Shown in pieces: positions 1 to 64,000 of a stretch of 64,000 nucleotides of DNA (positions within the stretch are counted from its first letter, which is position 1; each line of letters starts with the position of its first letter). A program made the position numbers and the translations under genes. Below the pieces are notes generated by a model. It saw only the letters and a program-made list of their open reading frames with translations, did no database searches and had not been told where the DNA came from. Location: contig JASMDX010000049.1 of the NCBI GenBank assembly GCA_030752605.1, positions 57,726 through 121,725 of the forward strand, in the 5' to 3' direction. Source of the DNA: Alphaproteobacteria bacterium. Its GTDB lineage: Bacteria > Pseudomonadota > Alphaproteobacteria > GCA-2731375.

Positions 1-103
1 TATACGCAAGATCTTTGAGCCGGTAGCAACCACCCCATAGGAAAAGCCTAGAGCCCGGTTCCACCCCTCGGGCAGGATCGCCCGATAATCAATATCGTTC
101 ATG
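1..103 (-). CDS. Partial CDS (5' end only; gene runs off window start): RidA/YjgF-like protein N-terminus
   Basis: Reverse-strand ATG at 103..101 preceded by a purine-rich RBS (gggaagaggg). It translates to MNDIDYRAILPEGWNRALGFSYGVVATGSKILRI..., which resembles RidA-family N-termini. The frame stays open to position 1. Confidence 0.35.
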
Positions 104-269
104 ATCTTCCCTCTTCCCTGATCTACAAGTTTTGATAGATAACCCGCCTGATGCTCCTTCACCAGCCTTGATTGAACCCGTCCAGCGCTTATGCTGAACC
201 GATATCCTTAGCAGCCAATCTCATAGCCGCCAATCAAACGAGATCCCATTGTCGCAAACCAGCCAACCC

Positions 270-896
270 ATGATCAACGCCACGCCCGTGGTGCTTGCCC
301 TGATCGCCGTTAACGTTGCCGTCCACGCAATACGCCTGCTATTACCCGCGCAATGGTCGGACATCGCCGCCACCTTGGGAGGCTTCTCTGCGCCGTGGTT
401 TGTTGCAACGGTGATGGGGATGCAGCCGGATTACATTATTTTCCAGCTACTCTCGCCCCTAACCTATGCGTTTTTGCATGCGGATCTATTGCATCTGACC
501 ATCAACATGGCCTTTCTGCTGGCCTTTGGCACGGCAATAGAGCGACGTCTGGGGCGGCTGCGTTTTGTCGCCCTTTATCTGATTTGCGGTCTGGGTGCCG
601 CTGCCGCCTCCGTCGCATTGTTCTATTACAGTCAGGAGCAGACCATCATCGTTGGTGCCTCAGGCGCCGTCTCGGGCCTGTTCGGGGCGGTTTTGCGCGT
701 AACCACGCGCCGGGCCTGGGCCGCCATCGCCATCTTCATTCTCAGCAACATGATCATCGGCTATACCGGCCTGCCCGGTGCCGGTACCGTCCGGGCGATA
801 GCCTGGGAGGCCCATATCGGCGGCTTCCTGACCGGCTATCTGTTGCTGCCGCTGTTCGACGGCGCGGCGCGGAAACTTGAAAGAAACCTGTCATGA
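270..896 (+). CDS. Rhomboid-family intramembrane serine protease
   Basis: Multi-TM protein with a GASGAVSG (GxSG catalytic Ser) motif and an AHIGGF (catalytic His) motif. The ORF-track start at 249 is a TTG; the first ATG (MINATPV) is at 270. The stop overlaps the next start (ATGA at 893-896). Confidence 0.75.
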   Translation: MINATPVVLALIAVNVAVHAIRLLLPAQWSDIAATLGGFSAPWFVATVMGMQPDYIIFQLLSPLTYAFLHADLLHLTINMAFLLAFGTAIERRLGRLRFVALYLICGLGAAAASVALFYYSQEQTIIVGASGAVSGLFGAVLRVTTRRAWAAIAIFILSNMIIGYTGLPGAGTVRAIAWEAHIGGFLTGYLLLPLFDGAARKLERNLS

Positions 897-1981
897 AAAT
901 AACGGGACTACGCACCGAAGCGGTCCGGATTCCATTCGAAACACCGATCCGCACCGCGATTCACCATGTCGAGGCCGTCTGCTGCGTCCTGTTGCGGGTG
1001 GATACGGACGAAGGAATTGAGGGTCAAGGCCTGGTCTGGTGCATGAACGCCGCGCGTCTGCCCGTGCTCGACGCCGTGATCCACAGCCTTCGCCCCAGGG
1101 TCGTTGGCTGTGATCCGCATGAACATGCCGCCCTGTGGTCGGAAATGTGGGCCGACGTCAATTTCTTTGGCGCCAAGGGCATCAGCCTGTTCGGTATCGC
1201 CGCCATCGACATGGCGCTGTGGGATCTGGTGGGCAAAGCCCACGATATGTCCGTTTGCCATTTACTAGGGCAAAGCCGGGACCGGGTGCGGGCCTATCAT
1301 TCGGGCGGCCTTTGGGTCTCGCTCACCCCGGACGAATTACAGGCCCAGGCCAAGGATTATCTGAGCCAGGGTTATCGCGCCATGAAGATGCGCCTGGGCA
1401 AATCGTCCGTGACGGAAGATATCGAACGGGTGGCCGCCGTGCGCGAGGCGATCGGACCCGATATCGACCTGATGGCCGACGCAAACCAGGGCTTCAGCGT
1501 TAATCACGCCATCCGCATGGGCCGGGCGTTGGAGCCGTACAATCTGGTCTGGTACGAAGAACCGGTGCAGGCCCATGACCTGGCCGGTTCGGCCCGGGTC
1601 GCGGCGGAGATCGACACACCCATTGCCAGCGGCGAGACCGAATATGCCCGCTATGGCTTCCGCGACATGATCGAGCGGGGCTCGGCCGATGTGCTGATGC
1701 CAGATCTGGAACGGGTCGGCGGCATCACGGAATTCGTCAAAGTGGCACATATGGCGGATGCCTTTGATATTCCCGTCTCGCCCCATGTCTATACCGAACA
1801 AAGCCTGCAGCTCTGCGGTGCCTTGAACAATATCGAATACAGCGAGATGATGCCCTGGTTCGCGCCGCTCTATAACGAGGCGACCGAGCTGGAGGACGGC
1901 GATTTGTTGATCCCCGACCGGCCGGGCCTGGGCTTCACATTCAATGCGGACGCCATCGCGCGATACCACGTGCCGAGCTAA
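893..1981 (+). CDS. Enolase-superfamily enzyme (mandelate racemase/muconate lactonizing enzyme family)
   Basis: KxK motif (AMKMRLGK) and metal-ligand pattern D(LMADAN)...E(YEEP)...E(ASGETE) on a TIM-barrel. 362 aa. Start overlaps the rhomboid stop. Confidence 0.85.
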   Translation: MKITGLRTEAVRIPFETPIRTAIHHVEAVCCVLLRVDTDEGIEGQGLVWCMNAARLPVLDAVIHSLRPRVVGCDPHEHAALWSEMWADVNFFGAKGISLFGIAAIDMALWDLVGKAHDMSVCHLLGQSRDRVRAYHSGGLWVSLTPDELQAQAKDYLSQGYRAMKMRLGKSSVTEDIERVAAVREAIGPDIDLMADANQGFSVNHAIRMGRALEPYNLVWYEEPVQAHDLAGSARVAAEIDTPIASGETEYARYGFRDMIERGSADVLMPDLERVGGITEFVKVAHMADAFDIPVSPHVYTEQSLQLCGALNNIEYSEMMPWFAPLYNEATELEDGDLLIPDRPGLGFTFNADAIARYHVPS

Positions 1982-2022
1982 TTGGCGCGTTACCGCGTCA
2001 CTGATTGAGAGGAGTATGGCCA

Positions 2023-3126
2023 ATGAAAATCGGTAAAGTGGATACGACTATTGTGAAACTGCCTTACAGCACCGGCGGGAGAGGTAATATCGGCAATATG
2101 GATTGGTCCATGCTGGACTATGTCCTGATCCGCATAGAGACCGAAGACGGCATGGTCGGTTGGGGCGATGCCTTTGGCTATGGCGGCATCGCACCTGCCG
2201 TCAAGGCGATGGTGGATCACAGGATCGCCCCCTCGCTGATCGGCAAGAATGCCTCGGCCGTCACGCAACTGTCTTATTTCCTGCAACAGGGCAACCACCT
2301 TCTTGGACGTTATGGCGTTACGATGTTCGCCATTTCCGGGATCGATATCGCGCTTTGGGATCTGGCGGGCAAGGCCGCGGGCGTGCCGGTTTCGACCTTA
2401 TTGGGTGGGGCCCGGCGGACGGAAATTCCCGCCTATGCCTCCCTGTTCAACTACACCGACCCCGATCAGGTCGCCGAACATTGCCAGCGCGCCATGAGTG
2501 AAGGCTACGGATCCGTCAAACTGCATGAAACCACCGAGCCAGCGGTCCGCGCCGCCCGCCTGGCCATGGGCGACGGCGTGCCCTTGATGGTCGATACCAA
2601 CTGCCCTTGGACACCGTGGCAGGCCAAGGAAGCGGCCCTGTCGTTCAAACCTTACGATCTGCATTGGCTGGAAGAGCCGATCTTCCCGCCCGAGGATTTT
2701 AACAGCCTCAATCGCCTTGGCATAGAGGTGGATATTCCCCTGGCGGCGGGCGAAAACGCCTGCACCGCGTTCGAATTTAAGCAGATGATCGAGGCGGAGG
2801 CGGTGACCTACGTCCAACCCAGCGTCACCAAGGTTGGCGGCATAACGGAATTCCGCAAGATCATCACCCTGGGCGAGCTGGGCGGTACCACGGTGATGCC
2901 CCATGCCCCCTATTTCGCGCCGGGACTGTTGGCCACCTTGCAGCTGCTGGCAACCATGCCCGACGAATGCCTGGCCGAGACCTTCTACTTCAAGACTCTA
3001 GAAGCGAGCCTATACGGCGACGCCATCGTGGCTAAGGACGGCAACATCACAGTGCCGACGGGTCCAGGCCTAGGTTTGGATCCCAATTTGGACGTGATCA
3101 AGGATTATGCGGTGAAGGATGGTTAG
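2023..3126 (+). CDS. Enolase-superfamily enzyme (MR/MLE family), second tandem paralogue
   Basis: GAGGAG RBS 8 nt upstream of ATG 2023 (the ORF-track start at 2005 is a TTG). Motifs VKLHE, VDTNCPW, LEEPI and AAGENA fit the enolase-superfamily barrel. About 367 aa. Confidence 0.85.
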   Translation: MKIGKVDTTIVKLPYSTGGRGNIGNMDWSMLDYVLIRIETEDGMVGWGDAFGYGGIAPAVKAMVDHRIAPSLIGKNASAVTQLSYFLQQGNHLLGRYGVTMFAISGIDIALWDLAGKAAGVPVSTLLGGARRTEIPAYASLFNYTDPDQVAEHCQRAMSEGYGSVKLHETTEPAVRAARLAMGDGVPLMVDTNCPWTPWQAKEAALSFKPYDLHWLEEPIFPPEDFNSLNRLGIEVDIPLAAGENACTAFEFKQMIEAEAVTYVQPSVTKVGGITEFRKIITLGELGGTTVMPHAPYFAPGLLATLQLLATMPDECLAETFYFKTLEASLYGDAIVAKDGNITVPTGPGLGLDPNLDVIKDYAVKDG

Positions 3127-3360
3127 CTATAAAATCGGAACAGGGCATTTATGCGGTACTCACTCATGACGTCTCACCAATGACCTGCGGCGCCGCATCT
3201 GGGCGCCTGTTAGCGGACCTGATGGAAGGATACGATAGTGTTCTACTGAGTGCCATCCTAGACATTCCGCAAGCTCGGCGTTTGCCATCGCGTCCGTTTC
3301 ACGATTTAAGCGCGCAGGAAGAGGATTGGTATGAAGAGAAAAGCCGCCTCAACGCCTTTT

Positions 3361-3722
3361 TCAGCACCAATGTTTGAAACGATCCTGTGCAGGTTGAACA
3401 CCGATACCGTGCTCATAACCCCATGTGTCCTGGCGCAAGCCGCCGTCCTTCAAGAAAGGCCACAGCTTGAAGAAGGCGCCCACATCGTGCTCGTTTCGAA
3501 AACCATGCCGCGTCCAGATGATCGGGATATCCTAGGCGGGGGCGGCGTCGAGCAATTTTATCATTGGCTCGATCACGCGCCGCAATTGGCTGATATCGAT
3601 GTTGCCTTTGCCATACCAGCCGTCGGGATAGAGAAAGTCATTCTGCGCGTCGATCACCACAACCGCCGTCCGGCCCGGCACCAGGTTCCAATGGGCGTTT
3701 CAAACGGATCGATACGCTCCAT
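3361..3722 (-). pseudogene. Disrupted isochorismatase-family (cysteine hydrolase) gene relic
   Basis: Reverse-strand translation gives (M)PGRTAVVVIDAQNDFLYPDGWYGKGNIDISQLRRVIEPMIKLLDAAPA-TAG-DIPIIWTRHGFRNEHDVGAFFKLWPFLKDGGL... It carries the classic isochorismatase N-terminal motif but has an in-frame TAG at 3534..3532. There is also an upstream ATG (3722) in a different frame. The ORF track has no intact ORF here. Confidence 0.5.
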
Positions 3723-3724
3723 GT

Positions 3725-4396
3725 TCAGGTATTCCGCCGCATGTGATCGAGCACCGCTTCAAGCGGTTCCACATCGCCGAACTTGGCGTCCATATCATAC
3801 AGATTCCATTCTACCGCGCCGGCGATGCGGTCGCCGATGCATTCGCGCACGATGATCGGACGGAAGCCATCCGCAATAGCGTCTTCCACCGTGGCGCGAA
3901 CACACGCCGAGGCCGTGGCGCCGGTGACGACCAACGTATCGACGCCACAGGCCGTGAGATAACTCTGCAGATTGGTGCCGCGAAAGGCGGAGGCCTGTTT
4001 CTTGACGATCAGCATTTCGTCGTCCCGACGTTCCAGGCGGGTATCGATTTCCACCGCTTCGGAGCCCGCGCATAGAACCTCGGCGGGGATTTTCCTGCCC
4101 CACAGGCCCATGTCGGAATGCTCACCCTCGATAATTTCATAGGCCGTGGTGGTGAAGATGATCGGCAGACCCTTGGCGCGGAATGCGGCAAGTACCTCGT
4201 TCAGGGCCGGGATCACCGTCTCCATTCCCTCGCAAGTGAAGGCATTGTCTTCCCTGGTCCAGGCATTGGCCATGTCGATCACGACCAGGGCCGCTTTCTT
4301 GCCCCATCCGACGCGCCGTTGGAAGCCGCGCTCCTGATAAAGAGCGCTGTCGTTTGTAAAAAGCTTATTGAGCGCCGCCTTGATTTCCGGATCCAT
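3725..4396 (-). CDS. Isochorismatase-family hydrolase (cysteine hydrolase; N-carbamoylsarcosine amidase-like)
   Basis: ALVVIDMANAW motif and catalytic-Cys region VVTGATASACVRAT. 223 aa. Confidence 0.85.
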   Translation of the reverse strand: MDPEIKAALNKLFTNDSALYQERGFQRRVGWGKKAALVVIDMANAWTREDNAFTCEGMETVIPALNEVLAAFRAKGLPIIFTTTAYEIIEGEHSDMGLWGRKIPAEVLCAGSEAVEIDTRLERRDDEMLIVKKQASAFRGTNLQSYLTACGVDTLVVTGATASACVRATVEDAIADGFRPIIVRECIGDRIAGAVEWNLYDMDAKFGDVEPLEAVLDHMRRNT

Positions 4397-4431
4397 TGCG
4401 TTTTCCTCCCCACCGATGCCATGTTCTTCGC

Positions 4432-4476
4432 TTAGCCTATCATACTCGCCTCTGGATGCGATAACAGGCTAAGCTA
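4432..4476. promoter_or_regulatory. Perfect 9-bp inverted repeat GCTTAGCCT-N27-AGGCTAAGC in divergent promoter region; candidate operator
   Basis: It lies in the 98-nt divergent intergenic region between the isochorismatase-family gene (minus strand) and the ACAD-fold oxidoreductase (plus strand). Each half is additionally flanked by TATCATA / TATGATA. Confidence 0.35.
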
Positions 4477-4494
4477 TGATACGCACAGGCGAGT

Positions 4495-5706
4495 TTGAAA
4501 CGAATGGGCGGGGAAATGACAGCAAGATCAGAGGCGGGTGAGATGCTGGCAGGTTCGGCATTGGAGAACGCCCGCGCGGTGGCACCGGTGCTGCGCGCCG
4601 AGGGGAGCAGGATAGAAGTCGCCCGCGCTCTTACGCCCGAGGCCCTGGCCACTATGCATGAAGGCCAGCTGTTTCGCCTTAGCCTGCCCCGCCGGCACGG
4701 GGGGGCAGAGCTGCCTCTGCCGCAATTGGCGCAAGCGGCCGAGATTATCGGCGGTGCCGATGCCTCCGCCGCCTGGTGCCTGGGCCAGGCCCTGGGCTGC
4801 GCCATGACCGCCGCCTTCATGGATGAGAAACCGGCGCGCGAAGTGTTCGATCCAGCGGACGCGGTACTGGCCTGGGGTGCGGGCATACAAGGCAAGCTCA
4901 CTGTGGCCGAAGGCGGTTATCTGGCATCCGGCACCTGGCGCTTTGCCTCCGGCAGTCACAACGCCACCTGGCTGGGCGGCCATTCAAAGGTTTTCGAGGC
5001 CGATGGCTCTCCCCGCCTGGATAAGAATGGAAAGCAGGCCAACCGCACCGCCCTGTTTCCCCGCGCCCAGGCCGAGATGGCGGACGACTGGCACGTCATG
5101 GGTCTGCGCGGCACCCGTAGCGAGGCCTACACTGTGGAAAATCTGTTCATCCCCGAGGGCCTGACCTCGGATCGCGAAACCGAAGCCGAGCGCCGGGTTG
5201 AGAGCACGTTGTTTCTTTTTCCCACCACCGCCGTCTATGCCTCCTTGTTTTCCTCCGTCGCACTGGGCATCGCGCAAAGCATGTTCGACGATCTAGTGGC
5301 CCTGGCGCGGAAAAAAACACCTCGCGGCGCCCGTAATGCCCTGCGCGACAGCCCGGTGTTCCAGACCAAGCTGGCGGAATTGGAAGCCCAGCTCGGCTCA
5401 CCGAGGGCCTACAAGCACGCAATCTTGAGCGAGATCTGGGAGACGGTAGATGCCACGGGTGAATTGAGCATGGACGACCGGGCCCGCATCCGTCTGTGCA
5501 CAACCTACGCCATCAACCAGGCTACGGCGGTATCCGAGCAGGTCTATCATCTGGCCGGTTCCACCGCAATTTTTGAAAACGAACCGTTCGAGCGGCGCTT
5601 CCGCGATATCCACGCGGTCTCGCAACAGGTCCAGGCCAGACATACCAACTACGAAACCGTAGGTCGCTACATGCTGGGTCATGAAGCCGACACGGTCTTT
5701 ATGTGA
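4495..5706 (+). CDS. Acyl-CoA-dehydrogenase-fold flavin-dependent oxidoreductase/monooxygenase (DszC/SfnB/HpaB-C2-like)
   Basis: The C-terminal region AGSTAIFENEPFERRFRDIHAVSQQ is typical of ACAD-fold type-2 monooxygenases. 403 aa; the start could be 4495, 4504 or 4516. Confidence 0.7.
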   Translation: MKRMGGEMTARSEAGEMLAGSALENARAVAPVLRAEGSRIEVARALTPEALATMHEGQLFRLSLPRRHGGAELPLPQLAQAAEIIGGADASAAWCLGQALGCAMTAAFMDEKPAREVFDPADAVLAWGAGIQGKLTVAEGGYLASGTWRFASGSHNATWLGGHSKVFEADGSPRLDKNGKQANRTALFPRAQAEMADDWHVMGLRGTRSEAYTVENLFIPEGLTSDRETEAERRVESTLFLFPTTAVYASLFSSVALGIAQSMFDDLVALARKKTPRGARNALRDSPVFQTKLAELEAQLGSPRAYKHAILSEIWETVDATGELSMDDRARIRLCTTYAINQATAVSEQVYHLAGSTAIFENEPFERRFRDIHAVSQQVQARHTNYETVGRYMLGHEADTVFM

Positions 5707-6443
5707 TGGGACAGCGTTCGACATACGGCTGGCGCGGCAAGCTCGGCCTGATCGTACCGACCACCAATACCGTGAACGAGGCGGAATGGAACATGGCCGC
5801 GCCCGACGGGGTCTCCATTCACGGCGCCCGTATCGTGCTGCACACCGATGTCACATCTGAGGCGGGCAAGGCGTCATCAAAGGAAGACCTGCGCCAGGCC
5901 GTTAACAGCCTGGCCCCCGCCGGCCTGGATGCCATCGCCTATGGCTGCACCGCCGGCTCGCTTATGACGCCGCGCCATGGATTGGCGGATTTCATGACGG
6001 AAGTCTGTGACCTACCCTGCGTCACCGCCGGAGCTGCAATCGTCGATGCACTGCTTTCGCTGGAGGTAACCAGCGTCTCCGTGGCCACGCCCTATGACAA
6101 GAGTTTGAACAACCATGAAGCCGAGTTCCTGAACAGCCAGGGCATAAGGGTGCGGGCTATAGAGGGCTTGGGCTTTGGCGCCAACGGCCCCCACGAATAT
6201 GCGCTGATGCATAAGGTACCCAGGCGAGACGTGCTTGAGCTGGCACGCAGGGTCGATGATCCCGGCGCCAATGGCCTGTTGATCAGCTGCACCGATCTGC
6301 CGACCTTCGGCATTATCGAGGAGCTGGAGCAGACCTTGGGCAAGGCGGTGGTGACGTCCAGTCAAGCCACCCTGTGGGCCGCCATGTCAGCCGCCGGATT
6401 GAACCCAGCCCTGCCTGGCCTGGGCCGCCTGCTTCGCCAATAA
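5703..6443 (+). CDS. Asp/Glu/hydantoin-racemase-superfamily protein (maleate isomerase / arylmalonate decarboxylase-like)
   Basis: GKLGLIVPTTNTVNE N-terminus and paired Cys-containing motifs (AYGCTAGS, LLISCTDLPT). It overlaps the upstream stop, indicating translational coupling. Confidence 0.7.
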   Translation: MMGQRSTYGWRGKLGLIVPTTNTVNEAEWNMAAPDGVSIHGARIVLHTDVTSEAGKASSKEDLRQAVNSLAPAGLDAIAYGCTAGSLMTPRHGLADFMTEVCDLPCVTAGAAIVDALLSLEVTSVSVATPYDKSLNNHEAEFLNSQGIRVRAIEGLGFGANGPHEYALMHKVPRRDVLELARRVDDPGANGLLISCTDLPTFGIIEELEQTLGKAVVTSSQATLWAAMSAAGLNPALPGLGRLLRQ

Positions 6444-6497
6444 CGGGTCGGTCAAAGTCGGTATCCAACTTGAGCTGGCCCGGACTCTCTGGCAGGG

Positions 6498-8585
6498 TTG
6501 AATTTTTCGATGGAGATATCTATGGTCCGCGATAGCCGTTACGATGTTTTGTTCGAGCCGGTGAAGATCGGTCCGGTAACCGCCCGTAACCGCTTCTACC
6601 AGGTGCCCCACTGCACGGGAATGGGGCGGCATTTCCCCACTTCGTCAGCGGTGATGCGGGGGATCAAGGCGGAAGGCGGCTGGGCCGTCATTTCGACCGA
6701 ACAATGCGATATTCATCCCACCGGCGATGTCCGCACACAAATCCGTCTGTGGGACGAAAAAGACATTCCGACCCATGCCCGGATGACCGAACTTGTACAC
6801 CACCACGGCAGCCTGGCCGCCATCGAGCTTTGTCACCCCGGGCATTATTCGACGAGCTATTATGCCCGCGAAACACCAATTGCGCCCAGCCCGATCCCTG
6901 TCCGCGCCCCCTTCCCTGGACAGGCCAGGGCCATGGACCGCCAGGACATAGCGGATTTTCGAAAATGGCACCGCCGCGCCGCCCTGCTCTCTCGACAGGC
7001 GGGCTTTGATATTGTCTACGTCTATGCCGGGCATGCGATCACCTTGTTGATGTTCTTTCTCTCGCGCCAGTACAACCAGCGCAGCGATGAATATGGCGGC
7101 AGCCTGGAAAACCGGGCCCGGCTATTCCGTGAATGCATCGAGGATGCCCACGACGCCGTCGGTGACATCTGCGCCGTCGCCGTTCGGCTAGCGGTCGATG
7201 AACTGCTTGGTGAACACGGCATGACCGCGGGTGTCGAAGGCCGAGAACTGGTTGAAATGCTAGCTGAACTGCCGGATTTGTGGGATGTGAATATCAGCGC
7301 CTGGCAGAACGATTCGGCGACCTCTCGTTTCGCGCCGGAAGGCTTCCAGGAAGAGTATATCGACTTCGTCAAATCCGTTACCACGAAGCCGGTCGTGGGT
7401 GTTGGCCGGTTCACCTCCCCCGACAGCATGGTATCGCAAATCAAACGCGGCGTGCTTGATTTTATCGGCGCCGCGCGGCCATCTATCGCCGATCCTTTCC
7501 TGCCCAAGAAAATCGAAGAAGGACGCCTGGACGATATTCGCGAATGCATCGGCTGTAACATCTGTGCCGCCTACAACAACGCATCAGTGCCGTTGCGCTG
7601 CACGCAAAACCCAACCCAGGGAGAGGAATGGCGCAAGGGCTGGCACCCGGAGCGGATACCGGCAAAAGATACCAATGACCGCGTCTTGATCGTGGGCGCT
7701 GGCCCGGCGGGGTTGGAGGCCGCGCGTGCGCTGGGACAAAGGGGTTATCAGGTATTTGTGGCCGAGGCGAAAACTGAAATTGGCGGCCGCGTGATCCGGG
7801 AGAGCCGCCTGCCGGGGTTGGCCGTCTGGTCGCGCGTCCTTGATTACCGAGCCACGCAATTGCGGCAAATGGCCAACGTCGAGATCTATCTCGACAGCCC
7901 CATGGGCACGGCGGATGTGCTCGAGACCGATTGCTCGCTGGTTGCCATCGCGACCGGGTCAACTTGGGCTAGGGACGGCATCGGCAGAACGCACCACCAG
8001 CCGGCACCTGGGGCCAAAGGCGCAAACATCTACACCCCCGACGACATCATGGATGGCGTTGAGATTGAGGGACCTGTCGCTATCTACGACGACGATCATT
8101 ACTACATGGGAAGCGTAATCGCGGAACTGCTGCGCCACAGGGACCTAGACGTCACGTTGATCACCCCATCTTCGGTGGTGTCTGAATTCAGCACCTACAC
8201 CCTGGAACAGGAACATATTCAAACGAGGCTTTTGGAGTGGGGGGTACGAATTGTTCAGCAGAAAGAATTGGCGGCGGTCGGCGCCGATGGTCTCGATTTA
8301 ACCTGCGTCTACACCGGCAAGGGGCGACACGTTAAAGCGGCTTCGATTGTTCTCGTGACCTCCAGGGTTCCCAATGACGAGCTGTACCTCTCATTGTCGC
8401 GGGACGAGGCCGCGCTCAAGCAATCAGGCATCAACAGGATAACCCGGATCGGCGATTGTCATGCCCCGTCAATCATTGCCGATGCGGTGTATGCGGGTCA
8501 TAAGTACGCCCGTGACCTGGGCGCGGTGGCGACCGAGGCGATACCGTTCAAACGCGAGTTGATCGAGTTGAGCCCAGATTATTGA
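6498..8585 (+). CDS. NADH:flavin oxidoreductase (OYE TIM barrel) fused to FAD/NAD(P)-binding domain; trimethylamine dehydrogenase / N-methylproline demethylase / 2,4-dienoyl-CoA reductase family
   Basis: OYE-like N-terminus (FEPVKIGPVTARNRFYQVPH), Cys cluster CIGCNICAAY (4Fe-4S) and ADP-binding VLIVGAGPAGLEAA. 695 aa; an alternative start is the ATG at 6522. Confidence 0.85.
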   Translation: MNFSMEISMVRDSRYDVLFEPVKIGPVTARNRFYQVPHCTGMGRHFPTSSAVMRGIKAEGGWAVISTEQCDIHPTGDVRTQIRLWDEKDIPTHARMTELVHHHGSLAAIELCHPGHYSTSYYARETPIAPSPIPVRAPFPGQARAMDRQDIADFRKWHRRAALLSRQAGFDIVYVYAGHAITLLMFFLSRQYNQRSDEYGGSLENRARLFRECIEDAHDAVGDICAVAVRLAVDELLGEHGMTAGVEGRELVEMLAELPDLWDVNISAWQNDSATSRFAPEGFQEEYIDFVKSVTTKPVVGVGRFTSPDSMVSQIKRGVLDFIGAARPSIADPFLPKKIEEGRLDDIRECIGCNICAAYNNASVPLRCTQNPTQGEEWRKGWHPERIPAKDTNDRVLIVGAGPAGLEAARALGQRGYQVFVAEAKTEIGGRVIRESRLPGLAVWSRVLDYRATQLRQMANVEIYLDSPMGTADVLETDCSLVAIATGSTWARDGIGRTHHQPAPGAKGANIYTPDDIMDGVEIEGPVAIYDDDHYYMGSVIAELLRHRDLDVTLITPSSVVSEFSTYTLEQEHIQTRLLEWGVRIVQQKELAAVGADGLDLTCVYTGKGRHVKAASIVLVTSRVPNDELYLSLSRDEAALKQSGINRITRIGDCHAPSIIADAVYAGHKYARDLGAVATEAIPFKRELIELSPDY

Positions 8586-8595
8586 CCGGTCAGCG

Positions 8596-9267
8596 CTAAA
8601 ACGGCTTGGTCGAACCAACGAAGGCGATCAGCAGTACCACGCACCACAAGGTCACAGCGGCGCTGCCGGCGTTGATACGGTTTTTCTTCATGCGTTTTTC
8701 ACCTTCGACCGCCTGTTCGCCGCCGGCGCGGACCATCTCGAATATGGGCTCCCACAGATCTGCGGCATGCAAAATCCAGGTGGCGCTCAGAACCATCAAG
8801 CCATACAGCGCTATTTTCAGGGCCAGCCAACCCTCCGGCATCAGATTGCCGGTAGCCAGGGCATAGACCCCCAGCGCCGTCATGGCGGCAGCGACAACAA
8901 ACCAAAGCACCCGATTGATGCGGTTGAGGGCCCATTCCTTGGGCGTGCCAATGGTGAATTTTTCCACCCATAACATGCCCAACCAGGCTAGGCTGAGAAC
9001 CCAGATCAAGACCAGCCAACCACCGGTGATTTGGCTGCCATGCTGCAAGGCAAGGGTAAAGCCGATAGGCAGGATCAACGGCGCGCAGGTGCGTGGCGCC
9101 ATGTCGACCTTGCGCCGAATCGCCCGCACCCGCAGGCGTTCGTCCAGGCTCAAATCGTCACGTGTCAGTTGGCTGTCACAAAAGAACACGCCCAGGTCCG
9201 AGCCCAGCCAATAGCCAAACAATAAGACATGAATGAAGATCAAGACGTCCTGAAAGTCAATATGCAT
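8596..9267 (-). CDS. Hypothetical polytopic membrane protein
   Basis: Several hydrophobic helices (LIFIHVLLFGYWLG, WLVLIWVLSLAWLGMLW, VTLWCVVLLIAFVG). No recognisable catalytic motif. Confidence 0.5.
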   Translation of the reverse strand: MHIDFQDVLIFIHVLLFGYWLGSDLGVFFCDSQLTRDDLSLDERLRVRAIRRKVDMAPRTCAPLILPIGFTLALQHGSQITGGWLVLIWVLSLAWLGMLWVEKFTIGTPKEWALNRINRVLWFVVAAAMTALGVYALATGNLMPEGWLALKIALYGLMVLSATWILHAADLWEPIFEMVRAGGEQAVEGEKRMKKNRINAGSAAVTLWCVVLLIAFVGSTKPF

Positions 9268-9328
9268 CGAAATGCTCCCTATGGATGAGCCAGCCTTTGC
9301 ACTTTTGATGTCAGCAGGTCAGCCAGCT

Positions 9329-9745
9329 TCAGGCGAACTTGACTCGTGCCGTGCCGGGCGTGATGACATCGCCGTTTTCATTCTTGATAAAGACATCCAT
9401 GTCCACTGTGCTTACGTCGGTATCGATCGCCGTAATGGTACCGCCAGAGGTCAGCGTCTCGCCAATGTATGAGGCGCGCCGGTTGGAATAATTGAACTGC
9501 ACCAACGTGCCATTGTCGCCCATCCAATTGACCACCACTTGATTTAGCCAATCGCCCTGCAGGGGCCCATCGATAACCACGCCGGGATGTTTTTCCACGT
9601 TCGTTGTATAGGGCTCGTCATAATGAATGCGGTGGGGATTCCATATCGCTGCGTTGTAGCAGAACAAGGAAACATTGGTCGCTGTATGCTGACGCTCGGG
9701 CAAGGCCTCGCCCACGGACAGCTTGGAAATATCAAGACTGCTCAT
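9329..9745 (-). CDS. MaoC-like hotdog-fold dehydratase subunit
   Basis: 138-aa hotdog-fold-like sequence. Its start overlaps the upstream gene's stop by 4 nt. Confidence 0.6.
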   Translation of the reverse strand: MSSLDISKLSVGEALPERQHTATNVSLFCYNAAIWNPHRIHYDEPYTTNVEKHPGVVIDGPLQGDWLNQVVVNWMGDNGTLVQFNYSNRRASYIGETLTSGGTITAIDTDVSTVDMDVFIKNENGDVITPGTARVKFA

Positions 9746-10197
9746 CGCATGATCCTCGTCTGTTTTTCTTCTAAAACCAACTCACCCGCCTCGGTCTCGA
9801 CACGCAGGTTATAGACGACGAAAATCAATGGCCCGGTGCTGCCCTGTTTTTCGATCAGATCGGCCAACGAACGAGTTGCCACCAGTTTGTCGCCAGGATG
9901 GATGGAGCGGTGAAAGGTCATCTCGGTACCGCCCGCCATGACCCGCTTCAATGGCAGATCGGGCAAGAATGAATCCTTGGGCAGGCCATCCGAACCCAGT
10001 TCAGCTAGAGGCGCGATAGGCCGCAAGGCGCCGAACAGGAACATCGCGGGCGCTTCGTCGCCATTCAGGAATTTTTCCTGTTGCTGCTCCGTAGAGATGG
10101 AATATTTGATGATGTCGCTGCGGTTGACTTCAACATGAACTGGTTCGCCCTCGCGCCCGATCCAGGATCTTGCCTCCGCGCTAATTAACTCACTCAC
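9742..10197 (-). CDS. Hotdog-fold protein (N-terminal half of a split MaoC/FAS1-like hydratase)
   Basis: 151 aa, translationally coupled to 9329-9745. The arrangement resembles two-subunit (R)-specific enoyl-CoA hydratases (HadAB-like). Confidence 0.55.
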   Translation of the reverse strand: MSELISAEARSWIGREGEPVHVEVNRSDIIKYSISTEQQQEKFLNGDEAPAMFLFGALRPIAPLAELGSDGLPKDSFLPDLPLKRVMAGGTEMTFHRSIHPGDKLVATRSLADLIEKQGSTGPLIFVVYNLRVETEAGELVLEEKQTRIMR

Positions 10198-10321
10198 TTT
10201 TCAGCCCCTCCTACACTATGCCGCCTTACCTTGGCACTCCATAGTGGCAGACGGGGGGAGCGAGGTGAAGGGGCCGGATGAATTAGTGGAGAAAACCGGA
10301 GCAGCACACCCGTTCCATATC

Positions 10322-11485
10322 TCAATCCAGTTGCAGGCTACGTTCCACGATCCGGGCAAAGAAACTGGCGCCATAGACCAGAGCCTCGTCATTGAAGTCA
10401 TAGCCCGGATTATGCACCGGCGTGCTATGCGCTCCATTGCCCACGTGGATATAACAACTGGGGACCTGCTCTGACATAAAGGCAAAATCCTCTGATCCAG
10501 TACCGGGCGGCAGATCCTTCCTGACCTGATCGGCACCGACCAGTTCATCGCAAACTTCCACCGCCAGTGCAGTCGGTTCCTTGGCGTTGAAAACGGGGTG
10601 AAAAATAACGCGGAAATCCATCTCGGCGCTGGCCTCATGACCCTCGGCGTTGTTCTTGACCAATAGCTCCATGCGGCCCTGGATGCGCTCCATCACGTCC
10701 ATGCTCATGGTCCGCACCGTGCCCGACAACCGCGCGGTCTGCGGGATCACGTTATAAGCATCCCCGGCATGCACCTGGGTAATGGACAATACGGCAGTGG
10801 TCGATGGCGGCAGATTACGGGCCACGATAGTTTGCAGGGCGCCAATCATTTCGCCCGCGATCATGACCGGATCAATGCCGTGATCGGGATGGGCCCCATG
10901 GGCGCCCCTGCCCTGGATATCGATATCGAAAAACGCCCCGGCCGCCGTCCGTAACCCCGAGGCGGCGCCATAATGGCCCACCGCCATGCCGGGCCGATTA
11001 TGCATGGCATAGAGAGTATCGCAGGGGAACTGTTCGAACAGGCCATCTGCGATCATCGCCTTGGCGCCGCCGATGCCTTCTTCCGCCGGTTGGAATATGA
11101 AGTTTACCTGGCCGCGAAAATTTTGGCTGCCGGCAAGATACTTGGCCGCCGCCAATAGCATCACCGTATGGCCGTCATGGCCGCAGGCATGCATAACACC
11201 ATCCTTGGTGGAACGATGGTCAAAATCATTCCGTTCCATAATCGGCAGGGCATCCATATCTGCGCGCAAGCCTACCGCCCTGGTCTCGTTACCGACCTTG
11301 AGGACGCCAACGACTCCGGTCTTGCCAATGCCTCGGGTCACCTGAATGCCGAATTCCTCCAGCTTGGCGGCCACGAATGCAGCCGTGCGCTCTTCCTCCA
11401 GACCAAGTTCGGGATGGGCATGAATATCACGCCGCCAGGCGACAAGCTCCTCCGCCATGGTGGCGATTTCTGCAACGATGGGCAT
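10322..11485 (-). CDS. M20D-family amidohydrolase (hippurate hydrolase / N-acyl-L-amino acid amidohydrolase-like)
   Basis: HACGHDGH metal-binding motif. The start is assigned to the ATG at 11485 (MPIVAEIATMAEEL), which is preceded by a GAGGAAAA RBS. The ORF-track start at 11599 is probably too far upstream. Confidence 0.85.
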   Translation of the reverse strand: MPIVAEIATMAEELVAWRRDIHAHPELGLEEERTAAFVAAKLEEFGIQVTRGIGKTGVVGVLKVGNETRAVGLRADMDALPIMERNDFDHRSTKDGVMHACGHDGHTVMLLAAAKYLAGSQNFRGQVNFIFQPAEEGIGGAKAMIADGLFEQFPCDTLYAMHNRPGMAVGHYGAASGLRTAAGAFFDIDIQGRGAHGAHPDHGIDPVMIAGEMIGALQTIVARNLPPSTTAVLSITQVHAGDAYNVIPQTARLSGTVRTMSMDVMERIQGRMELLVKNNAEGHEASAEMDFRVIFHPVFNAKEPTALAVEVCDELVGADQVRKDLPPGTGSEDFAFMSEQVPSCYIHVGNGAHSTPVHNPGYDFNDEALVYGASFFARIVERSLQLD

Positions 11486-11589
11486 GGATTTTCCTCTTGT
11501 CTCGACAATTAAGATACCGGCCCAGGATGGCATAGCTGTTGCCGACAAAGCAAAGCATAGCCGTGACGTGGACCTGAACTCCGGCAAAA

Positions 11590-12152
11590 TCCGGCCCATT
11601 CCTCTTGACCCTTATTTGGATGCCGATGAAATAATCCGGAACCAGGAAACACTCGAGCAAACCCTTGCCGCGATTACACGCTTCGTTCGAGAACGGTTGG
11701 CGCCTCACGAGGAGCAGGTCGACCGGGAAGGCCGCATATCCGAAGAAATTGTCAATGAAATGCGCGCCCTCGGCTTGGCGGGCCTGACGCTGCAAGAGGA
11801 ATTTGTCGGCGCTGGCCTGACGATCGAGGACAAGATTTCGGTCACAATGACCATGGCTAGACCTCGACCGCGTTTAACTGCCAGCTGGCGTCGAATGCAA
11901 TTCCAGGCCACGTCCTGGTTGCATCGGGCAGCGAGGAACAACGGCGCGCCTGGCTTGATAACCTGGCCACGGGCGAGGTCACAGCTTAGTTCGCCTTGAC
12001 GGAGCCTGATGCGGCCTCTGTAACCGCCTCCATCCAAACCATGGCGCGCCGGATGGGGATGCCTACGTGCTGAACGACACGAAGCGCTTCATCACCAATG
12101 CGCCCTATGCGGATGTCTTTCGGGTGCTGGCGCGGACCGATCCGGACGATTG
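11590..12152 (+). pseudogene. Acyl-CoA dehydrogenase gene fragment (N-terminal and middle domain only, frameshifted)
   Basis: ETLEQTLAAITRFVRERLAPHEEQVDREGRISEEIVNEMRALGLAGL is an ACAD N-terminal domain. A second frame continues with ...VASGSEEQRRAWLDNLATGEVTA (TAG). A third frame gives [14 protein letters not shown] and then ...[32 protein letters not shown] (TGA). No C-terminal catalytic domain follows before the next gene at 12184. Confidence 0.55.
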
Positions 12153-12183
12153 AAGTCCGCGGGCATATCGACCTTTTTCATAG

Positions 12184-13320
12184 CTATCCTTCGCTCCGGA
12201 AGTCCCGAATGAAATCCGCGTCCGGTATCGCGCCCAGCCCAGCGCCCGTGGGCAAGGTCATATTTCCGTCCACAATGGCGGGCAGGCCACCGGTCAGCTG
12301 TTCGCGCAGTGGATTTGGATTGGCATCGATCTCCAGCATGCCGCCGCCGCCCGCCGCCGCCAGGCAGTGGCCCGAGGCCAATAGGCCGATGGCACCGGCG
12401 AGGAAATGCGGGCAATAACTTTGTCCGGCCGCGATAATGCGCCGGGCCAGCGGCAGGGTCTTGGTGAAACCGCCCCATTTGCACATATCCGGCTGTACTA
12501 CGGCCAATACCTTGGCCGCGATATAATGATCGAACTGCACATCGCCCAGAAGATTTTCGCCGGCCGCCAGCGGCGCGCCAGGAAGTGCCGCGATACGCCG
12601 CCAACTGTCCAAACCCTGATCGGCCGCGATGGGTTCCTCAATCCAGGTCAGATCGAATTGGGAATATTCGGGCCAGTTGCCGCAGGCGGTCTCCAGATCC
12701 CAGCTTTGATTGACATCGGTCATCAGGCGATACTGGCCGATCAACCGCCGTACGCCAGCAAGGGCGGCAAGATCGGTGTCCCTACCAAAGCCGATCTTGA
12801 CCTTGAAGGCGGTGTAACCTTCCTCTAACTTGCCTTCGACAATGCCTTCAAAGCCGCGCGGATTAAGGCCGGAGGCATAAACCGGAATGGTATCGCCTTG
12901 CCCTCCCAGCAGGCGCCAAAGCGGCTTACCCGCGCGCCGAGCCGCCAGATCCCAGAGCGCGATATCGACACCGGCGATGGCCTGGGCGAAAGCGCCCGGC
13001 TCGCCAGTTTGGATGGTCATGATGTGCGTGGCCTGGGTCATGGCCGCGAAGGCAGCGGCGGGCGTATCCCAGCTCTCCGCCAACGTGATGGGCGCCAGAT
13101 AATCCCGGATCAGATGGGCTCTGTTTTCGGCGCCATGCATGGGAAAATTTCCGAAAACCTCGCCCCAACCGACGGCGCCGTCGCCATCCTCGACCCGGAC
13201 CAGCAGGACGGCGCGTTTGGTCAAGGCGCCGAATGACGTCATCACCTGCGTGTCGATGGGAGCATGCAACAAGACCGGCTCGACCTTGACGATGTTCAGA
13301 TTAGGCAATTCTTTAGACAT
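12184..13320 (-). CDS. Enolase-superfamily enzyme (MR/MLE family), third paralogue
   Basis: FKVKIGFG (KxK motif), LMTDVNQSW, IEEPI and AAGENL. 378 aa. Confidence 0.85.
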   Translation of the reverse strand: MSKELPNLNIVKVEPVLLHAPIDTQVMTSFGALTKRAVLLVRVEDGDGAVGWGEVFGNFPMHGAENRAHLIRDYLAPITLAESWDTPAAAFAAMTQATHIMTIQTGEPGAFAQAIAGVDIALWDLAARRAGKPLWRLLGGQGDTIPVYASGLNPRGFEGIVEGKLEEGYTAFKVKIGFGRDTDLAALAGVRRLIGQYRLMTDVNQSWDLETACGNWPEYSQFDLTWIEEPIAADQGLDSWRRIAALPGAPLAAGENLLGDVQFDHYIAAKVLAVVQPDMCKWGGFTKTLPLARRIIAAGQSYCPHFLAGAIGLLASGHCLAAAGGGGMLEIDANPNPLREQLTGGLPAIVDGNMTLPTGAGLGAIPDADFIRDFRSEG

Positions 13321-13326
13321 ATTCGT

Positions 13327-14568
13327 TTACCCCGCCCCACCCCCGACGATGCCTTCGTCGTGCAATTCGCCAATTTCACCTTCGCTTAAGCTCAGGATAT
13401 CGGCCAAGATCTGGTCCGTATGCTCTCCCAAGGCCGGCGCCGGTTGGACCGCTTCGCGGGGCGCGGCGCCGAAATCAAGGGGAGAACCCGGTGTCAGATA
13501 ACTGCCGATGCCTGGCTGTTCCACCTCCTCGAATACCGGGTTCTGCGTGGAACAGCGCCAATCTTCCTCGAGAGCCTGCGCGACGCTCTGATATGGTCCC
13601 CACGAAACGCCTCCGGCGGTCAGAACCTTGGTCAAATCGCCGAAATCCTGGCCCGCACACCAAGGCTCCAGCAACGCAACTATCTCCGCCGTAGCTAAAA
13701 AGCGGTCGCCTTCCTGGCGCAGATTCAGGCCGCACCGAGCCTCGATCTCAGCCACGCCATCGGCAATGCCGGCAGTTTGCACCAAGGCCGGCCATTGCCG
13801 GCCCGTAATCGCGACAATCATCACCCGGCGGCCATCCCTAGTCACGAAATCCCGCCCAAAAGCGCCATAAAGCTCGTTGCCCGTGGCCGGGCGTTCGTCG
13901 CCGTTAATCTGAGTTTCGCCGATAAAGCCCAAGGTTCCCATGGTGGCAAAGGCCACGTCCGTCAGGGCCAGGGAAATGAACTGCCCCTCGCCCGTCAAAC
14001 GCCGATGCCGGTCGGCAGCCAGGATGCCATTCACCGCCGCCAGGCCCGTGGCTATATCCCAGGCCGGCATGACATGGTTGACCGGGGCCTCCGCGCCCGC
14101 CGGTCCCGTCAAATTGGGAAAGCCGGTAGCGGGATTGACCGTATAGTCGACCTCGGATGATCCATCGCGGTTGCCCTTGATGTTCAGCATGATCAGGTCG
14201 TCGCGCTGGGCCTTTAGGTTGTCATAGGACATCCAGCCGGAGGTAGGGAAATTGGTCAGAAAAAAGCCGTTATTCTCACTTTTATCCATGGGCGCGCAGA
14301 TTAGCTGGGTCAACAACTCGCGGCCTCTGGGATTGCGGATATCCACGGCGAAGGATTTCTTACCCTTGTTCAGGCCGGCCCAATAGAGGCTTTCACCAGT
14401 CCCGGTAACCGGCCAGCGGCGGTAGTCAAGACCACCGCCCAGAGGGTCGAAGCGGATTACCTCGGCGCCCATTTGCGCCAGGGTCATGCCCGCGCTGGGC
14501 GCCGCGATAAAGGCCGAACCTTCAATGACCCGAAGGCCGCGCAAAATACCGTTCATGATAAACTCCAC
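13327..14568 (-). CDS. Family III CoA-transferase (CaiB/BaiF)
   Basis: GLRVIEGSAFIAAPSAGMTLAQMGAEVI N-terminus and overall family-III architecture. The real start may be the ATG at 14556 (MNGILRGL). It lies 6 nt upstream of the enolase gene. Confidence 0.8.
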   Translation of the reverse strand: MEFIMNGILRGLRVIEGSAFIAAPSAGMTLAQMGAEVIRFDPLGGGLDYRRWPVTGTGESLYWAGLNKGKKSFAVDIRNPRGRELLTQLICAPMDKSENNGFFLTNFPTSGWMSYDNLKAQRDDLIMLNIKGNRDGSSEVDYTVNPATGFPNLTGPAGAEAPVNHVMPAWDIATGLAAVNGILAADRHRRLTGEGQFISLALTDVAFATMGTLGFIGETQINGDERPATGNELYGAFGRDFVTRDGRRVMIVAITGRQWPALVQTAGIADGVAEIEARCGLNLRQEGDRFLATAEIVALLEPWCAGQDFGDLTKVLTAGGVSWGPYQSVAQALEEDWRCSTQNPVFEEVEQPGIGSYLTPGSPLDFGAAPREAVQPAPALGEHTDQILADILSLSEGEIGELHDEGIVGGGAG

Positions 14569-14608
14569 ATTCAGAGACTAAATTAAAACCATAATCTAAC
14601 GTGTTGTA

Positions 14609-15430
14609 TTACATAAATGGACTGGGATCGGACAAATGATGCGCCGTCAGCTCTGAGGTCAAATAGTCAAAGGCATCATCGATACTGTCGGCGCGGTGAA
14701 ACAGATTCAGATCCTCTTCGTTGATGGTACCGAAATCCACCAGCGCGTCAAAATCCACCACCCGGTCCCAGAATTCCTTGCCGTACAGCACAATGGGTAC
14801 TTTCTTGCGGATCTTGCTGGTCTGCATCAGGGTCATGATCTCGAACAATTCGTCCAGGGTACCGACGCCGCCGGGCATGGCAATGATCGCCTTGGAAAGA
14901 TAGGCGAACCAGAATTTACGGATAAAGAAGTAATGGAATTCAAAGGCCAGGGCGCGGGTCACGAACGGATTGGCGAACTGCTCGAACGGCAGCGAGATAT
15001 TCAGACCGATGTTCAGTCCCTTGGCTTCCGAGGCGCCTCGGCTGGCTGCCTCCATGATACCGGGACCACCGCCCGTGCAGATCACGAAGCGTTTGTCGTT
15101 TCGATCCAGGTTCTTTGACCAATTTGTCAGACGGGCAGAAAGTTCGCGGGCTTCTTCGTAATAGCGGGACATTTTCACCGCTTTTTCCGCCTTAGCCAGA
15201 TCACCTGCCGCGCCGGCAGCCTTGGCCGTATCAAGCGCTTTGCCCGCGGCTTCAGCTGATTTAATGCGGGCAGAGCCGAAAATCACGATGGTGTCACGCA
15301 CCTGCGCCTGGCGGAAACGCTCCTCGGGCTCCATATATTCGGCCATGATACGCAAGGGGCGGGCCGAACGGCCATTCAGGAAATCTTCGTCACGATAGGC
15401 CTTTACCGGATGAAACGGTTTGTCGATCAT
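14609..15430 (-). CDS. LOG-family (TIGR00730) Rossmann-fold nucleotide-binding protein / putative nucleotide 5'-monophosphate phosphoribohydrolase
   Basis: TGGGPGIMEAASRGA and PGGVGTLDELFE motifs. 273 aa. Confidence 0.8.
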   Translation of the reverse strand: MIDKPFHPVKAYRDEDFLNGRSARPLRIMAEYMEPEERFRQAQVRDTIVIFGSARIKSAEAAGKALDTAKAAGAAGDLAKAEKAVKMSRYYEEARELSARLTNWSKNLDRNDKRFVICTGGGPGIMEAASRGASEAKGLNIGLNISLPFEQFANPFVTRALAFEFHYFFIRKFWFAYLSKAIIAMPGGVGTLDELFEIMTLMQTSKIRKKVPIVLYGKEFWDRVVDFDALVDFGTINEEDLNLFHRADSIDDAFDYLTSELTAHHLSDPSPFM

Positions 15431-15592
15431 GCATATTCCCCCATGTTTACGCGGCCTTTACCCGATTTATCCTAATGTCCCAGTTCACGAACCCGCGGCG
15501 GCTGGCGCCGCTTCTATAGGAAATGTGAGAGCGATCACTGGCGAACAGCACTGAAACCACCAGATATTTAGCCAAGAGCTGGAGGGAACCGT

Positions 15593-16048
15593 ATGTCGCA
15601 TCTGACCTATGAACAAGAAGCTTCGAGCCGTCAATCTCAGATAATTGCCGCAAACATCGGCGGGCCGATCATTTCGAGCGAATTGTCCAGGTACCTGGTT
15701 GTCAGCACCGTGGCATTGGCGGCGGACGTGGGTTTTTTGTACACTCTGTCCGCAGGTCTTGGGGCTCACTACCTGTTTGCCAATCCCATTGCTTTTACCC
15801 TTGGCGCCCTGGTGGCCTATTTCGGCTCCGTTCATTGGGCTTTTCGTGGCCGCAGGTTGTCCAATACGGGCCTGGAATTGGCCATTTTCGTGGCTATCGG
15901 CGTTGGCGGTCTGGCCGTCAACGAAAGCATGATGTGGCTCGGCATCGAGTTTGCGGCACTATCGCTGCTATTTGCCAAGACGGTGGCTGCCGTGACATCC
16001 TTCGCCTTTAACTTCATCATGCGCAAATTAGTCCTGTTCTCCATCTGA
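15593..16048 (+). CDS. GtrA-family membrane protein (polysaccharide-synthesis/flippase accessory)
   Basis: 151 aa with four predicted TM helices and a GtrA-like hydrophobic profile. It ends 9 nt before the next gene. Confidence 0.7.
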
Positions 16049-16056
16049 GACCCGAC

Positions 16057-17646
16057 ATGACTGAAAAACAGACGGCGATCATCATCGGCGGCGGCCCCGC
16101 CGGCCTGACCACGGCGCTAGAATTGCTGGAGCGCACGAATATCAAGCCCATCGTTTACGAGGGCTCGGACAATGTAGGCGGGATTGCACGCACCTATCTG
16201 CACGCGGGCAACCGTATCGATATTGGCGGGCATCGTTTCTTTTCCAAATCCGACCGGGTCATGAACTGGTGGTCGAGGATCCTACCCCTGCAGGGCCGCG
16301 AGGAAGAGAAATCCGCATCTATCAATTTGAATTTTCAAAATAATTCCCGCTGGCTGGAGATGCCCAGCGATGGCCCAAACCCGGATCAGGTGGATGACGT
16401 CATGCTGGTCAGGGCGCGCAAATCACGCATCCTATGGAATGGCAAGCTGTTTGATTATCCGCTGTCGCTGAATATGAAAACCTTGCGCAAGATGGGTTTG
16501 GGCACCACCATGTTGGGCGGTTTCAGCTTTCTGCGTAGCCAGATCGCGCCCATCCGACCCGAAGCGTCCCTGGAAGATTTTTTCATCAACCGGTTTGGCC
16601 GCCGCCTCTACCAAACTTTCTTCAAGGATTACACAGAAAAGGTCTGGGGCGTGCCATGTGACAAGATTTCTTCCGAATGGGGCGCGCAGCGCGTTAAGGG
16701 TTTGTCCTTGCTTGGCATTGTCATACATGCCCTGGGCGCAGTTTTTCGCAGCAAGAGCGATCTGGTGCAAAAGGAAGTCGAAACCTCGTTGATCGAAAAG
16801 TTTCTCTATCCCAAACACGGTCCAGGCCAGATGTGGGAGCGGGTGACCGAGATGATCCGCGAGCGCGGTGGCGAAGTTCACATGAACTGCAAGGTCACCG
16901 GCCTACGCCACGAAAACGGCCAGGTTACCAGCGCTACCATGATGAACGGCACCGGCACGCCCGAGGCCGTGGCAGGCGATTACTACTTCTCCACCACCGA
17001 TGTGCGGCAATTGATGGGGGCAATCAAGCCGTCCCCGCCAAGCACCGTCCTCGAGGTCTCGGATGGCCTGATTTACCGGGATTTCATCACTGTGGGCCTG
17101 TTGCTGGAGCGGTTGAAGCTGGGCGGTGACGCCACCGGGCAGGATATTGGCGAAAAGATGTCCGATAACTGGATCTACGTTCAGGAAACCGGCGTCAAGG
17201 TGGGCCGGTTGCAGTTTTTCAATAACTGGAGCCCCTATCTGGTCGCCAATCCCGATCATGTCTGGATTGGTCTGGAGTATTTCTGTGACGAGGGCGACGA
17301 TTTGTGGCGCATGGATAACAACGCCCTGGCCGCCTTCGCAATTCAGGAATTGCAGAAAATCAATGTCATCGAACCCGATGCGGTGCTGGATTATGTGGTG
17401 ATCCGAGTGCCAAAAACCTATCCGGCATATTTCGGCAGCTACGACCGATTCGCTGAGGTTCGCGACTTTACCGACGGTTTGGAGAATCTTTTTCTGTTGG
17501 GCCGCAATGGCATGCACCGCTATAACAACATGGATCATTCCATGCTGACTGCCATGGTAGCGGTGGATAACATTATTGCCGGCAAGCGCGATAAATCGAA
17601 TATCTGGTCTGTCAACACCGAAGCCGAATATCATGAGGAGAAATAA
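16057..17646 (+). CDS. NAD(P)/FAD-dependent oxidoreductase (UDP-galactopyranose-mutase / amine-oxidase-like Rossmann family)
   Basis: [16 protein letters not shown] dinucleotide-binding motif at the N-terminus. 529 aa. Confidence 0.8.
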
Positions 17647-17823
17647 CTGATCCTTCAGCTTCGTTGATGCGAGATAGATGCCGCGTGCCTTAATACTGAT
17701 TTTATCGATCCTTGCCTTGCCGCCTGCCCGATGGTGGATGGGTGGCCGTCGGGACGGCGCGATTTTCCGAGTTGAACTATTCGACGGCGACATGCGCCTG
17801 GTCCAGGCGCAAAAGCTGGCGGC

Positions 17824-19629
17824 ATGGCGTCCCGACCAGGTGCGGTCGTGAGCCTGCAGCGTCTGTTACTGTTGGCAGTAGTCCCAGCCCTGATGTTGGT
17901 TGGCGTACATATTTTATTGCAATTTTTGGCCGATTGGTTCGCACTTGATGGGCGCTTTATCGGCCCAGATGCCTATATGCGGGTGCTCCGCGTGGGGGAT
18001 CTTGCTTCGGGCGGGAGCTGGTATGAACCGGTAGCCGAACGTTCCAACGCACCCTATGGCGAAATTCTGCACTGGACCCGGCCACTAGACCTGTTGTTGT
18101 TGCTGGGTGGTATCCTGGGCGCGCCTTTACTGGGCTTCGATGGCGCCCTATTCGCCTGGGCGACTGTGTTCGGCCCGGTGCTTCATATTTTCACCCTCGT
18201 CGTGCTGCTGTGGGCCTGCCATCCGCTGTTGAATCAAAAAGGTCTGATGCTGCTAGGCCTGTTGTTCACAGTACAGTTTTTTGTCAGTTTTCAGTTTGCG
18301 GTGGGACGACCGGATCATCATGGGCTTAATATTCTATTTTTCATCTGGCAAATGGGCTTTGCCTTCCGTCTCTCGGCCGTAAAATGCCTGAAAAATTTAC
18401 CTCTTTTTGCAGCCCTGCCGGCCGCGCTCGCGCTCTGGATTAGTATTGAGGGCGCGGTGGGCACGGCCATGATCTTGACAGCGTTGTGCACCGCGTGGAT
18501 CATCCATGGCGGCGTCTATTTGCACCGGATGCGTTTGTTTCTCGTTAGCCTGAGTGTTGGTCTGATACTGGTATTGGTGGCGGAACGGCTGCCTAGTGAT
18601 CTGCTGACGGTAGAGTTCGATCGCCTATCGGTGGTGCATATCGCTTTGTTCGCGATATTGACCTTGGCTGCCCTGTGCATGCCCAGGATGGCGCGTCTGG
18701 GGAACCGTCTAAGCCTCGCGGTCGCCGCCGGCGTTCTGACCCTCACCGTCTTGGGGCTGTGGGTACCGGATTTCTTCTCTGGCCCCATGGCTGCCATGGA
18801 CCCACTCGTCTACGAGATTTGGTTCCGCAATAACGCCGAGGTCAGTCCGACGCTGGAACTCGACGATATGCGCCGAACCGGGCCAAAGGCCCTGGCCCAT
18901 CTCGGCCTGGTCATCTACGCGGTGCCGATACTGGTGGTTCTGTTCTTTCATTATCAAGGCGAACGCCGCCGCAATTATGCAATTTTGTCTGTTTTCCTCC
19001 TCGCTGGAACGGCCCTGGCCCTGCGCGAGGCACGCTGGATGGGCTATCCCCAAATCCTGTGCCTGCCCCCTTGCATTGTGTTGCTGCAGGTTCTGTTCGC
19101 ACGCAATGCCGGCCCCGGTCTGGGACGTACCGCGGTGCGCGTAGGCGCGGTTATCGTGCTTGCCACCGGGCCGTTGATCGGTGGCGGGCTGCTGCGCCAT
19201 GCCATGCCCGTACCGAAACAGGAGAAATCTTGTGGACTTTCAGAGATGGCGCTGTTTCTGGGGGTGAACTATGAACACCGCCCGCAAACATTATTAAACT
19301 TCATCTATTACGGGCCGGAATTGCTCTACCGGACACACCATTTCGTGATCGCCACGCCGTATCACCGCAACACCGACGGCATCGTTGATACCATAAAATT
19401 CCTTCGCTCCACCGACGAGTTAGAGGCAATATCCCTGATTGAGGAACGGCATATCGATCTGGTGTTGATCTGCCCCTCAGATCCGGAGGCTGATAATTAT
19501 CGCCAGACCGGCGATACCCCGACCTTATTCATGCGATTAGAATCTGATCAGCCACCACCCTGGCTCACGATGGTCCCGTTGCCCGCCGAACTGGGCCAGA
19601 AATTCAAATTGTTCCAGACCCAACGGTAG
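17824..19629 (+). CDS. Large polytopic membrane protein, putative GT-C-type glycosyltransferase
   Basis: About 10-12 hydrophobic helices over some 450 aa, followed by a soluble C-terminal domain of about 150 aa. The start is uncertain. The context (GtrA + FAD oxidoreductase) suggests lipid-linked glycan modification. Confidence 0.5.
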   Translation: MASRPGAVVSLQRLLLLAVVPALMLVGVHILLQFLADWFALDGRFIGPDAYMRVLRVGDLASGGSWYEPVAERSNAPYGEILHWTRPLDLLLLLGGILGAPLLGFDGALFAWATVFGPVLHIFTLVVLLWACHPLLNQKGLMLLGLLFTVQFFVSFQFAVGRPDHHGLNILFFIWQMGFAFRLSAVKCLKNLPLFAALPAALALWISIEGAVGTAMILTALCTAWIIHGGVYLHRMRLFLVSLSVGLILVLVAERLPSDLLTVEFDRLSVVHIALFAILTLAALCMPRMARLGNRLSLAVAAGVLTLTVLGLWVPDFFSGPMAAMDPLVYEIWFRNNAEVSPTLELDDMRRTGPKALAHLGLVIYAVPILVVLFFHYQGERRRNYAILSVFLLAGTALALREARWMGYPQILCLPPCIVLLQVLFARNAGPGLGRTAVRVGAVIVLATGPLIGGGLLRHAMPVPKQEKSCGLSEMALFLGVNYEHRPQTLLNFIYYGPELLYRTHHFVIATPYHRNTDGIVDTIKFLRSTDELEAISLIEERHIDLVLICPSDPEADNYRQTGDTPTLFMRLESDQPPPWLTMVPLPAELGQKFKLFQTQR

Positions 19630-19705
19630 AACTTTTGACCCCGGTCGCTTCCGCCGTTACTTATAGATCCCAGAGAATTTTATAGTAGTTGGATTAGAGC
19701 AGAGG

Positions 19706-21187
19706 TTGGAACAGAAGATGCCCGAATATGACGTCATCGTGGTCGGCGGCGGCAATGCCGCGCTATGCGCGGCCCTCTCCGCGCGGGAAAACGGTGCCTC
19801 CGTCGTTGTTTTGGAGCGCGCGCCCCAGGATGAGGCGGGCGGCAACTCCGCCTTCACGGCCGGCGCCATCCGCACAGTCTATAACGGCGATGATGATATT
19901 CTGGATTTGATGCCGGATCTGTCGGCAGAGGAACGCAACTCTGATTTCGGTGCCTATACCGAGGAACAGTTCTTCGATGACATGGGCAAGGTTACCGACT
20001 ACCGCACCGACCCGGATCTGACCGAATTGTTGATCACGCGCTCTTTTTCAACCCTGAAATGGCTGCAGGGCAAGGGCATGCGCTACATGCCGCTGTTCGC
20101 CAAACAGGCCTTTAAAGTTGATGGCCGGTTCAAGTTCTGGGGCGGCTTGACCGTGGAAGCCTATGGCGGTGGACCCGGCCTGATCCAGGGGCTGACGGAG
20201 GTCTGCAAGCGTGAGGGCATCGAAATCCGCTATAACGCCCGCGCCCTGTCGTTGATCCATGATGATGACGGCGTTCACGGCGTAAATCTGCGCCAGGAGA
20301 GTAAAACTTCGGCCTTAAGCGGCAAGGCGGTTATTCTCGCCTGCGGCGGTTTTGAAGCCAATGCGGAGATGCGCACCCGCTATTTGGGCCCGGGCTGGGA
20401 ATTGGCGCCGGTGCGCGGCACCCGTTTCAATACCGGCGACGGCATCCAGATGGCCCTGGCGGCGGGTGCCAGCCCGCGGGGCAACTGGTCCGGCTGCCAC
20501 GCCGTGGCCTGGGACCGCAACGCGCCGGAGTTCGGCGATCTGGCGGTCGGTGACGGCTTCCAAAAACACAGCTATCCCTTTGGTTTGATTATCAATGCGG
20601 ATGGCAAACGCTTCGTCGATGAAGGCGCTGAATTCCGCAATTACACCTATGCCAAATACGGCCGGGAAATCCTCAACCAGCCGCGCCAGTTCGCCTATCA
20701 GGTGTTCGATCAGAAAACCGTCCATCTGCTGCGCGATGAATACCGTATCCGCGAAGTAACCAAGGCGCAGTCAGACACCTTGGAGGGGCTGGTAGCGCAA
20801 ATGGAAGGCGTCAACGCGGAGCAGTTCCTGCGCGAGGTCGAGGAATATAACGCTGCCGTGCAAACCGATATACCGTTTAACCCCACGGTCAAGGATGGCC
20901 GCCGCACGAACGGGCTGGCGGTAGACAAAACCAATTGGGCCAATACTTTGGATGAACCGCCGTATATGGCGTTTGGCGTTACCTGCGGCATTACCTTCAC
21001 CTTTGGCGGCGTGCGCATCGACACCGACGCCAATGTCATAGACACGGACGGCCATGGTATTCCGGGGCTTTATGCGGCGGGCGAAATGGTCGGCGGATTA
21101 TTCTATTTCAATTATCCTGGCGGCACGGGTCTGATTTCAGGCTCCGTTTTCGGGCGCATCGCGGGTGCCAACGCCGCCCAGGGCTGA
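19706..21187 (+). CDS. FAD-binding dehydrogenase of the fumarate reductase/succinate dehydrogenase flavoprotein superfamily (TcuA-like)
   Basis: YDVIVVGGGNAALCAAL FAD motif, and a C-terminal GEMVGG...GSVFGRIAG region typical of FRD/SDH flavoproteins. 493 aa. Confidence 0.8.
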   Translation: MEQKMPEYDVIVVGGGNAALCAALSARENGASVVVLERAPQDEAGGNSAFTAGAIRTVYNGDDDILDLMPDLSAEERNSDFGAYTEEQFFDDMGKVTDYRTDPDLTELLITRSFSTLKWLQGKGMRYMPLFAKQAFKVDGRFKFWGGLTVEAYGGGPGLIQGLTEVCKREGIEIRYNARALSLIHDDDGVHGVNLRQESKTSALSGKAVILACGGFEANAEMRTRYLGPGWELAPVRGTRFNTGDGIQMALAAGASPRGNWSGCHAVAWDRNAPEFGDLAVGDGFQKHSYPFGLIINADGKRFVDEGAEFRNYTYAKYGREILNQPRQFAYQVFDQKTVHLLRDEYRIREVTKAQSDTLEGLVAQMEGVNAEQFLREVEEYNAAVQTDIPFNPTVKDGRRTNGLAVDKTNWANTLDEPPYMAFGVTCGITFTFGGVRIDTDANVIDTDGHGIPGLYAAGEMVGGLFYFNYPGGTGLISGSVFGRIAGANAAQG

Positions 21188-21203
21188 TTGGAGGATAAGC
21201 CAG

Positions 21204-22106
21204 ATGAATACGGATACCATTGGCTTCATCGGCCTTGGCGTTATGGGCGAGCCCATGTGCCACAATCTGCATAAAAAATCCGGGAAATCCGTTATTGCCT
21301 GCGATATCGACCCCGCCCCCCTGCACCGTGCGCGGGAGGTCGGTCTGGAGGCAAGCGACAGCCTGGAGCAGATCGCGCGGCGCTGTGGCACGATCTTTAT
21401 TTCCATGCCCTCCGGCGTGCAGTTGGAACAGGTTTGCGGCAGCCTGATGCCCCATATGACGCCGGGCCAGACGATTGTCGATACCACCACCGCGCCAGTC
21501 GCCCTGACCAAGGAACTGGCAGCGAAATTTCAGGCCAAGGGCATCGATTACGCCGACGCCCCCATCGCGCGGACCCGCCAGGCGGCCCGCGACGGTACCC
21601 TGGCGGTCATGGTCGGTGCCTCGGCGGAGGTTTTCGCACGGGTGGAGCCCATGATCGCCTGTTATGCCAACGTTATCACCCTTTGTGGCGATGTGGGCAG
21701 CGGCCAAGTGGTGAAGATCCTCAACAACATGATCGTGGCTGAAACCGTCAACGCGGTGGCCGAGGCATTGACCATCGGACGGCGCGCCGGTTTAGACGGT
21801 GCCCTGTTGCTGGATACCTTGGCCAAGGGTTCCGCCGATAGCTTCGTGTTGCGCAATCATGGCGTCAACGCCATGCTGCCTGGGGTCTTTCCCCTACGTG
21901 CATTTTCTGTCAACTATATGTTGAAAGATATGGGTTATGCCATTGATCTGGCGGACGAAACCGGCGTTGAGATCAAGGGCGCCAAAACCACCGAGGATAT
22001 TTTGAAAGAAGCCGCCACCAAGGGCGTGCTGGCTGATGCGTACTGGCCGGCCCTGCTGGCCGTGATCGACCCCACCATGGAACCTGAAACCCCCGACGGT
22101 GACTAA
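21204..22106 (+). CDS. NAD(P)-dependent 3-hydroxyisobutyrate dehydrogenase family (HIBADH / beta-hydroxyacid dehydrogenase)
   Basis: IGFIGLGVMG NAD-binding motif. The start is taken at the ATG at 21204 (MNTDTIGF). Confidence 0.8.
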   Translation: MNTDTIGFIGLGVMGEPMCHNLHKKSGKSVIACDIDPAPLHRAREVGLEASDSLEQIARRCGTIFISMPSGVQLEQVCGSLMPHMTPGQTIVDTTTAPVALTKELAAKFQAKGIDYADAPIARTRQAARDGTLAVMVGASAEVFARVEPMIACYANVITLCGDVGSGQVVKILNNMIVAETVNAVAEALTIGRRAGLDGALLLDTLAKGSADSFVLRNHGVNAMLPGVFPLRAFSVNYMLKDMGYAIDLADETGVEIKGAKTTEDILKEAATKGVLADAYWPALLAVIDPTMEPETPDGD

Positions 22107-22111
22107 TTGCA

Positions 22112-22990
22112 ATGTCCGATCTGCCCTCCTACGAGACCATAACTTACACATCGCCTAGCGCCGGCGTGGCACGGATCACCCTGAACAGGCCCGAGATGCG
22201 CAACGCCCAGGACCTGCAGATGACCTATGATTTGAACGACGCCTTTGAACGGGCGGCAGAGAACGAAGCCATCAAGGTCATCATCCTAGCCGGCGCGGAC
22301 CCGCATTTCAGCGCCGGCCATGATCTTTCGGGCAAGAGCAGCAAGACCTGGGAGGATTTTTCTCAAGTCACCGCCTGGGGCAGTTTCGATCCGCCGGGCG
22401 CCGAAGGGCGCTATGCCCGCGAGAGCGAGATTTATCTGGGCATGACGGAGCGTTGGCGCAACGTGCCCAAGCCAACCATTGCTGCCGTCCAGGGGAAATG
22501 TATCGCCGGCGGCCTAATGCTGGCCTGGGCCTGCGACATCATCATCGCCTCGGAGGATGCCGAGTTCCGCGACCCGGTGGTTGAAATGGGCGTTTGCGGC
22601 GTCGAATTCTTCGCCCACCCCTGGGAATTGGGTCCACGCAAGGCCAAGGAATTACTGTTTACCGCCGATTGGCTAAGCGCGGAGGAAGCCAAACAACTGG
22701 GTATGGTCAATCAGGTCGTGCTCCGTGAAGAGCTGTCGGACAGCGCTCTGGCCATGGCTGAACGGATCGCCAAGAAGCCTCTGTTTGCGCTCAAACTCAC
22801 CAAGGAAGCGGTCAATCAGACCCAGGATGCCATGGGCCGTCCCACGGCGATGTCCGGGGTGTTTTCCCTGCATCAGCTTTGTCACAGCCATAATATGCAG
22901 GTCCATGGCATTCCCATGGATCCAAACGGGCTGCCCGAAAGCATGCGTGGCCGCTTCGTGAAAAAGCCGGACCCGGAAGCTGCGGACTGA
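22112..22990 (+). CDS. Enoyl-CoA hydratase/isomerase (crotonase) family protein
   Basis: Crotonase-fold motifs (ITLNRPEMRNAQ, ILAGADPHFSAGHDL). 292 aa. Confidence 0.8.
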   Translation: MSDLPSYETITYTSPSAGVARITLNRPEMRNAQDLQMTYDLNDAFERAAENEAIKVIILAGADPHFSAGHDLSGKSSKTWEDFSQVTAWGSFDPPGAEGRYARESEIYLGMTERWRNVPKPTIAAVQGKCIAGGLMLAWACDIIIASEDAEFRDPVVEMGVCGVEFFAHPWELGPRKAKELLFTADWLSAEEAKQLGMVNQVVLREELSDSALAMAERIAKKPLFALKLTKEAVNQTQDAMGRPTAMSGVFSLHQLCHSHNMQVHGIPMDPNGLPESMRGRFVKKPDPEAAD

Positions 22991-23368
22991 GCCAACCATC
23001 CGAAACCGCGCCAAGATTGTCGGCCGCCCCGCAAATACAGAGTGACGGATGGAGCGCCTTGGCAAGACGCTTGAAAGCCCGCTCCCGGTTGAACTACGCA
23101 AACGTTTCGCCGAGGGCTGCCAGCGTTCCCTAAAAGAAGGCCGCCTGTCCCCGCCGAAGGCAGCTATCGCAATGAGGCTGACCGCGAGGTTCTATTTCGC
23201 TGCATCATGATGCCGGTGCGGACCATGAACGATGCGGTCGATTTCGTCTACGGCGCCTATTCTCATCGAATAGCCACCTAATTAATTTTCAACCGGCGTT
23301 GACCGCCGCCCCCCATGGGCCTAGCTTCGTTGCCTTCGTAAAGGCAGAAAAAACGGCGCCAGACATCT

Positions 23369-24838
23369 ATGCCCACTCTAAAACCTAATCCAGATACCGT
23401 TGCGCACCAGAAAAGTCGGTGCGATGACAAGCATCCACAACAGGAAATTCCGTCACTGGACCGTCTGTTGCGCGCGCCTGAATTGCAACAATTGCAAGCA
23501 CGGGCGGGCCGTCAATTGGTGCTGGAGGAGGCCCGCGCCGAGCTGACCCAACTGCGCCAGCGGTTGAGCGGCACCAACGCCAATAGTACAGAAGAGACCA
23601 GCCTGGACCATCTGGCGGCCCAGATTGAGGCCCGCGTGGGGGCGGCTCTACGGATGTCCTTGCGGCCCGTATTCAATCTAACGGGCACCGTTCTGCATAC
23701 CAATCTGGGTCGCGCGCCGCTGGCGGAAGAGGCGATCGAAGCCATGGCAAAGGCAGCGCGTGGTGCCGTCAATGTGGAATTTGACCTCGCCAAAGGCCGG
23801 CGCGGCGACCGGGATGATCATGTGGAGGACTGGCTGTGCCGCCTGACCGGGGCAGAGGCCGCGACCGTGGTCAACAACAACGCAGCTGCCGTCCTGTTGC
23901 TGCTCAACACCCTGGCTAACCGCAGGGAGGTGCCTGTTTCACGCGGCGAATTGATCGAAATTGGCGGCGCCTTTCGAATTCCGAATATTATGCGCCGGGC
24001 GGGTTGCCGCCTGGTCGAAGTTGGCACCACGAACCGCACCCATTTGCGTGATTTCACCGAAGCCCTGACCTCGCGCACCGGCTGTTTGATGAAGGTTCAT
24101 ACCTCAAACTACATCGTGCAGGGCTTCACGGCGGAGGTCAGCGACGAAGATCTCGCCGGCCTGGCTCACGAAAATGACCTGCCCTATATGGTCGATTTAG
24201 GCGCCGGCGCGCTGATCGACATGGCGGCCCTGGGCCTGCCATACGAAACCACGGTCAGCGAAACCCTGGCAAAGGGTGCCGATTTGGTTAGCTTTTCCGG
24301 AGACAAGCTTTTGGGCGGGCCACAGGCCGGCCTAATCGCCGGACGCGCGGATTTGATCGCCAAGATCAAGAAAAACCCCATGAAACGGGCCCTTCGGGTG
24401 GATAAAGTAACCATGGCGGCCCTAGCCGCGACCCTGCGCCTGTATGCCCAACCTGACACCCTGCGGGCCAAACTGCCAACCTTGCGCTTATTGAGCCGGC
24501 CCGTGGCCGAAATCCAGGCCATGGCGGAGCGGATCGCGCCTGCGTTGCGGCTAACCTTGGGCGATGGCTTCCAAGTCACGATCACGCCGAGCAAGGGACA
24601 AATCGGCAGCGGTTCGTTGCCAGTTGAAAGCTTGCAAAGCGTGGCCCTGGCGTTGCGGCCCTGCACCACGAAGGGCAGCGGTGCTGCCTTGAAACGGTTG
24701 GCAGCGGCGTTTCGCACCCTGCCCCGACCGGTCCTGGGCCGGATTACAGATGACGCCTTGCATTTCGATCTTCGCTGCCTGGAGGATGGCGGGGACGAGG
24801 CGGCCTGGTTGGCGCAAATAGCGGATTTAAGGCCATGA
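23369..24838 (+). CDS. selA: L-seryl-tRNA(Sec) selenium transferase (selenocysteine synthase)
   Basis: SelA-specific length and the PLP-lysine motif FSGDKLLGGPQAG. It overlaps selB by 4 nt. Confidence 0.9.
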   Translation: MPTLKPNPDTVAHQKSRCDDKHPQQEIPSLDRLLRAPELQQLQARAGRQLVLEEARAELTQLRQRLSGTNANSTEETSLDHLAAQIEARVGAALRMSLRPVFNLTGTVLHTNLGRAPLAEEAIEAMAKAARGAVNVEFDLAKGRRGDRDDHVEDWLCRLTGAEAATVVNNNAAAVLLLLNTLANRREVPVSRGELIEIGGAFRIPNIMRRAGCRLVEVGTTNRTHLRDFTEALTSRTGCLMKVHTSNYIVQGFTAEVSDEDLAGLAHENDLPYMVDLGAGALIDMAALGLPYETTVSETLAKGADLVSFSGDKLLGGPQAGLIAGRADLIAKIKKNPMKRALRVDKVTMAALAATLRLYAQPDTLRAKLPTLRLLSRPVAEIQAMAERIAPALRLTLGDGFQVTITPSKGQIGSGSLPVESLQSVALALRPCTTKGSGAALKRLAAAFRTLPRPVLGRITDDALHFDLRCLEDGGDEAAWLAQIADLRP

Positions 24839-26784
24839 TCATCGCCACCGCCGGCCATGTTGATCATGGCAAGACCACTTTGGTGCGAGCTCTAACGGGG
24901 GTCGATACGGATCGTCTGCCGGAAGAGAAAAAACGCGGCCTGACCATCGATATCGGCTTTGCCTATCACGAAATCGATAGCGGGACGGACCATAAGGTGG
25001 TCATGGGCTTTGTCGATGTGCCGGGCCACGACCGCTTTATCAAAAACATGCTGGCGGGCGTCGCCACGATAGATTTCGTCCTGCTGGTAGTCGCCGCTGA
25101 CGATGGCGTGATGCCTCAGACGGAAGAGCATTTGGCCATCCTTGGTCTGTTGGGCATCCAGCAAGGCGCCGTGGCCATTACCAAAATTGATCGGACGACG
25201 CCCGAGCGCGTGGCTCAGGTTGAGGCCGAGGTTGCCGCCTTGCTGACGCCGACGCCCTTGGCAGGCGTACCCACGTTCTCGGTTTCAGGCGAGCTTGGCA
25301 CCGGTATGGATGCGTTGCGCCAGCATTTGGAAGCGGCCGCCCGCAACCATGCCGACCGCGCGGTGAACGGTCAGTTTCGCCTCTCTATCGACCGCGCCTT
25401 CACGGTTTCCGGCGCCGGCCTGATCGTCACAGGGGCGGTGTTTTCCGGTCAGGTTGCGGTCGGCGACCGTCTGATCCTGGCGGCCCGGGATAGAGCCGAG
25501 CCGATCGAGGCGCGGGTGCGCGGCCTGCGCGCCTTGGACCGTGAGGCCGAGTTGGGCCGGGCCGGGCAACGTTGCGCCATCAATATCGCAGGTGGCGAAC
25601 TGCATCAATCGCTTGTCAGCCGGGGTGATTGGCTATTGTCAGAAGCGATTTACGCGCCGGTGCACAAGTTCGATGCCCGGATCCGGGTGCTGAACAGTGA
25701 AAGCCGGCCATTGGGCCATTGGACGCCAGTGCATCTGCATCTAGCCGCCGCTGATATCACCGGACGCATCGCGGTTTTGGGCGAACGGCGCATTGCGCCC
25801 GGTGAAGATGCCCTGGCACAACTGGTATTGGATAGCCCAATAGGCGCCCTGTTCGGGGATCATTTCGTTTTGCGCGATCAATCCGCCCAACGCACCATCG
25901 CGGGCGGGATCGTCATTGATCCGTTCCCTCCCCGGCGCGGCCGTGCCCAGCCGGCGCGCCTAGCGATGTTGCGGGCCATGGAGGCGGAAGCGTCGGCCGA
26001 AGCCCTGGCGGCCATGGTTGCGGCCGCGGAAAATGGCGTCAATCTGCACCAATTCGTACAAACCCGCAATCTGACCCAGGCGGAAGCAGAACATCTGCGG
26101 CAGATTGACGGGCAGGTCCTACTGGCCGCCAATGACGATGACTTGGTGCTATCCCTTGAGCACTGGCGTCGTATCAAACAAGGGATCCTTGATACCCTGG
26201 CCACCTGGCACAAGAAACAACCCGAGGCCGTGGGCCCCAACGATAATGCCCTGCGCGCGGCCATGACATCGCCGCCCAGTCCCATTCTGCTGGCGGCTTC
26301 AATCGCGCATCTGATCGACGGGCGGACGATTATCCGCGACGGTATCTCGTTGCGCCTGCCCAGCCATGCACCGCGTCCCTCGGACGCGGATCTGGAATTA
26401 TGGAAACAGGTTTCGCTAATCCTGGAAGAAGGCGGCATTCGCCCGCCCAGAGTGCGCGAGGTGGCGGAGGAATTGAAGATAGATCCTGCCCGCCTGGAAG
26501 CTTTCCTAAAACGCTGCGCCCGCCAGGGCCGCCTGATGGCCGTGGCGCCGAACAGATTTTTCCCGCCCGCCGCGGTCTGGCGATTGGCGGCGGTGGTTGA
26601 AAGGTTAAGCGCGGCAGTGGGCGAGGAAGGTTTCACCGCCGCCGCCTTCAAGAATGACACCGGTATTGGCCGCAACGTGGCAATCGAGGTGCTGGAATTC
26701 TTCGACACCGCCGGCTTGACCCAGCGCCAGGGCAACACCCGGCGACTGCGCCGCCCGGCAGCGGAAGTCTTTGGCGACGCCTGA
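24835..26784 (+). CDS. selB: Selenocysteine-specific translation elongation factor
   Basis: EF-Tu-like GTPase motifs ([20 protein letters not shown]), followed by the long SelB C-terminal winged-helix extension. 649 aa. Confidence 0.9.
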
Positions 26785-27337
26785 TCGGGATCATTATTCA
26801 AAAATGCGGCGTTAATGCGCCCATGCGGTGCGGCCGATTCGCCGCCCCATGGCCAGTCCTCCAATATGACACGGGCTTCGATCAAGCCGGCGCCCTTACA
26901 GGATCTACGCGCGGCTAAACAAGCAGGTTAGCGTTTGCATCTTAAGTCGCTAGGAGAATGGTGTTTCTCAGGCCCCACGAATCCTGCCCGAAACGGTAGC
27001 GAAAGGGTTTACCGTGCCCATAATGCATGAGCCGTTTGTTAACCGTTTTCTTTCACATTCCATTCATACCCTGTGAATTAGTCATGGATAAGCCAACACG
27101 CAACGTGCCCCGCGGTCCCTGTCTGCGGCTGCCCCTACGCACTCTGGATTATGCCCTGAAGGATCAGCCCTGAAAAGTCAGGTTTTGGAAGATCAGGCCA
27201 ACGTCATCCAACGGCATATCGAAACCCTGCTTAGGGAGATCCGTCTAGCGACGCGTCTTCATAGGCCCCGGGCCAAAAAAGGCCTGCTAAAAGGCCGCGC
27301 TCTTTTCACGATCCCATTCCTGTTCCCGGCAGGCGGT

Positions 27338-28882
27338 TTAGATTTGCCGGCCAGCCCGCTCCCAATAAGGTTGACGCAGCTTTCGTTTAAAAATTTTTCC
27401 CGTATCTTCGCGCGGCATGGCGTCATGAAACGTTACCTCGCGCGGGATTTTATAGGCCGAAATATGCTGGCCCAGATATTCCCGTACCGCCTCCACCAAT
27501 AATGTCTCTCCGGGTTGTGGTTCGATCGCGGCCGCGACGCTTTCACCGAATTCATCATGAGGAATGCCAAATACAGCGCAATCCTGCACGCCGGGCATCT
27601 CATGTAACGCCGCCTCGATCTCGGCAGGGTAGATGTTTACGCCGCCCGAGATGATCATGTCGCGCTTGCGGTCGTTCAGGAACAGGTAGCCATCCTCGTC
27701 AATGTAGCCAACGTCGCCATTCGTGACCATGCCGTCGCGTTCGATCTCGGCCCGCTTATCATCTTTGTTATGATAGGTGAAATCGGAAAGATTTGGCATG
27801 GTCATATAGATTTCGCCACTTTCCCCCCGGCCCAGAACCTTGCCGTCATCGTCATAAATGCGCACCACAGTGTCCTCCTGGGGTCGGCCCACTGTGCCGG
27901 GTTTGGCCAGGGCATCGGCGCTGGAGGCAACGGAGACGATGCCGGCCTCGGTGGAGCCGTAATATTCGAAGATTACCTCACCCCACCATTCGATCATCTT
28001 GGTCTTGGCCTCGGGCGGACAGGGTGCCGCGCCATGGATCACATGCACCAACGATGATAAGTCGTATTTGGCTTTAATCTCGTCCGGCAGACGCAGCATG
28101 CGCATGAACATGGTAGGCACCACGTGCATATGGCTGATCTTGTGCTCATGGACGGCTCGCAGCAGGCCTTCGGGATCGAAACGCGGCAACAGATGAATAT
28201 CGTTACCAAGGGCCATGGCGATGGAAGCATAGGCGCCCGGAGCGGAGTGGTACATCGGCCCGGTCATGGCGCATACACCACCCATCCCAATGCCGAACGA
28301 CCGCATGGCCAATTCCCCCAATCGGGCCTGGTTCTCAGGCGAGGTGGGTTCCCGGCGCACGCCCTTTGGATTGCCTGTGGTACCCGAGGTATAGATCATG
28401 CTACCCCGCTGCAGGGGCGGCGCTCCGGTCCAAGGCTGGAAACCATCGCGCCAGATTTCATAGTCCGTCATACCAGCCGCCACCGCCTGATTTTCCGGCG
28501 GTATACTGTAAGCATCGGCGATTTCGGGCGGCGTGGCGCAAACCAGAACGGAGATACCGCCGGGCACCTCGGAGGCGATGGCGGGCAGCAGATCCGCATG
28601 CACCACGACCGCCTTGGCGCCGGAGTCCGAGAGCACATACCCCGCTTCCTCCGCCGTGGCATGCCAATTGACCGGGACCGCATAGGCGCCGATCAGATTG
28701 CCAGCAATCTTGGTTTCCAACATGGCTATATCATTGCGCATGACAGTAGCGAAACTGTTGCCATCACCAACTCCGAGGGACACTAGCCCAGCCGCCAGCT
28801 TGGCACCATTCAGCGCCACCTCTTCCATGGCCACCTTCCGGTCGCCGCTATAAACGTAATAGGTCATGGCTTTCCAACCCAC
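27338..28882 (-). CDS. AMP-forming acyl-CoA synthetase (AMP-binding enzyme)
   Basis: YTSGTTGNPKGV AMP-binding signature. 514 aa; an alternative start is at 28867. Confidence 0.85.
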   Translation of the reverse strand: MGWKAMTYYVYSGDRKVAMEEVALNGAKLAAGLVSLGVGDGNSFATVMRNDIAMLETKIAGNLIGAYAVPVNWHATAEEAGYVLSDSGAKAVVVHADLLPAIASEVPGGISVLVCATPPEIADAYSIPPENQAVAAGMTDYEIWRDGFQPWTGAPPLQRGSMIYTSGTTGNPKGVRREPTSPENQARLGELAMRSFGIGMGGVCAMTGPMYHSAPGAYASIAMALGNDIHLLPRFDPEGLLRAVHEHKISHMHVVPTMFMRMLRLPDEIKAKYDLSSLVHVIHGAAPCPPEAKTKMIEWWGEVIFEYYGSTEAGIVSVASSADALAKPGTVGRPQEDTVVRIYDDDGKVLGRGESGEIYMTMPNLSDFTYHNKDDKRAEIERDGMVTNGDVGYIDEDGYLFLNDRKRDMIISGGVNIYPAEIEAALHEMPGVQDCAVFGIPHDEFGESVAAAIEPQPGETLLVEAVREYLGQHISAYKIPREVTFHDAMPREDTGKIFKRKLRQPYWERAGRQI

Positions 28883-29793
28883 TATTGCTGATCTGTCTCT
28901 GCTTTCAATTGTTCAGCGAATATCCGCACGGTTTCAGCCAACGTCCGGTCGGTATCGATGGTTTCGCGGGTTTCCGCCGCCAGAGGAGTGGCCGCCATCA
29001 ATTTCAGCATCCACGCAGCGCCACGATGGAAATCGCCGGTTACGCCGGCCCCTTCCATGGTCTCGGCGATCTCGTCCATCTCCGGCCACCAGCGTTCGGA
29101 ATCCGCTGGCAGGCGGGAAATCCCGGTTTGCAGATATTTCCAGGTATCGCCCTGACTAAACGCCAGTTCCGCGCCCAATTCATCAAGCAGATCCAAGGAT
29201 TGCGCCGCCGTCGCAATAGCTGAAAAAAGCGAGAACCGGCCCTTGTTGAGGCCGCTATAGAGCATCTTGAGGGCCGAGGCACGGCCGACTTCGACGCCCA
29301 CAACCTGTAACTTTATGCCCTCCACGGCCAGCGCCTCCGCCGGGGCCAAATTGGGTCCGGAGACGTAGAACCGCGTTGGCTGCGGTCCCTTGCCGGGCGC
29401 CCAGCCGATAATGCCGCAGTCTATGTAGGGCGCACCTGAGCCGTTATTGGCAGACGCCATGATTTCGGCGATTTTACCACTTGATGCGGGTGAAATAGCA
29501 TTGCAATCCATAAAGACCGGAAAACTATCCGTCCGCGTCATCGCCGCCACAACCTCCCCCGCCAAGCCGATGGCGGAGGAGGGCGGCAGGATAGACAGGA
29601 TCAAGGCCGCCTCCCCCACCACGGCATCAAGATCCGGCAAATTACGAAAACCGCCACGTTCCGCCCGCACCTTACTCTCGGCACTCCGCCCAGCCAGACA
29701 GGTGACCACGTCATGGCCGGCATTGTGCAAGACCTGGCCGACGCCGCCGCCCATGTCACCCGGTGCGATGATCGCGATGGTTTGTGAATTCAT
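28882..29793 (-). CDS. NAD(P)-binding oxidoreductase (6-phosphogluconate-dehydrogenase-like NAD-binding domain with DUF1932-type C-terminus)
   Basis: IAIIAPGDMGGGVG Rossmann motif. 303 aa. Its stop abuts the ligase start. Confidence 0.6.
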   Translation of the reverse strand: MNSQTIAIIAPGDMGGGVGQVLHNAGHDVVTCLAGRSAESKVRAERGGFRNLPDLDAVVGEAALILSILPPSSAIGLAGEVVAAMTRTDSFPVFMDCNAISPASSGKIAEIMASANNGSGAPYIDCGIIGWAPGKGPQPTRFYVSGPNLAPAEALAVEGIKLQVVGVEVGRASALKMLYSGLNKGRFSLFSAIATAAQSLDLLDELGAELAFSQGDTWKYLQTGISRLPADSERWWPEMDEIAETMEGAGVTGDFHRGAAWMLKLMAATPLAAETRETIDTDRTLAETVRIFAEQLKAETDQQ

Positions 29794-30278
29794 GTGCTTA
29801 AGCTACCTTTCATCCCCAACCGGCATTGTAGAGGGTCAGGGCGGAATGGTGAAGGGAGCATGGAGTGAGGTCTGCCGTCAAACCGGATCATCGTCCAATA
29901 TACAGCGGACCGCCACGGCGAGTGCCCGATCGGTATACGGCTTACTCAACAGGGCTCCCTCGAAATCGATACGCGATATTGTTTCATGACTCCGGGAACT
30001 GGAAACGGACTGCGGAGAAGCTAAGGAACCCGCGACACATGAATTATCACCAATTTTTTTGATCACGATGCAAAACAAGCTGGTTTAAATCATCGGAACC
30101 GAGCTATCCGGTGCCGTAGGGCCAAGGTCTTACCAACGGGCGAATGACGGCCCTATTGAAAAGAATTCGAGCATGCCGAAAGCGGCTGGATCATCATGCA
30201 GCCGTTTGTAGAAGCCCTGCAGCAAGGCGCAAGTGGCGGCCGCAATTGCGGCAATCCAAAATTAGCACGCCCCCCGCC

Positions 30279-31973
30279 TTACGCAACCAGGTCCCGCAAC
30301 TCCCGGCGCAGTACTTTGCCGACGGGAGATTTGGGAATATCGTCGATAAACTGAATACGTTTTGGCACCTTGTAGTTGGTCAGGCCATCATGGCAATGGG
30401 CAATCACAGCTTCCTCGGTGACTCCATCGTCGTTGCGCACGATGAAAGCCATGGGCACTTCGGAGGATTTTTCATCCGGGATACCGACCACGCCGACCTC
30501 GACCACACCGGGGAGCTTGGAGATGACATCCTCGATCTCATTCGGCGAGACATTGAAGCCCGAAACCAGGATCATATCTTTCTTGCGGTCCACGATCTCA
30601 AGAAAGCCATCCTCGTCCATCACCGCGATGTCGCCGGAATAGAGCCAGCCGTCCTTTAAAGCTTCTGCCGTCGCATCCGGACGGCCGAAGTAACCCTTCA
30701 TGATGGTCGGGCCCTTGAACAATAGCTCGCCGGGCGAACCAATGGGTTGATCGACGCCCTCGTCATCGACGATGCGCACGTCCAGACCAGGCACTGGGAT
30801 ACCGACCGAGCCTAGACGATTCTCACCCAATGGGTTCAGACTCATTACGCCGCAGCATTCCGTCATGCCATAGCCCTGATAGATCTCGACGCCCGTGGCA
30901 TCGGCCCAACGCTGGGCCACGCCAGTCTGTTGCGCCGCACCGCCAGAGCCGCAGAAAACCACGTCCTTGAGCAGATCACGGCTGAACCAGTCTTCCTCCA
31001 ACAGCACCGCGAACAGAGTATTGATGCCGGTAAAGCGGGTGACTTTGAAATTCTCGAACGCGGTTTTCAAATTTGACGGCGGGCGCGGTGACGGCACCAG
31101 AACCATGTGGTCGCCGCCAGCAATACCGAGCACGAAAATCAGGGCGAAGGCGGTAATGTGATACAGTGGCAGGATTACCAGGGTGGTATCGCCATCAGGA
31201 TTGGTGATTTCCTCGGCCAGGCAATTAGCCTGCGCGGCGTTGGCGAGGATGCCCGTATGGCTTAATTCCGCGCCCTTGCTGCGCCCCGTGGTGCCGGAGG
31301 TATATTGGAACAAGGCCGAATCCGCGCCGCTCTGACCTGCGGTATACGACGCGATATCGCCGCCATTCCGCGCCCGTGCGCCTTGACTTAGTGCATCGGC
31401 GAAATCGATATGGGCGTGCGCCATATTGGGAATGGCCTTTTTCACGTGCTTTAGCACGATGCCGATGATCAGCTTTTTCATAAAAGGGAAGAAATCCAGC
31501 AGGGAAATCTTCACCACCTGGCGAACATCCGTGTTACCGACGACCTCGTCGACCTTATCGCCGAACATATCGATAATGATCAGCAACTTGGCCTTGGAAT
31601 CGTTGAGCTGATGTTCCATTTCCGGTGCGGTATAGAGTGGGTTGATATTGGTACAGATTGCACCGGCTAGAAAGGCGCCGGCGGCGGCAATGGTGAAGTC
31701 AATGCAATTGGGCGTCATCATGGCAACGGTCTCGCCCCTTTGCAGCCCGGCGGTCTCGCGCAGATAGGCGGCGAAATCCCTGGAATGCTCCAGCCACTCG
31801 GCATAGTTCAGCGTGGTCGCCGCGCCGTTGGGCAGCACGGTGGTCATCGCCGGACGGTTGGCGAATTCCGTGCCCGCATGATTAATCAATTCGACCAGTG
31901 TACCATGCGCCATGGCGTCCGCATCGAAGTTCCTAGCCGTTTCGCTGTAATACTTCTCCCAAGGTCGCGACAT
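30279..31973 (-). CDS. Long-chain-fatty-acid--CoA ligase (AMP-binding, FadD-like)
   Basis: YTSGTTGRSKGA motif. The start is set at the ATG at 31973 (MSRPWEKYY), which is preceded by a GGAGGCGG RBS. Confidence 0.85.
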   Translation of the reverse strand: MSRPWEKYYSETARNFDADAMAHGTLVELINHAGTEFANRPAMTTVLPNGAATTLNYAEWLEHSRDFAAYLRETAGLQRGETVAMMTPNCIDFTIAAAGAFLAGAICTNINPLYTAPEMEHQLNDSKAKLLIIIDMFGDKVDEVVGNTDVRQVVKISLLDFFPFMKKLIIGIVLKHVKKAIPNMAHAHIDFADALSQGARARNGGDIASYTAGQSGADSALFQYTSGTTGRSKGAELSHTGILANAAQANCLAEEITNPDGDTTLVILPLYHITAFALIFVLGIAGGDHMVLVPSPRPPSNLKTAFENFKVTRFTGINTLFAVLLEEDWFSRDLLKDVVFCGSGGAAQQTGVAQRWADATGVEIYQGYGMTECCGVMSLNPLGENRLGSVGIPVPGLDVRIVDDEGVDQPIGSPGELLFKGPTIMKGYFGRPDATAEALKDGWLYSGDIAVMDEDGFLEIVDRKKDMILVSGFNVSPNEIEDVISKLPGVVEVGVVGIPDEKSSEVPMAFIVRNDDGVTEEAVIAHCHDGLTNYKVPKRIQFIDDIPKSPVGKVLRRELRDLVA

Positions 31974-32121
31974 CTTTTCCGCCTCCATCCCCAAAGCCTC
32001 TTTTATGCCCAAGACGGTATCGTGATTTGCCGCGTAAAACAATTACTACCGAAAGAAAACGCGCAATAACGATGCCCAATTGTTAAGCTGGGCGTAGAAA
32101 CAGAAACTCAGGATCGAGCAT

Positions 32122-33297
32122 ATGAAAATCACCGGCTGTGAAGTCCTGCACTGTGGTGCGGGTTGGCGTAATTTTTCCTTTTTGAAGCTGCAGACGGACG
32201 ACGGCATCACTGGCATCTCGGAATATAACGAGAGCTATGGATCCAAAGGCCTCTCAGCCGTGATTGAGGCCTTGGTCGAAACTCAAATTGGGCAGAACCC
32301 CTGCAATCACGAGGCCATTTCACAGCAGCTTTACGCCATGACGCGGCAGGCGCCGGGCGGCATCAATCAACAGGCCATGGCCGCTATCGAAAATGCCATG
32401 ATGGACATCAAGGGCAAGGCCCTAGGCGTACCAGTCTATGACCTATTGGGCGGTGCGGTGCGGGATCGGATGAAGCTCTATTGGTCCCATTGCGGTAGCT
32501 ATCTGATGAACCCGGCGGCGGCGAAAGCGATCGGACGGTCACCGCTGAAGAACCTCGACGACGTGGAGGCCCTGGGGGCACGAGTGCGGGAGAGCGGCTA
32601 TACGGGCCTGAAGACCAATATCTTCCGCTTTGGTGAGACGCCGCCGCTGCACATGCCCGGCTTTGGGCGGGGGCCGGGCTGTCCTGAGCTGAATGTGGAA
32701 AAGCACATCATCCGCGATCTGAGGGCCCAGTTGGAGGCACTGCGCGAAGGCGCCGGCCCCGACATGGGCATCCACCTTGATATTAATTTCAACTGCAAGA
32801 CCGAAGGGTATTTGCAGATGACCCGGGCCCTGGATGATCTGGGTCTGACCTGGTTCGAAATTGATCTTTACGACCCGGAGGCCCTGCGCCATATCCGCAA
32901 TTCCGTGCAAACGCCCATCGCCTCTTGCGAAAGCCTATTCCGCCTGCGGGAATTCCGTCCGTTCTTTGAAAATCACTCCATGGATGTTGCCATTATCGAT
33001 CTGCCCTGGAACGGGATCTTTCATTCCATGAAGATTGCCGCCATGGCCGAGGCGTACGAAATCAACGTTGCGCCGCATAATTTTTACGGCCATCTATCTT
33101 CCATCATGTCGGCCCATATGTGCGCCGCCGTGCCCAATTTCCGCATCATGGAGATTGATGTGGACGATGTCCCGTGGAAAGACGAGATCGTCACCTATGT
33201 GCCGGAGATCGAGGATGGCTATCTGAATCTACCGAAGGGCCCCGGTTGGGGTACGGAACTGAATGAAGACGTTATCCGCGCCCACCCGCCTATTTAG
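32122..33297 (+). CDS. Enolase-superfamily sugar-acid dehydratase (mannonate/galactonate dehydratase-like subgroup), fourth paralogue
   Basis: MKITGCEV N-terminus and metal-ligand pattern. 391 aa. Confidence 0.75.
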   Translation: MKITGCEVLHCGAGWRNFSFLKLQTDDGITGISEYNESYGSKGLSAVIEALVETQIGQNPCNHEAISQQLYAMTRQAPGGINQQAMAAIENAMMDIKGKALGVPVYDLLGGAVRDRMKLYWSHCGSYLMNPAAAKAIGRSPLKNLDDVEALGARVRESGYTGLKTNIFRFGETPPLHMPGFGRGPGCPELNVEKHIIRDLRAQLEALREGAGPDMGIHLDINFNCKTEGYLQMTRALDDLGLTWFEIDLYDPEALRHIRNSVQTPIASCESLFRLREFRPFFENHSMDVAIIDLPWNGIFHSMKIAAMAEAYEINVAPHNFYGHLSSIMSAHMCAAVPNFRIMEIDVDDVPWKDEIVTYVPEIEDGYLNLPKGPGWGTELNEDVIRAHPPI

Positions 33298-33312
33298 AGA
33301 TTGGATTTGGGA

Positions 33313-34272
33313 ATGAGATTTGTCGTACTGGGTGCGGGCGCCCTGGGCACGGTGATCGCCGCCTATCTCGCCCGTGCCGGCGAGGACGTGGCCCTGATCG
33401 CACGTGGGCCGCGGGCCAAGCAGTTGGCCAATGAAGGCGTCACCATCACCGGCCTGGAGGACTTTACAGTTGAAATGGAAATCGTCGAGCAGCCCAGTTC
33501 ATTGAACAGCGCCGATGTCCTGATCATGGCGACCAAGACCTACGATACCGCCGCCGCCATTGATGCCGTACGCCATATGAAGCTGGGAAGCATTTTTTCC
33601 ATCCAGAACGGCGTCATGAAGAACGTACAGTTGGCGGAAGCTTTTGGCGACGATACGGTCCTGGGTGCCATCGGCATGCTGGGCGGGGCAGTCGAAGCCA
33701 GCGGCGCGGCCAATTTCATGATGGACAACCCAATCCTTGTTGGCGAACTGTCCGGTGCCGATAGCACCAGGGTCGCGGATATCGTCCGTGCGCTAAAGAA
33801 TGCCAAGCTGACAGCGGCGGCCTCCAACACTATTTTGACCGAGGAATGGACAAAATTCGTCGGATGGCTGGGCCTGTCCGGTCTGGCGGTCCTGACACGG
33901 CAAGAAAGCTGGAAATTCATGACCGATAAGGACGGCGCCCGTATAGTCGCCCGGATCATGCAAGATACGGCGCAACTGCCCCAACACCTCGGTATCCCGT
34001 TGAAAACCGGGCCAATGTTCACGTTCGAGGCCATATCGTCCGGGGACGAAGATGCGGTTGTCGCGTTCCTGCGCCGGCGCGGCGAAGCTCAAAGCACGAC
34101 GGCACCCAACTTCCGCCAATCTATGCTGCAGGACGTGGACAAGGGCAAACAATTCGAGGTCGAGGAGACTTTTGGTTACACCGTGCGCAAGGCCAAGGAA
34201 TTCGGCCTCTCCGTGCCTACGGTGGAAACCTGCTATCGAATCCTGTCAGGACTTAACCGCATGCTGCAATGA
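33313..34272 (+). CDS. 2-dehydropantoate 2-reductase family (ketopantoate reductase ApbA/PanE-like)
   Basis: MRFVVLGAGALGTVIAAYLA Rossmann N-terminus with a KPR-like C-terminal domain. Confidence 0.75.
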   Translation: MRFVVLGAGALGTVIAAYLARAGEDVALIARGPRAKQLANEGVTITGLEDFTVEMEIVEQPSSLNSADVLIMATKTYDTAAAIDAVRHMKLGSIFSIQNGVMKNVQLAEAFGDDTVLGAIGMLGGAVEASGAANFMMDNPILVGELSGADSTRVADIVRALKNAKLTAAASNTILTEEWTKFVGWLGLSGLAVLTRQESWKFMTDKDGARIVARIMQDTAQLPQHLGIPLKTGPMFTFEAISSGDEDAVVAFLRRRGEAQSTTAPNFRQSMLQDVDKGKQFEVEETFGYTVRKAKEFGLSVPTVETCYRILSGLNRMLQ

Positions 34273-34320
34273 GCCGCAGTGAATGGACCGTAACGAGCAT
34301 GGATTAGGAAAGGAAGCCCA

Positions 34321-35082
34321 ATGCCATATCTGGACCGCGGCAACGGCGTTCGCATCTATTTCGAGGATAGCGGCGGCAGCGACCTGCCGATCCTGTTGGC
34401 CCATGGTTTTGGCGCCTCGACGGCGATGTGGGCCGGTCAGGTCACCAAATTTTTAGACCGCTACCGCTTGATCACTTGGGACATGCGCGGCCACGGCAGA
34501 ACGGAATGCCCGGAGGATTTGAGTTTTTTTGGTCAGGATGAAACAGTCGACGACATGTGCGCGGTCCTGGATCGTCTCGACATCAGAAAAGCCGTTATCG
34601 GCGGACATTCCCTGGGCGGCTTCATGTCCCTGGCCTTCAACGCGCGTTATCCAGAAAGGGTCGCGGCCCTGATCCTACAGGGCTGTGGGCCGGGATATCG
34701 CAGCGACAGGGCGCGAGAGACCTGGAACGAGCGCGCCGAGAGCCGGGCCAGATCATTGGAGGAAGGCGGCCTTGACGCCCTGGGCGGCACGGGGGAGGTC
34801 AGCGCGTCCATTCAAGGCACCGCGCAGGGTCTGGCGCTTGCGGCGCGGGGTATACTGAATCAAGTCGACGCCCGCGTCATCGACAGCCTGATGGGCATCG
34901 CCGTGCCTACCTTGATTGTCATCGGCGATGGAGACAGCAACTATTTGCAGGGCTCCGACTACATGGCGGCCCGCATCCCCAACGCCGTCAATGTCCTGGT
35001 GGCGAACGCCACCCACGGCGTCAACATCGATCAGCCCGAGGCGGTCAACAAAGCGTTGGGCGAATTCCTGGAGGGTTTGTGA
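34321..35082 (+). CDS. Alpha/beta-fold hydrolase
   Basis: GHSLGG nucleophile-elbow motif. 253 aa. Confidence 0.8.
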   Translation: MPYLDRGNGVRIYFEDSGGSDLPILLAHGFGASTAMWAGQVTKFLDRYRLITWDMRGHGRTECPEDLSFFGQDETVDDMCAVLDRLDIRKAVIGGHSLGGFMSLAFNARYPERVAALILQGCGPGYRSDRARETWNERAESRARSLEEGGLDALGGTGEVSASIQGTAQGLALAARGILNQVDARVIDSLMGIAVPTLIVIGDGDSNYLQGSDYMAARIPNAVNVLVANATHGVNIDQPEAVNKALGEFLEGL

Positions 35083-35240
35083 GGCCGCTCAACCCGTCGG
35101 GATAATGACGATCATGAACATGGCGACGCCGGCGTCACGGTTCAGGTCAAATTAGCGCGGATTAATGACATGGGGCTCTTCATGGAGGCGCCAGTTCGCG
35201 TGCGCTATCGCCGGTTGGCCATTGCGCACGGCTGGAGGCA

Positions 35241-36893
35241 CTATTCCTTCAACAATCGCCGGAACATTTTGCCGGTCGCGCTGAGCGGTAGTTCTTCCCG
35301 AAATTCAACCGCGCGCGGCACCTTGTAGCCGACCATGCGCTGCTTGCAGAAAGTAATGATATCGCCTTCCGCCACCAAGCCACGATGACTTTCCTTCAGC
35401 ACCACGAAGGCCTTCACCACCTCACCCCAATAGTCGTCGGGCTGCCCGGTCACGGCGGCCAATTGCACCGCCGGATGGGCATAAATGACTTCCTCCACCT
35501 CGCGCGGCCAGACCTTATAGCCGGCGCTGTTGATCAGGTCTTTCTTGCGGTCAACGATGGTGAAATAACCCTCGGCATCCATCAACGCGATATCACCGGT
35601 ATGGAACCAGCCGCCCGCCATCGCCATCGCCGTTTCCTCCGGCCGCTTCCAATAGGCCTTCATCACTTGCGGTCCACGGATCACCAACTCGCCTGCCTCG
35701 CCCGCCATCAGATCGGTTCCGGTGTCGGGATCCACAATCTTAGCGTCGGTGTCGCGAAGCGGTATGCCGATCGAGCCCGGCTTGGCCCGGTGTGGTGGAT
35801 TGGCATGGGTCAGCGGGCTGGTTTCCGTCAGGCCATAGCCTTCGATCAGCACCTCGCGGCCAACCAGTTCGTCAAATGCCGCCTTGACACTGGCCGGCAA
35901 TGGCGCAGCCGAGGTGCGGCAGGCGCGCAGTGATGAATAATCGGCTGCCTGCGCCGTCTCGTCATTGAGCAAGGCGATGAACATGGTTGGCACACCGAAC
36001 AAACGGGTGGCGCCGTAATGTTCCACCGTCCGGGCGATCACGCCTGGGCGAAAGTGTTGGAACAGCAGGATCGTCGCGCCTGCATACAAAGGCACGTTCA
36101 GGGCCCCCGACATGCCGCCGCTGTGAAACATGGGTAGGGCGCCAATGCAGGTTTCGGCGCCTGTTTCGAAGGCATACCATTCGGCAAACTGCATGGTGTT
36201 GGCGACGATGTTTCGGTGGCTCAGCATCGCGCCCTTAGGCTGGCCGGTGGTGCCGCCGGTATAGAGCAGCACCGCCACATCTTCCGCCGGGTCGAGCGGA
36301 CAAGGCGTGATTTCTTCTCCGGAAAATGCCAGCAGCTCCGCTAAGGTCAGGGCGCCGGCCTGCGGCGCGGCTTCACTTTCGTCGGCCAGTACCAATTGGA
36401 TGCCCAAGTTGGCGGCGACCTTGTCGGCCACCTCCGCCCGTGCGTAGGTGGCCAGTAGAATGTCAGCCTCGGCGTCTGCCAATAGAGAAGTGGCTTCGCC
36501 CTCGGTCAGGGCCGGGTTGATCGGTACCACCGTCGCCCCCAGCAACCAGGCGGCGTGATAACCCATCACCAGTTCGGCGCAGTTGCCCAACGCCAGGGCG
36601 ACGTGGCCACCCTGGCCAATGCCCAGTTCACGCAGACCGCCAGCCAGGGCTTGTACCGAGCGCCAAAGCTCTCGGTAGGTTATATTGCGGGTTTCGGTAC
36701 CACTTTCATGGTCGATAATGCACAATGCAGAGCGTTCGGAAAAACGTTCGAGATTACGCTGCAACAGCCACCAGGCCGGCACGTCGGGGTAGTCAAGCGT
36801 GGCGGGAAGATGCGCCGGCCAGGCGTGGCGCCAAGGGGGCGTCCCGTCAGCCCCGGATCGGCTAGGCACCTCCCGAGGCCACCTCCAGGCCAT
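35241..36893 (-). CDS. AMP-forming acyl-CoA ligase
   Basis: LLYTGGTTGQPKGAMLSH motif. 550 aa. Its start overlaps the upstream OFOR gamma gene by 32 nt. Confidence 0.85.
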   Translation of the reverse strand: MAWRWPREVPSRSGADGTPPWRHAWPAHLPATLDYPDVPAWWLLQRNLERFSERSALCIIDHESGTETRNITYRELWRSVQALAGGLRELGIGQGGHVALALGNCAELVMGYHAAWLLGATVVPINPALTEGEATSLLADAEADILLATYARAEVADKVAANLGIQLVLADESEAAPQAGALTLAELLAFSGEEITPCPLDPAEDVAVLLYTGGTTGQPKGAMLSHRNIVANTMQFAEWYAFETGAETCIGALPMFHSGGMSGALNVPLYAGATILLFQHFRPGVIARTVEHYGATRLFGVPTMFIALLNDETAQAADYSSLRACRTSAAPLPASVKAAFDELVGREVLIEGYGLTETSPLTHANPPHRAKPGSIGIPLRDTDAKIVDPDTGTDLMAGEAGELVIRGPQVMKAYWKRPEETAMAMAGGWFHTGDIALMDAEGYFTIVDRKKDLINSAGYKVWPREVEEVIYAHPAVQLAAVTGQPDDYWGEVVKAFVVLKESHRGLVAEGDIITFCKQRMVGYKVPRAVEFREELPLSATGKMFRRLLKE

Positions 36894-37401
36894 GGCCTAT
36901 ATCTAGGGCGCGCAGGTTTTGTTCATGGGCCCGCGGAATGACATCCACCATGACATCCTTCATCACAGCTAGATCCATCGCCGCCAGGCGGGCCAAGGCG
37001 CCCAGCATCACCATGTTAGCAAAAAGGGCATCGTCTAAATATTCCCGCGCCAAGGCGCGGGAGGGAACCTCCACGTGCCGCTCGGGCGCATCGCCGTGGA
37101 TGTCCTCGACCATTTCAGGATCGTACAAAATCTTACCGCCGCACAGATCATAAAATTTAGTGTAGGCCGGGGCGGAAAAAGCAACGAATAGATCGGCGTT
37201 CTCGACCACTGGACTGTCCACATACTCCGGCGAGATCACCAGTTGCGCACGCACATAGCCGCCTCGGGTCTCGGTACCATGGCTTTTCAACATGGTCACC
37301 CGGTGTCCCTGATCGACCGCGCTACGCCCCAGGATCAGGGCCATGCGGACCACCCCTTGGCCGCCAAAGCCGCTTATCAGTATTTCCGTGCGCGGCTTCA
37401 T
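36862..37401 (-). CDS. 2-oxoacid:ferredoxin oxidoreductase, gamma subunit
   Basis: ILISGFGGQGVV motif typical of POR/VOR gamma. 179 aa. Confidence 0.85.
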   Translation of the reverse strand: MKPRTEILISGFGGQGVVRMALILGRSAVDQGHRVTMLKSHGTETRGGYVRAQLVISPEYVDSPVVENADLFVAFSAPAYTKFYDLCGGKILYDPEMVEDIHGDAPERHVEVPSRALAREYLDDALFANMVMLGALARLAAMDLAVMKDVMVDVIPRAHEQNLRALDIGHGLEVASGGA

Positions 37402-38231
37402 GCCGGCGCGTCCATATCGGCGCGAACCCGTGTGTTCAGATCGCGTAATACTTTGGAGTACTCCGGCCGGCTATTGGAGGCATCATGCTTAATGCCGGTC
37501 GTCCAGGCGAAATCAGTTTCCTCGCCATCATCGGTCCTGCCCTTGGTATGATCATGAATCCACTCCATGTTGTACAACGGATCGCGGCTGCCAAGGGCCG
37601 AAGCGCCGAAATTCTGGACGCAAGGAAAACGGATGTGGACAAAGGAAAAACCATCGTTGGCCAGTGCCATCTTGACGATCTTGACGGTTTGGCGCCATTG
37701 CACGGCGGTGGTCTCGGCGACGAATGTGGCACCGGCGGCGATCACCAGATCGCAGGGATCAAATGATTGCTCGACCATGCCATAGGGAGACGAATTGGTC
37801 ACGTATCCCTCCGGCGTAGTTGGCGAGAACTGGCCGCCGGTTGATTCGTAACCCATATTATCCTCGCAGATCACCGTAACCCCGACATTGCGCCGGGCGG
37901 CGTGAACCAGATGCGAGGCGCCGATCGACGAGGCATCGCCGTCGCCGACCACCAGCATGATCTGCTTGTCGGGACGGGCCACCTTCAGGCCGGTGGCGAC
38001 CGCCAGGGCACGGCCATGAGTAGCGCCGAAATTATCGCCGCCCCAAGTGGCAAAGGTCTGCCTGCCGACACAGCCGATACCGGCACCAAAGATGACGTCT
38101 TCCAGTTTCAATCCCGATTCATCAATCGCCTGCAGTAACCAATGTTCGATGGAGCCGATGGCGCAGCCCTGGCAGGCCTTGGTCGGGACCAGTTCCGGGC
38201 GCAGATATTTCTTGGCCAGTTTATTCATCAC
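37398..38231 (-). CDS. 2-oxoacid:ferredoxin oxidoreductase, beta (TPP-binding) subunit
   Basis: TPP-binding GDGD motif (LVVGDGDASSIG) and N-terminal Cys cluster CQGCAIG. Confidence 0.85.
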   Translation of the reverse strand: MMNKLAKKYLRPELVPTKACQGCAIGSIEHWLLQAIDESGLKLEDVIFGAGIGCVGRQTFATWGGDNFGATHGRALAVATGLKVARPDKQIMLVVGDGDASSIGASHLVHAARRNVGVTVICEDNMGYESTGGQFSPTTPEGYVTNSSPYGMVEQSFDPCDLVIAAGATFVAETTAVQWRQTVKIVKMALANDGFSFVHIRFPCVQNFGASALGSRDPLYNMEWIHDHTKGRTDDGEETDFAWTTGIKHDASNSRPEYSKVLRDLNTRVRADMDAPA

Positions 38232-39454
38232 CTAACCTCCGTCCAGATAAAGGGCTGTTCGGGCATTTTCTGATCCTTGTTAACGCTCTGAAGCGCCTCG
38301 CAAACCTCCGCCACAGTATGCATCTCGCCGCTCTTGCCCATGAAATGCACCTTTTTCTTGTCCGGGGCGGCGCGCATCACTTCGCGCACCAATTGGCCGT
38401 CGTAGTTCAGTTCACAGACCAGATAGAGCAGGTCCATTTCTAACAACTCGTCGGGAAAGGGCCACAACGAGATCAGCCGCAAGAACCCGGCCTTGACGCC
38501 CTGCCTGCGGGCTTCCTCGACGGCGGTCTTCACCGTGCGGGAAGTAGCGCCGTAGGCAACCGCAACAACCTCGGCATCTTCCAGGCCAATCGCTTCATAA
38601 CGCAGGATTTCTTCCTTGTGGTGGCGGATCTTGTTGATCAGCCGGAAGGTCTGGGCCCACTGCGCCTCCATATCCTCGATGTCATAACCTTCCTCGGTGT
38701 GGGTATAGGGCGAGACACAGACCCCGGTGCCCTCACCGATGACATTCGGGGCTAGGTCGATGTCCGAATTATTACCCGGAAAGAACGGCATTTCCAGATT
38801 ATGCCGTCTCGGCACCACGATGTCGGCGAGATCGCCATAATCGCCGGGCAGGAACAGATCTTCGGACATATCCGAGATCACCTGATCGGTCAGCACCGTC
38901 ACCACGGTGCGGAAACGCTCAGCCAAATTGAAGGCGTCGATTGTCAGCCAGAAGGTTTCCTGCACGCTATTCGGCGACAGCACAATGGTCTCTATATTGC
39001 CGCCGTGGCTGCAATAGCGCGAGACATAGAATTCACCCTGTCCCGGCGCGCCGGTAATGCCGCTTACCGGACCGACGCGCATGGCGTCCACCACCACAAC
39101 CGGTATTTCGTTGACGATGGCCCAGCCGTAGGCATCGTGCATCAAGGTAAAGCCGGGGCCGGAGGTCGCCGTCATCACCTTCTGCCCGCCCAGAGAAGCG
39201 CCGGCGCACATATGCATGCCGGCCAGCTCGTCCTCGGCCTGCAGATAGAAGCCGTCGATCTGCGGCAGGCGCTTTGACATGTATTCGGCGATGTCGGTCG
39301 CAGGCGTAATCGGATAGCCCGCGAATACGCCCAGACCGGCGGCGACCGCGCCCTCGGTCAGAGCATAGGTGCCGGCCTCCAACAGCCGTTGGCCATCCTG
39401 ATATGTTTCTTGCCATTCGGCCCAAGGGGCCACCAGTCCTTCGGTCAGTGTCAT
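38228..39454 (-). CDS. 2-oxoacid:ferredoxin oxidoreductase, alpha subunit
   Basis: 408 aa alpha-subunit-like sequence (GYPITPATDI...). 4-nt overlaps on both sides. Confidence 0.85.
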   Translation of the reverse strand: MTLTEGLVAPWAEWQETYQDGQRLLEAGTYALTEGAVAAGLGVFAGYPITPATDIAEYMSKRLPQIDGFYLQAEDELAGMHMCAGASLGGQKVMTATSGPGFTLMHDAYGWAIVNEIPVVVVDAMRVGPVSGITGAPGQGEFYVSRYCSHGGNIETIVLSPNSVQETFWLTIDAFNLAERFRTVVTVLTDQVISDMSEDLFLPGDYGDLADIVVPRRHNLEMPFFPGNNSDIDLAPNVIGEGTGVCVSPYTHTEEGYDIEDMEAQWAQTFRLINKIRHHKEEILRYEAIGLEDAEVVAVAYGATSRTVKTAVEEARRQGVKAGFLRLISLWPFPDELLEMDLLYLVCELNYDGQLVREVMRAAPDKKKVHFMGKSGEMHTVAEVCEALQSVNKDQKMPEQPFIWTEVR

Positions 39455-39768
39455 GAAATTTTTTCCTTACCCGGCTTCGCTGCCGGCCGCGTCTTGGCGG
39501 TTACGTCGATACAGAAGTCCGGGCAGATCTGGAAACACAGCATACAGCCAAAGCAGTTTTGTTCGTGTTTCACATAGACAGAAAACCAGCCCAGTCGGTT
39601 GGGCACCTCGCGCGAGGCAAAGACATCCACCGGGCAGATGTTGCTGCAGAAACCGCAAGCCTTGCAGTCATCTTCGGCCAGTTCAACATCCCAGATGCCG
39701 ACGTTCTTGGTGACCTGGGTCTTCTCGGCTTTAAAGAGGGGAATAGCCCTTCCTCCCATACGCGCCAA
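39451..39768 (-). CDS. 2-oxoacid:ferredoxin oxidoreductase, delta subunit (2x[4Fe-4S] ferredoxin)
   Basis: Two CxxCxxCxxxCP motifs (CKACGFCSNICP, CFGCMLCFQICP). Confidence 0.8.
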   Translation of the reverse strand: MARMGGRAIPLFKAEKTQVTKNVGIWDVELAEDDCKACGFCSNICPVDVFASREVPNRLGWFSVYVKHEQNCFGCMLCFQICPDFCIDVTAKTRPAAKPGKEKIS

Positions 39769-39918
39769 ACAGCGCCGGCGTCATTTCGTTTACGCATCGG
39801 CTCCGACACGCGGGTTGTTATAAAACTATACTGTCTACGCGGTTTCGCTGTCCAGCCAGGCAATGGCTGTCATCGGAATATTCTTCACGGCTCCTGTATT
39901 ACAGCGATCCGTACTGCC

Positions 39919-40827
39919 CTAACCCGTCAGGATGATGACGACAATGGCTATCATGACCAGGGCGATGCCGGCCAATTCCATGCGCGTGGTCTTTTCCTTG
40001 AAGAAAAACACCGAGGCGGCAAAAGTGAAAATCAGCTCGATTTGCCCTACCGCCCGGACGTAAGCGGCGTTTTGCAGGGTGAAGGCGGTGAACCAGCCGA
40101 CCGAGCCCAGAAAGCCAACGACGCCAACGGCGGAGGCTGGTTTCCAATGGCGGAATACAGCCGTTATCTGGCCCGGCTCTCGCCACAAAAGATACCCCCC
40201 CAGCATCACAGTCTGCATGGACAAGGCGACGGCCAGGGCGAATGAGGCGCGGATCATCACGTCCATATCACCCAGAGCCAGAATGGCGCCCCGAAAGAAG
40301 ACTACGGAAGAGCCCAGGAACGCACCACAGATTAAACCGACCAGGGTTGATTTTTCGAACAGCGAGGTCGCAAGATTGCTCCAGCTCAACGCCGACTGGG
40401 CCATGGACAGCAAGATCACGCCGACCAGACCCAGCATGATCGCCGCCGTGCCCGCCATGCTGACCTCGTCGCCTAGCAGGATCAGGCCCAGCAGGGCGAT
40501 CTGCAAGATCTCGGTCTTGGAAAAGGTCGTGCCCACGGCAAAATTCCGCAACGAGAACAGATAGATCAGAATAAAAGTGAATAGTATCTGCGACAGCCCA
40601 CCCAGAAAACAATAGATCAAGAAGGTTGCATTAACCTCCGGCAGGGCATGACCGCCGTAACTAAGCACGGCCCACAACAGAACATAGGACAGGGGCAACG
40701 CATAGAGAAAGCGTACATAGGAGGCGCCACCGGTGGAGAGCCGGCCCTTGATATGCTTCTGCAGGACCGAACGCAGGTTCTGCATGAAGGCGGCAAAGAT
40801 AGTGATGGGGATCCAATACGAAAACAT
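39919..40827 (-). CDS. DMT-superfamily (EamA-like) transporter
   Basis: About 10 TM helices with a duplicated EamA-like topology. 302 aa. Confidence 0.75.
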   Translation of the reverse strand: MFSYWIPITIFAAFMQNLRSVLQKHIKGRLSTGGASYVRFLYALPLSYVLLWAVLSYGGHALPEVNATFLIYCFLGGLSQILFTFILIYLFSLRNFAVGTTFSKTEILQIALLGLILLGDEVSMAGTAAIMLGLVGVILLSMAQSALSWSNLATSLFEKSTLVGLICGAFLGSSVVFFRGAILALGDMDVMIRASFALAVALSMQTVMLGGYLLWREPGQITAVFRHWKPASAVGVVGFLGSVGWFTAFTLQNAAYVRAVGQIELIFTFAASVFFFKEKTTRMELAGIALVMIAIVVIILTG

Positions 40828-40834
40828 ATCTAAT

Positions 40835-41212
40835 CTACTCCATCGGGATCAGGGCGGCAGCAACGTCACGGCCTTCGGCGAGGAGGACGTTGTAGGTACG
40901 GCAAGCCGCTCCCGTGCCCATGGCCTCGATTACCACACCCCATTCGCGGACCTCGGCGCGCAAGGCGGAATCAATCAGAGCACCGTTCTTGCCACAGCCC
41001 AGCAACAGTACGCCCACCGCCTCCGCTGCATCACGGACCGGCGCCAAATCATTGATGCCCAGGTTGCTTATGTCTTCGACGGACCAAGCTATTGTCTGGC
41101 CCGGCAAGACCAGGACTGAGCCTTCATACCGGATGCCCGAGACACGAAAACCGCCATCACCATAGCCGTCGATCAACTGTCGATCAGCGGCTACAGGAGG
41201 CGTGATATCCAT
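40835..41212 (-). CDS. Mth938-like domain protein (DUF498 family)
   Basis: 125-aa soluble protein with an Mth938-like pattern. Weak assignment. Confidence 0.5.
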   Translation of the reverse strand: MDITPPVAADRQLIDGYGDGGFRVSGIRYEGSVLVLPGQTIAWSVEDISNLGINDLAPVRDAAEAVGVLLLGCGKNGALIDSALRAEVREWGVVIEAMGTGAACRTYNVLLAEGRDVAAALIPME

Positions 41213-41218
41213 AATCGT

Positions 41219-42157
41219 CTAGGAGGTGAATTTCACCGCGCCATCTTCATCACCGCGGTGGCGTTTGCCCAGGCCCAGCACGATCAATAGCGGAGCCGCG
41301 ATAAAGACCGAAGAATATGTCCCTACGATTACGCCCCAGATCATTGCGAAAACAAAACCTTGGATCACGGGCCCGCCAAAGATAAACAGCGCCACCAAAG
41401 CCAGCAGGGTGGTGACAGAAGTCATGGAGGTGCGCGACAGGGTATCGTTGATCGAGAGGTTCAGAACCTCAGTCAATTCCATGGATTTATATTTGCGTAG
41501 ATTTTCACGCACCCGGTCATAAACCACAACTGTATCGTTGATGGAGTAGCCGACGATGGTCAACAGGGCGGCGATGGTGGAGAGGTTGAACTCCATCTGA
41601 GTGATGGCGAACATGCCAATGGACAGAGCAACGTCATGCACCAGAGCAACGACGGCGCCGACGCCAAAATGCCATTCAAAGCGGAACCAAATATAGATTA
41701 GCATCAAAACCACAGAGAGCGCGATGGCGATCGCCCCGGCCTCGATCAATTCGCCACTGACCTTGGGGCCGACGAATTCGGTACGGCGGTATTCCAGGTC
41801 ACCGCCTAACGCAGCGTGGACTTTAGCCACTGCCTTCTGTTGCGCCGTGGCATCGCCGGGCTGCTTTTCAATGCGGATCAGGACCGTGTCGACGGCGCCA
41901 AATTCCTGCAGTGAAATTTCGCCCAGGCCCAGACCGCCTGTTTTAGTACGCAGGTCGCTCAAATCCGCCGGACCCCTGGTTTGCACCTCGATCAGAATGC
42001 CGCCACGGAAATCGATGCCGAAATTCGGCCCCGGCACAAATGCCATGACGACCGAGACCAGCACCAGCAGGGCCGAGGCGGCCATGGCCGGCTTGCGCCA
42101 GTTGACGAAAGGAACATTGGTCTTGGTGGGGACCAGTTTGATCTGAAACATATCCAA
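41219..42157 (-). CDS. secF: Protein translocase subunit SecF
   Basis: 312 aa, six TM helices, immediately downstream of secD. Confidence 0.9.
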   Translation of the reverse strand: MDMFQIKLVPTKTNVPFVNWRKPAMAASALLVLVSVVMAFVPGPNFGIDFRGGILIEVQTRGPADLSDLRTKTGGLGLGEISLQEFGAVDTVLIRIEKQPGDATAQQKAVAKVHAALGGDLEYRRTEFVGPKVSGELIEAGAIAIALSVVLMLIYIWFRFEWHFGVGAVVALVHDVALSIGMFAITQMEFNLSTIAALLTIVGYSINDTVVVYDRVRENLRKYKSMELTEVLNLSINDTLSRTSMTSVTTLLALVALFIFGGPVIQGFVFAMIWGVIVGTYSSVFIAAPLLIVLGLGKRHRGDEDGAVKFTS

Positions 42158-42161
42158 TCCC

Positions 42162-43799
42162 CTATATCGGCAGCGCCACGGGCCGGGTACGGCGCAGCCA
42201 GAACACCATGATCATCCGGGTCACGACGACGGCAGTGAAAACCGAAGTGACAATGCCGATGCCCAAGGTCACCGAGAAACCCTTGATCGGACCCGACCCC
42301 ATGACGAACAGGATCACGGCGGCTATGAAAGTGGTGATATTGGCATCGAAGATCGTGCCCACGGCGCGTCGATAGCCTGCCTCCATGGCAGCGAATGGCG
42401 TCTTTCCGGTGCGTATTTCTTCGCGTATGCGCTCGAACACCAGAACATTGGCATCCACCGCCATGCCGATGGTCAGCACGATGCCCGCGATGCCCGGCAG
42501 GGTCAGTGTTGCCTGCAAGACCGAGAGAGCCCCCATGATCAGGAATAGGTTGATGATCAGTGCCACGTCGGCGACCAAGCCAAAGATGCCATAGGACAGC
42601 ACCATGAAAATCATCACGGCAACAAAGGCGATGATGCAGGCGATTTTACCAGCTGCAACTGAATCGGCGCCCAACGCCGGACCCACCGTGCGTTCCTCCA
42701 GAATTTTCAGCGGTGCCGGCAAGGCGCCCGCGCGCAGCAGCAATGACAGATCCTGTACTTCCTGTACCGTGAAATTGCCGCTGATGATTCCGGTGCCTCC
42801 TAAAATCGGCTCACGAATGACAGGCGCCGAAATCACCCGGCGGTCAAGCACGATGGCGAAGGGCCGACCCACGTTCTTGGCTGTGGCATCACCAAAGCGC
42901 TTGGCGCCCACGCTGTCAAAGCGGAAGGAGACCACCGGCATGTTGTCCTGAAACGTCGCCGAGCTGTCCACCAGGGTATCGCCGCTGACCATTACCCGCT
43001 TGCGCACCACGAACATATTCGCCGGGCCGCCATCGCCCCCATCTTCACCGACCCTGCGTTCATCGGATTCCAACAGCTCCGAACCGGGCGGCGTTCGTGC
43101 TCCGCCCATGATCTCTGCCGGCGATGTGGTCACGTCAACCAGACGAAAGACCATCTTGGCAGTCTTGCCCAGAATATTCTTTAACCGCTCGGGATCTTGC
43201 AGACCTGGCACCTGCACCAGGATACGCTCGTCGCCCTGGCGTTGAATGGTCGGCTCCCGCGTGCCCAGTTCGTCTATGCGCCGGCGCACGATTTCGATTG
43301 ACTGTTCGATGGCCGAACGCCGCCGCTCCCTGATCGCCTCTTCCGTCAAGGTAACCTGAATTTTGTTGCCATCGACGACTTCGACCAAGATGTCTTGCCC
43401 GCCGGCGATGCCGGCTATGGCATTAGCCTGGACCGGCACCGCCAGTTTGCGAATTTCCGAGAGTGCCTGCTCCAACTGTTCAGGTTTGCGAATAGTGACG
43501 GTTACCGCATTGTCCTGCTGGCCCAGAGCACGGTAACCAATACGTTTGCTCCGCAGGGCCGGGCGTACGGAATCGACCAACGCCGCCAGCCGTTCCTCGA
43601 CAACCACCGCCGCTTCGACCTCCAGCAACAGATGGCTGCCGCCTTGCAGATCAAGGCCCAAATTGACCTGCTTATGAGGTAGCCAGTCGGGCAAGCCCTC
43701 GGCGGTCTTTTCCGAGACAAAATTGGGAACCGTGAAGGCAAGGCCCAGTACGCAGAGAATAGCGACCAGGGCGACTTTCCAGGGAGCAAAATACAGCAT
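42162..43799 (-). CDS. secD: Protein translocase subunit SecD
   Basis: 545 aa with a large periplasmic domain and C-terminal TM bundle. Typical secD-secF pair. Confidence 0.9.
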   Translation of the reverse strand: MLYFAPWKVALVAILCVLGLAFTVPNFVSEKTAEGLPDWLPHKQVNLGLDLQGGSHLLLEVEAAVVVEERLAALVDSVRPALRSKRIGYRALGQQDNAVTVTIRKPEQLEQALSEIRKLAVPVQANAIAGIAGGQDILVEVVDGNKIQVTLTEEAIRERRRSAIEQSIEIVRRRIDELGTREPTIQRQGDERILVQVPGLQDPERLKNILGKTAKMVFRLVDVTTSPAEIMGGARTPPGSELLESDERRVGEDGGDGGPANMFVVRKRVMVSGDTLVDSSATFQDNMPVVSFRFDSVGAKRFGDATAKNVGRPFAIVLDRRVISAPVIREPILGGTGIISGNFTVQEVQDLSLLLRAGALPAPLKILEERTVGPALGADSVAAGKIACIIAFVAVMIFMVLSYGIFGLVADVALIINLFLIMGALSVLQATLTLPGIAGIVLTIGMAVDANVLVFERIREEIRTGKTPFAAMEAGYRRAVGTIFDANITTFIAAVILFVMGSGPIKGFSVTLGIGIVTSVFTAVVVTRMIMVFWLRRTRPVALPI

Positions 43800-43825
43800 G
43801 ACGTGGGCCGCTTTGAGCTATTGAA

Positions 43826-44245
43826 CTATTTTTTTGAACCGAAGCTGAACAGTGACTTTTTCGCTGGCGGCGCGCCATCGTTGGCGGCGTCGGACTTGGC
43901 GTCATTCTTGCCGCCGCCGGCACCGGAAACCGGCGCGCCCTTGGCGAGCACATCCGTCAGGGTGGAGGAGATCACTTTGACTCGAACATTTTCCGCCAAC
44001 TCCACCTGCACCGTGGTGTCGTCAATGACCTTGGTCACCTTGCCGAACAGACCGCCGCCGGTGACCACCTGGTCGCCGCGGCGCACGTTGGAGACCATTT
44101 CACGATGTTCCTTGGCCTTTTTCTGCTGCGGGCGGATCAAAAAGAACCAAAACACGACGAAAATCAGCAACAGGGGCATCAACTGTACGAACATGCCGCC
44201 GTCGGCCGCGCCGCCGGCCTGCGCAAAAGCGGGCGAAATGAGCAT
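43826..44245 (-). CDS. yajC: Preprotein translocase subunit YajC
   Basis: Single TM helix (LMPLLLIFVVFWFFLIRPQQKKAK) and a YajC-like C-terminus, upstream of secD. Confidence 0.85.
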   Translation of the reverse strand: MLISPAFAQAGGAADGGMFVQLMPLLLIFVVFWFFLIRPQQKKAKEHREMVSNVRRGDQVVTGGGLFGKVTKVIDDTTVQVELAENVRVKVISSTLTDVLAKGAPVSGAGGGKNDAKSDAANDGAPPAKKSLFSFGSKK

Positions 44246-44448
44246 AAAGAATTCTCCGGTATCTAGTGTCTTGGGTCAGAAATTAAGTCGCGTTTAGAAC
44301 GGTCATTTAAGGCGGCGGACTATAGCCCCGCCGTGGTAGATTGCAAACGCTAAAGCAAACATGCCATCAGCACTCGAGGCGCACTCTATCAGGTGCTGCT
44401 CGTTCCGTCGCACGGCAAGTCCTGGCCAGTCGAATTTTAAGTGCCGTC

Positions 44449-44832
44449 TCATTCCGGTATGATCGCCTCGATGTCGATTTCCATTTTCAGCTCGGGTTTG
44501 GCGAGGCCAGCGACAATAAGTCCAGTCGAACAGGGGTAGACCCCTTCAAGCCAGCGTCCGATCACCCGGTATACAGGCTCGCGGTAGGCATAGTCGGTTA
44601 TGTAGATGGTCGTTTTGCAGATGTGCGCCAGTTCAGCGCCGGCTTCCTCCAACAGTGCTTTCACGTTGGTCATGGCGGTCTCGGTCTGGGCGGCCGGATC
44701 GTCGCCGGCATAGACTCCGTTCAGAGAGGTCGCCGACTGCCCGCGCAGAAAGACCCGGTTGCCGGCTTTCACCGCCATGCAAAGGCCGAAATCAATATCA
44801 TGGCCAACCTTGCCCACGTATCGGTCGCGCAT
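44449..44832 (-). CDS. RidA/YjgF/TdcF-family protein
   Basis: The C-terminal half (TTIYITDYAYREPVYRVIGRWL...IDIEAII) is RidA-like. The start is ambiguous: an internal ATG at 44832 (MRDRYVGKV) versus TTG at 44898. Confidence 0.6.
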   Translation of the reverse strand: MRDRYVGKVGHDIDFGLCMAVKAGNRVFLRGQSATSLNGVYAGDDPAAQTETAMTNVKALLEEAGAELAHICKTTIYITDYAYREPVYRVIGRWLEGVYPCSTGLIVAGLAKPELKMEIDIEAIIPE

Positions 44833-44919
44833 GTTGAATTTGCGAAATCTCTTGTGTGCCAATTTATCTTCTCCCCGATAAGTGTCTGGATTATCCAATA
44901 GTGGACGGCATGAACACCA

Positions 44920-46284
44920 TCACCGTGGCGCGCAGCATTTCTTGTACTTCAGGCCACTGCCGCAGTGGCAGGGGTCATTTCGGCCAGGCTTCCTGTTTCC
45001 ATGCCCGGCGTCCGTCATGATCCCAACGGCGGGACGGCGTTGACGTAGCAATTCCGCCATGCGCGCCATTGCCGGGCGGGTGTGGCTGTATATGCGTCGA
45101 TAGCCCTGGCAAAGATGATTCAAGCCCGCCTGACCGGACTTGGTTCTCGCAAACCGATGCTTGGGACAACCCCCATTGCAAAGAGATAGGTCTGCACAAT
45201 TCATGCACTGCCGGGGCAAATCACTCTTCTTGGCCTGCCCAAACCGCCGCTGTTGCGGCGCCGAGACCATTTCGTCGAGGTTTCCGTCGCAGATGTTACC
45301 CAGCCGGTATTGCGGATAGACAAAGTGATCGCAGGCGTAAAGATCACCGTTGCTTTCCATGGCTGGATTTCTGCCGCAAGTTTCGGCGAACAGGCACAGG
45401 CTAATAGGTTCGCCCATGGTGCCGGCCAGGATGACGTCGAACATCTGCACGAAAACCCTGCTGACGTCCTTGGCGATCCATTCATCAAAAATGGCGCACA
45501 TGAAATCGCCGTAAAGGCGCGGCTCAGCGCAAAAATCGGCCGTGCGGCAGTTTTCAGCGGCTTCGGCGGCTCCGTTAGCCAAGGATGGTGGCCCGGCGAG
45601 GTCACCGTCCACCCCTACCCGCTCGACAATGGGAATAAACTGCATGAAGCGAAAACCCAGGCCTTTGAGGTGGCGGTAGACTTTGAGCGGATGGTGCTCA
45701 TTGACGGCGTTCACCGTAGCCATGGCATTCACCTCGACCTTGTGCCGCTGCAGAATCTCGAGGCTTTTCAGTACCCGTGCATGGGTGGGCCGCCCCAGGT
45801 GATCGCGGCGATAGCCATCATGCAGGTCGGCGGGACCATCCAGGCTCAATCCAACCAGAAAGTTATTGTCATGAAGGAAACGGCCCCAATCGTCCGTGAA
45901 CGCCAGGCCGTTGCTTTGCAGGGCGTTGGTGATGCGGCGCCCGGTCGGGGCATGGCGTTCCTGCAAGGCGACGACGCGCTTGAAGAAATTCAAACCCATC
46001 AAAGTCGGTTCGCCGCCCTGCCACATAAAATGGATTTCGGGCCCTGGCTGTGCCTCGATTTGCCGTTCGACATAGGTTTCCAGCACCGTATCGCTCATCC
46101 GGAAATCGGATCTGTCGGGATACATCTCCGTCTTCTCGAGATAGAAGCAATACTCGCAGGACAAATTGCACAAGGGGCCAATCGGCTTAGCAAGAATGTT
46201 AACGGCGGCGGCGGTTGAATCTGACAAGGTGCTCACTCTGTGGACGGTCTCAAAATATGGCGGTAGTTTACAATGAATTCGCAA
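44920..46284 (-). CDS. Radical SAM/SPASM-domain protein (anaerobic sulfatase-maturase-like) with C-terminal SEC-C zinc-finger motif
   Basis: CNLSCEYC (Cx3Cx2C) near the N-terminus. A Cys-rich SPASM region (CLFAETCG...CDHF...CMNCADLSLCNGGCPKH) follows. The C-terminus is PCHCGSGLKYKKCC (SEC-C). Confidence 0.8.
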   Translation of the reverse strand: MRIHCKLPPYFETVHRVSTLSDSTAAAVNILAKPIGPLCNLSCEYCFYLEKTEMYPDRSDFRMSDTVLETYVERQIEAQPGPEIHFMWQGGEPTLMGLNFFKRVVALQERHAPTGRRITNALQSNGLAFTDDWGRFLHDNNFLVGLSLDGPADLHDGYRRDHLGRPTHARVLKSLEILQRHKVEVNAMATVNAVNEHHPLKVYRHLKGLGFRFMQFIPIVERVGVDGDLAGPPSLANGAAEAAENCRTADFCAEPRLYGDFMCAIFDEWIAKDVSRVFVQMFDVILAGTMGEPISLCLFAETCGRNPAMESNGDLYACDHFVYPQYRLGNICDGNLDEMVSAPQQRRFGQAKKSDLPRQCMNCADLSLCNGGCPKHRFARTKSGQAGLNHLCQGYRRIYSHTRPAMARMAELLRQRRPAVGIMTDAGHGNRKPGRNDPCHCGSGLKYKKCCAPR

Positions 46285-46373
46285 CGGAGGCGCGCGACAA
46301 ACTGACCGTTGACCGCACGGGCCGGCGGGACTACGTTCCCGGCCTTCCAGAAATATTAGGCCAAGAGAATTTC

Positions 46374-47261
46374 ATGTCCGCTTCCAAATCAGACACTACA
46401 TCCGCCCTGAATGCTGACGTCGCGCCCCTTTTGGCCCGCATCGCCGATGCCCTGGAACGCATGGCACCGCCCAAGATCGATACCATCGATCTAAGCGCCG
46501 CCGATGCCTTTGTTTGGCATGCCGACAAAGGCCGGCTCGCGCCAGTCACCAAGGTCAGCCGCATTGAGCTCTACCTATTGCAAGGCATCGAAACTCAATG
46601 CGATATCCTCTCGGAGAATACCCGTCGCTTCACGGAAGGGCTGCCGGCCAATAATGCCTTGTTGTGGGGCGCGCGCGGCACCGGCAAGAGCAGCCTGGTG
46701 AAGGCCTTGCACGGCGCCATTGTTCAGGAAACACCCGGCGCCTTGAAACTGGTGGAAATTCATCGTGAAGATATACCCTCCCTGCCCCAATTGTTGACAT
46801 TGATGCGGCAGAGCGAGCATCGCTACGTACTGTTTTGCGATGATCTATCCTTTGACCATGACGATGCGGCGTACAAATCCCTGAAAGCGATCCTGGAAGG
46901 CGGAATCGAGGGCCGGCCCGGCAATGTGATCTTTTACGCCACTTCTAACCGCCGACACCTGATGCCGCGCGACATGATGGAGAACGAACGCTCGACCTCA
47001 ATCAACCCCTCGGAAGCGACGGAGGAAAAGGTCTCCCTCTCCGACCGTTTTGGATTGTGGCTGGGCTTTCATAACTGCAGCCAGGATGATTTCATCAGCA
47101 TGCTGCAGGGTTATTGCGAACATTATGGCCTGGATATCAGCGACGAGGACCTGCGTGCCCAGGCCATCGAATGGTCGGTCACCCGGGGCGCCCGCAATGG
47201 CCGGGTGGCTTGGCAGTTCATTCAAGATCTGGCCGGGCGTTTAGGCGTCAGGATCGATTAG
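46374..47261 (+). CDS. DUF815-type P-loop ATPase
   Basis: Walker A (GARGTGKSSLV) and Walker B (VLFCDDLS). The start is taken at the ATG at 46374 (MSASKSD); the ORF-track start at 46215 would overlap the divergent radical SAM gene. Confidence 0.6.
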   Translation: MSASKSDTTSALNADVAPLLARIADALERMAPPKIDTIDLSAADAFVWHADKGRLAPVTKVSRIELYLLQGIETQCDILSENTRRFTEGLPANNALLWGARGTGKSSLVKALHGAIVQETPGALKLVEIHREDIPSLPQLLTLMRQSEHRYVLFCDDLSFDHDDAAYKSLKAILEGGIEGRPGNVIFYATSNRRHLMPRDMMENERSTSINPSEATEEKVSLSDRFGLWLGFHNCSQDDFISMLQGYCEHYGLDISDEDLRAQAIEWSVTRGARNGRVAWQFIQDLAGRLGVRID

Positions 47262-48246
47262 GTTCGATCTTCAGGGCAGCTTGGCGGGAGGCCAGATACC
47301 GGGCTGGATTTACGGCGCGGCGGCCCTTGCGGATTTCGAAATGTAGTTGCGGGCGGTTTGTATTGCCGGTACTGCCCGCCCGTGCGATACGCTGGCCTTT
47401 GCGCACCACATCGCCGACCCTGACCACCAAGGTCTGGTTATGGCCATACGCGGTCAGCCATCCACCCTTGTGGCGCAGCAATAACAAATTGCCGAAACCC
47501 CGTAGTTCGTTACCCGCATAAACCACCACGCCGTTATCGGCCGCTCGCACCGGCGCACCGGGTTTCACCGCGATATTGATACCATCGTTATGCAGACCGT
47601 TGGCCTTGACGCCAAAGCGTGAAATGACCCGGCCCTGAACCGGCCAGGCAAAGCGGCCGCTGGCGCGTGCCGGCAGTTTGGTGGTAACCGGATTTCGCCT
47701 AGTGAATTTCGGCTTCCTGGCTTTTCCGGCCGGTCTGGGCACGGCGGTTACTTCCTGTGGGCTGGCTGATTTCGCGATCCGTGTCTCGCTGCTTGGCAGG
47801 CTAAGGCGCTGGCCGGGCCGGATTTTATAGGGCGGCGCCACATGGTTGCGCCGCGCCAGGGCATAGAGCGAGACACGGTGCCTGCGCGAAATTGAATACA
47901 GCGTTTCCCCCGCTACGACCCGGTGATAGCGCACGGCGGGAATTTTCAGCCGCTGGCCCCGCTGTAGTCGATACGGCGGGCGCAGATCATTGGCCGCGAT
48001 CAGATCGCGCAGATCGACGCCGGAACGTCGGGCGATGGCATACAGGGTTTCATCCGCCGCCACGCTGTAGCTACCCGCCGCCACGGCAGTGGCGGCGGAG
48101 TTAGCCTTTCGCGGCGCTGCCGGCGTTTTGCTGGTCGCGCTGGATTGACTGCCATAGACAAGGGGTGCGGGCACCGAACGGGCGCAGGCCGCCACGGTCA
48201 ACAATACCGCCAGCCCCACAAATGATTTTATCCGCATGCTCCGCAT
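47248..48246 (-). CDS. nlpD: LysM-domain M23 peptidase (NlpD-like lipoprotein)
   Basis: Lipoprotein signal peptide (LAVLLTVAAC), two LysM repeats, and a C-terminal M23 domain (PQLHFEIRKG). Confidence 0.85.
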   Translation of the reverse strand: MRSMRIKSFVGLAVLLTVAACARSVPAPLVYGSQSSATSKTPAAPRKANSAATAVAAGSYSVAADETLYAIARRSGVDLRDLIAANDLRPPYRLQRGQRLKIPAVRYHRVVAGETLYSISRRHRVSLYALARRNHVAPPYKIRPGQRLSLPSSETRIAKSASPQEVTAVPRPAGKARKPKFTRRNPVTTKLPARASGRFAWPVQGRVISRFGVKANGLHNDGINIAVKPGAPVRAADNGVVVYAGNELRGFGNLLLLRHKGGWLTAYGHNQTLVVRVGDVVRKGQRIARAGSTGNTNRPQLHFEIRKGRRAVNPARYLASRQAALKIEPNRS

Positions 48247-48310
48247 GGCGGCACGATACCCCCCACCGCGCCCGACGGCAAACTCTACTGCGAAGGCCTA
48301 TAAACCTAGT

Positions 48311-49342
48311 TTAGGCTGCGCGAACGGCGCGGGCAATTTCGCTCCATTTACCAAGGTTGTCCGGGTTCTGGTGGATCGATTCCTCTGCCAGATACATCAC
48401 CACTCTGGCAGCCGTACCCTGATAACGGGCGATCAGCTTGTCCGCCATGTCATCCCAACGGGCGACAAGGCCGAAATGATCCAGTATCTCGTCACTGACG
48501 AGGCCGACAAGGGCATCGTTATCGCCGCTTTTCAGATGCACCCGAAATTTATCGCGCATGCCCTCGTAACCCAGATCATCGAACTGGAAGGAATAGTTCG
48601 GCGTGGCGCCATAGAAACCGATCTGCGTCTTGGCGCGCTGTACGCCCCAATTACGCTCCTCCGAGCTATCGCCGGCGATGGCGAAAACTGGAATAATCAG
48701 GTCGATTCCGGCAGGGTCACGGCCAACCTGGGCCGCGCCTTCCGCCAGGTTCGGCAACAGTCGGTTTTGGATGTAGGGTATGGAATGCATAGGGTGCACA
48801 TGCACGCCGTCCGCCAACTCGCCGGCGACCTTGGTCATGTAGGGTCCGACGGCGGAAATATCCAGTTTGACATCTTCATAATCGTGCCGTGCGGGCGTCC
48901 ACTGTTCAGGCAACAGGCTAAGATTGTAATACGGCCCCTCGTGCTGCAATGGCCCCTCGCGGCAAAAAGCCTTCAGGCAGGCACGGACAGCTTGCAGGTA
49001 ATCCTTCATCTGCGGCGCCGGGCGGTCGAAAACCGAGGCATAGCGCCGGGTGACATGCGCCTTGACCTGACTGCCCAGGCCAAGCCGAAAGCGGCCCTTG
49101 GTATTAGCGGCCAATTCCCAGGCGATTTGGGCCGACATCATGGGGCTGCGGGGAAACGCCACGGCAATTCCGGTGCTGAATTCAAGCTTTTTGGCAGCCA
49201 TTGCAGCGGCGGTAATGGCCATCCAGGGCACCTGGCTGGCCTCGGTCACCAGCATGCCGGAAAACCCGGCACCTTCAAGGCGCTGGGCCAGGTCGGCGGA
49301 GTTTTCCCAGTTTGAGGCCCGGGCCATGAGATCGAATTCCAT
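48311..49342 (-). CDS. LLM-class (luciferase-like) flavin-dependent oxidoreductase
   Basis: Luciferase-like TIM-barrel pattern. The start is set at the ATG at 49342 (MEFDLMARAS), preceded by an AGGAGG RBS at 7 nt spacing. Confidence 0.75.
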   Translation of the reverse strand: MEFDLMARASNWENSADLAQRLEGAGFSGMLVTEASQVPWMAITAAAMAAKKLEFSTGIAVAFPRSPMMSAQIAWELAANTKGRFRLGLGSQVKAHVTRRYASVFDRPAPQMKDYLQAVRACLKAFCREGPLQHEGPYYNLSLLPEQWTPARHDYEDVKLDISAVGPYMTKVAGELADGVHVHPMHSIPYIQNRLLPNLAEGAAQVGRDPAGIDLIIPVFAIAGDSSEERNWGVQRAKTQIGFYGATPNYSFQFDDLGYEGMRDKFRVHLKSGDNDALVGLVSDEILDHFGLVARWDDMADKLIARYQGTAARVVMYLAEESIHQNPDNLGKWSEIARAVRAA

Positions 49343-49391
49343 TACATTTCCTCCTGAACCACAAAGTCTTCTTCTACTCGTATTATCGTCC

Positions 49392-50033
49392 CTATTGTCT
49401 TCCGGACGGCATACCTTCGACAAGGGGCACAAAACGGACTGGCAACAGGACCTCTTCATGAAAGCCATTGCTGTCTCTGGTCAGACGGATCAGGGTCTGG
49501 TCCCCCGGCACCCCCACGGGTACCACCATGATACCGCCCTCACCCAATTGATCGGCCAGAATGCCGGGCATGCTGGGCGCGGCGGCGGTAACGATGATAC
49601 GGGGAAAAGTCGCCAATTCCGGCCAGCCCTTAGCACCATCGCTCAAACGGGTGGAGATATTGTGCAGCTTCAGTGCCTTGAAACAGGTTTCGGCCTGGGC
49701 CAGCAATGAACGATAGCGCTCAATGGTGCAGACACGCCGGCAGAGCTTGGCCAGAACGGCAGCCTGATAGCCCGACCCGGTACCGATTTCCAAGACCCGG
49801 TCACGTTCACCCAATTGCAGGGCCTGGGTCATGAATGCGACGATAAAGGGTTGGCTGATGGTCTGGCCCTGGTTGATGGGAAGAGGCAGGTTCTCGTAGG
49901 CTTCGGAACGCAACGCCTCGGGTACGAACAATTCCCTGGGCACGCGCTCAATGGCGCTCAAAACCCGTTTGTCGGTAATGCCCTGCTTACGCAGCTCCAT
50001 GATGAGGCGGATCTTGTGCGCCTCGTAACTCAT
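49392..50033 (-). CDS. pcm: Protein-L-isoaspartate O-methyltransferase
   Basis: SAM-methyltransferase motifs (VLEIGTGSGYQAAVLA) and the conserved surE-pcm-nlpD order. Confidence 0.9.
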   Translation of the reverse strand: MSYEAHKIRLIMELRKQGITDKRVLSAIERVPRELFVPEALRSEAYENLPLPINQGQTISQPFIVAFMTQALQLGERDRVLEIGTGSGYQAAVLAKLCRRVCTIERYRSLLAQAETCFKALKLHNISTRLSDGAKGWPELATFPRIIVTAAAPSMPGILADQLGEGGIMVVPVGVPGDQTLIRLTRDSNGFHEEVLLPVRFVPLVEGMPSGRQ

Positions 50034-50830
50034 CCGAAAAAGGATGCCTTAAGCTGTTTTAGCGACTTGTTTTCCGTCAGATCCATATGCAAGGGCGTGA
50101 TGGCGATGCGTCCAAACTCGGTCACCGCCAGGTCGGTGCCCGCCTTCGGCGTGCCATGAATAGGGCGGTAGCCGAGCCAGTAGTACGGCCGTTCCCTGGC
50201 ATCAATGCGCTCCTCTATGTTCAGCGCCGTGATGTCACGCCGGCCCTGGCGGCAGATCTCCACGCCCTTTACGTCGCCGGGTAGCACATCGGGAAAATTA
50301 ACGTTCATCAAGACCTCCCTGGACCAACCCAGCGCCACCAGACGGCGGATAATATCTCCGGCATGTTTTTCTGCCGTAGGCCAGTGCATGACCTTGCGGT
50401 TGGCAAAGGATTGGCTCAGTGCGATCGAAGGCACACCCACAAGGGTGCCTTCCATGGCGGCGGCAATAGTGCCGGAATAGGTAACATCCTCGCCCATGTT
50501 GGCGCCCCGGTTTACGCCCGAGAGCAGCAAATCCGGGCGCTTGTCCGCCATGACCTGGCTCATGGCCATCATGACGCAATCTGTCGGCGTGCCCTGCACT
50601 GCGTACTTGCGCGAGGATATTTTACGCAGACGCAGCGGATCGGTCAGGGTCAAGGAATGTCCTGCACCACTATGTTCGGTCTCGGGCGCGACCACCCAGA
50701 CATCGTCGGAAAGGGCATTGGCGATGCGTTGTAGCACTTTCATGCCAGGTGCATTGATGCCATCGTCGTTGGTCAACAGGATGCGCGTACGCAGTAAATT
50801 AGCGAGCTTGGGGGCCGGTTTTTTGGCCAT
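50030..50830 (-). CDS. surE: 5'/3'-nucleotidase SurE
   Basis: RILLTNDDGINAPG N-terminal motif. Confidence 0.9.
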   Translation of the reverse strand: MAKKPAPKLANLLRTRILLTNDDGINAPGMKVLQRIANALSDDVWVVAPETEHSGAGHSLTLTDPLRLRKISSRKYAVQGTPTDCVMMAMSQVMADKRPDLLLSGVNRGANMGEDVTYSGTIAAAMEGTLVGVPSIALSQSFANRKVMHWPTAEKHAGDIIRRLVALGWSREVLMNVNFPDVLPGDVKGVEICRQGRRDITALNIEERIDARERPYYWLGYRPIHGTPKAGTDLAVTEFGRIAITPLHMDLTENKSLKQLKASFFG

Positions 50831-50832
50831 AC

Positions 50833-52101
50833 TCAGACAATCCTTGTCATTCCACCCATGTAGGGTTGCAGAGCCTCGGGTATGGCAAAGCCGCCGTCGG
50901 CCAGTTGATAATTCTCCATCACTGCGATCAGAGTCCGTCCCACCGCGAGGCCGGAACCGTTCAAGGTATGGACGAAGTTAGTGCCCTTACCCTGTTTTGG
51001 CTTGTAACGTGCGCTCATGCGCCGGGCCTGAAAATCGCCGCAGTTGGAGCAGGAGGAGATTTCCCGGTAGCAATCCTGCCCAGGCATCCAGCCTTCCAGG
51101 TCATAGGTCCGCTGCGCCGAAAAACCCATGTCGCCACTGCTGAGCAGCATCGCCCGATACGGTATGCCAAGACGCTGCAGGATGGCTTCGGCACAGCCGG
51201 TCATGCGGTCTAGTTCGTTCTTGGAATCGTCGGGATGGGCGATCGAAACCATCTCGACCTTATAAAATTGATGCTGGCGCAACATGCCCCGCGTATCGCG
51301 GCCCGAAGCACCTGCCTCGGACCGGAAACAGGGCGTATGGGCAATATAGCGTAAGGGCAATTCATCCTCGCCCAGGACACCGTCGCGGACCAGATTAGTC
51401 AGCACCATTTCGGCCGTGGGGATCAGATAAAAGCCATCCGTGGTCTTAAACAGATCTTCCTCGAATTTCGGCAGATTGCCCGTGCCAAAGGCGGTGTGCT
51501 CACGTACCAGCAAGGGCACGGAGGTCTCGGTATAACCGAACTCGGTACTGTGTATATCCAGCATGAAGGCCGATAGAGCGCGTTCCAACCGCGCCAACGC
51601 ACCGCGCAGCACGACGAAGCGGGAGCCGGATAATTTCGAGGCGGCCTCAAAATCCATCAGGCCCAGGGCCTCGCCAATCTCGAAATGCTCCCTTGGTTCG
51701 AAGTCGAAAACCGGTGCTGTTCCGTGGCGGCGTACTTCGATATTGGCCTCTTCATCCGGGCCCATGGGTACGTCTGCTTCAGGCTGATTGGGCAGACCGG
51801 ACAAGGTTTCGCGCAGGCTTTGGGAAAGCTCGCGCTCCGTCTCTTCACCGCTTAGCAGGGCGCCTTTCAGATCACCGACCTCGGCGATCAGTTGATCGGC
51901 ATCCTCGCCTTTCGATTTTGCCGCGCCGATCTGTTTCGACAGCGCGTTGCGGCGATTCTGCATCTCCTGCAGGATGGTGCGGTTGGCCCGGGCTTTTTCA
52001 TCTCGGGATAGAATATCGGCGGCCTGCGGGGCCACGCCACGGGCGGCCATGCCAGCATCAAAGGCTTCGGGATTTTCGCGAATCCAACGCAGATCATACA
52101 T
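50833..52101 (-). CDS. serS: Serine--tRNA ligase
   Basis: Class II aaRS. N-terminal coiled-coil [14 protein letters not shown] and a catalytic core with motif 2/3 patterns. 422 aa. Confidence 0.95.
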
Positions 52102-52349
52102 GGCGGCGTGTCTCTAATTCAGTGTGCTTCAAGCGGAATTCGGCAATTGGGAATAGGCTTTGCCGGCTCAACCCAGGAACCGGCGGATAGCCCAATCCCG
52201 GCTGTAAGGAGCGCGCCCTGTATACGCTCAAGCCTCAGGCCCGTCCAGAGCGGGCGGCGCTGAAATTAGCCGCAAGCCTTATTGTTTGAAGCCCCTGGCG
52301 CCGCGAAACTCGGCGTTTGTCAATACGGCATCGCGAAAATCGGCGCCCG

Positions 52350-52733
52350 TTAAATCGCGTCCAGAAAAATAGCGTCCGCCAAATAGGGGTGCCGCAAATC
52401 GACCTTTTGCAATGCGGCGCCTCCCAAATTGGCAAAGCGTATATCAGCCGATTTAAGGTTGGCACCACGCAGGTTCGCCCGCGCCATTGTCGCTTCGTCG
52501 ATGCAGCTTATGCCATCACCCATCCGCTGATAGCCGCCATTTTCGCTCTGTACGAATAGGCGTCCGTCACGGACATCTGCCTCGGCCATGTTAGCGCCTT
52601 TCAGATTGGCGCGGCGCAGGGTTATACCGCGTAGATCAGCGCCATCAAGGTTGGCGGCGAAAAGCGAGACACCGATCATGGATGACTGCACAAAGACGTA
52701 GCGGTGCAGGTCGGTTCCGACCAACTCGGCCAT
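52350..52733 (-). CDS. Pentapeptide-repeat protein (possibly frameshifted near C-terminus)
   Basis: Tandem A(D/N)LxxA pentapeptide repeats (ANLDGADLRGITLRRANLKGANMAEADV...). Another frame continues downstream with more repeats (RDLTGADFRDAVLTNAEFRGARGF) after a TTTTT run. Confidence 0.6.
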   Translation of the reverse strand: MAELVGTDLHRYVFVQSSMIGVSLFAANLDGADLRGITLRRANLKGANMAEADVRDGRLFVQSENGGYQRMGDGISCIDEATMARANLRGANLKSADIRFANLGGAALQKVDLRHPYLADAIFLDAI

Positions 52734-53006
52734 GAGATATTGCGTTTTGCAAAAATCCGATCAGCAGCATCGTGCATCTCTGAGACTAGGCGCTGCCCCC
52801 TATGGACACCTGCCAAAAGTGCTTGTGTGCCACTATTTTTTCTGCAACGCATTCTGATTGATACGCGGCAATCCCCGATCTCTATCCGCTTCTAGCCTTT
52901 ACAATCATGATCACGGATGAGCGTTAATATTTTCATGCCTACTTAGGTATCAGGTAGCACCCAGGGCATGGCACGGCTCATCGGTATAGATTTCAGCACT
53001 GCGATG

Positions 53007-54311
53007 CTAGCCCAGGACGGTGAAACTGCTGTTCGGATTAATCTCCCGATTGCGGGAGAAAAAGCCGATATTTGCCTGACGCTTGGTATAGAGGTAGTCA
53101 AAGCGGACCGGGTCGGCATCATGATCATGGCCATCCTGACAGCGGCTGATCAGTTCCGCCATCATGGCCCCCGCGACGGGGGCGTTCTTGAACTGATTTC
53201 CCGAGCTACCGATCGCCATGTAAAAACCCGGCAGGTCCGAACAATCGTAAATCGGGATCCAATCGTCCGTCACGTCATAGAGAGAGACAACACCGGCGGC
53301 CTGGTTGGGAATTTTCAAACCAGGGACGCGCTGGCCGGCGCGCAATGCTTGGGTCTGCCACTGCGCCGTAAATTCCGTGTTGTAATTGTCGGGATCGGCC
53401 CACTCCCTGGCATCGCATTCCGGGTCCTCGCTGCCAAACAGAATATAATTGCCGACCTCGGGCCGGCTATAGCAGGCGATATCGCTATCCGAGGCGACGG
53501 GGCCGTGGGTCATGTAATCGAAACCATCCGGTGACGGCAAATGTACCACTTCCTGACGCAGGGCCCGGGTCTTGATTTTCATCGCATCGGCCACGCCGGC
53601 CATTTCATTGACCTTAGCGGAATGAGGACCGCCGACGTTGACCACGACGGGCGCCTCGATTTCATCACCATTGGCCAAGATAACGCCGCGAACCGCACCG
53701 TCCGCCTGGTGAATCTTGATCACATCCGTATTGAACTGAAACCGCGCGCCGGCGGCTTCCGCCGCGATTTGGATATTGTGGGTCGCCAATTGCGGGTCGG
53801 AAATATAGCCCGCCTGGGGCATGAACGCCGCACCCGCAATGGCTAGTCCCGTGGCCTCTCCGAAGCCTGGATCATCGGGCAGCTTGGCCGGCGCGAAACA
53901 GCGCAGATCATAGATCGGTAGCCGTTTTTTCAGGGTTTCGTTGTCCCAATCCTCCCACAGGATGCCCAGGGTATCAAGGTTTTCGCATATCGACTTCAGA
54001 TAGCCGTTGCTTAGCGTTTTCATCACCGCGCAACCAACTTCTTCAAAGCGGGCCAGGCCACGTTCGTCCGCCACCCCAAGGTGCTCAACCCAGTGGCGCC
54101 AGTACTGATAACCCTCGAACGCCAGGGCGGTACCGTCCAGGGTCGAATAATGACTGCGAATAATGGCGCACGAGGCCGAAGTGGAGCCATAGCCAGCGGC
54201 CGGAAGACGGTCAACATTCAAAGTACGCCAACCCCGCCTGGCCAGCTCCAAGCCGACTGAGGCACCGATGATCCCGGCGCCGATAATTATCGCATCAAAT
54301 TGTTCCGCCAT
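53007..54311 (-). CDS. FAD-dependent oxidoreductase (DAO family; sarcosine oxidase beta / D-amino-acid dehydrogenase-like)
   Basis: DAIIIGAGIIGASVGLELARRG dinucleotide-binding motif. 434 aa. Confidence 0.8.
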   Translation of the reverse strand: MAEQFDAIIIGAGIIGASVGLELARRGWRTLNVDRLPAAGYGSTSASCAIIRSHYSTLDGTALAFEGYQYWRHWVEHLGVADERGLARFEEVGCAVMKTLSNGYLKSICENLDTLGILWEDWDNETLKKRLPIYDLRCFAPAKLPDDPGFGEATGLAIAGAAFMPQAGYISDPQLATHNIQIAAEAAGARFQFNTDVIKIHQADGAVRGVILANGDEIEAPVVVNVGGPHSAKVNEMAGVADAMKIKTRALRQEVVHLPSPDGFDYMTHGPVASDSDIACYSRPEVGNYILFGSEDPECDAREWADPDNYNTEFTAQWQTQALRAGQRVPGLKIPNQAAGVVSLYDVTDDWIPIYDCSDLPGFYMAIGSSGNQFKNAPVAGAMMAELISRCQDGHDHDADPVRFDYLYTKRQANIGFFSRNREINPNSSFTVLG

Positions 54312-54415
54312 CGCCCTGCGTCCTCCAAAAATACTGCTGTTCTAGGCATTCTTAAGGCGTCCTTAACCATAATCAAATACCTAGATTGGATAGCCAGCCA
54401 AGGACAGTGAAGATC

Positions 54416-55109
54416 ATGGATCAGCTCAAAATCTCGGTACGCACATTCGCCACGACCGAACCATGGCGGGCGAGGTGCCCGACGGCTGTTTACCCAATTT
54501 TCTGGGCGTGATGACGCAACATGCCTTTGTTACCGACCATGCACCGTCCAACAGTCTATTGGCGGTCGATGTCTAGGCCAAACCGACACCCCCTCCCAAT
54601 TTTAACGATGGTGAAATATTCTTCGAGCAGGCCGCCATTCATAACGCGATCACGGCAGCGTCGGGGCAATTCGTCGCCAATCTGCAGGGCGACATTACAA
54701 CGGAGCAGGTTCTGCTTGACCTACTTATCCATGGCCGTTGCGGCGTGCAGCAGCCTTATACGGTGGAAGGCGGCACACGGGAATTCGATTTTGGTTTCGT
54801 CTCTTCGACGCCCCTACGGGAATTTTTCAACCCTTGACCATGTGGATCTGATGGATGTGGATATCCAAGGTGGGGAGCGCGAGGTCCTGCCCGTAGCAAT
54901 GGATGTGATCAGCCAAAAGGTAAAACGCATTCTTCTCGCCACCCATAGCGCCGATTTGCACCAGGCGATGTGAGATCTATTTTTCGAGCGCGGCTGGATG
55001 TGCGAGGCGGATTACGCCCCGAATTCGCTGCATCAATTACACCGGGGTAGCTTTGAAAACAACGACGACATCCTGGACCTGTTCAATCTTGATCTAGCCG
55101 CCACATAAA
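54416..55109 (+). pseudogene. Degraded FkbM-family methyltransferase-like gene
   Basis: No intact ORF. Three frames give successive fragments: MAGEVPDGCLPNFLGVMTQHAFVTDHAPSNSLLAVDV(TAG); ...TTEQVLLDLLIHGRCGVQQPYTVEGGTREFDFGF...(TGA); FSTLDHVDLMDVDIQGGEREVLPVAMDVISQKVKRILLATHS...(TGA); DLFFERGWMCEADY. The 'DLMDVDIQGGEREVL...ILLATHS' segment resembles the FkbM C-terminal region. Local GC is lower. Confidence 0.4.
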
Positions 55110-57158
55110 CCAGGCGTGACTGTCATCCAACCGGGCCCGCCAACCGGGCGGCACCAGGATTGTCGTGGTGTCCTCCTCGATCACCGCCGGGCCCTCAATC
55201 TCACCACCAAAGGCAACCTTGGCACCATCATATACGGCAACCATGAGGCTCTGATCAGGCGCGAAACTAGCCTGGCGGCTATGGCTGATGGCCTGTTCCG
55301 GCGTCTGATCGCCCACGCCCGGCATGGCGATACGAGATAGCAGCGCACCGCGCTGGCCATAAGCGATAACGCCAAGGCCCATCAGCTCCCGTTCGCAATC
55401 AGGATCAGCAAATGTGAAGGCGCGTTCGTGCTCTTGATCAAACAGGGTTTCGATCGGCCCCATGCCGTTGGCAAAAATCTCTGCCTCGGCTAAGGTCAGG
55501 GTCAGAACCCCTAACTCGCCCAGATAACGCACATCCATGGTGCGTTGCAGACGGATATGCTCGGGATCAAAGCCCTCCGCCGCCAGATCGGCGCGGGCCG
55601 ATGCCATCATTTCACCGAATTGGCGGTTAATATCGCCGGCATTGCAATCGCTGAAACGGGCAGCATGGTTACGGCTGTAATCATGGCGGACATCAGCGAT
55701 AACGGCACCAAAAGAACAGAGCAGGGAGGCGACGCGCGGCACGATAATCCGCGTTACGCCAAGGCTCTCGGCGATGCGGGCTGCGTGCGCACCACTGCAA
55801 CCACCACCGCATATGAAAGCGAAATCGCGCAGATCATGGCCCTGTTCAGTCGAAATCTGGCGCACCGCGTTGGCCATGTTCTCGTTCACCAGGGTGTAGA
55901 TCGCGTAGGCGGCTTCCAAGCCATCGACGCCCAGAGGCTTGGCAATTGTGCCGCGGATGCTATCGCGGGCCAGATCGCCGTCGATGGCCATGGCCCCGCC
56001 CAAAAGCTGGCGGTCCGAGAAATAGCCCAAGGCGACGTTGGCATCGGTCACCGTCGCCGCCTCTCCGCCACGGCCATAACAGGCGGGACCGGGCCAGGCC
56101 TCCGCGCTTTGCGGGCCCACCTGCAGCAGGCCGCTGTCATCGATCCAGGCGATGGAGCCGCCGCCCGCGCCTAGGGTGCGCACATTGACCATGGGCACGG
56201 CAACACGATAACGGTGTACATCCACGTTCTTGGCGGTGTCAATATGGCCCTGATGGACCAGGCTAACATCCAACGAGGTACCGCCCATATCCAGCGTGAT
56301 GACATTGTCGATATCGAACAGCCGGCCAAAAAAACGGCCCGCTGCGGGACCAGCAGCCGGCCCGGAATCCAGGGCCAGAACGGGCCGTTCACGCAAACCA
56401 GCGGCTGATGTAGTGCCGCCGTTGCATTGGATATAGCGGATCGCCTTGTGAAATCCGGCACCCTCCAGATTGCTTTCCAGACGGCCGATATAGTCATGCA
56501 ACCGGCTGCCCAGCGCGGCGCACAAGGCGGTGGTCGAGAAACGCGGGTATTCCCGCAATTGCGGCGATACGATGGAGGATAGATAGACCGGCGCACCAGG
56601 CATTTCCTCGGCCAACAGATCGCGGATGCGCTCCTCGTGAGCCGGGTTGACAATGGACCATAGCAGGCAGACGGCCACCGCTTCGACACCATTGTCGCGG
56701 AATACCGCTGCCGCCGCCCGCACCTGAGCCTCGTCCAAAGGCTGCAACACTAAGCCGTCCTTGTTGATACGTTCATCGATGGGCAGGCGCAGATGGCGCG
56801 GCACCAGGGGCGTGGGCGGCGGCTGGATATAGTCATAGCGCCGCTCCTTCAGACCCTCGCGCAGCTCCAGAATATCACGAAAGCCGGCAGTGCACAGCAT
56901 GCCCGTCCGCGCCAGTTTGCCTTGGATCAGGGCGTTGGTGGCAATCGTGGTGCCGTGCACGATCAAATCGAACTGCCGCAACAAAGCCGGAATATCAATT
57001 CCGGACTGCGCCGCCAGCTCGCCCAGCCCCTCGTCAATTACCGAGTCGAGGTCTTCCGGGTTGGAAGACACCTTAGCGACTTGCAGATCGCCATTGTCAG
57101 ACAGCAGAACAAAATCAGTGAAGGTTCCACCGATATCAATACCCAGGCGGTGACTCAT
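55083..57158 (-). CDS. Hydantoinase/oxoprolinase family protein, A subunit (HyuA-like)
   Basis: LGIDIGGTFTDFVL N-terminal ASKHA motif. 691 aa. Confidence 0.9.
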   Translation of the reverse strand: MSHRLGIDIGGTFTDFVLLSDNGDLQVAKVSSNPEDLDSVIDEGLGELAAQSGIDIPALLRQFDLIVHGTTIATNALIQGKLARTGMLCTAGFRDILELREGLKERRYDYIQPPPTPLVPRHLRLPIDERINKDGLVLQPLDEAQVRAAAAVFRDNGVEAVAVCLLWSIVNPAHEERIRDLLAEEMPGAPVYLSSIVSPQLREYPRFSTTALCAALGSRLHDYIGRLESNLEGAGFHKAIRYIQCNGGTTSAAGLRERPVLALDSGPAAGPAAGRFFGRLFDIDNVITLDMGGTSLDVSLVHQGHIDTAKNVDVHRYRVAVPMVNVRTLGAGGGSIAWIDDSGLLQVGPQSAEAWPGPACYGRGGEAATVTDANVALGYFSDRQLLGGAMAIDGDLARDSIRGTIAKPLGVDGLEAAYAIYTLVNENMANAVRQISTEQGHDLRDFAFICGGGCSGAHAARIAESLGVTRIIVPRVASLLCSFGAVIADVRHDYSRNHAARFSDCNAGDINRQFGEMMASARADLAAEGFDPEHIRLQRTMDVRYLGELGVLTLTLAEAEIFANGMGPIETLFDQEHERAFTFADPDCERELMGLGVIAYGQRGALLSRIAMPGVGDQTPEQAISHSRQASFAPDQSLMVAVYDGAKVAFGGEIEGPAVIEEDTTTILVPPGWRARLDDSHAWFMWRLDQD

Positions 57159-58919
57159 CTTGTACGCAACTTTGCTGTTTTGGTTTTGTTTATGGCGTTG
57201 TTGTCGGGATCAATGACCACGCCATAATCCAGGGCCGCGCCTTCTATGGAGACAAAGCCATTAATGACATCGCGGCGCACCGCCTCCTCGTCCCTATCAA
57301 AGGCGTTACCCACGCCGCCGCCGCCCGGCGGACACATTTCCAGGCGGCCGCCACGGGTGGAATGCAAGCGCGAGGCGCTGCCCGATTTACGTATGTTGCC
57401 ATCGGGATCAATGGCATTGCGCTGCCCCAATTTAGGTTCCAGCATGGTCGATTTCGCGCCCTGGACGCTGAGGGCGGGAAAAGTATCGATGGTACCGTGG
57501 AAGCGCGCGGTCTGCTCATGATCGATGGGTTCCCATTCCGTATCCACTGCCAGGCCGCCGCGCCATCGCCCCGCACCGCCCGAATCCGTGCGGTATTCCA
57601 GGCGGCTGATCAGAAACGGCATCTCGTACTCCAGCAATTCCACTGGCTCCTTCAACACCGCGCCGCCAGAATTCTCGGAACCAACCCCGGACCAGCCATC
57701 AGCGCCATGGGCTGCCCCACCGCCGCCCGAAGAGCCGCCGTTCGGATGAAAATGGCCATAAAAAGCGCCGGTATCAGGGTGAATGCCAGCCAAGACGATG
57801 GAAGCAGCGGGGCCCCAGCCGGCGGTCTGGCGTTCATCGGGTATGATTTTCGAAAGGGCATCGCGCACGGAATCAACGATTTCACAGAACGGCTGCGTGG
57901 TGCAGCCCAAGGTAGGCGCCGGCGGCACCTGGGCATTGGTGATGGTGCCAAAGGGGCCATAGTCAATATCCAGGGCACGGTAGAGGCCATCATTGAACGG
58001 CGGTTGGAGCCCAAGGGCAATGGTCACGGCGTGGCCAACGGCGGCGTGGGTGGCGCCAAAAGGTGAATTGCGCACCTCGCGCAACTGCTCGGGCGACGAC
58101 AGGGTGATGGCCATCCTGTCGCCAGTCACGGTGACTTCGGCCGCTATTTTCTTGTGATCATCGCCCTTCCTTGCGGACAGCCAGCTTTCACCCTGCTGGC
58201 TGCCGTCGGGCAGATCGGTAATGGCCTTGCGGACCCGGCGTTCGGTCATGTCGTATAATGCCTCAATCCCAGCCCTGGTCACGTTAATGCCGTATTTTTC
58301 GCTCATGGCGGCAAGGCGTCGGCCCGCGATTTCAGCCGCCGCGATCATCGCCAGCATGTCGCTATGCTGTTGCTCGGGAAAGCGGATGTTGTTGAAATAA
58401 AGCCGCATGACATCATCGCAAGGTTCGCCAGCAGCAATGATCTTCAAGGGTGGAATACGGATGCCTTCGCCATAGCTGTCCGATTGCGCCCGGCGCAGAT
58501 CGACTGGTGACGGCCCGCCTAGATCCAGCCAATGGGCCCGGATCACAGCCCAAAACAGCAGCTCGTTATCCACGAAGACAGGCCGCAGCAAAGCCACATC
58601 GTTCAAATGCAGACCACCGAAAGCTGGATCGTTGCAGAGAAAGGTGTCGCCCGGCGTGATATCGCCCTCATAAGCTTTCGCCACGGCACGGCAAACAAAA
58701 GGTATGGAGCCCACATGCACGGGTAATTCCGCATCGCCCTGGATCATCTGCCGGGCCTGCCAGTCACATAACGTGCAGGAAAAATCCTTGGCCAGTTTAA
58801 ACACCGGCGAACGCGCCGTGCGCACTACGACCTGGCTCATTTCGTTGGTGATGGAGGTCAGCGCGCCCTGCATGGTGGCCAGGGTGGTAATATCCACATC
58901 GGTCTTATCTGCGGCTCGC
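57155..58919 (-). CDS. Hydantoinase B/oxoprolinase family protein (HyuB-like)
   Basis: HyuB-like sequence. The start is set at the ATG at 58919 (MRAADKTDVDITTL) with a GGGAGA RBS. 4-nt overlap with the hyuA-like gene. Confidence 0.85.
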
Positions 58920-59112
58920 ATAGTTTCTCCCAGAAATGCCATACAGAATAACAAAGCGTGGATAATACAGCACATTGTCATTGCCGGGGAGTTTTCCATT
59001 CAGCGTCGCCTATGTCGCTGCTGGCCGGGGCCGAGAAATCCGTGATAGCCTTGGCACAATAATTTTCAATTTGTATGCCGCCCGCGGGACGGATAAGGAA
59101 AGGTTTACCGCC

Positions 59113-59925
59113 ATGGATTTCAAGCATATTAAATTCGACATCAGCGATGAAATCGCGACGATTACTTTGAATCGCCCGGAGGCGCGCAACGCCCTGAGCA
59201 GGGAAATGCGGGAGGATTTCCGCACCGCCCTGAAATTGGTCAAGGAACAGGCGGGCGAGGAAATCAAGGCGCTGATCCTGACCGGCGCGGGCGGTGCCTT
59301 TTGTGCCGGCGGCGATATCAAGGGCATGGGCAGCGACGAACGGACCTCATTGATAACGCGGCGTGGCCTGCGCCTGGATCACGACATCATCTATGACTTC
59401 GCGCATGTGGAGCTGCCTGTGATCAGCCTGGTCGATGGCCCGGCGGCGGGCGCGGGTTGCAATCTGGCCCTTGCTGCGGACTTCGTTTTCGCCACGCCCA
59501 AGGGCATATTCATGCAGGCATTTGGCCGCATCGGCGCCGTGCCTGATTGGGGTGGCTTTTATATCCTGCCGCGTCTGGTCGGACTGCAACGGGCCAAGGA
59601 GCTTGTTTATTCGGCCAGGAAGGTCGGCGCCGAGGAGGCTAAGGAGCTTGGCATGATTCTGGACGTGGTCTCGCAAGACAACGCCATGGACGAAGTGCGC
59701 GAGTTCGCCGGGCGCTTCCGCACCGCCTCCACCGCCGCTATTGGCATGGCGAAAAACGTCCTGAACCAGTCTTTTAATCTGGATCACCGCACCTTGTTGG
59801 AACTGGAAGCCGATGTCCAGGGCATGGCCTTGGTGACGCCCTATCACAAGGCGGCGGTAAAACGTTTCAAGGATAAGGAGCCGTCGCTGTTTGATTGGGA
59901 AAAATTGAGCGCCGAAAAGAATTGA
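59113..59925 (+). CDS. Enoyl-CoA hydratase/isomerase (crotonase) family protein
   Basis: ITLNRPEARNALS and LTGAGGAFCAGGDIKG crotonase motifs. The start is the ATG at 59113 with an AGGAAAGG RBS. Confidence 0.8.
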   Translation: MDFKHIKFDISDEIATITLNRPEARNALSREMREDFRTALKLVKEQAGEEIKALILTGAGGAFCAGGDIKGMGSDERTSLITRRGLRLDHDIIYDFAHVELPVISLVDGPAAGAGCNLALAADFVFATPKGIFMQAFGRIGAVPDWGGFYILPRLVGLQRAKELVYSARKVGAEEAKELGMILDVVSQDNAMDEVREFAGRFRTASTAAIGMAKNVLNQSFNLDHRTLLELEADVQGMALVTPYHKAAVKRFKDKEPSLFDWEKLSAEKN

Positions 59926-59953
59926 ACAGCGCATAAAAACCTGGGAGTTCGAA

Positions 59954-60883
59954 ATGCATTTGGACGGAAAAACAGCCATCATTACCGGCGCCGGGCGCGG
60001 CATCGGCATGGAAGTCGCGTATCTGCTGGCCAAGGAAGGTGCCATCGTCACGGTCAATGATCCAGGGTTGGGCCGTGGTGGTGAGGATGAGGGCGAGACC
60101 CCGGCCGAGGAAGTCGTGGCTCAGATCAGGGCGGACGGCGGCACGGCAGAGGCCAATACGCACTCCGTCGCCGATTACACCGCTACGGGCCGCATGATCC
60201 AAAAGATGGTGGATGATCACGGCAAGATCGACATCATCGTCAATTCCGCCGGGCTGCTGCGCGAACGGATGATCTGGAACATGACCGAGGAAGACTTCGA
60301 CATGGTCATCAATGTGCACCTGAAGGGCCATTGGAACATGTGTCACCATGCCATCAAGCACATGCGAGGAGCCGGTGGCGGCCGCATCGTGAATTTCTCC
60401 TCCGACGCCTTCAAGGGCTCGGTCGGACAGTGTAACTACAGCGCCGCCAAGGCCGGCATCATTGGCCTGACCCGGTCCATCGCCAAGGAAACCTCCCGCT
60501 ACGGCATCACCGCCAACGCGATCTGCCCCTCCGCCGATACCCGCATGACCATCAACGACGCCGTCATCGCCAACCGAGCCCGCAAGCTGGCGGACGGCCT
60601 GATCAGCCAAGAAGAATTCGACCGCGCCTCCCGCGCCCGCGGCCCGGAATATATCGCGCCGATGGTTGGTTATTTGTGTACCGATGCGGCCTGGGACGTG
60701 AATGGCCATGTCTTCCATGTGGAGCGGAACCGCATCCACAGCTATTACTACGGCGAGGAACGAAAAGCGCTGCATATCGGCGGCGATGGCATGTTCACCA
60801 TGGACGATTTGCTGCGCGATATCCCCTCCACCATCATGAGCGAGGCCCCAAGGGTCGCGGCACCTTACGAAAAGGCCGGGTAG
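59954..60883 (+). CDS. SDR-family oxidoreductase
   Basis: TGAGRGIG cofactor motif and YSAAKAG (YxxxK) active-site motif. Confidence 0.85.
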   Translation: MHLDGKTAIITGAGRGIGMEVAYLLAKEGAIVTVNDPGLGRGGEDEGETPAEEVVAQIRADGGTAEANTHSVADYTATGRMIQKMVDDHGKIDIIVNSAGLLRERMIWNMTEEDFDMVINVHLKGHWNMCHHAIKHMRGAGGGRIVNFSSDAFKGSVGQCNYSAAKAGIIGLTRSIAKETSRYGITANAICPSADTRMTINDAVIANRARKLADGLISQEEFDRASRARGPEYIAPMVGYLCTDAAWDVNGHVFHVERNRIHSYYYGEERKALHIGGDGMFTMDDLLRDIPSTIMSEAPRVAAPYEKAG

Positions 60884-60894
60884 GGCATCCATTT

Positions 60895-60915
60895 CAGGCG
60901 GGCACGGCCCGCCTG
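60895..60915. terminator. GC-rich hairpin (9-bp stem, 3-nt loop) between convergent SDR gene and SDR-fragment; possible bidirectional terminator
   Basis: CAGGCGGGC-ACG-GCCCGCCTG is a perfect 9-bp inverted repeat 12 nt after the SDR stop. There is no strong T-tract. Confidence 0.35.
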
Positions 60916-60925
60916 AGAGCCCCTT

Positions 60926-61066
60926 ATTGCGCCGTCCAACCGCCATCGACCAGCAGCGCCGCACCGGTGATTAGGGCCGCCGCCGGTGAGGATATGGAAC
61001 GGAAAATGGCGAAACCATGGCAACGCGTTTCCCGCCGGAAAAAAAACATCATCATTTTTACTCGTC
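60926..61066 (-). pseudogene. Short ORF whose C-terminus matches an SDR C-terminal segment (probable gene remnant)
   Basis: Reverse translation gives ...ISSPAAALITGAALLVDGGWTAQ(TAA). The SDR C-terminal consensus is ...ITGQxLxVDGGW. Only about 47 codons from an ATG, with no Rossmann N-terminus. Confidence 0.3.
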
Positions 61067-61159
61067 AGCGCGGCTGCTTGGGCTATGATATTTGCGATCG
61101 AAGACGATCAATTAGGGGAATCGAAAGGTGGGGAAAGGAACAGACTAGGGAGAATAATC

Positions 61160-64000
61160 GTGCGCGTAGCTGGCTGTGATCTGGGCAAGGCGTCCGTGGG
61201 GTTCGTAACCGCCGCGGTGACTGAAGACGGTAAGGTGGAGATAGAGGGCGCTGGCTATAAATTGCACGAAGGCGATCCCCTGGGCTTGTTCAAGAAGTGG
61301 TACCACGACAACGATATCGCATCCTGTGCCGCTCTGGCCGCGACCGGCGTCTATGCCGATGAACTGCGCGAGCCTGTCTTGATTCTGCCCGAGGATTCCT
61401 GTCAGGAAGCCGCCCTTGAGATCAACCCAGACCTTGAAGACGCCCTGAACCTGGTATCCATCGGCGCCCGCGGCTATGGCGCTCTCAGCCGCAAACCGGC
61501 CGAGGGGCAGAATGGCGCCAAAAACGGCGTGGGGCCGAAGTATCACTACCAATACCTCGAGAACGACAAATGCTCGTCCGGTACAGGCGAAAATATCCAG
61601 AAGATCGCCGACCGTTTCGGCCTGGGCGTTGACGATGCGGACAAGGCGGCGCAGGCAGCCGACGAGGCCATTCCCATCACCGCGCGTTGCTCTGTTTTCG
61701 CCAAATCCGAGATGACCCATTTCGCCAACCAGGGCAAGGCCACCGGTGATTTGTTCAAGGGCTATTTCGGCTCCGTCGCCCGCAACACCTATGCCCTGCT
61801 GATGCGCAACCGGGTCGGCGGCCCGGTTTACCTGATGGGCGGGCCGGCGCGGATCGAGAGCTTCCGCCGCTCGTTCGAAGAGATGTTGGGCGAAGAGGTA
61901 AAGGTGCCGCCGCTGGCGGAGTGTTTCGAGGCCGTGGGCGCCGCCGCGATCGCCGCCGAACAGGCGCGAAACACCTCCCTCGCCGCCCTGCCCGCCAAAC
62001 CGACGGAACTGATCGCGCCGGCCGAGAACCGCTTCCAGGTGCAGGCACCGGCCAGCGGCTGGCAAGAGCATGTGACCATGATGGCGGAACCGGAAGTGCC
62101 CACCGGCGTGGCGGAGACGCCAACCGTTCTGGGCCTTGATCTCGGCTCCACCGGGGCCAAGGCTGTCCTGACCTCGATCGAAACCGGCGAGATCGTGCTC
62201 GACGTTTACGACAGCACCCGGGGCAACCCGGTCGATGCCGCCCGCCGTCTGGTCATGACCATATTGGCGCAGGCCAAGGCCGACGTGCGTGCCATCGGCG
62301 TTACCGGTTCGGGCAGGGAAGCCGTCGCCACGTTGCTGCGCGCGGTCTATCCCGACAACGACAATATTATCGTACTGAACGAAATCGTCGCCCACGCCAC
62401 CGGCGCGGCGCGCTGTGATGTGGATGGCGGGGCCGATCTGTCGGTGATCGAGATTGGCGGCCAGGACGCCAAGTACATCCGGGTCCAGGGCGGCCGTATC
62501 GTCGAAAGCGACATGAACAAGGCGTGCAGCGCCGGCACCGGTTCGTTCCTGGAAGAACAGGCAACGATTTACGATGTCGACGACATACAAGAGTTCATTG
62601 ATCTGGCTTCGTCCGCCAAGCGGCCACCCGATCTGGGCATGATGTGCACGGTCTATGTCGCCGATGCCGCCTCGCAAGCCATCAAAGAAGGTTTTGGTCG
62701 CGACGATATCTTCGCCGGCTTTCAATATTCGGTCATCCACAACTATCTAAACCGGGTGATGGGCCAGCGCACGCCGGGGGCGCGGATCTTCTTCCAGGGC
62801 AAGCCGGCTTCCAACCCATCCCTGGCCTGGACCCTGGCCGCCGTCACCGGGCGCGACATCGTGGTGCCACCCAATCCCGGCGCCATGGGCGCCTGGGGCA
62901 TCGGCCTTTGCGCCATCAAGGAAATTGGCCAGGACGCGCTTGACGCCGCGCCCAGCCTCGATCTTGCCGATATTTTGCAGGCGGAGATCACGGCGCGGAT
63001 GGAATTCCGCTGCCGCGACGCCAAGTGCCAGACGCTTTGTCCCATCGAACGCACCACCATCACGGTAGATGGGCAGAGCCGCCAGGCGGTCTCCGGCGGA
63101 GCCTGTCCGAAGTTCGAGATCTCCACCGCCAGCCAGCCGAAATTGGCCAAGGATGCTCCGAACCCGTTTGAACAGCGCCAGGCGTTGATCGACAGCTTCG
63201 TGATCGGGCGCGAGGGCGCGCCGAGCCTTGCCATACCGGAGCTTAGCGCCCTCAACGGGCACATCCCCTGGCTCGCCACTTTCGCGGCCGAACTAGGCTT
63301 CTCGGTCAAACTGCTGCGCTCCACGGGCAAGTCCCTGGCGGCTGGCGAACAGCTTTGCAACAGTTTCGACAGTTGCGGCCCGGTCAAGATCGCCCATGCG
63401 GTCTGTGACCTGTACGACGGCATCTTGCTGTTTCCAAAAGTATTCCGCATCTCCGACGTCAATGGCCGGGGCGGCCAGACCTGCATGACCGAACAGGCCA
63501 TGCCGGACATGATCGAACGCTCCCTGTTGGCCCGTGGCAAGGGGGCCAAGGTGGTACGCCCACGCATCTCCTTCGGCGACGGTCTGGACACACCAGAACT
63601 AGTCGAGGAAATGCGCCGCATCGCCAGCCAGATCGGCGCTGATCCGGCCAAGATCGGCGATGCTGTCAGCGCTGCCGCTCGGGCGCAGCTACGCTACGAA
63701 GAAGACCTGATGGCAATTGGCCGGGAAGCGATGGCGTATGCCAAGGCCAACGATCTGCCGGCGGTCCTGCTGGTCGGTCACCTGCACGTCATCAACGACC
63801 CGGCGATCAATGCCAACATCCCCCATCTGGTCCGCCGTAACGGCGCCATGGCCATTCCTGTGGATTGCTTTGAAATCGACGATCAGACGCCGGCCATGTG
63901 GAAAGCCTATTGGGGCGATGACAACCGGGCCATCCGGGCCGCAGTGCAAAGCCGCGAGATGGGTGATGTCTTTCCGGTCTTCCTGGCCTCATTCGGCTGC
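61160..64000 (+). CDS. Partial (3'-truncated by window) giant CoA-substrate-specific enzyme activase-type protein: two BadF/BadG/BcrA/BcrD ASKHA ATPase modules fused to an HgdB/dehydratase-like domain
   Basis: GTG at 61160 sits 8 nt downstream of a GGGAG RBS. I translated 947 codons to position 64000 without a stop. Module 1 has VAGCDLGKASVG...KCSSGTGENIQK; module 2 has VLGLDLGSTGAKAV...KACSAGTGSFLEEQ. Then come Cys-rich segments (CRDAKCQTLCP, CNSFDSCGPVKIAHAVCD). It is absent from the ORF track only because it has no stop inside the window. The ORF-track entries 61145-62740(-) and 62743-63651(-) are its antisense shadows. Confidence 0.8.
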   Translation, partial: MRVAGCDLGKASVGFVTAAVTEDGKVEIEGAGYKLHEGDPLGLFKKWYHDNDIASCAALAATGVYADELREPVLILPEDSCQEAALEINPDLEDALNLVSIGARGYGALSRKPAEGQNGAKNGVGPKYHYQYLENDKCSSGTGENIQKIADRFGLGVDDADKAAQAADEAIPITARCSVFAKSEMTHFANQGKATGDLFKGYFGSVARNTYALLMRNRVGGPVYLMGGPARIESFRRSFEEMLGEEVKVPPLAECFEAVGAAAIAAEQARNTSLAALPAKPTELIAPAENRFQVQAPASGWQEHVTMMAEPEVPTGVAETPTVLGLDLGSTGAKAVLTSIETGEIVLDVYDSTRGNPVDAARRLVMTILAQAKADVRAIGVTGSGREAVATLLRAVYPDNDNIIVLNEIVAHATGAARCDVDGGADLSVIEIGGQDAKYIRVQGGRIVESDMNKACSAGTGSFLEEQATIYDVDDIQEFIDLASSAKRPPDLGMMCTVYVADAASQAIKEGFGRDDIFAGFQYSVIHNYLNRVMGQRTPGARIFFQGKPASNPSLAWTLAAVTGRDIVVPPNPGAMGAWGIGLCAIKEIGQDALDAAPSLDLADILQAEITARMEFRCRDAKCQTLCPIERTTITVDGQSRQAVSGGACPKFEISTASQPKLAKDAPNPFEQRQALIDSFVIGREGAPSLAIPELSALNGHIPWLATFAAELGFSVKLLRSTGKSLAAGEQLCNSFDSCGPVKIAHAVCDLYDGILLFPKVFRISDVNGRGGQTCMTEQAMPDMIERSLLARGKGAKVVRPRISFGDGLDTPELVEEMRRIASQIGADPAKIGDAVSAAARAQLRYEEDLMAIGREAMAYAKANDLPAVLLVGHLHVINDPAINANIPHLVRRNGAMAIPVDCFEIDDQTPAMWKAYWGDDNRAIRAAVQSREMGDVFPVFLASFGC

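Follow-up and report, generated by a model that had tools for sequence, protein, structure and literature searches.

At the start of a 64-kb window (the whole stretch of alphaproteobacterial DNA analysed, 64,000 nucleotides), a gene for a rhomboid protease is followed by two genes for enolase-superfamily enzymes, which we term ENO1 and ENO2 (Table 1). Pfam assigns the three genes to the families named in the initial annotation, and direct reading of the sequence bears out the two junctions described there, the stop–start overlap between rhomboid and ENO1 and the ribosome-binding site and short gap in front of ENO2. The trio shows the features by which an operon is recognized, as the genes lie on one strand, are separated by short or negative spacers and keep their order across genomes. 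The spacer between the trio and the divergent RidA gene contains no match to Rfam and no match to the σ70 consensus, no promoter or terminator consensus was found between the trio genes in a scan of positions 1–4600, and an Rfam scan of the same interval returned nothing useful. From the sequence and the arrangement of the genes, we infer that a single promoter in the RidA–rhomboid spacer serves all three genes and that translation of ENO1 is coupled to translation of rhomboid through the ATGA overlap.

Table 1. Features of the rhomboid–ENO1–ENO2 locus (positions in the window)
Feature	Position	Strand	Description
RidA/YjgF-family (Ribonuc_L-PSP) gene, 5′ part	1–102	−	Divergent from rhomboid; PF01042
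RidA/rhomboid divergent intergenic region	103–248		146 nt; presumed promoter region of the trio, from gene arrangement only
Rhomboid	249 (TTG)–896 (TGA)	+	215 aa; ORF; Pfam Rhomboid, PF01694
Rhomboid stop/ENO1 start overlap	893–896	+	ATGA; read from sequence
ENO1	893 (ATG)–1981	+	362 aa; Pfam MR_MLE_N and MR_MLE_C
ENO1–ENO2 spacer	1982–2022		41 nt
ENO2 Shine-Dalgarno sequence	2009–2014	+	GAGGAG; 8 nt upstream of the ATG at 2023; read from sequence
ENO2	2023 (ATG)–3126	+	367 aa; Pfam MR_MLE_N and MR_MLE_C

The coupling would be lost if the true start of ENO1 lay downstream of the overlap. This objection fails because the orthologues all open with MKIT or MQIT in the same register and ENO1 aligns with its PDB and NCBIfam homologues from residue 1–3 onwards, which supports the start at 893. 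The TTG start of rhomboid is conserved in four further loci (L008, L010, L012 and L013); the annotation of metagenome gene callers places the start at the alternative ATG at position 270.

The rhomboid protein matches the Pfam family (MEROPS S54) at E = 6e-28, scoring 98.3 bits where the cut-off is 22.6. Its AF2 model (pLDDT 92, pTM 0.88) contains helices at residues 13–31, 80–101, 103–128, 138–152, 157–173 and 186–214 and, together with the Pfam match, delineates a 6-TM core to which no further domain is attached. A phmmer search of the PDB sequences yielded no match, and we used a fold search instead: the 34 best Foldseek matches of the model in the PDB are all GlpG, with a probability of 1.00 and TM scores of 0.68–0.77. 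Specifically, the catalytic serine is located in TM4 within G136-A-S138-G (codon 660–662), the catalytic histidine is located in TM6 within A188-H189-I-G-G192...G196 (H189 codon 813–815), and TM2 carries the HxxxN motif H82-L-T-I-N86 in addition to H77. S138, H189, G192 and G196 do not vary among 47 homologues with identities down to 36%, nor do H77, H82 and N86 in the alignment of these homologues. A dN/dS of 0.10–0.19 indicates purifying selection, from which no more follows than that the gene is functional. By sequence and model, the trio rhomboid lacks none of the catalytic features of active GlpG-type proteases and has a canonical 6-TM scaffold.

E. coli GlpG is likewise a 6-TM rhomboid serine protease, with the same fold (TM 0.72–0.77) and the same Ser/His/HxxxN chemistry, but the trio rhomboid is only ~22–24% identical to it and is devoid of the N-terminal cytoplasmic domain. 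The homologue alignments show no conserved W-R in the L1 region. Taking H77 to be the equivalent of GlpG H145, L68-S69 presumably occupy the WR positions, and the L1 'WR' motif of GlpG is apparently absent. The scores also stay below the cut-offs of both the rhombosortase/GlpG equivalogs, TIGR03902 (42.2 bits versus 84) and TIGR04239 (30.9 bits versus 250).

Each of the two downstream enzymes matches the N-terminal and the C-terminal Pfam domain of the superfamily (PF02746, E = 6e-18, and PF13378, E = 2.6e-69, for ENO1; PF02746, E = 2.9e-25, and PF13378, E = 7.6e-53, for ENO2). The second enzyme had been taken for a paralogue of the first. The two are not close paralogues, with a cross-score of about 160–180 bits versus a self-score of about 770; they represent separate families, and members of both are also found solo, with no rhomboid, elsewhere. 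Nor does either contain the KxK motif that had been ascribed to both, as strand 2 reads K165-M-R167 in ENO1 and K166-L-H168 in ENO2.

The best PDB match of ENO1 is the L-talarate/galactarate dehydratase of Polaromonas (2og9/3cb3, E = 1.6e-66), and the Salmonella enzyme STM3697 (TalrD, 2pp0) aligns with E = 1.8e-59. The Mg2+ ligands D196, E222 and E248 on strands 3, 4 and 5 align with D226, E252 and E278 of 2pp0, and the dyad formed by D271 (strand 6) and H298 (strand 7) aligns with D301 and H328; both sets are invariant across the ENO1 orthologues. At strand 2, in contrast, the catalytic K197 of 2pp0, which corresponds to the second K of 2og9, is replaced by Arg167, and K-x-R is present in 141 of 143 ENO1-family sequences. 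An assignment of ENO1 as L-talarate/galactarate dehydratase is rejected because the catalytic lysine is missing and the score against the equivalog NF047820 (276 bits) is under the cut-off of 500, and for the same reasons the enzyme probably works with the histidine base only. The active-site alignment suggests that ENO1 probably acts as a one-base dehydratase (His298-Asp271) on a 2-hydroxy or similar carboxylate.

ENO2 is under every NCBIfam cut-off and is closest in the PDB to two uncharacterised proteins, 3bjs from Polaromonas (E = 6.8e-47) and 3sjn from Shewanella (E = 7e-43). Its Mg2+ ligands D191, E217 and E244 align with those of both proteins and are invariant in orthologues, and the strand-7 histidine (H294) is shared as well. 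The rest of the active site differs: 3bjs and 3sjn keep the dyad aspartate (Q-P-D) and have K-L-R and K-F-G at strand 2, whereas ENO2 has Ser267 (Q-P-S) and K-L-H. The motifs K-L-H, P-S and P-H are each invariant in 136 of 137 ENO2-family members. The dyad aspartate of the MR subgroup and the second catalytic lysine of the MLE subgroup, at the end of strand 6, share one structural position. Ser267 occupies that position in ENO2, which leaves the His-Asp dyad incomplete and the MLE lysine absent, and a strict assignment to the MR or the MLE subgroup is rejected on Ser267 and K-L-H. ENO2 probably catalyses another, neighbouring step on the metabolite of ENO1, which may be an epimerisation, a cycloisomerisation or a second dehydration. 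Judged by their residues, ENO1 and ENO2 are active-site variants of the MR-type enolase-superfamily fold that differ from each other and are each conserved in their own right.

Adjacent enolase-superfamily genes also occur in E. coli gudX-gudD, where two close paralogues share one catabolic operon beside the transporter gudP; ENO1 and ENO2 differ from that pair in coming from different families and in having a protease as partner. Literature searches on rhomboids together with mandelate racemase or the enolase superfamily turned up no operon of the kind found here. The original view of an unusual operon of MR/MLE-type enzymes with no assigned substrate is supported.

A check left by the initial annotation, whether related genomes keep the rhomboid–enolase adjacency, gives a strongly positive answer. 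We surveyed metagenomes by scanning and HMM search and sorted the loci by membership of the rhomboid clade. In 20 non-identical loci, drawn from many samples and assemblers, rhomboid is directly upstream of ENO1, with identities down to 43% for rhomboid and 59% for ENO1; ENO1-ENO2 comes next after the rhomboid homologue at each of 74, 70, 62, 58, 47 and 43% identity. Among loci with a clade-type rhomboid, ENO1 is directly downstream in 20 of 21, the exception being a genome in which 6.4 kb of unrelated genes lie between rhomboid and ENO1 and all three genes are intact. None of the 67 loci with related, non-clade rhomboids has an ENO1 directly downstream, and the 46 of them that extend 600 nt or more beyond the rhomboid contain no enolase-superfamily gene. 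The contrast between clade and outgroup loci (20/21 versus 0/46) gives a Fisher p of 4e-16, a value uncorrected for phylogeny, and since the trio loci are related to one another, the counts overstate independence. The trio clade, which lies within the Alphaproteobacteria, is made up of Rhodospirillaceae-like MAGs from uncultured marine bacteria together with some relatives from soil; a tblastn search of plasmids returned solo homologues and no trio.

The junction itself is also conserved, the 4-nt overlap being present in 12 of the 20 trio loci and the remaining gaps measuring 12–80 nt. A 4-nt overlap alone is a common operon feature and statistically unremarkable; it is the conservation of the junction, not the overlap itself, that exceeds chance. 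Scans that start from the enzymes agree with this pattern. In a tree of ENO1, all sequences with known trio context fall in a single 125-leaf clade, in which a minority of leaves, and none in a subclade of ~45 that includes Thalassobaculum sp., have a known context, and all eight ENO1-like genes known as solo fall outside it. Among the loci with known context, no clade member was found that has the rhomboid alone or a clade-type ENO1 alone.

The window contains four MR_MLE genes, and such abundance of the superfamily raises the odds that a rhomboid gene acquires one as neighbour by chance or through an annotation artefact. With 20 non-identical loci from many samples and assemblers against none among the outgroup loci, and with all three genes under purifying selection, the synteny data have already refuted chance adjacency, to which we assign next to no probability.

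We favour the reading that rhomboid-ENO1-ENO2 is an operon kept by selection in one clade, with the protease physiologically tied to the pathway of the enzymes, and hold it tentatively, at somewhat under even odds (about 0.45). According to this reading, one promoter in the RidA–rhomboid spacer would drive rhomboid, ENO1 and ENO2, and the overlap would couple ENO1 translation to that of rhomboid. ENO1, with the His298-Asp271 base kept and the lysine base lost, would be the one-base dehydratase, while ENO2 (His168, His294, no dyad aspartate) would take the adjacent step on the same metabolite. The rhomboid would cleave a membrane protein encoded outside the operon, and cleavage would be tied to the pathway, for example by controlling an uptake or sensing component or by serving its quality control; cells would therefore make the protease whenever the two enzymes are made. 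Several points weigh against a functional link: no mechanism joins a membrane protease with soluble enolase-superfamily enzymes, no candidate single-pass substrate, transporter or regulator is conserved beside the trio, both enzyme families work with no rhomboid elsewhere, and the 6.4-kb insertion between rhomboid and ENO1 is tolerated in one genome.

Somewhat less probable, though a serious rival, is inherited co-residency with no biochemical link, in which the ENO1-ENO2 pair landed in an ancestor behind the general RhoX-type rhomboid of the lineage and persists through the shared promoter. The trio rhomboids are indeed related to the single conserved Rhizobiales rhomboid, the enzyme families are found solo, and the split trio retains three intact genes. 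There is precedent in the mycobacterial rhomboids, which lie within large operons (PMC4467639), and in glpG of the E. coli glpEGR operon, which has no known role in glycerol metabolism (PMC5442614). The glpEGR operon resembles the trio in that a rhomboid gene of unclear natural role sits among cytoplasmic metabolism-related genes (PMC5442614), and differs in that the partners are a rhodanese and a repressor rather than two enolase-superfamily enzymes. Against co-residency, neutral gene order rarely outlasts divergence to 43% (rhomboid) and 59% (ENO1) with both flanks replaced, the clade yielded no rhomboid or clade-type ENO1 on its own, and the 4-nt overlap is kept in 12 of 20 loci.

What is new here is a gene-neighbourhood variant assembled from known parts. 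GlpG serves as a structural model, yet the natural substrates and roles of bacterial rhomboids are largely unknown (PMC5442614, PMC12944812, PMC8778405). In the trio clade the rhomboid is hardly ever found apart from two particular soluble enzymes, and this gives a rare opening for experiments on bacterial rhomboid function, in the form of one operon with three genes and defined catalytic residues open to mutation. The trio also brings two enolase-superfamily families defined by non-canonical sites, one with K-x-R and a His-Asp dyad and the other with K-L-H and a serine for the dyad aspartate. Should the functional link hold, intramembrane proteolysis would be joined to small-carboxylate catabolism in abundant marine Alphaproteobacteria.

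Closest to the trio rhomboid clade among the outgroup rhomboids is the PAS-rhomboid-CBS type of Rhizobiales (outgroup loci L122 and L128), and the trio rhomboid is 29% identical to the Sinorhizobium meliloti protein. In both types the gene behind a short alphaproteobacterial rhomboid encodes a cytosolic ligand-binding protein; in the RhoX type, however, the downstream gene encodes a CBS-pair protein instead of ENO1-ENO2, a PAS_5 gene lies upstream, and an enolase-superfamily gene is found in cis in 0 of 46 outgroup loci. The protease activity of Brucella RhoX (BAB1_1275), which has the synteny PAS, rhomboid, CBS, has been demonstrated (PMC8778405). The tables of the same study give higher levels of BAB1_0236-0248 in the wild type than in ΔrhoX; this acid-sugar locus encodes an SBP, an ABC ATPase, an SDR, an FAH hydrolase and two MR/MLE enzymes, one of them L-fuconate dehydratase (PMC8778405). 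The effect of ΔrhoX is pleiotropic, denitrification proteins also change, and the authors do not treat the locus as a cluster (PMC8778405). The affected MR/MLE enzymes differ from ENO1 and ENO2, and by analogy the ΔrhoX proteomics may be read as a circumstantial hint at a physiological link between a rhomboid and an MR/MLE locus.

A further analogy is offered by B. subtilis YqgP (GluP), in which cleavage of MgtE links rhomboid activity to the homeostasis of small molecules and ions and a cytosolic sensing module is required (PMC7231995). ENO1, perhaps with ENO2, might by comparison be a physical cytosolic partner, an adaptor that senses a metabolite or Mg2+ and thereby gates rhomboid proteolysis in trans, although we consider this improbable. 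The cation-sensing N-terminal domain of YqgP acts in cis, being part of the same polypeptide (PMC7231995), whereas a sensing role of ENO1 is pure speculation. The trio rhomboid has no extramembrane domain, its junction with ENO1 is the tightest of the locus, favouring equimolar co-synthesis, and the related Rhizobiales rhomboid is likewise followed by a small cytosolic ligand-binding protein, the CBS pair. On the other hand, the catalytic set of ENO1 is complete except for the Lys-to-Arg replacement, and ENO1 resembles solo homologues located in ordinary catabolic clusters. The fuller version, in which rhomboid and ENO1 (perhaps with ENO2) form a metabolite-gated intramembrane protease and the enolase-superfamily protein is the cytosolic ligand or Mg2+ sensor that licenses membrane-protein cleavage in trans, is a shade more doubtful still. 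If true, the same logic would apply to the Rhizobiales rhomboid-CBS pair, and it would explain the drop of an MR/MLE-containing catabolic locus upon deletion of Brucella RhoX.

Solo ENO1-like and ENO2-like genes adjoin ABC, TRAP or MFS transporters, and the trio loci have no adjacent transporter. The rhomboid would fill the transporter slot if its fold had been co-opted as permease, channel or scaffold for the pathway substrate, but the invariance of the Ser-His dyad, HxxxN and GxSG under purifying selection argues for retained protease chemistry. We know of no rhomboid that transports small molecules, and rate the idea as highly improbable.

The flanking genes turn over between lineages while the trio stays together. 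No conserved single-pass protein, transporter or regulator that could be a candidate rhomboid substrate is common to the lineages examined. An N-terminally anchored 171-aa protein lies beside the trio only in L013, whose flanks are a response regulator and a PG-binding protein, and a trypsin-like secreted peptidase is divergently upstream only in L097, where an MBL-fold hydrolase also flanks the trio, and L178. The flanks in the marine group are RidA, Crp and a molybdoenzyme. On the identical contigs L001–L005, a 137-aa PF01042 gene ends at the position of the RidA fragment in the window; RidA is also a neighbour in L006, L008, L010 and L011 and is absent in L013, L097 and L178, which confines it to the marine subclade.

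The rhomboid gene, ENO1 and ENO2, the latter two encoding enolase-superfamily (MR/MLE-type) enzymes, form a conserved, tightly packed three-gene unit that specifies a catalytically complete protease and two enzymes of distinct families. Sequence reading bears out the junctions reported in the initial annotation, with the rhomboid gene ending and ENO1 beginning in a shared ATGA at 893–896, and a 41-nt spacer between ENO1 and ENO2 that contains GAGGAG at 2009–2014. Pfam searches revealed a Rhomboid domain (E = 6e-28) in the rhomboid and MR_MLE_N and MR_MLE_C in both enzymes, while none of the three proteins reached an NCBIfam equivalog cut-off. Orthologues of ENO1 all begin with MKIT or MQIT in the same register, which identifies 893 as the conserved start, and distant rhomboid orthologues likewise start at the TTG corresponding to 249. 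Purifying selection acts on each of the three genes (dN/dS 0.06–0.19). No Rfam family, promoter consensus or notable terminator was found in 1–4600.

Coordinates of the three-gene unit and of features discussed with it (window positions unless a locus is named)
Feature	Position	Strand or orientation	Remark
RidA-family gene, 5′ end	1–102	divergent from rhomboid	
Rhomboid gene	249 (TTG)–896 (TGA)	same strand as ENO1, ENO2	ORF reading
ENO1	893 (ATG)–1981 (TAA)	same strand as rhomboid	ORF reading
ENO2	2023 (ATG)–3126 (TAG)	same strand as rhomboid	ORF reading
Isochorismatase-family hydrolase	3725–4396	-	3′ of trio
Acyl-CoA-dehydrogenase-fold flavin monooxygenase	4495–5706		3′ of trio
Amdase/Asp-Glu-racemase-family protein	5703–6443		weak EutA/arylmalonate decarboxylase matches
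OYE-type FMN + NAD(P) oxidoreductase	6498–8585		3′ of trio
selA and selB (selenocysteine synthase, Sec-specific elongation factor)	23369–26784	+	4-nt overlap
6.4-kb insert in rhomboid/ENO1 gap	L012 6683–12620 / L094 122–4169		MFS transporter, TIR_2, Abi_alpha (defence-like), cyclase genes

The initial annotation had asked whether the adjacency is kept in related genomes, and it is, viewed from the rhomboid side as well as from the enzyme side. Loci with a RidA gene on the opposite strand, followed by rhomboid-ENO1-ENO2, hold rhomboid homologues at 74, 70, 62 and 58% identity, and a locus on a 7.3-Mb contig (L013) holds a 47% homologue in the same trio with wholly different flanks. A metagenome scan with the rhomboid alignment yielded 80 loci, and HMM searches on their six-frame ORFs placed ENO1 directly 3′ at every trio-type rhomboid locus and detected no enolase-superfamily ORF at the other rhomboid loci (67/67, 46 of them extending 600 nt or more downstream). 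In a simple neighbour-joining tree, as all trees here computed without support values, trio rhomboids form a single clade of 21 leaves with two apparent exceptions, both accounted for. Specifically, L109 is a truncated contig whose rhomboid (P0049) is 43% identical to that of the window, and the 55 residues 3′ of it are 100% identical to an ENO1 homologue, P0278. The second, L012, shares a contig with L094 (JGI12316J15309_10000141), where the rhomboid and ENO1-ENO2 are co-oriented and 6.4 kb apart; the intervening segment was inserted into an ancestral trio, whose order is otherwise kept.

When species-representative genomes were scanned with the enzymes, the trio was present wherever ENO1 identity is at least 75% (L014–L016, Alphaproteobacteria/Rhodospirillaceae MAGs), and ENO1 homologues at 49–57% identity stand alone (solo). 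At a deep-branching locus (L178, ENO1 59%), rhomboid and ENO1 overlap by 4 nt and are followed by ENO2. In the ENO1 tree, with gene context sampled in part for the ENO1 and ENO2 clades and taken from outside a subclade of ~45 leaves that includes a Thalassobaculum sp. protein (P0308, 63% identity), trio-linked sequences are confined to a single clade of 125 leaves, and the eight known solo genes (8/8) lie outside it. Among 20 rhomboid-ENO1 junctions, 12 are 4-nt overlaps, four are gaps of 12–13 nt, and the rest are single gaps of 24, 41, 75 and 80 nt. Nearly all trio genomes are uncultured MAGs.

The flanks of the trio are swapped between lineages, so that the trio outlasts its surroundings. 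Such persistence is typical of an operon under selection, although the Fisher test for adjacency (p = 4e-16) overstates independence, since the loci are related by descent. We give a probability of about 45% to the trio being a selected operon with a physiological link between protease and enzymes. The main rival, which we consider possible but doubtful, is that the genes share a locus through descent and have no biochemical link; precedents for such co-residency exist in glpG of glpEGR (PMC5442614) and in mycobacterial rhomboids in large operons (PMC4467639).

The rhomboid is minimal (215 aa), with no extramembrane domain. An AlphaFold prediction based on 47 homologues reaches a pLDDT of 92, and the best PDB matches are all GlpG, with target-normalised TM-scores of 0.72–0.77. 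Residues H77, H82, N86, G136, S138, H189, G192 and G196, which make up the HxxxN, GxSG and AHxxGxxxG hallmarks, are invariant among the 47 homologues, down to 36% identity. Because of this invariance, the rhomboid is, as judged from its sequence, catalytically complete, with the full set expected of an active protease, and nothing points to a pseudoprotease. NCBIfam cut-offs rule out a rhombosortase or GlpG equivalog identity. A 203-aa database protein, P0040, joins the first half of the window rhomboid (94% identity over 52%) to an HTH_Crp_2 domain, and probably represents a chimera with the nearby Crp-family gene, created by assembly or a frameshift, rather than a true fusion.

The closest outgroup rhomboids, those of L122, L128 and Sinorhizobium meliloti (29% identity), lie in the arrangement PAS_5(-), rhomboid, CBS, patatin(-), which is the synteny given for RhoX, the rhomboid of Brucella abortus (PMC8778405). 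The RhoX type has CBS after the rhomboid, whereas the trio has ENO1-ENO2. In the same study, proteins of BAB1_0236-0248 are listed as higher in wild type than in the deletion mutant ΔrhoX, in the membrane and cytoplasm fractions from TSB and, for several proteins, also in RPMI (PMC8778405 Table 2, supplementary table). The locus encodes amidohydrolase 2, a solute-binding protein, an ABC ATPase, an MR/MLE enzyme (BAB1_0242), an oxidoreductase, an SDR, a FAH-family hydrolase and L-fuconate dehydratase (BAB1_0248) (PMC8778405). Six of the ten proteins altered in both media in ΔrhoX belong to one locus, BAB1_0238-0248, with two MR/MLE enzymes (PMC8778405). The authors did not treat BAB1_0236-0248 as a cluster, and ΔrhoX also shifts denitrification proteins (PMC8778405), so the effect on the locus may be indirect. 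The Brucella data lend independent, circumstantial support to a rhomboid-pathway link.

The description of ENO1 and ENO2 as tandem paralogues stands as to tandem arrangement but not as to close paralogy: each scores ~770–785 bits against its own family model and ~160–180 bits against the other. Among solved structures, ENO1 is closest to the Polaromonas 2og9/3cb3 protein and to Salmonella L-talarate/galactarate dehydratase. Aligned residue by residue with 2pp0, it shows Mg ligands D196, E222 and E248 and a D271-H298 dyad, with Arg167 at the position of the catalytic Lys197 of 2pp0. ENO2, which best matches two unassigned structures, 3bjs and 3sjn, has D191, E217, E244 and H294, with Ser267 in the slot of the MR-type dyad Asp. 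The KxK motif previously assigned to both enzymes is incorrect, since strand 2 carries K165-M-R167 in ENO1 and K166-L-H168 in ENO2, and these patterns hold family-wide (KxR in 141/143 ENO1-family sequences; KLH, PS and PH in 136/137 ENO2-family sequences). By their sequence conservation, KxR and KLH/Ser are family signatures, not local mutations, and K-x-R with the dyad and K-L-H with Ser are non-canonical active-site variants. By established enolase-superfamily mechanism, ENO1 is predicted to rely on one base (His) and to be, most simply, a 2-hydroxy-carboxylate dehydratase, and ENO2, which has two histidines but lacks the dyad Asp, is predicted to perform a different step.

Solo ENO1-like genes occur in Gammaproteobacteria, Stellaceae and Acidimicrobiales MAGs, and plasmid-borne ones in Sulfitobacter, Pseudomonas and Azospirillum lie beside glycine-betaine-type ABC transporters, glyoxylate/hydroxypyruvate reductase A or a CaiB-type CoA-transferase. 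The plasmids of Sulfitobacter sp. SK012 (L179) and Pseudomonas sp. MPC6 (L181) carry solo K-x-R genes at 49–52% identity, next to glycine-betaine/proline-betaine-type transporters and the reductase. Neighbours of ENO2-like genes include MFS, BKACE, TRAP, IclR and RraA-like genes. There are hints that the substrate of the broader ENO1-like family may be a betaine-like hydroxy acid rather than a classical acid sugar; the solo contexts settle no substrate, because they are mutually discordant and come from proteins at 46–59% identity.

In our preferred reading of a selected operon, one transcript from the 146-nt RidA-rhomboid spacer would serve all three genes, ENO1 translation would be coupled to that of the rhomboid, and ENO1 and ENO2 would act consecutively on one carboxylate. 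The rhomboid is proposed to cleave a membrane protein encoded outside the operon, with cleavage physiologically tied to the pathway. More exotic, unlikely readings would make ENO1 a trans-acting cytosolic sensor of the rhomboid, for which the YqgP N-terminal domain is an analogue (PMC7231995), or the rhomboid a permease-like component. The parts each belong to known superfamilies; what is new is the strict tie of one rhomboid clade with two enolase-superfamily families, of which full-text literature searches returned no account. The trio is a clean, testable genetic handle for bacterial rhomboid biology, not a new kind of system.

Directly downstream of the trio, 3725–8585 is a catabolic-looking cluster kept only in the marine subclade, whose loci have RidA upstream; its hydrolase and racemase-fold pair is reminiscent of maleamate amidase and maleate isomerase. 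A 174-aa ORF, 3331–3855 (+), called in public metagenome annotations, has no Pfam match, runs ~130 nt into the 3′ end of the oppositely oriented isochorismatase gene, and is probably spurious. Further MR_MLE genes at 12184–13320 (-) and 32122–33297 (+) bring the total to four in 64 kb; the former adjoins a CaiB-type CoA-transferase gene (13327–14568), a pairing also seen for the solo ENO1-like gene of Azospirillum. The window is rich in organic-acid catabolic genes, with three AMP-binding (acyl-CoA ligase-type) genes and a hydantoinase/oxoprolinase A-B pair at 27338–28882 (-), 30279–32042 (-), 35241–36893 (-) and 55083–58999 (-). Long ORFs (223–601 aa) at 17824–19629 (+), 59867–60964 (-), 61145–62740 (-), 62743–63651 (-) and 8596–9267 (-) have no Pfam match at E ≤ 1e-5. 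Contigs identical to the window encode, 5′ of it, a molybdopterin oxidoreductase (906 aa) together with an Fe-S subunit, a possible selenoprotein client of selA/selB.

In two non-marine trio lineages, the slot of RidA in marine lineages is filled by a trypsin-like serine peptidase, divergent from the rhomboid and bearing a hydrophobic N-terminal signal/anchor (L097 4070–5146 (-); L178 3125–3964 (-)). In L097 (7889–9811 (+)), an MBL-fold hydrolase with BLACT_WH directly follows ENO2, then a D-2-hydroxyacid dehydrogenase; the same hydrolase lies ~2 kb downstream in L013 (11192–12091 (+)) and may be an additional pathway gene in non-marine lineages.

Follow-up and report, generated by a model that had tools for sequence, protein, structure and literature searches.

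An ACAD-fold flavin monooxygenase, a two-cysteine Amdase-family protein and a TMADH-family amine dehydrogenase as neighbours of possibly different histories

Three adjacent, co-oriented genes encode an ACAD-fold flavin monooxygenase, a two-cysteine member of the Asp/Glu racemase superfamily and a flavoprotein of the trimethylamine dehydrogenase (TMADH) family. The first-pass annotation had proposed these families and read the trio as a conserved catabolic module; Pfam, NCBIfam and PDB sequence searches bear out all three family assignments, as does the placement of the flavoprotein in its clade, whereas the synteny of the whole trio is confined to one close sister lineage. We consider that there is about an even chance that the three genes, though adjacent, differ in their histories rather than forming a single operon dedicated to one pathway, the functional core being the monooxygenase, the coupled Amdase-family enzyme and a divergently transcribed amidohydrolase. 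The flavoprotein is most likely a lineage-specific add-on, a late neighbour in a spot that varies by presence and absence of genes.

Gene content and boundaries

The following features were delineated in the window, i.e. the whole stretch of 64,000 nucleotides that was analysed:

3361..3681, minus strand: remnant of a distal isochorismatase-family gene, with an in-frame TAG and without the C-terminal half
3725..4396, minus strand: intact isochorismatase-family amidohydrolase, divergent from the trio (PF00857, E=1.9e-33)
4397..4515, no strand: spacer between the divergent genes, which contains an imperfect inverted repeat and a single weak promoter-like match
4516..5706, plus strand: ACAD-fold (group D type) reduced-flavin-dependent monooxygenase, oxygenase component (Pfam, NCBIfam, PDB)
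5706..6443, plus strand: two-cysteine Amdase-family (Asp/Glu racemase superfamily) isomerase or racemase (PF17645, 3.3e-29)
6444..6521, no strand: leader region, whose presence or absence tracks the flavoprotein gene (junctions compared with L081 and L003)
6522..8585, plus strand: TMADH/histamine-dehydrogenase-family amine dehydrogenase with an OYE FMN domain, a 4Fe-4S motif and an ADP-binding domain
8596..9267, minus strand: membrane protein of 223 aa that matches no family and has about five hydrophobic segments
9329..10197, minus strand: pair of MaoC/hot-dog (R)-hydratase subunits, the conserved right border of the variable spot
10322..11599, minus strand: M20 amidohydrolase, TIGR01891 subfamily above the cut-off
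12184..14568, minus strand: MR/MLE enolase-superfamily gene and a family III CoA-transferase near 2-methylfumaryl-CoA isomerase

The three open reading frames reported earlier are all present, and the spans given above for the trio are the better-supported ones. Database orthologues and an upstream GGGGAA ribosome-binding site favour the ATG at 4516 as the start of the first gene (396 aa), while orthologues and a GGAG located 6 nt 5' of the ATG favour position 6522 for the third (687 aa). For the second gene, database orthologues and ribosome-binding sites indicate either the ATG at 5706 or the GTG at 5703, with a product of 245 aa. The reported overlap between the first two genes is real (...TTT ATG TGA TGG...): the TGA at 5704-5706 overlaps by 4 nt with the GTG or by 1 nt with the ATG, and in the sister lineage the two genes lie 10 nt apart. 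The gap of 54 nt formerly given before the third gene holds only with a TTG start at 6498; with the ATG at 6522 it is 78 nt. This leader is partially conserved in L094.

The monooxygenase

PF08028 is the sole Pfam domain found in the monooxygenase; neither the N-terminal nor the middle domain of the ACAD family reaches the threshold. NCBIfam models of HsaA (138 bits, equivalog cut-off 450) and of the p-hydroxyphenylacetate hydroxylase oxygenase (119 bits, cut-off 650) match over the full length, and the PDB matches include Rv3094c (1.6e-43) as well as HsaA and C2 (about 1e-25).

The two-cysteine Amdase-family protein

Against the NCBIfam models the protein stays below the cut-offs, with 124 bits for EutA and 101 bits for arylmalonate decarboxylase; when the family profile is compared with the PDB, the maleate isomerases 2XEC and 4FQ7 match best. 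Cys81, Cys195, Asn21 and Tyr130 are invariant across the family and align in these two enzymes with the catalytic cysteines and with an Asn and a Tyr that are conserved. The presence of both catalytic cysteines, invariant as they are, speaks against arylmalonate decarboxylase, one of the functions suggested earlier; the protein is about 25% identical to maleate isomerases and to arylmalonate decarboxylases alike, the latter scoring almost as high. Its distant relatives (31-37% identity) are found in HyuA-HyuB-racemase-M20 operons (Haladaptatus and Mesorhizobium plasmids), a context that points to racemisation of cyclic amides instead.

Homologues that are 46-65% identical sit in a widespread marine cluster without earlier description. 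Its composition was counted in 49 loci from metagenomes, each 8 kb or longer and many of them redundant contigs from the same populations: an isochorismatase-family hydrolase lies nearby in 33, a FAD_binding_3 monooxygenase and a TAXI-TRAP transporter in 29 each, a second Amdase protein in 28, an SDR in 26, a CoA-transferase in 14 and a protein of the HMG-CoA-lyase family in 8. The ACAD-fold monooxygenase occurs in none of the 49, and a homologue of the flavoprotein occurs neither there nor in any of the 75 loci sampled around isomerase homologues. The same cluster is annotated on a cultured Thioclava plasmid. Directly 5' of the closest isomerase homologues there is a flavin monooxygenase that belongs to one of three unrelated folds: ACAD in the window, FAD_binding_3 in L083, L084 and L088, and luciferase-like in L091 and L092, where the isomerase is 87% identical.

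The upstream amidohydrolase

An isochorismatase-family pair divergent from the trio had been noted; two tandem copies are indeed present on the minus strand, and only the proximal one is intact. The remnant is 75% identical to the first 100 residues of the intact 222-aa distal isochorismatase of the sister loci L176-L178. The closest solved relative of the intact enzyme is N-carbamoylsarcosine amidohydrolase (1NBA, E=1.4e-71), with which its triad Asp51/Lys144/Cys177 aligns, while the maleamate amidohydrolases 4L07 and 3OT4 match at only 1e-31 and 1e-26. With the isochorismatases found in the other clusters around isomerase homologues it shares only 33-38% identity, which, like its closeness to N-carbamoylsarcosine amidase, weighs against the core proposed here. 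As for the dyad-symmetric operator proposed upstream, an imperfect inverted repeat does exist (4425-4443/4461-4479; 19 nt, 79% complementary), but it has not been conserved as such: the orthologous intergenic regions have only a short CTAGGCT-like core in common.

The flavoprotein

A check of the flavoprotein against 2,4-dienoyl-CoA reductases places it firmly in the TMADH/histamine-dehydrogenase clade and far from the reductase (141 bits, N-terminal part only). It scores 757 bits with 3K30, 754 with 6DE6, 704 with 6L6J and 547 with TMADH (identity 52, 51, 50 and 42%, respectively), so that two histamine dehydrogenases are its best solved relatives (E=1.6e-226 and 7.8e-226). Cys39 aligns with the cysteine that carries 6-S-cysteinyl-FMN, and the CxxCxxC...C and GxGxxG motifs are present. 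Eight residues have been proposed to form the histamine site, of which Asp358 tolerates almost no substitution in mutagenesis (PMC10180351). Only two of them are kept (Gln65 and Trp267); the changes include Asp358 to Asn, Asn115 to Tyr, Tyr181 to Ile and Gly357 to Tyr, and the loop bearing Phe77-Glu79 is two residues shorter. The flavoprotein is a member of a large uncharacterised clade with this short loop, as are 99 of its 120 closest homologues, and many pocket variants are seen among these 120. To judge from the aligned residues, the substrate pocket does not appear to be the histamine pocket, and an N-alkyl amine is a possible substrate of the flavoprotein alone. Homologues with 76-84% identity to it were found at four loci whose surroundings are unrelated (L085, L086, L087 and L175), e.g. 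near HyuA/HyuB and N-methylglutamate-synthase-like genes in L085 and near creatinase-like and arginase-family genes in L175.

Genomic neighborhood

Among 80 loci sampled around homologues of the ACAD-fold gene, all three genes are found only in L001 and L014 (88-92% identity), and a third, short contig stops before the position of the flavoprotein. The sister-lineage contigs L093, L094 and L176-178 have the trio too (86-94% identity for the sister lineage overall), and 109 blocks of the collection are indexed for the sister-lineage orthologue of the flavoprotein. One relative among the 80 (85%) has the first two genes without the flavoprotein. In L003 and L081 the monooxygenase, isomerase and membrane-protein genes are present without the flavoprotein, and the stop codons of the isomerase and membrane-protein genes are 2 nt apart. 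Eight relatives (L004-L010 and L031; 72-77%) possess the monooxygenase without isomerase or flavoprotein; in most of them the amidohydrolase adjoins it, as in most relatives of the same lineage, and the other sequence that separates the monooxygenase gene from the MaoC pair varies in length between almost nil and about 8 kb. The more distant monooxygenase loci of this sample have no neighbour in common, and no isochorismatase was found near monooxygenase homologues below 67% identity. The link between monooxygenase and amidohydrolase rests on one lineage, and therefore shared ancestry could explain their adjacency.

To the right of the trio, the membrane-protein gene is confined to loci with the isomerase gene, and the M20 gene to those with the flavoprotein gene. 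The true start of the M20 gene is probably further downstream, since the orthologue has 387 aa. The CoA-transferase scores 583 bits against TIGR04253 (2-methylfumaryl-CoA isomerase; cut-off 725), and in sister loci a methylaspartate ammonia-lyase lies beside the CoA-transferase and MR/MLE genes; mesaconyl-CoA-type chemistry appears to adjoin the variable spot. The open reading frames scanned in the 64 kb yielded no ETF, aldehyde dehydrogenase or flavin reductase, nor was a ring-cleavage dioxygenase (including 2,5-dihydroxypyridine dioxygenase) or a deformylase (including that for N-formylmaleamate) found in the window. HyuA/HyuB-type genes are located at 55083-58999, 47 kb away; their highest scores are caprolactamase-like, but below the cut-off.

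Functional prediction and alternative explanations

We infer that the core may act on an unsaturated or cyclic amide. The monooxygenase, supplied with free reduced flavin, would oxygenate an unsaturated amide or a small N-containing ring and so open or activate it; the cysteine-hydrolase-type amidohydrolase would take off the amide or carbamoyl nitrogen; the two-thiol enzyme would isomerise (cis-trans) or racemise the resulting unsaturated or alpha-substituted acid; and this product could pass to the adjacent mesaconyl-CoA-type genes (CoA-transferase and MaoC hydratase). The flavoprotein, with a predicted covalent FMN, a 4Fe-4S cluster and bound ADP, would be a stand-alone amine dehydrogenase that oxidises a C-N bond to yield an aldehyde and ammonia or an alkylamine, its substrate being presumably not histamine-like. 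It is co-oriented with and close to the first two genes in the window and in the sister lineage, and therefore co-transcription and a real functional link with them could still apply.

The alternative to which we would turn first, although it is itself unlikely, is a creatinine-type hydantoin or N-carbamoyl-amino-acid route. The hydrolase would be a true N-carbamoylsarcosine or N-carbamoyl amino acid amidase, as its triad and its identity to the Arthrobacter enzyme suggest; the Amdase-family protein would racemise a 5-substituted hydantoin-like ring or an N-carbamoyl amino acid, in keeping with the operons that harbour its distant relatives; and the flavoprotein would demethylate or deaminate an N-methyl amine product (sarcosine or a related secondary amine), for which one can cite the neighbours of its homologues in L085 and L175, the replacement of two acidic histamine-site residues by Gln and Asn, and the gain of two tyrosines (Tyr117 and Tyr359). 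However, such a route needs no monooxygenase, yet a flavin monooxygenase recurs beside the isomerase-like gene; N-carbamoylsarcosine is achiral; no single gene is common to the contexts of the flavoprotein homologues; and the HyuA/HyuB-type genes of the window, which might be counted in its favour, are distant and score highest as caprolactamase-like. Improbable as well is a reading along the lines of the first-pass annotation: a single operon, made up of the trio and the hydrolase gene upstream, would serve for an aryl acid, an amine-bearing heterocycle or an N-alkylated amino acid, with the flavoprotein acting first (oxidative deamination or dealkylation), followed by monooxygenase, hydrolase and isomerase (cf. 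Pno, Hsh, Ami and Iso). It would account for the co-orientation and tight spacing of the genes, for the abundance of the arrangement in the sister lineage and for the presence or absence of the M20 and flavoprotein genes as a pair. The combination of enzymes also parallels the hybrid nicotine cluster of A. tumefaciens S33, with its histamine-dehydrogenase-like Pno, flavin hydroxylase, isochorismatase-family amidase and maleate isomerase (PMC5500553). Against it stand the restriction of the trio to one close lineage, the loci L003 and L081 and all 75 isomerase loci elsewhere, from which the flavoprotein is missing, the unrelated neighbours of its 76-84% homologues, and a window in which aldehyde dehydrogenase, ETF, ring-cleavage dioxygenase and deformylase were not found.

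We also doubt, rather strongly, that the genes have no functional relation at all, i.e. that a flexible spot collects unrelated cargo and the pairing of monooxygenase and isomerase is accidental. The differing content of the spot in L004-L010, the decay of the distal isochorismatase and the heterogeneous contexts of distant monooxygenase homologues would fit this, but the stop/start overlap, the recurrence of a flavin monooxygenase of three fold classes directly 5' of the closest isomerase homologues and the frequency of the isochorismatase in the marine loci would not. Histamine catabolism, in which the flavoprotein would be a histamine dehydrogenase, the ACAD-fold enzyme would hydroxylate imidazole-4-acetate, and the hydrolase and the M20 enzyme would free aspartate from the ring-opened product, is very improbable: the best solved relatives, the equivalents of Gln65 and Trp267 and the flavinylation cysteine agree with it, but six of the eight proposed histamine-binding residues differ, among them Asp358, the Phe77-Glu79 loop is shortened, the flavoprotein is equally far from 6L6J, its closest homologues vary in the pocket, and there is no aldehyde dehydrogenase nearby.

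Comparison with known systems

The flavoprotein is collinear over its full length with the related chain 6L6J and with two histamine dehydrogenases, 3K30 from Nocardioides simplex and 6DE6 from Rhizobium sp. 4-9, and has in common with them the OYE FMN domain, an ADP-binding domain and the 4Fe-4S cysteine motif. The 6-S-cysteinyl-FMN cysteine is common to the flavoprotein, the histamine dehydrogenases and TMADH, whereas 6L6J has Ala at that position. The latter structure was deposited only as 'Oxidored_FMN domain-containing protein'; we take it to be the nicotine-pathway enzyme Pno, for which we found no confirming paper. TMADH (1DJN) has the same three-domain architecture and cofactor motifs, but of its aromatic bowl Tyr60/Trp264/Trp355, represented by Gln/Trp/Asn in the flavoprotein, the Trp264 position alone is kept. 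The monooxygenase resembles the group D two-component enzymes (HsaA, C2 of p-hydroxyphenylacetate hydroxylase, DszC and Rv3094c) in full-length HMM and PDB comparisons and in an ACAD fold of which the type-2 C-terminal domain alone was detected; it differs in scores far under every equivalog cut-off and in that no flavin reductase gene was found nearby.

The amidohydrolase shares the Asp-Lys-Cys triad and 52% identity over 216 residues with N-carbamoylsarcosine amidohydrolase (1NBA). In contrast to the classical N-carbamoylsarcosine pathway, no N-methylhydantoinase or creatinine deaminase gene adjoins it, and its conserved partner is a flavin monooxygenase, which that pathway does not use. A reduced-flavin monooxygenase, RutA, is paired in the Rut pyrimidine pathway with the isochorismatase-family RutB, which hydrolyses the ring-opened ureido product; RutA is however luciferase-like rather than of the ACAD fold, the match of RutB to the amidohydrolase is weak (44.6 bits, cut-off 378), and no other rut genes are present. 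Relative to the maleamate branch of nicotinate and nicotine degradation, the hydrolase described here is nearer to N-carbamoylsarcosine amidase than to maleamate amidases, and the isomerase is only remotely related to characterised enzymes. That branch likewise combines an isochorismatase-family cysteine amidohydrolase and a two-cysteine Amdase-family isomerase beside a flavin monooxygenase, and by analogy the core would follow its logic (NicF/NicE, Ami/Iso) without being that pathway.

Gene order and distribution of the trio

The three plus-strand ORFs that a first-pass annotation had read as a single candidate catabolic module (hereafter the trio) are present in the sequence, in the following arrangement with their neighbors.

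3361-3681, minus strand: remnant of another isochorismatase-family gene, which contains an in-frame TAG and lacks its C-terminal half
3725-4396, minus strand: isochorismatase-family hydrolase, divergent from the trio
4516-5706, plus strand: gene 1, ACAD-fold monooxygenase
5706-6443, plus strand: gene 2, Amdase-family isomerase-like protein
6522-8585, plus strand: gene 3, flavoprotein
8596-9267, minus strand: membrane gene (223 aa)
9329-10197, minus strand: MaoC pair
10322-11599, minus strand: M20 gene
13327-14568: family III CoA-transferase

The likely start of gene 1 is ATG 4516 (396 aa), as judged from the orthologue P0001 and ribosome-binding sites, that of gene 2 is ATG 5706 or GTG 5703 (245-246 aa; orthologue P0121), and that of gene 3 is ATG 6522 (687 aa; orthologue P0241), with GGAG positioned 6 nt upstream. 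The reported overlap of the gene 1 stop with the gene 2 start is seen in ATGTGATG, while the gap of 54 nt described between genes 2 and 3 holds if TTG 6498 is used, but becomes 78 nt with the better start ATG 6522. An isochorismatase pair had also been placed upstream; two copies are indeed found on the minus strand, but the distal one is a remnant and only the gene at 3725-4396 is intact. The remnant, a decaying copy, retains 75% identity to the N-terminus of the distal gene that sister loci L176-L178 have kept whole (222 aa). The proposed dyad-symmetric operator exists as an imperfect inverted repeat (19 nt, 79% complementary), but it is not conserved in the orthologous intergenic regions and its interpretation as an operator was rejected. 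Promoter and terminator scans revealed nothing beyond the shuffled expectation, and a search for near-identical DNA in plasmid records returned just short, uninformative matches (72-78%) within the flavoprotein gene.

Eighty genome loci around gene 1 homologues were fetched and the proteins of the window were mapped onto them.

Table. Gene content of loci around gene 1 homologues (locus; identity of gene 1; content)
L001, L014; 88-92%; trio complete
L002; 86%; genes 1 and 2, contig ends ahead of the flavoprotein position
L003 (likewise L081, L082); 85%; genes 1 and 2 and the 223-aa membrane gene, without the flavoprotein
L004-L010, L031; 72-77%; gene 1 mostly adjoins the hydrolase; without gene 2, flavoprotein, membrane gene and M20 gene
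Loci below 67%; 46-67%; no neighbor in common with the window

Comparison of window positions 5707-9328 with L003-L010, L031 and L081 reveals a variable interval between gene 1 and the MaoC pair, which in L004-L010 and L031 ranges from almost nothing up to about 8 kb of other sequence. Just 2 nt separate the stop codon of gene 2 from that of the convergent membrane gene in L003 and L081, therefore the flavoprotein gene with its 78-nt leader constitutes a clean 2.15-kb presence/absence difference. Among the loci compared, the membrane gene is found only where gene 2 is found, and the M20 gene only where the flavoprotein is found. A sister lineage (L093, L094, L176-L178) possesses the trio together with two intact isochorismatases and a methylaspartate ammonia-lyase. 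Homologues of the flavoprotein at 76-84% identity occur in four contexts that have no gene in common. N-methylglutamate-synthase-like genes, GGT, an MttB-like protein and HyuA/HyuB accompany the homologue in L085, and creatinase-like, arginase-family and aminotransferase genes that in L175; the neighbors are IS elements and a luciferase-like gene in L086 and an AsnC regulator in L087. Thus, the presence/absence pattern and the unrelated contexts of the homologues identify the interval between gene 1 and the MaoC pair as a variable spot, with the flavoprotein among its lineage-specific occupants. The nesting of the patterns makes stepwise gain of the flavoprotein gene somewhat more likely than its loss.

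The flavoprotein

Pfam analysis of the flavoprotein identified PF00724 (residues 18-345), NAD_binding_8 and an OYE-like second a/b domain, that is, an N-terminal OYE-type FMN barrel followed by two Rossmann-type domains, which is the three-domain architecture of TMADH and histamine dehydrogenase. The protein aligns end to end with histamine dehydrogenases (3K30: 52% identity, 757 bits; 6DE6: 51%, 754 bits), 6L6J (50%, 704 bits; a literature search on this PDB code found nothing relevant) and TMADH (1DJN: 42%, 547 bits). Cys39 aligns with the 6-S-cysteinyl-FMN cysteines (TMADH Cys30, histamine dehydrogenase Cys35), and covalent FMN is thus predicted; all four cysteines of the 4Fe-4S motif CIGCNIC...C and the ADP-binding glycine motif are retained. 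The architecture, the cysteine motifs and the score to histamine dehydrogenase bear out the earlier placement of this protein in the TMADH family. Clustering with 2,4-dienoyl-CoA reductases, which the first-pass annotation had named, along with a lack of synteny of the trio elsewhere, as the outcome that would speak against its module, is not indicated by the scores, and identity with FadH was rejected (1PS9: 141 bits vs 757 bits, N-terminal part only, residues 15-477), as was the mycofactocin-associated FadH/OYE oxidoreductase 2 (TIGR03997: 367.8 bits vs cut-off 793).

Residues proposed to bind histamine in the Nocardioides enzyme are Gln65, Ile74, Phe77, Glu79, Asn115, Tyr181, Trp267 and Asp358, and most substitutions at the Asp358-equivalent position abolished activity (PMC10180351). 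In the flavoprotein, Gln65 and Trp267 are kept, Ile74 is replaced by Val, Asn115 by Tyr, Tyr181 by Ile and Asp358 by Asn, while Phe77 and Glu79 are lost or replaced (Gln/gap) in a loop that is 2 residues shorter; the position of Gly357 is occupied by Tyr. The mismatch of the pocket, taken with the family similarity, indicates that the flavoprotein is a family member and, by the sole available sequence test, predicted not to be a histamine dehydrogenase. Compared with the histamine site, two acidic residues are lost and two tyrosines are gained, and these changes suggest a substrate amine that bears no second positive charge and is perhaps N-alkylated.

The short loop is common to 99 of the 120 closest homologues (P0241-P0360, 61-99% identity), among which positions 115, 357 and 358 are highly variable, with G-N, S-D, G-D, Y-S, Y-N and other combinations seen at three pocket positions. 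The Ala-Tyr-Asn motif of the window protein is limited to the eight closest homologues, one of which has Phe for Tyr. The prevalence of the short loop and the many pocket combinations suggest that these homologues are amine dehydrogenases of one large clade whose substrates have diversified.

Genes 1 and 2 and the divergent hydrolase

In the product of gene 1, Pfam detects the type-2 C-terminal ACAD domain (PF08028) and a weak PF00441 match, and no other domains. Nearly full-length alignments were obtained with the NCBIfam model of HsaA (138 bits, model positions 1-359 of 383) and with the C2-type oxygenase model (119 bits, positions 2-381 of 384), both scores being far under the equivalog cut-offs; the top solved relative is Rv3094c (1.6e-43). 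This full-length similarity to oxygenase components, without the canonical acyl-CoA dehydrogenase domain set, places the protein with the two-component flavin monooxygenases of group D (ACAD-fold). Scans of all but a few small ORFs of the 64 kb revealed no ETF, no aldehyde dehydrogenase and no NAD(P)H:flavin reductase as a partner; flavin reductases for such monooxygenases are often encoded elsewhere. Homologues of gene 1 at 46-67% identity have heterogeneous neighbors (rhodanese, TauD-like, methyltransferase, glutamine-synthetase-like, efflux pumps), none of them shared with the window and hence uninformative on function. A rhodanese-like gene is located directly 5' of the 59-62% homologues in L015, L016, L018, L019, L039 and other loci, some of which also contain TauD-like or cysteine-synthase-like genes, a hint that some members of this monooxygenase family have a role in organosulfur metabolism.

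The product of gene 2 belongs to the Amdase family (PF17645) of the Asp/Glu racemase superfamily. Cys81, Cys195, Asn21 and Tyr130 do not vary among 14 family members, down to 47% identity, and align with their counterparts in the maleate isomerases 2XEC and 4FQ7, i.e. both catalytic cysteines (Cys76 and Cys194 of the Nocardia enzyme) of maleate cis-trans isomerases are present along with the Asn and Tyr that bind the substrate carboxylates. The family profile matches 2XEC/4FQ7 best (104 bits), with arylmalonate decarboxylase close behind (95 bits), while similarity to characterized maleate isomerases remains below the level of orthology (single-sequence E ~1e-14). Arylmalonate decarboxylase has a single catalytic Cys188 and a glycine replacing the first cysteine; this identity was rejected, as the first cysteine is present and invariant in the gene 2 family (NF052327: 101 bits vs cut-off 225). 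EutA of ectoine utilization was likewise rejected (TIGR02990: 123.8 bits vs 318; neither eutBC nor doeA is present); on the DoeB2 model the M20 protein reaches 305 bits vs 550. The scores, the invariant residues and the alignment of both cysteines with those of isomerases identify the gene 2 product as a predicted two-thiol isomerase or racemase, not a decarboxylase; of the earlier choice between maleate isomerase, arylmalonate decarboxylase and epimerase, the second is thereby disfavored. Distant relatives (31-37% identity) are located in HyuA-HyuB-racemase-M20 operons, a context that keeps open a possible role as a racemase of cyclic amides.

The divergent hydrolase exhibits 52% identity to N-carbamoylsarcosine amidohydrolase from Arthrobacter, with the triad Asp51, Lys144 and Cys177 aligned; maleamate amidohydrolases are clearly more distant.

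A recurrent marine cluster around gene 2 homologues

Five contexts of gene 2 homologues were obtained first, by exact-protein look-up, and then 75 metagenome loci outside the lineage of the window, many of which are redundant contigs from the same populations; the counts below are from the 49 loci that hold at least 8 kb.

Table. Genes accompanying gene 2 homologues (loci out of 49)
Isochorismatase-family hydrolase; 33
FAD_binding_3 monooxygenase; 29
TAXI-TRAP transporter; 29
Second Amdase-family protein; 28
SDR; 26
Family III CoA-transferase; 14
HMG-CoA-lyase subfamily protein (318 bits vs cut-off 246); 8
Flavoprotein homologue; 0
ACAD-fold monooxygenase; 0

This recurrent cluster (L083, L084, L088-L090, L096-L170, L171) contains one or two FAD_binding_3 monooxygenases, often but not always the CoA-transferase and the HMG-CoA-lyase-family enzyme, and no ring-cleavage dioxygenase. 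It is also annotated in plasmid p2 of the cultured Thioclava sp. 'Guangxiensis' (L171, CP155823.1, 677827-688019; ABEB22_16540-16585), and all of its proteins stay below the equivalog cut-offs of NCBIfam. Our literature search found no paper describing the cluster, which is apparently undescribed.

A flavin monooxygenase is encoded directly 5' of the closest gene 2 homologues, and three folds, unrelated to one another, occur in this position. The window has the ACAD-fold enzyme, L083, L084 and L088 have FAD_binding_3, and L091 (2326-4346) and L092, where the isomerase is 87% identical to that of the window, have a luciferase-like one.

Other features of the window

The family III CoA-transferase scores 583 bits on the 2-methylfumaryl-CoA isomerase model (cut-off 725); together with the MaoC pair and the methylaspartate ammonia-lyase of the sister loci it suggests that chemistry of the mesaconyl-CoA type is encoded alongside the variable spot. 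Elsewhere, SelA (selenocysteine synthase) and elongation factor SelB are encoded in tandem (23369-26784, plus strand), which implies selenoprotein synthesis in this alphaproteobacterial MAG. A gene for a 601-aa protein with ~12 hydrophobic segments and no Pfam match (17824-19629, plus strand) accounts for the strong negative AT skew at 18-20 kb, and is found next to an amine-oxidase-like gene also in related loci. Three adjacent genes of a 2-oxoacid:ferredoxin oxidoreductase (POR gamma, TPP-binding, POR_N; 36862-39454, minus strand) lie beside three AMP-binding acyl-CoA synthetase genes (27338-36893). A HyuA/HyuB-type ATP-dependent hydantoinase/oxoprolinase pair (55083-58999, minus strand), adjoined by a DAO-family flavoprotein (53007-54311), matches best the caprolactamase subunit models (750 and 460 bits, below the cut-off of 1000).

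Discussion

The likeliest reading, to which we give about even chances, is a working core made up of genes 1 and 2 together with the divergent hydrolase, whose steps and substrates we infer from what was directly observed, namely only the families, the catalytic residues and the gene patterns. An N-containing ring or an unsaturated amide would be oxygenated in a flavin-dependent reaction, the amide or carbamoyl nitrogen would be removed by hydrolysis, and the resulting acid would be isomerized or racemized by the two-thiol enzyme and possibly enter the neighboring CoA-dependent genes. For the flavoprotein, the preferred view is that of an amine dehydrogenase in its own right that came to lie beside the core, to which it could still be functionally linked in this lineage.

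The single operon of the first-pass annotation would join all three genes, and the trio is indeed complete in L001, L014 and the sister lineage; it fails as a conserved catabolic module with the absence of the flavoprotein from L003, L081, L004-L010 and L031. Pure coincidence of neighboring genes would agree with the heterogeneous surroundings of the remote gene 1 homologues, but for genes 1 and 2 the replacement of one monooxygenase fold by another upstream of the isomerase is the best evidence that they work together. A hydantoin/N-carbamoyl route, with an N-methyl amine as the end product, is suggested by the resemblance of the hydrolase to N-carbamoylsarcosine amidohydrolase; neither a hydantoinase nor a creatinine deaminase adjoins the hydrolase to provide a creatinine/N-methylhydantoin context, and the sole HyuA/HyuB-type genes of the window are caprolactamase-like and 47 kb away. 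Catabolism of histamine would account for the closest structural relatives of the flavoprotein, but a strict histamine dehydrogenase or histamine pathway was rejected on the pocket residues.

A broader speculation, which taken as a whole we regard as rather unlikely, is that gene 2 marks a widespread undescribed marine catabolic pathway. After TAXI-TRAP uptake, an abundant N-containing carboxylate would be degraded, its ring being opened oxidatively with no dioxygenase involved; the enzymes would be a flavin monooxygenase, an isochorismatase-type amidohydrolase, two Amdase-family enzymes, an SDR, and a citramalate/HMG-type CoA-transferase and lyase, with the monooxygenase swapped for an ACAD-fold enzyme in the lineage of the window and for a luciferase-like one in L091. 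The flavoprotein would then be a TMADH-family enzyme of a new substrate-specificity class, by which an amine precursor, e.g. an N-methyl or secondary amine, also gains entry to the pathway.

The outcome is mainly a correction of annotation: the flavoprotein should not be named histamine dehydrogenase, trimethylamine dehydrogenase or dienoyl-CoA reductase, gene 2 should not be named arylmalonate decarboxylase, and the trio should not be passed on in annotations as a pathway module. Of greater interest as leads are two side products, namely the unnamed gene 2 cluster, recurrent in many marine metagenomes and on at least one cultured Thioclava plasmid, which might act on a dissolved organic nitrogen compound of significance, and the short-loop TMADH-family clade with highly variable pocket residues, a pool of uncharacterized amine dehydrogenases.

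Among known systems, the homarine hom operon (FAD-binding HomA, HomB, a peptidase and an aldehyde dehydrogenase; PMC13236597) does not match, since its enzyme set differs. The hybrid (VPP) nicotine pathway (gene list from PMC5500553) was rejected: the dioxygenase, deformylase and molybdenum hydroxylase are missing (neither 2,5-dihydroxypyridine dioxygenase nor N-formylmaleamate deformylase appears in the Pfam scans of the ORFs of the window), and the hydrolase and the isomerase are not orthologues. The defining genes of the maleamate branch of nicotinate/nicotine degradation and of the Rut pathway are absent here, and the arrangement resembles the former and the RutA/RutB pairing in logic only, each protein being a new, uncharacterized member of a known family.

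Follow-up and report, generated by a model that had tools for sequence, protein, structure and literature searches.

A GtrA protein, a UDP-galactopyranose-mutase-like flavoenzyme and an STT3/AglB-like GT-C protein form a conserved gene trio: a candidate extracytoplasmic glycosylation module

Results

The locus

The window, the whole 64-kb stretch of alphaproteobacterial DNA analyzed here, contains three consecutive open reading frames that are all real at the coordinates given below, together with the remnant of a further gene.

15593-16048, + strand: ORF1, 151 aa, small GtrA-family membrane protein
16057-17646, + strand: ORF2, 529 aa, UDP-galactopyranose-mutase-like flavoenzyme, NCBIfam PRK07208.1-2
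17678..17851, + strand: remnant of a GT-C paralog, 57 codons, from blastn against a related locus (L002) and a translated match
17824-19629, + strand: ORF3, 601 aa, predicted STT3/AglB-like GT-C glycosyltransferase of an unannotated family

ORF1 covers the full length (1-117 of 117) of Pfam model PF04138, GtrA_DPMS_TM, through its residues 33-149, with E=1.5e-17 and 64.3 bits (cutoff 26.1). This match above the gathering score upholds the GtrA assignment made in the first-pass annotation, and source databases name the homologs 'GtrA family protein' or 'putative flippase GtrA'. Whether GtrA proteins translocate or present polyprenyl-phosphate sugars is debated even for characterized members. 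ORF1 and ORF2 are closely spaced, as had been noted, at a distance of 8 nt rather than the 9 nt first given; 8 nt separate them, and so the end and start coordinates differ by 9.

Pfam and NCBIfam scans of the window place the trio amid catabolic genes. Searches of the 64 kb for tad genes and a GtrB-like GT2 found none, and a search for ORFs with the Flp motif found no flp gene; of a Gtr-type set, the window holds the GtrA and the GT-C protein and no GT2. A scan for promoters and terminators did not delimit an operon, sites being fewer than in shuffled sequence.

The 178 nt between ORF2 and ORF3 are more than a plain spacer: they contain the first ~47 codons of a tandem ORF3 paralog. By blastn, window positions 15402-17818 correspond to L002 positions 6017-8468, and 17817-19495 to 9994-11672; because the two blocks lie farther apart in L002, about 1,525 bp are absent from the window. 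In translation the remnant reads MPRALILILSILALPPARWWMGGRRDGAIFRVELFDGDMRLVQAQKL, which matches the L002 paralog at its N-terminus, and the second, tandem paralog is intact in sister genomes. Judged from these alignments, the gap is the stump of a deleted tandem GT-C paralog.

ORF2 belongs to a conserved mutase-like family

ORF2 had been described as an FAD/NAD(P) oxidoreductase. Its Rossmann-type FAD-binding N-terminus is borne out by a match to Amino_oxidase, while the generic label gives way to a likeness to UDP-galactopyranose mutases (UGMs), the makers of five-membered-ring sugars. UGMs are the best matches among PDB sequences (top 4dsg, E=3.4e-15), and a Foldseek search with the AF2 model (pLDDT 85.3) returned UGMs in all of the top 35 places (E=5e-29, TM 0.71/0.79), with protoporphyrinogen oxidases (PPOs) and phytoene desaturase following closely (E=1e-23 to 1e-20). 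ORF2 scores 792 bits with NCBIfam model NF005546 (PRK07208; cutoff 418), which is named only 'hypothetical protein'. The following residues were aligned to those of UGMs.

16225..16233, + strand: G57-G58-H59, equivalent of the UGM 'histidine loop', aligned to GGH of the T. cruzi and A. fumigatus UGMs
16618..16647, + strand: helix F188-F-K-D-Y-T-E-K-V-W197, aligned by HMMER to the UGM segment FMRPYNFKVW
16690-16692, + strand: R212, aligned to a substrate-binding Arg of UGMs; invariant
17206-17208, + strand: R384, aligned to the other substrate-binding Arg of UGMs; invariant
17500..17541, + strand: residues 482-495, aligned to the C-terminal active-site segment GRFGxWRY..GNQDHS of UGMs

The GGH loop is invariant in 46-51 family members, and so are F188, F189, Y192, T193, K195 and W197 of the helix, whose UGM counterpart we take to have a role in nucleotide binding. 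In the C-terminal segment R483, Y489, N490, N491, D493, H494 and S495 are invariant. Y455 is likewise invariant, and the active-site Tyr and Asn residues of UGMs are present. The ORF2 family is thus highly conserved and UGM-like, with all mutase hallmark residues invariant. Compared with Glf (eukaryotic type, 4dsg and 3ute), ORF2 agrees in fold and in every aligned catalytic and substrate-binding residue; it differs in an identity of only about 20%, in missing the 303.75-bit cutoff of the curated Glf model TIGR00031 (35.6 bits), and in the coupling of its gene to one for a GtrA membrane protein. The Pfam GLF domain, PF03275, was absent from ORF2 in the Pfam scan. Members of the mutase-like family also occur without GtrA, in other glycan loci.

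It is quite unlikely that ORF2 is instead an oxidoreductase from the superfamily of amine oxidases, phytoene desaturases and protoporphyrinogen oxidases, modifying the lipid carrier (for example by polyprenol saturation) or another substrate presented by GtrA. Such an enzyme would be in keeping with Amino_oxidase as the sole Pfam match, with the closeness of PPOs and phytoene desaturase in the fold search, and with the names 'protoporphyrinogen oxidase' and 'NAD(P)/FAD-dependent oxidoreductase' that sources give to homologs; a lipid substrate would also go well with the tight link to a membrane protein that binds lipid. Beyond the FAD-binding N-terminus, however, sequence similarity is to UGMs only, the residues of UGM chemistry are invariant (GGH loop, both Arg, RY..N.DHS), and no desaturase or PPO model gives ORF2 a score anywhere near its curated cutoff. 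The name protoporphyrinogen oxidase was itself rejected. A DprE1-like role was rejected as well, DprE1 being a flavoenzyme of a different superfamily.

ORF3 has a predicted oligosaccharyltransferase-like fold

The first-pass annotation could assign no motif to ORF3, consistent with zero matches to Pfam (E<=0.1, including STT3, PF02516) and to NCBIfam; one distant homolog (P0072) has a precomputed PF02516 match. Searched as a single sequence against PDB sequences, ORF3 gave matches at chance level only. The AlphaFold model (pLDDT 95.7) has roughly 13 membrane helices, where about 11 had been counted, and an alpha/beta domain from about residue 470, in accord with the polytopic protein and C-terminal soluble domain first described. 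The model is closest to the AglB/STT3 oligosaccharyltransferases (OSTs) and to the C-mannosyltransferase DPY19. The GT-C fold that had been suspected is therefore seen in the model, while the suggested ArnT- or PMT-like assignment was rejected, neither being the closest fold or family-model match. On its predicted structure, ORF3 belongs to the STT3/AglB/DPY19 class of GT-C enzymes, and it combines the GT-C membrane fold with the C-terminal mixed alpha/beta domain expected of GT66. The family is large: clustering at 50% identity gives about 3,600 to 9,000 clusters, and its thousands of members come from Alphaproteobacteria, Nitrospirota, Planctomycetota, Gemmatimonadota, Bacillota and other groups.

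Alignment to human STT3A was obtained with the family profile, and conservation was counted over 70 family sequences.

17962..17970, + strand: G47-P48-D49, first external-loop acidic motif, D-P-D in most relatives
18304..18321, + strand: G161-R-P-D164-H165-H166, second acidic motif, aligned to SYDNEG of STT3A
18838..18840, + strand: E339, aligned to the Glu of SVSE in STT3A (SVSE/TIXE, external loop 5)
19033..19035, + strand: R404, aligned to the conserved Arg of STT3A
19231..19626, + strand: predicted C-terminal periplasmic alpha/beta domain, AglB type
19300-19314, + strand: F493-I-Y-Y-G497, degenerate WWDYG position

D49, D164, H165 and R404 are each conserved in 70/70 sequences, E339 in 68/70 and H166 in 66/70; position 47 is D in 45/70 and G in 25/70. 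D49 is equated with the STT3 acidic residue only by its position in loop 1. By alignment, the putative metal-binding and catalytic residues D49, D164-x-H166 and E339 are intact in ORF3, as is R404, which by analogy with the OST literature would bind lipid phosphate. WWDYG, which in OSTs binds the +2 Ser/Thr of the sequon, is not kept: only its Gly is conserved family-wide, and D occupies the third position in 24/70 sequences.

Compared with archaeal AglB, especially the short A. fulgidus AglB-S1/S2, and with eukaryotic STT3 (CAZy GT66), the ORF3 family is bacterial, shares only about 12-13% identity, lacks a Pfam STT3 match in ORF3 itself, keeps only the Gly of WWDYG, and has no genes for lipid-linked-oligosaccharide assembly near ORF3. 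DPY19 (7zlg) is eukaryotic and modifies Trp in WxxW, a motif not seen in the candidate acceptors here; unlike ORF3, it has no match to an AglB-type C-terminal domain.

Conserved gene neighborhoods

Related loci were fetched with a 27-sequence alignment of the ORF3 family, and 80 species-level loci were scored. In 22 fetched loci a GtrA gene is followed in the same orientation by the flavoenzyme gene, at -10 to +26 nt, and in 11 of these the two genes overlap by 4 nt; where the ORF1-type GtrA gene occurs, it always lies immediately upstream of the mutase-like gene. The mutase-like gene adjoins an ORF3 homolog in 24/80 loci, and the full trio is present in 19; the linkage is found in Marinicauda salina, L085 and L087 as well. 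GtrA is thus a conserved neighbor of ORF3, the trio recurring in Alphaproteobacteria, Syntrophomonadaceae, another Bacillota MAG and Gemmatimonadota. Fusions of GtrA to the mutase-like protein, sought as a sign of a physical complex, were absent from 39 GtrA homologs and 120 listed mutase-like homologs. Pirellula staleyi has the same GtrA/mutase pair, there followed by a different type of polytopic protein that carries TPRs and an FVFDD loop.

In 22/80 loci the ORF3 homolog has as its neighbor an ArnC/DPMS-like GT2 that ends in membrane helices. The GT2 and the mutase-like partner hardly ever share a locus (observed overlap 1, expected 6.6), and complete classical sets of GT-C, GT2 and GtrA occur in L038 and L041. 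No partner gene was found in 21/80 loci, many of them on short contigs.

The arrangement of ORF1 to ORF3 is not chance. A fortuitous adjacency of three genes serving unrelated processes could appeal to the catabolic surroundings and to an operon left undefined by the promoter and terminator pattern; it is scarcely credible, since genes in this order, with overlap of stop and start codons, are found in at least four phyla, and the partner types GtrA, GT2 and GT-C follow known pathway logic.

Association with Tad/Flp pilus genes

Of the 80 loci, 23 have two or more tad genes within 9 kb (Alphaproteobacteria, Planctomycetota, Nitrospirota and a delta-proteobacterial MAG), and flp pilin genes adjoin the GT-C gene in 17. 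The arrangement GT-C-GT2-flp-cpaA occurs among Pelagibius and Kiloniellaceae strains. One Bacillota locus (L033) has the order GT-C, GtrA, mutase-like, flp-like, tadA, tadB, and the tad operon of Gemmobacter aquarius ends with the GtrA/mutase pair. Flp pilin of Tad pili is the best candidate acceptor, going solely by the gene neighborhoods of relatives. The Flp pilins adjacent to the GT-C gene show no consistent N-x-S/T sequon and no consistent Ser/Thr pattern or tail; we therefore claim no linkage type. The one Tad pilus structure examined, that of Caulobacter, shows no extra density (PMC10710030).

These pilins bear on whether ORF3 might be a true OST that, like PglB or AglB, takes a whole preassembled oligosaccharide from undecaprenyl pyrophosphate and attaches it to Asn. 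Its predicted OST fold and its constellation of catalytic Asp, Asp, Glu and Arg would suit such an enzyme, and some neighboring Flp pilins do carry C-terminal N-x-S/T sites (NMT, NAT, NAS, NGS). We nevertheless regard it as very improbable: many neighboring pilins are without a sequon, the family has not kept the WWD residues with which OSTs read the +2 Ser/Thr, and the partner genes make monophosphate-linked single sugars rather than forming an assembly line of the pgl or agl type. To our knowledge, bacterial N-type enzymes with the OST fold are represented almost only by PglB, in Campylobacterota and some Desulfobacterota.

Discussion

The Shigella/Salmonella GtrA-GtrB-Gtr(type) systems and the Gram-positive GtcA/CsbB/YfhO systems share the logic of this locus: a GtrA protein, a lipid-phosphate sugar and an extracytoplasmic GT-C enzyme. 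They differ in that a UGM-like flavoenzyme takes the place of the GT2 in the window and 23 further loci, and in that ORF3 is a GT-C protein of a different structural family; the known systems modify glycans. It is conceivable, if somewhat doubtful, that the trio performs a Gtr-like side-chain modification of a polysaccharide (O-antigen, EPS or periplasmic glycan), ORF3 adding a furanose branch. A protein acceptor is suggested by the fold class of ORF3. The combination of GtrA, flavoenzyme and GT-C is also shared with the mycobacterial Rv3789 (GtrA)-DprE1-DprE2-AftA locus and the Pseudomonas aeruginosa TfpW system, in which the flavoenzyme makes a lipid-linked furanose donor. TfpW is reportedly a GT-C enzyme that places a furanose on type IV pilin (P. 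aeruginosa pilin arabinosylation).

The first-pass annotation had proposed a module for lipid-linked sugar modification with a GT-C enzyme, and the GtrA assignment, the UGM-like flavoenzyme, the GT-C fold and the conserved linkage support it. We think it fairly likely that the trio is an extracytoplasmic glycosylation module using a polyprenyl-phosphate sugar donor, the sugar probably a furanose and the acceptor probably a protein. A single sugar linked through a monophosphate is implied by the conserved partners, namely GtrA, an ArnC/DPMS-like GT2 and a sugar mutase. In such a module the mutase-like enzyme, at the membrane's inner face, would turn the pyranose form of a nucleotide sugar (or of a sugar-phosphate donor) into the furanose form. 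The sugar would then be placed on polyprenyl phosphate, either by a loading glycosyltransferase encoded elsewhere or with the GtrA/mutase pair standing in for one, and GtrA would bind or flip the sugar-lipid. ORF3, as an inverting enzyme, would pass the single sugar on to an acceptor in the periplasm.

A more far-reaching reading, which we hold to be unlikely, is that ORF3 represents a large and unrecognized bacterial branch of the STT3/AglB superfamily that natively glycosylates Flp pilin with a single sugar and without a classical sequon, the GtrA/mutase pair being a donor route independent of GT2. Within this joint reading, the flavin-sugar adduct formed in mutase catalysis might be resolved by GtrA-bound polyprenyl phosphate, which would yield the lipid-linked furanose directly. 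Tad pili derive from archaeal Epd-like pili (PMC6668835), and AglB glycosylates the Epd major pilin (PMC3875500); for these reasons ORF3 could be a relic of inter-domain transfer.

A literature search, with most subscription journals outside its scope, found nothing on the ORF3 GT-C family, the GtrA/UGM-like pair or a Tad-linked glycosyltransferase; within the same scope it found no experimental work on any member of the ORF2 or ORF3 families and no description of glycosylation machinery for the Tad pilus. The ORF3 branch is new to family models, with a predicted OST catalytic center kept, the sequon-reading motif lost, and gene partners that wire it to monosaccharide lipid-phosphate donors. 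The widespread PRK07208 'hypothetical' flavoenzymes would gain a testable function as furanose-forming mutases, and their coupling to GtrA offers a concrete handle on what GtrA proteins do. Tad pili are major organelles of adhesion and colonization. If the pilus link is true, the trio's relatives would constitute a dedicated glycosylation system for Tad/Flp pili.

The gene trio in the window

The three open reading frames lie exactly where the first-pass annotation placed them, all on the forward strand.

Features of the trio region
15593-16048, +, ORF1, 151 aa; Pfam GtrA_DPMS_TM over its full length, E=1.5e-17
16057-17646, +, ORF2, 529 aa; Rossmann FAD-binding N-terminus, matches Amino_oxidase
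17678-17851, remnant of a GT-C paralogue, 57 codons; corresponds to residues 1 to ~47 of the lost paralogue
17824-19629, +, ORF3, 601 aa; polytopic
Upstream flank, divergent gene for a LOG/TIGR00730 protein
Downstream flank, gene for a TcuA-like flavoprotein
Other flanking genes: CoA-transferase, enolase-superfamily, HIBADH-like, enoyl-CoA hydratase, SelA, SelB

The flanking genes belong to unrelated metabolism, so the trio represents a small island. A scan for consensus promoters and terminators was uninformative. The genes for SelA (selenocysteine synthase) and SelB (Sec-specific elongation factor), at 23369-26784, share a 4-nt overlap; in the 64-kb window no tRNA, and thus no tRNA-Sec, is detected by ARAGORN.

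The 178-nt interval separating ORF2 from ORF3 is what remains of a second, tandem GT-C gene. Two tandem GT-C paralogues, 29-36% identical to each other, are found in most sister MAGs. The window aligns with the sister MAG L002 to the left and right of a cleanly deleted segment of ~1,525 bp, and the ~1.5 kb missing from the window is present in L001, L002 and other sister MAGs. A single GT-C copy also occurs in L005 and L007.

ORF3 is an STT3/AglB-like GT-C enzyme

ORF3 matches no Pfam or NCBIfam model even at E<=0.1, in agreement with the earlier remark that it has no assignable motif. Searching 5.8 billion proteins gave 101 homologs, nearly all unnamed and MAG-derived. An AlphaFold2 model built with a 70-sequence family alignment (pLDDT 95.7, pTM 0.94) has about 13 membrane helices, rather than the 11 first proposed, followed by the expected C-terminal soluble domain, an alpha/beta domain that begins near residue 470. 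In fold comparison, ORF3 scored 23.2 against AglB of A. fulgidus (507 residues aligned), 22.4 against human STT3B, 20.1 against the C-mannosyltransferase DPY19, 17.6 against PglB, 16.4 against ALG12, 15.8 against ArnT, 10.6-14.0 against PMTs and 7-12 against arabinofuranosyltransferases. The suspected GT-C fold is therefore correct, while AglB at 23.2 is preferred to the ArnT-like (15.8) and PMT-like (10.6-14.0) assignments.

The family profile matches the AglB-S1 C-terminal domain (E=2e-8) and human STT3A (E=7e-5). In the profile alignment, GRPD164-H-H166 of ORF3 corresponds to SYDNEG of STT3A, E339 to the Glu of SVSE, R404 to the conserved Arg of STT3A, and F-I-Y-Y-G497 to WWDYG. Column counts over the 70 sequences show D49, D164, H165 and R404 to be invariant, H166 present in 66 and E339 in 68. 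Position 47 is Asp in 45 of the 70, so that their first external loop carries a D-P-D motif, and at the WWDYG position Gly alone is conserved. Residue roles (metal or catalytic, lipid-phosphate Arg, reading of the +2 Ser/Thr) are those we presume from the oligosaccharyltransferase (OST) literature. From these alignments and counts, ORF3 is predicted to retain the lipid-phosphate Arg together with the metal and catalytic centre of OSTs, and to lack the element with which OSTs recognize the +2 Ser/Thr of an N-glycosylation sequon. Fold and conserved catalytic residues establish ORF3 as an STT3/AglB-like GT-C enzyme. By profile, the family has 9,112 cluster representatives (50% identity) at E<=1e-3, and 3,617 at E<=1e-30.

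ORF2 is a UGM-like flavoenzyme

ORF2, first described as an FAD/NAD(P) oxidoreductase, does have the Rossmann FAD-binding N-terminus, and is better described as a mutase-like flavoenzyme. It belongs to NCBIfam NF005546 (PRK07208.1-2, 792 bits), a model named only "hypothetical protein". Beyond the FAD-binding N-terminus, UDP-galactopyranose mutases (UGMs) are its sole significant sequence matches in PDB, the best being the T. cruzi enzyme (E=3.4e-15). Alignment to UGM preserves the GGH histidine loop, the F188-W197 helix, R212 and R384, which we take to be the two substrate-binding Arg of UGM, and the C-terminal GR..RY.N.DHS segment; all are invariant in 46-51 family members from many phyla. 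The top 35 Foldseek matches to the AlphaFold2 model (pLDDT 85.3) are UGMs (E=5e-29, TM 0.71/0.79), with protoporphyrinogen oxidases following at E ~1e-23. Because ORF2 scores below the curated cutoff for the classical UGM equivalog, Glf (35.6 bits vs 303.75), it is called UGM-like and not Glf.

The ORF2 family combines very large size with unusual conservation: at least 8,000 matches lie at E below 1e-20, and identity between Alphaproteobacteria, Planctomycetes and Gammaproteobacteria is 56-60%. The homolog from Pirellula staleyi is already labeled UDP-galactopyranose mutase at its source. By sequence and structure, the family is nearer to eukaryotic UGMs (E=3e-15) than to classical bacterial Glf (E=2e-7 or weaker), which may have implications for how the eukaryotic enzymes arose. 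One locus has a mutase-like gene, a GT-C family member and a PAP2_3 phosphatase-like gene in succession (L087, 8589-11528); another, a polysaccharide locus, places a mutase-like gene among rml genes, GT2 enzymes and a YfhO-type GT-C (L086, 15070-15590). From these contexts, the mutase-like family serves more than one pathway.

Linkage of the three genes

One genome per GTDB species was scanned; this identified 161 ORF3 relatives, and 80 loci were retrieved for analysis. ORFs of these loci were clustered, HMMs were built from the clusters, and occurrences were recounted. The conserved GtrA neighbor expected under the first-pass reading is found, in linkage that recurs across phyla. The gene order LOG (reverse strand), GtrA, mutase-like, GT-C, TcuA-like is kept in sister MAGs L001-L016 and L025 (Rhodospirillaceae/Alphaproteobacteria). 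The trio recurs in three Syntrophomonadaceae MAGs (L024, L046, L071), another Bacillota MAG (L033) and a Gemmatimonadota MAG (L040); five loci (L019, L020, L023, L085, L087) have the mutase-like gene and GT-C without GtrA. In cultured Marinicauda salina, a divergently oriented 613-aa member of the GT-C family adjoins GtrA and a mutase-like gene.

GtrA, an assignment the Pfam match to ORF1 bears out, is always 5' of the mutase-like gene and codirectional with it, at a spacing of -10 to +26 nt, with a 4-nt overlap in 11 of 22 loci. This tight spacing and the overlaps suggest a co-translated pair working together. Thiorhodococcus has the pair alone, without an ORF3-family GT-C. In Gemmobacter aquarius (CP028918, L081 1-9602) the pair closes off a complete tad operon (secretin, TadE-like, CpaE-like, CpaF, TadB, TadC) on its 3' side, and no homolog of the 601-aa GT-C was found within 8 kb of it. 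In Pirellula staleyi (CP001848, L082 7480-12223), flhA-flhF-fleN-fliA is followed by the pair and then by an 829-aa protein with a polytopic N-terminal domain bearing an FVFDD loop and with C-terminal TPR repeats. This protein may be a different, TMTC/PMT-like GT-C that uses the same donor branch.

A probable lipid-phosphate donor

In 22 of the 80 loci, GT-C adjoins a GT2 enzyme with C-terminal membrane helices, whose nearest solved relatives are ArnC (E=1e-9) and dolichol-phosphate mannose synthase (E=2e-5), both polyprenyl-phosphate glycosyltransferases. The order GT-C, GT2, GtrA in L038, with L041 similar, is that of a classical three-component system. GT2 and the mutase-like gene hardly ever occur together beside GT-C, with one shared locus where 6.6 were expected (hypergeometric P=0.0013, uncorrected for phylogeny). 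This near-exclusivity and the kind of GT2 partner support a polyprenyl-monophosphate monosaccharide as donor for the GT-C family. In trio-type loci the donor might be loaded by a GT2 encoded elsewhere or, more speculatively, by the GtrA/mutase-like pair itself. For the trio we infer a furanose donor and a lipid carrier step.

Association with Tad/Flp pilus genes

Counting loci with at least two tad genes (cpaA, cpaB, cpaC, cpaE, cpaF) within 9 kb of GT-C, Tad association occurs in 23 of 80, from Kiloniellaceae, Magnetovibrio, Thalassospiraceae, Planctomycetota (L042, L050, L069), Nitrospirales (L068) and a delta-proteobacterial MAG (L061). The Pelagibius chromosome (L074) shows the typical order: GT-C, GT2, flp pilin, cpaA, cpaB, cpaC and onward. 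Flp pilin genes with a G/ATAIEYGL motif sit beside GT-C in 17 loci. In L033, a trio composed like that of the window has an Flp-like pilin (...KVQQG-QALIEY...), tadA and tadB immediately after it; cpaA is nearby in L023 and L046. In a neighbor-joining tree of the GT-C family, GtrA/mutase, GT2 and Tad contexts are interleaved among clades, none confined to one. Placement beside tad operons this often by chance is implausible, although the 80-locus sample is phylogenetically structured.

The closest fold relatives are without exception protein glycosyltransferases, which makes a protein acceptor plausible. Gene neighborhood with tad is the only lead to it, and makes Flp pilin the obvious candidate. 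No tad or flp genes were found in the 64-kb window, and no common sequon or Ser/Thr pattern was seen in the Flp pilins neighboring GT-C. The Caulobacter Tad pilus structure, taken without regard to GT-C presence, shows no modification (PMC10710030). The predicted exposed C-terminal segment of the L033 pilin (4102-4302; ...GMQANNNIGLVIPYFP) has an Asn run and no Ser/Thr, which does not fit simple Ser/Thr O-glycosylation. At the Pelagibius locus (L074 6624-9640, reverse strand), a 426-aa GT87-family GT-C (PF09594, E=3e-35), adjoined by a 534-aa polytopic protein without Pfam match, precedes the GT-C-GT2-flp-cpa cluster; several extracytoplasmic glycosyltransferases may act there.

An origin of Tad pili from archaeal Epd-like pili has been proposed (PMC6668835), and the Epd major pilin of Methanococcus is N-glycosylated via AglB (PMC3875500). 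This makes an AglB-derived enzyme that might travel with Tad an attractive idea.

Comparison with known systems

The logic of the trio resembles that of Gtr-type three-component systems, mycobacterial Rv3789-DprE1/2-AftA and the Pseudomonas TfpW furanose system. It differs from these in its OST-like terminal enzyme, nearest to short archaeal AglBs and DPY19, and in a donor-side enzyme that is a UGM-like mutase rather than GT2 or DprE1. The proposed reading as lipid-linked glycan modification is supported, with GT-C refined to OST-like and the flavoenzyme to mutase-like. In the searchable literature we found no description of a Tad-linked glycosyltransferase, of the GtrA/UGM-like pair or of this family of GT-C enzymes. 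Folds, catalytic-residue conservation, the sizes of the two families and the gene linkages are established. The trio exposes a large, unannotated OST-related family, and its analysis gives testable functions to two "hypothetical" families.
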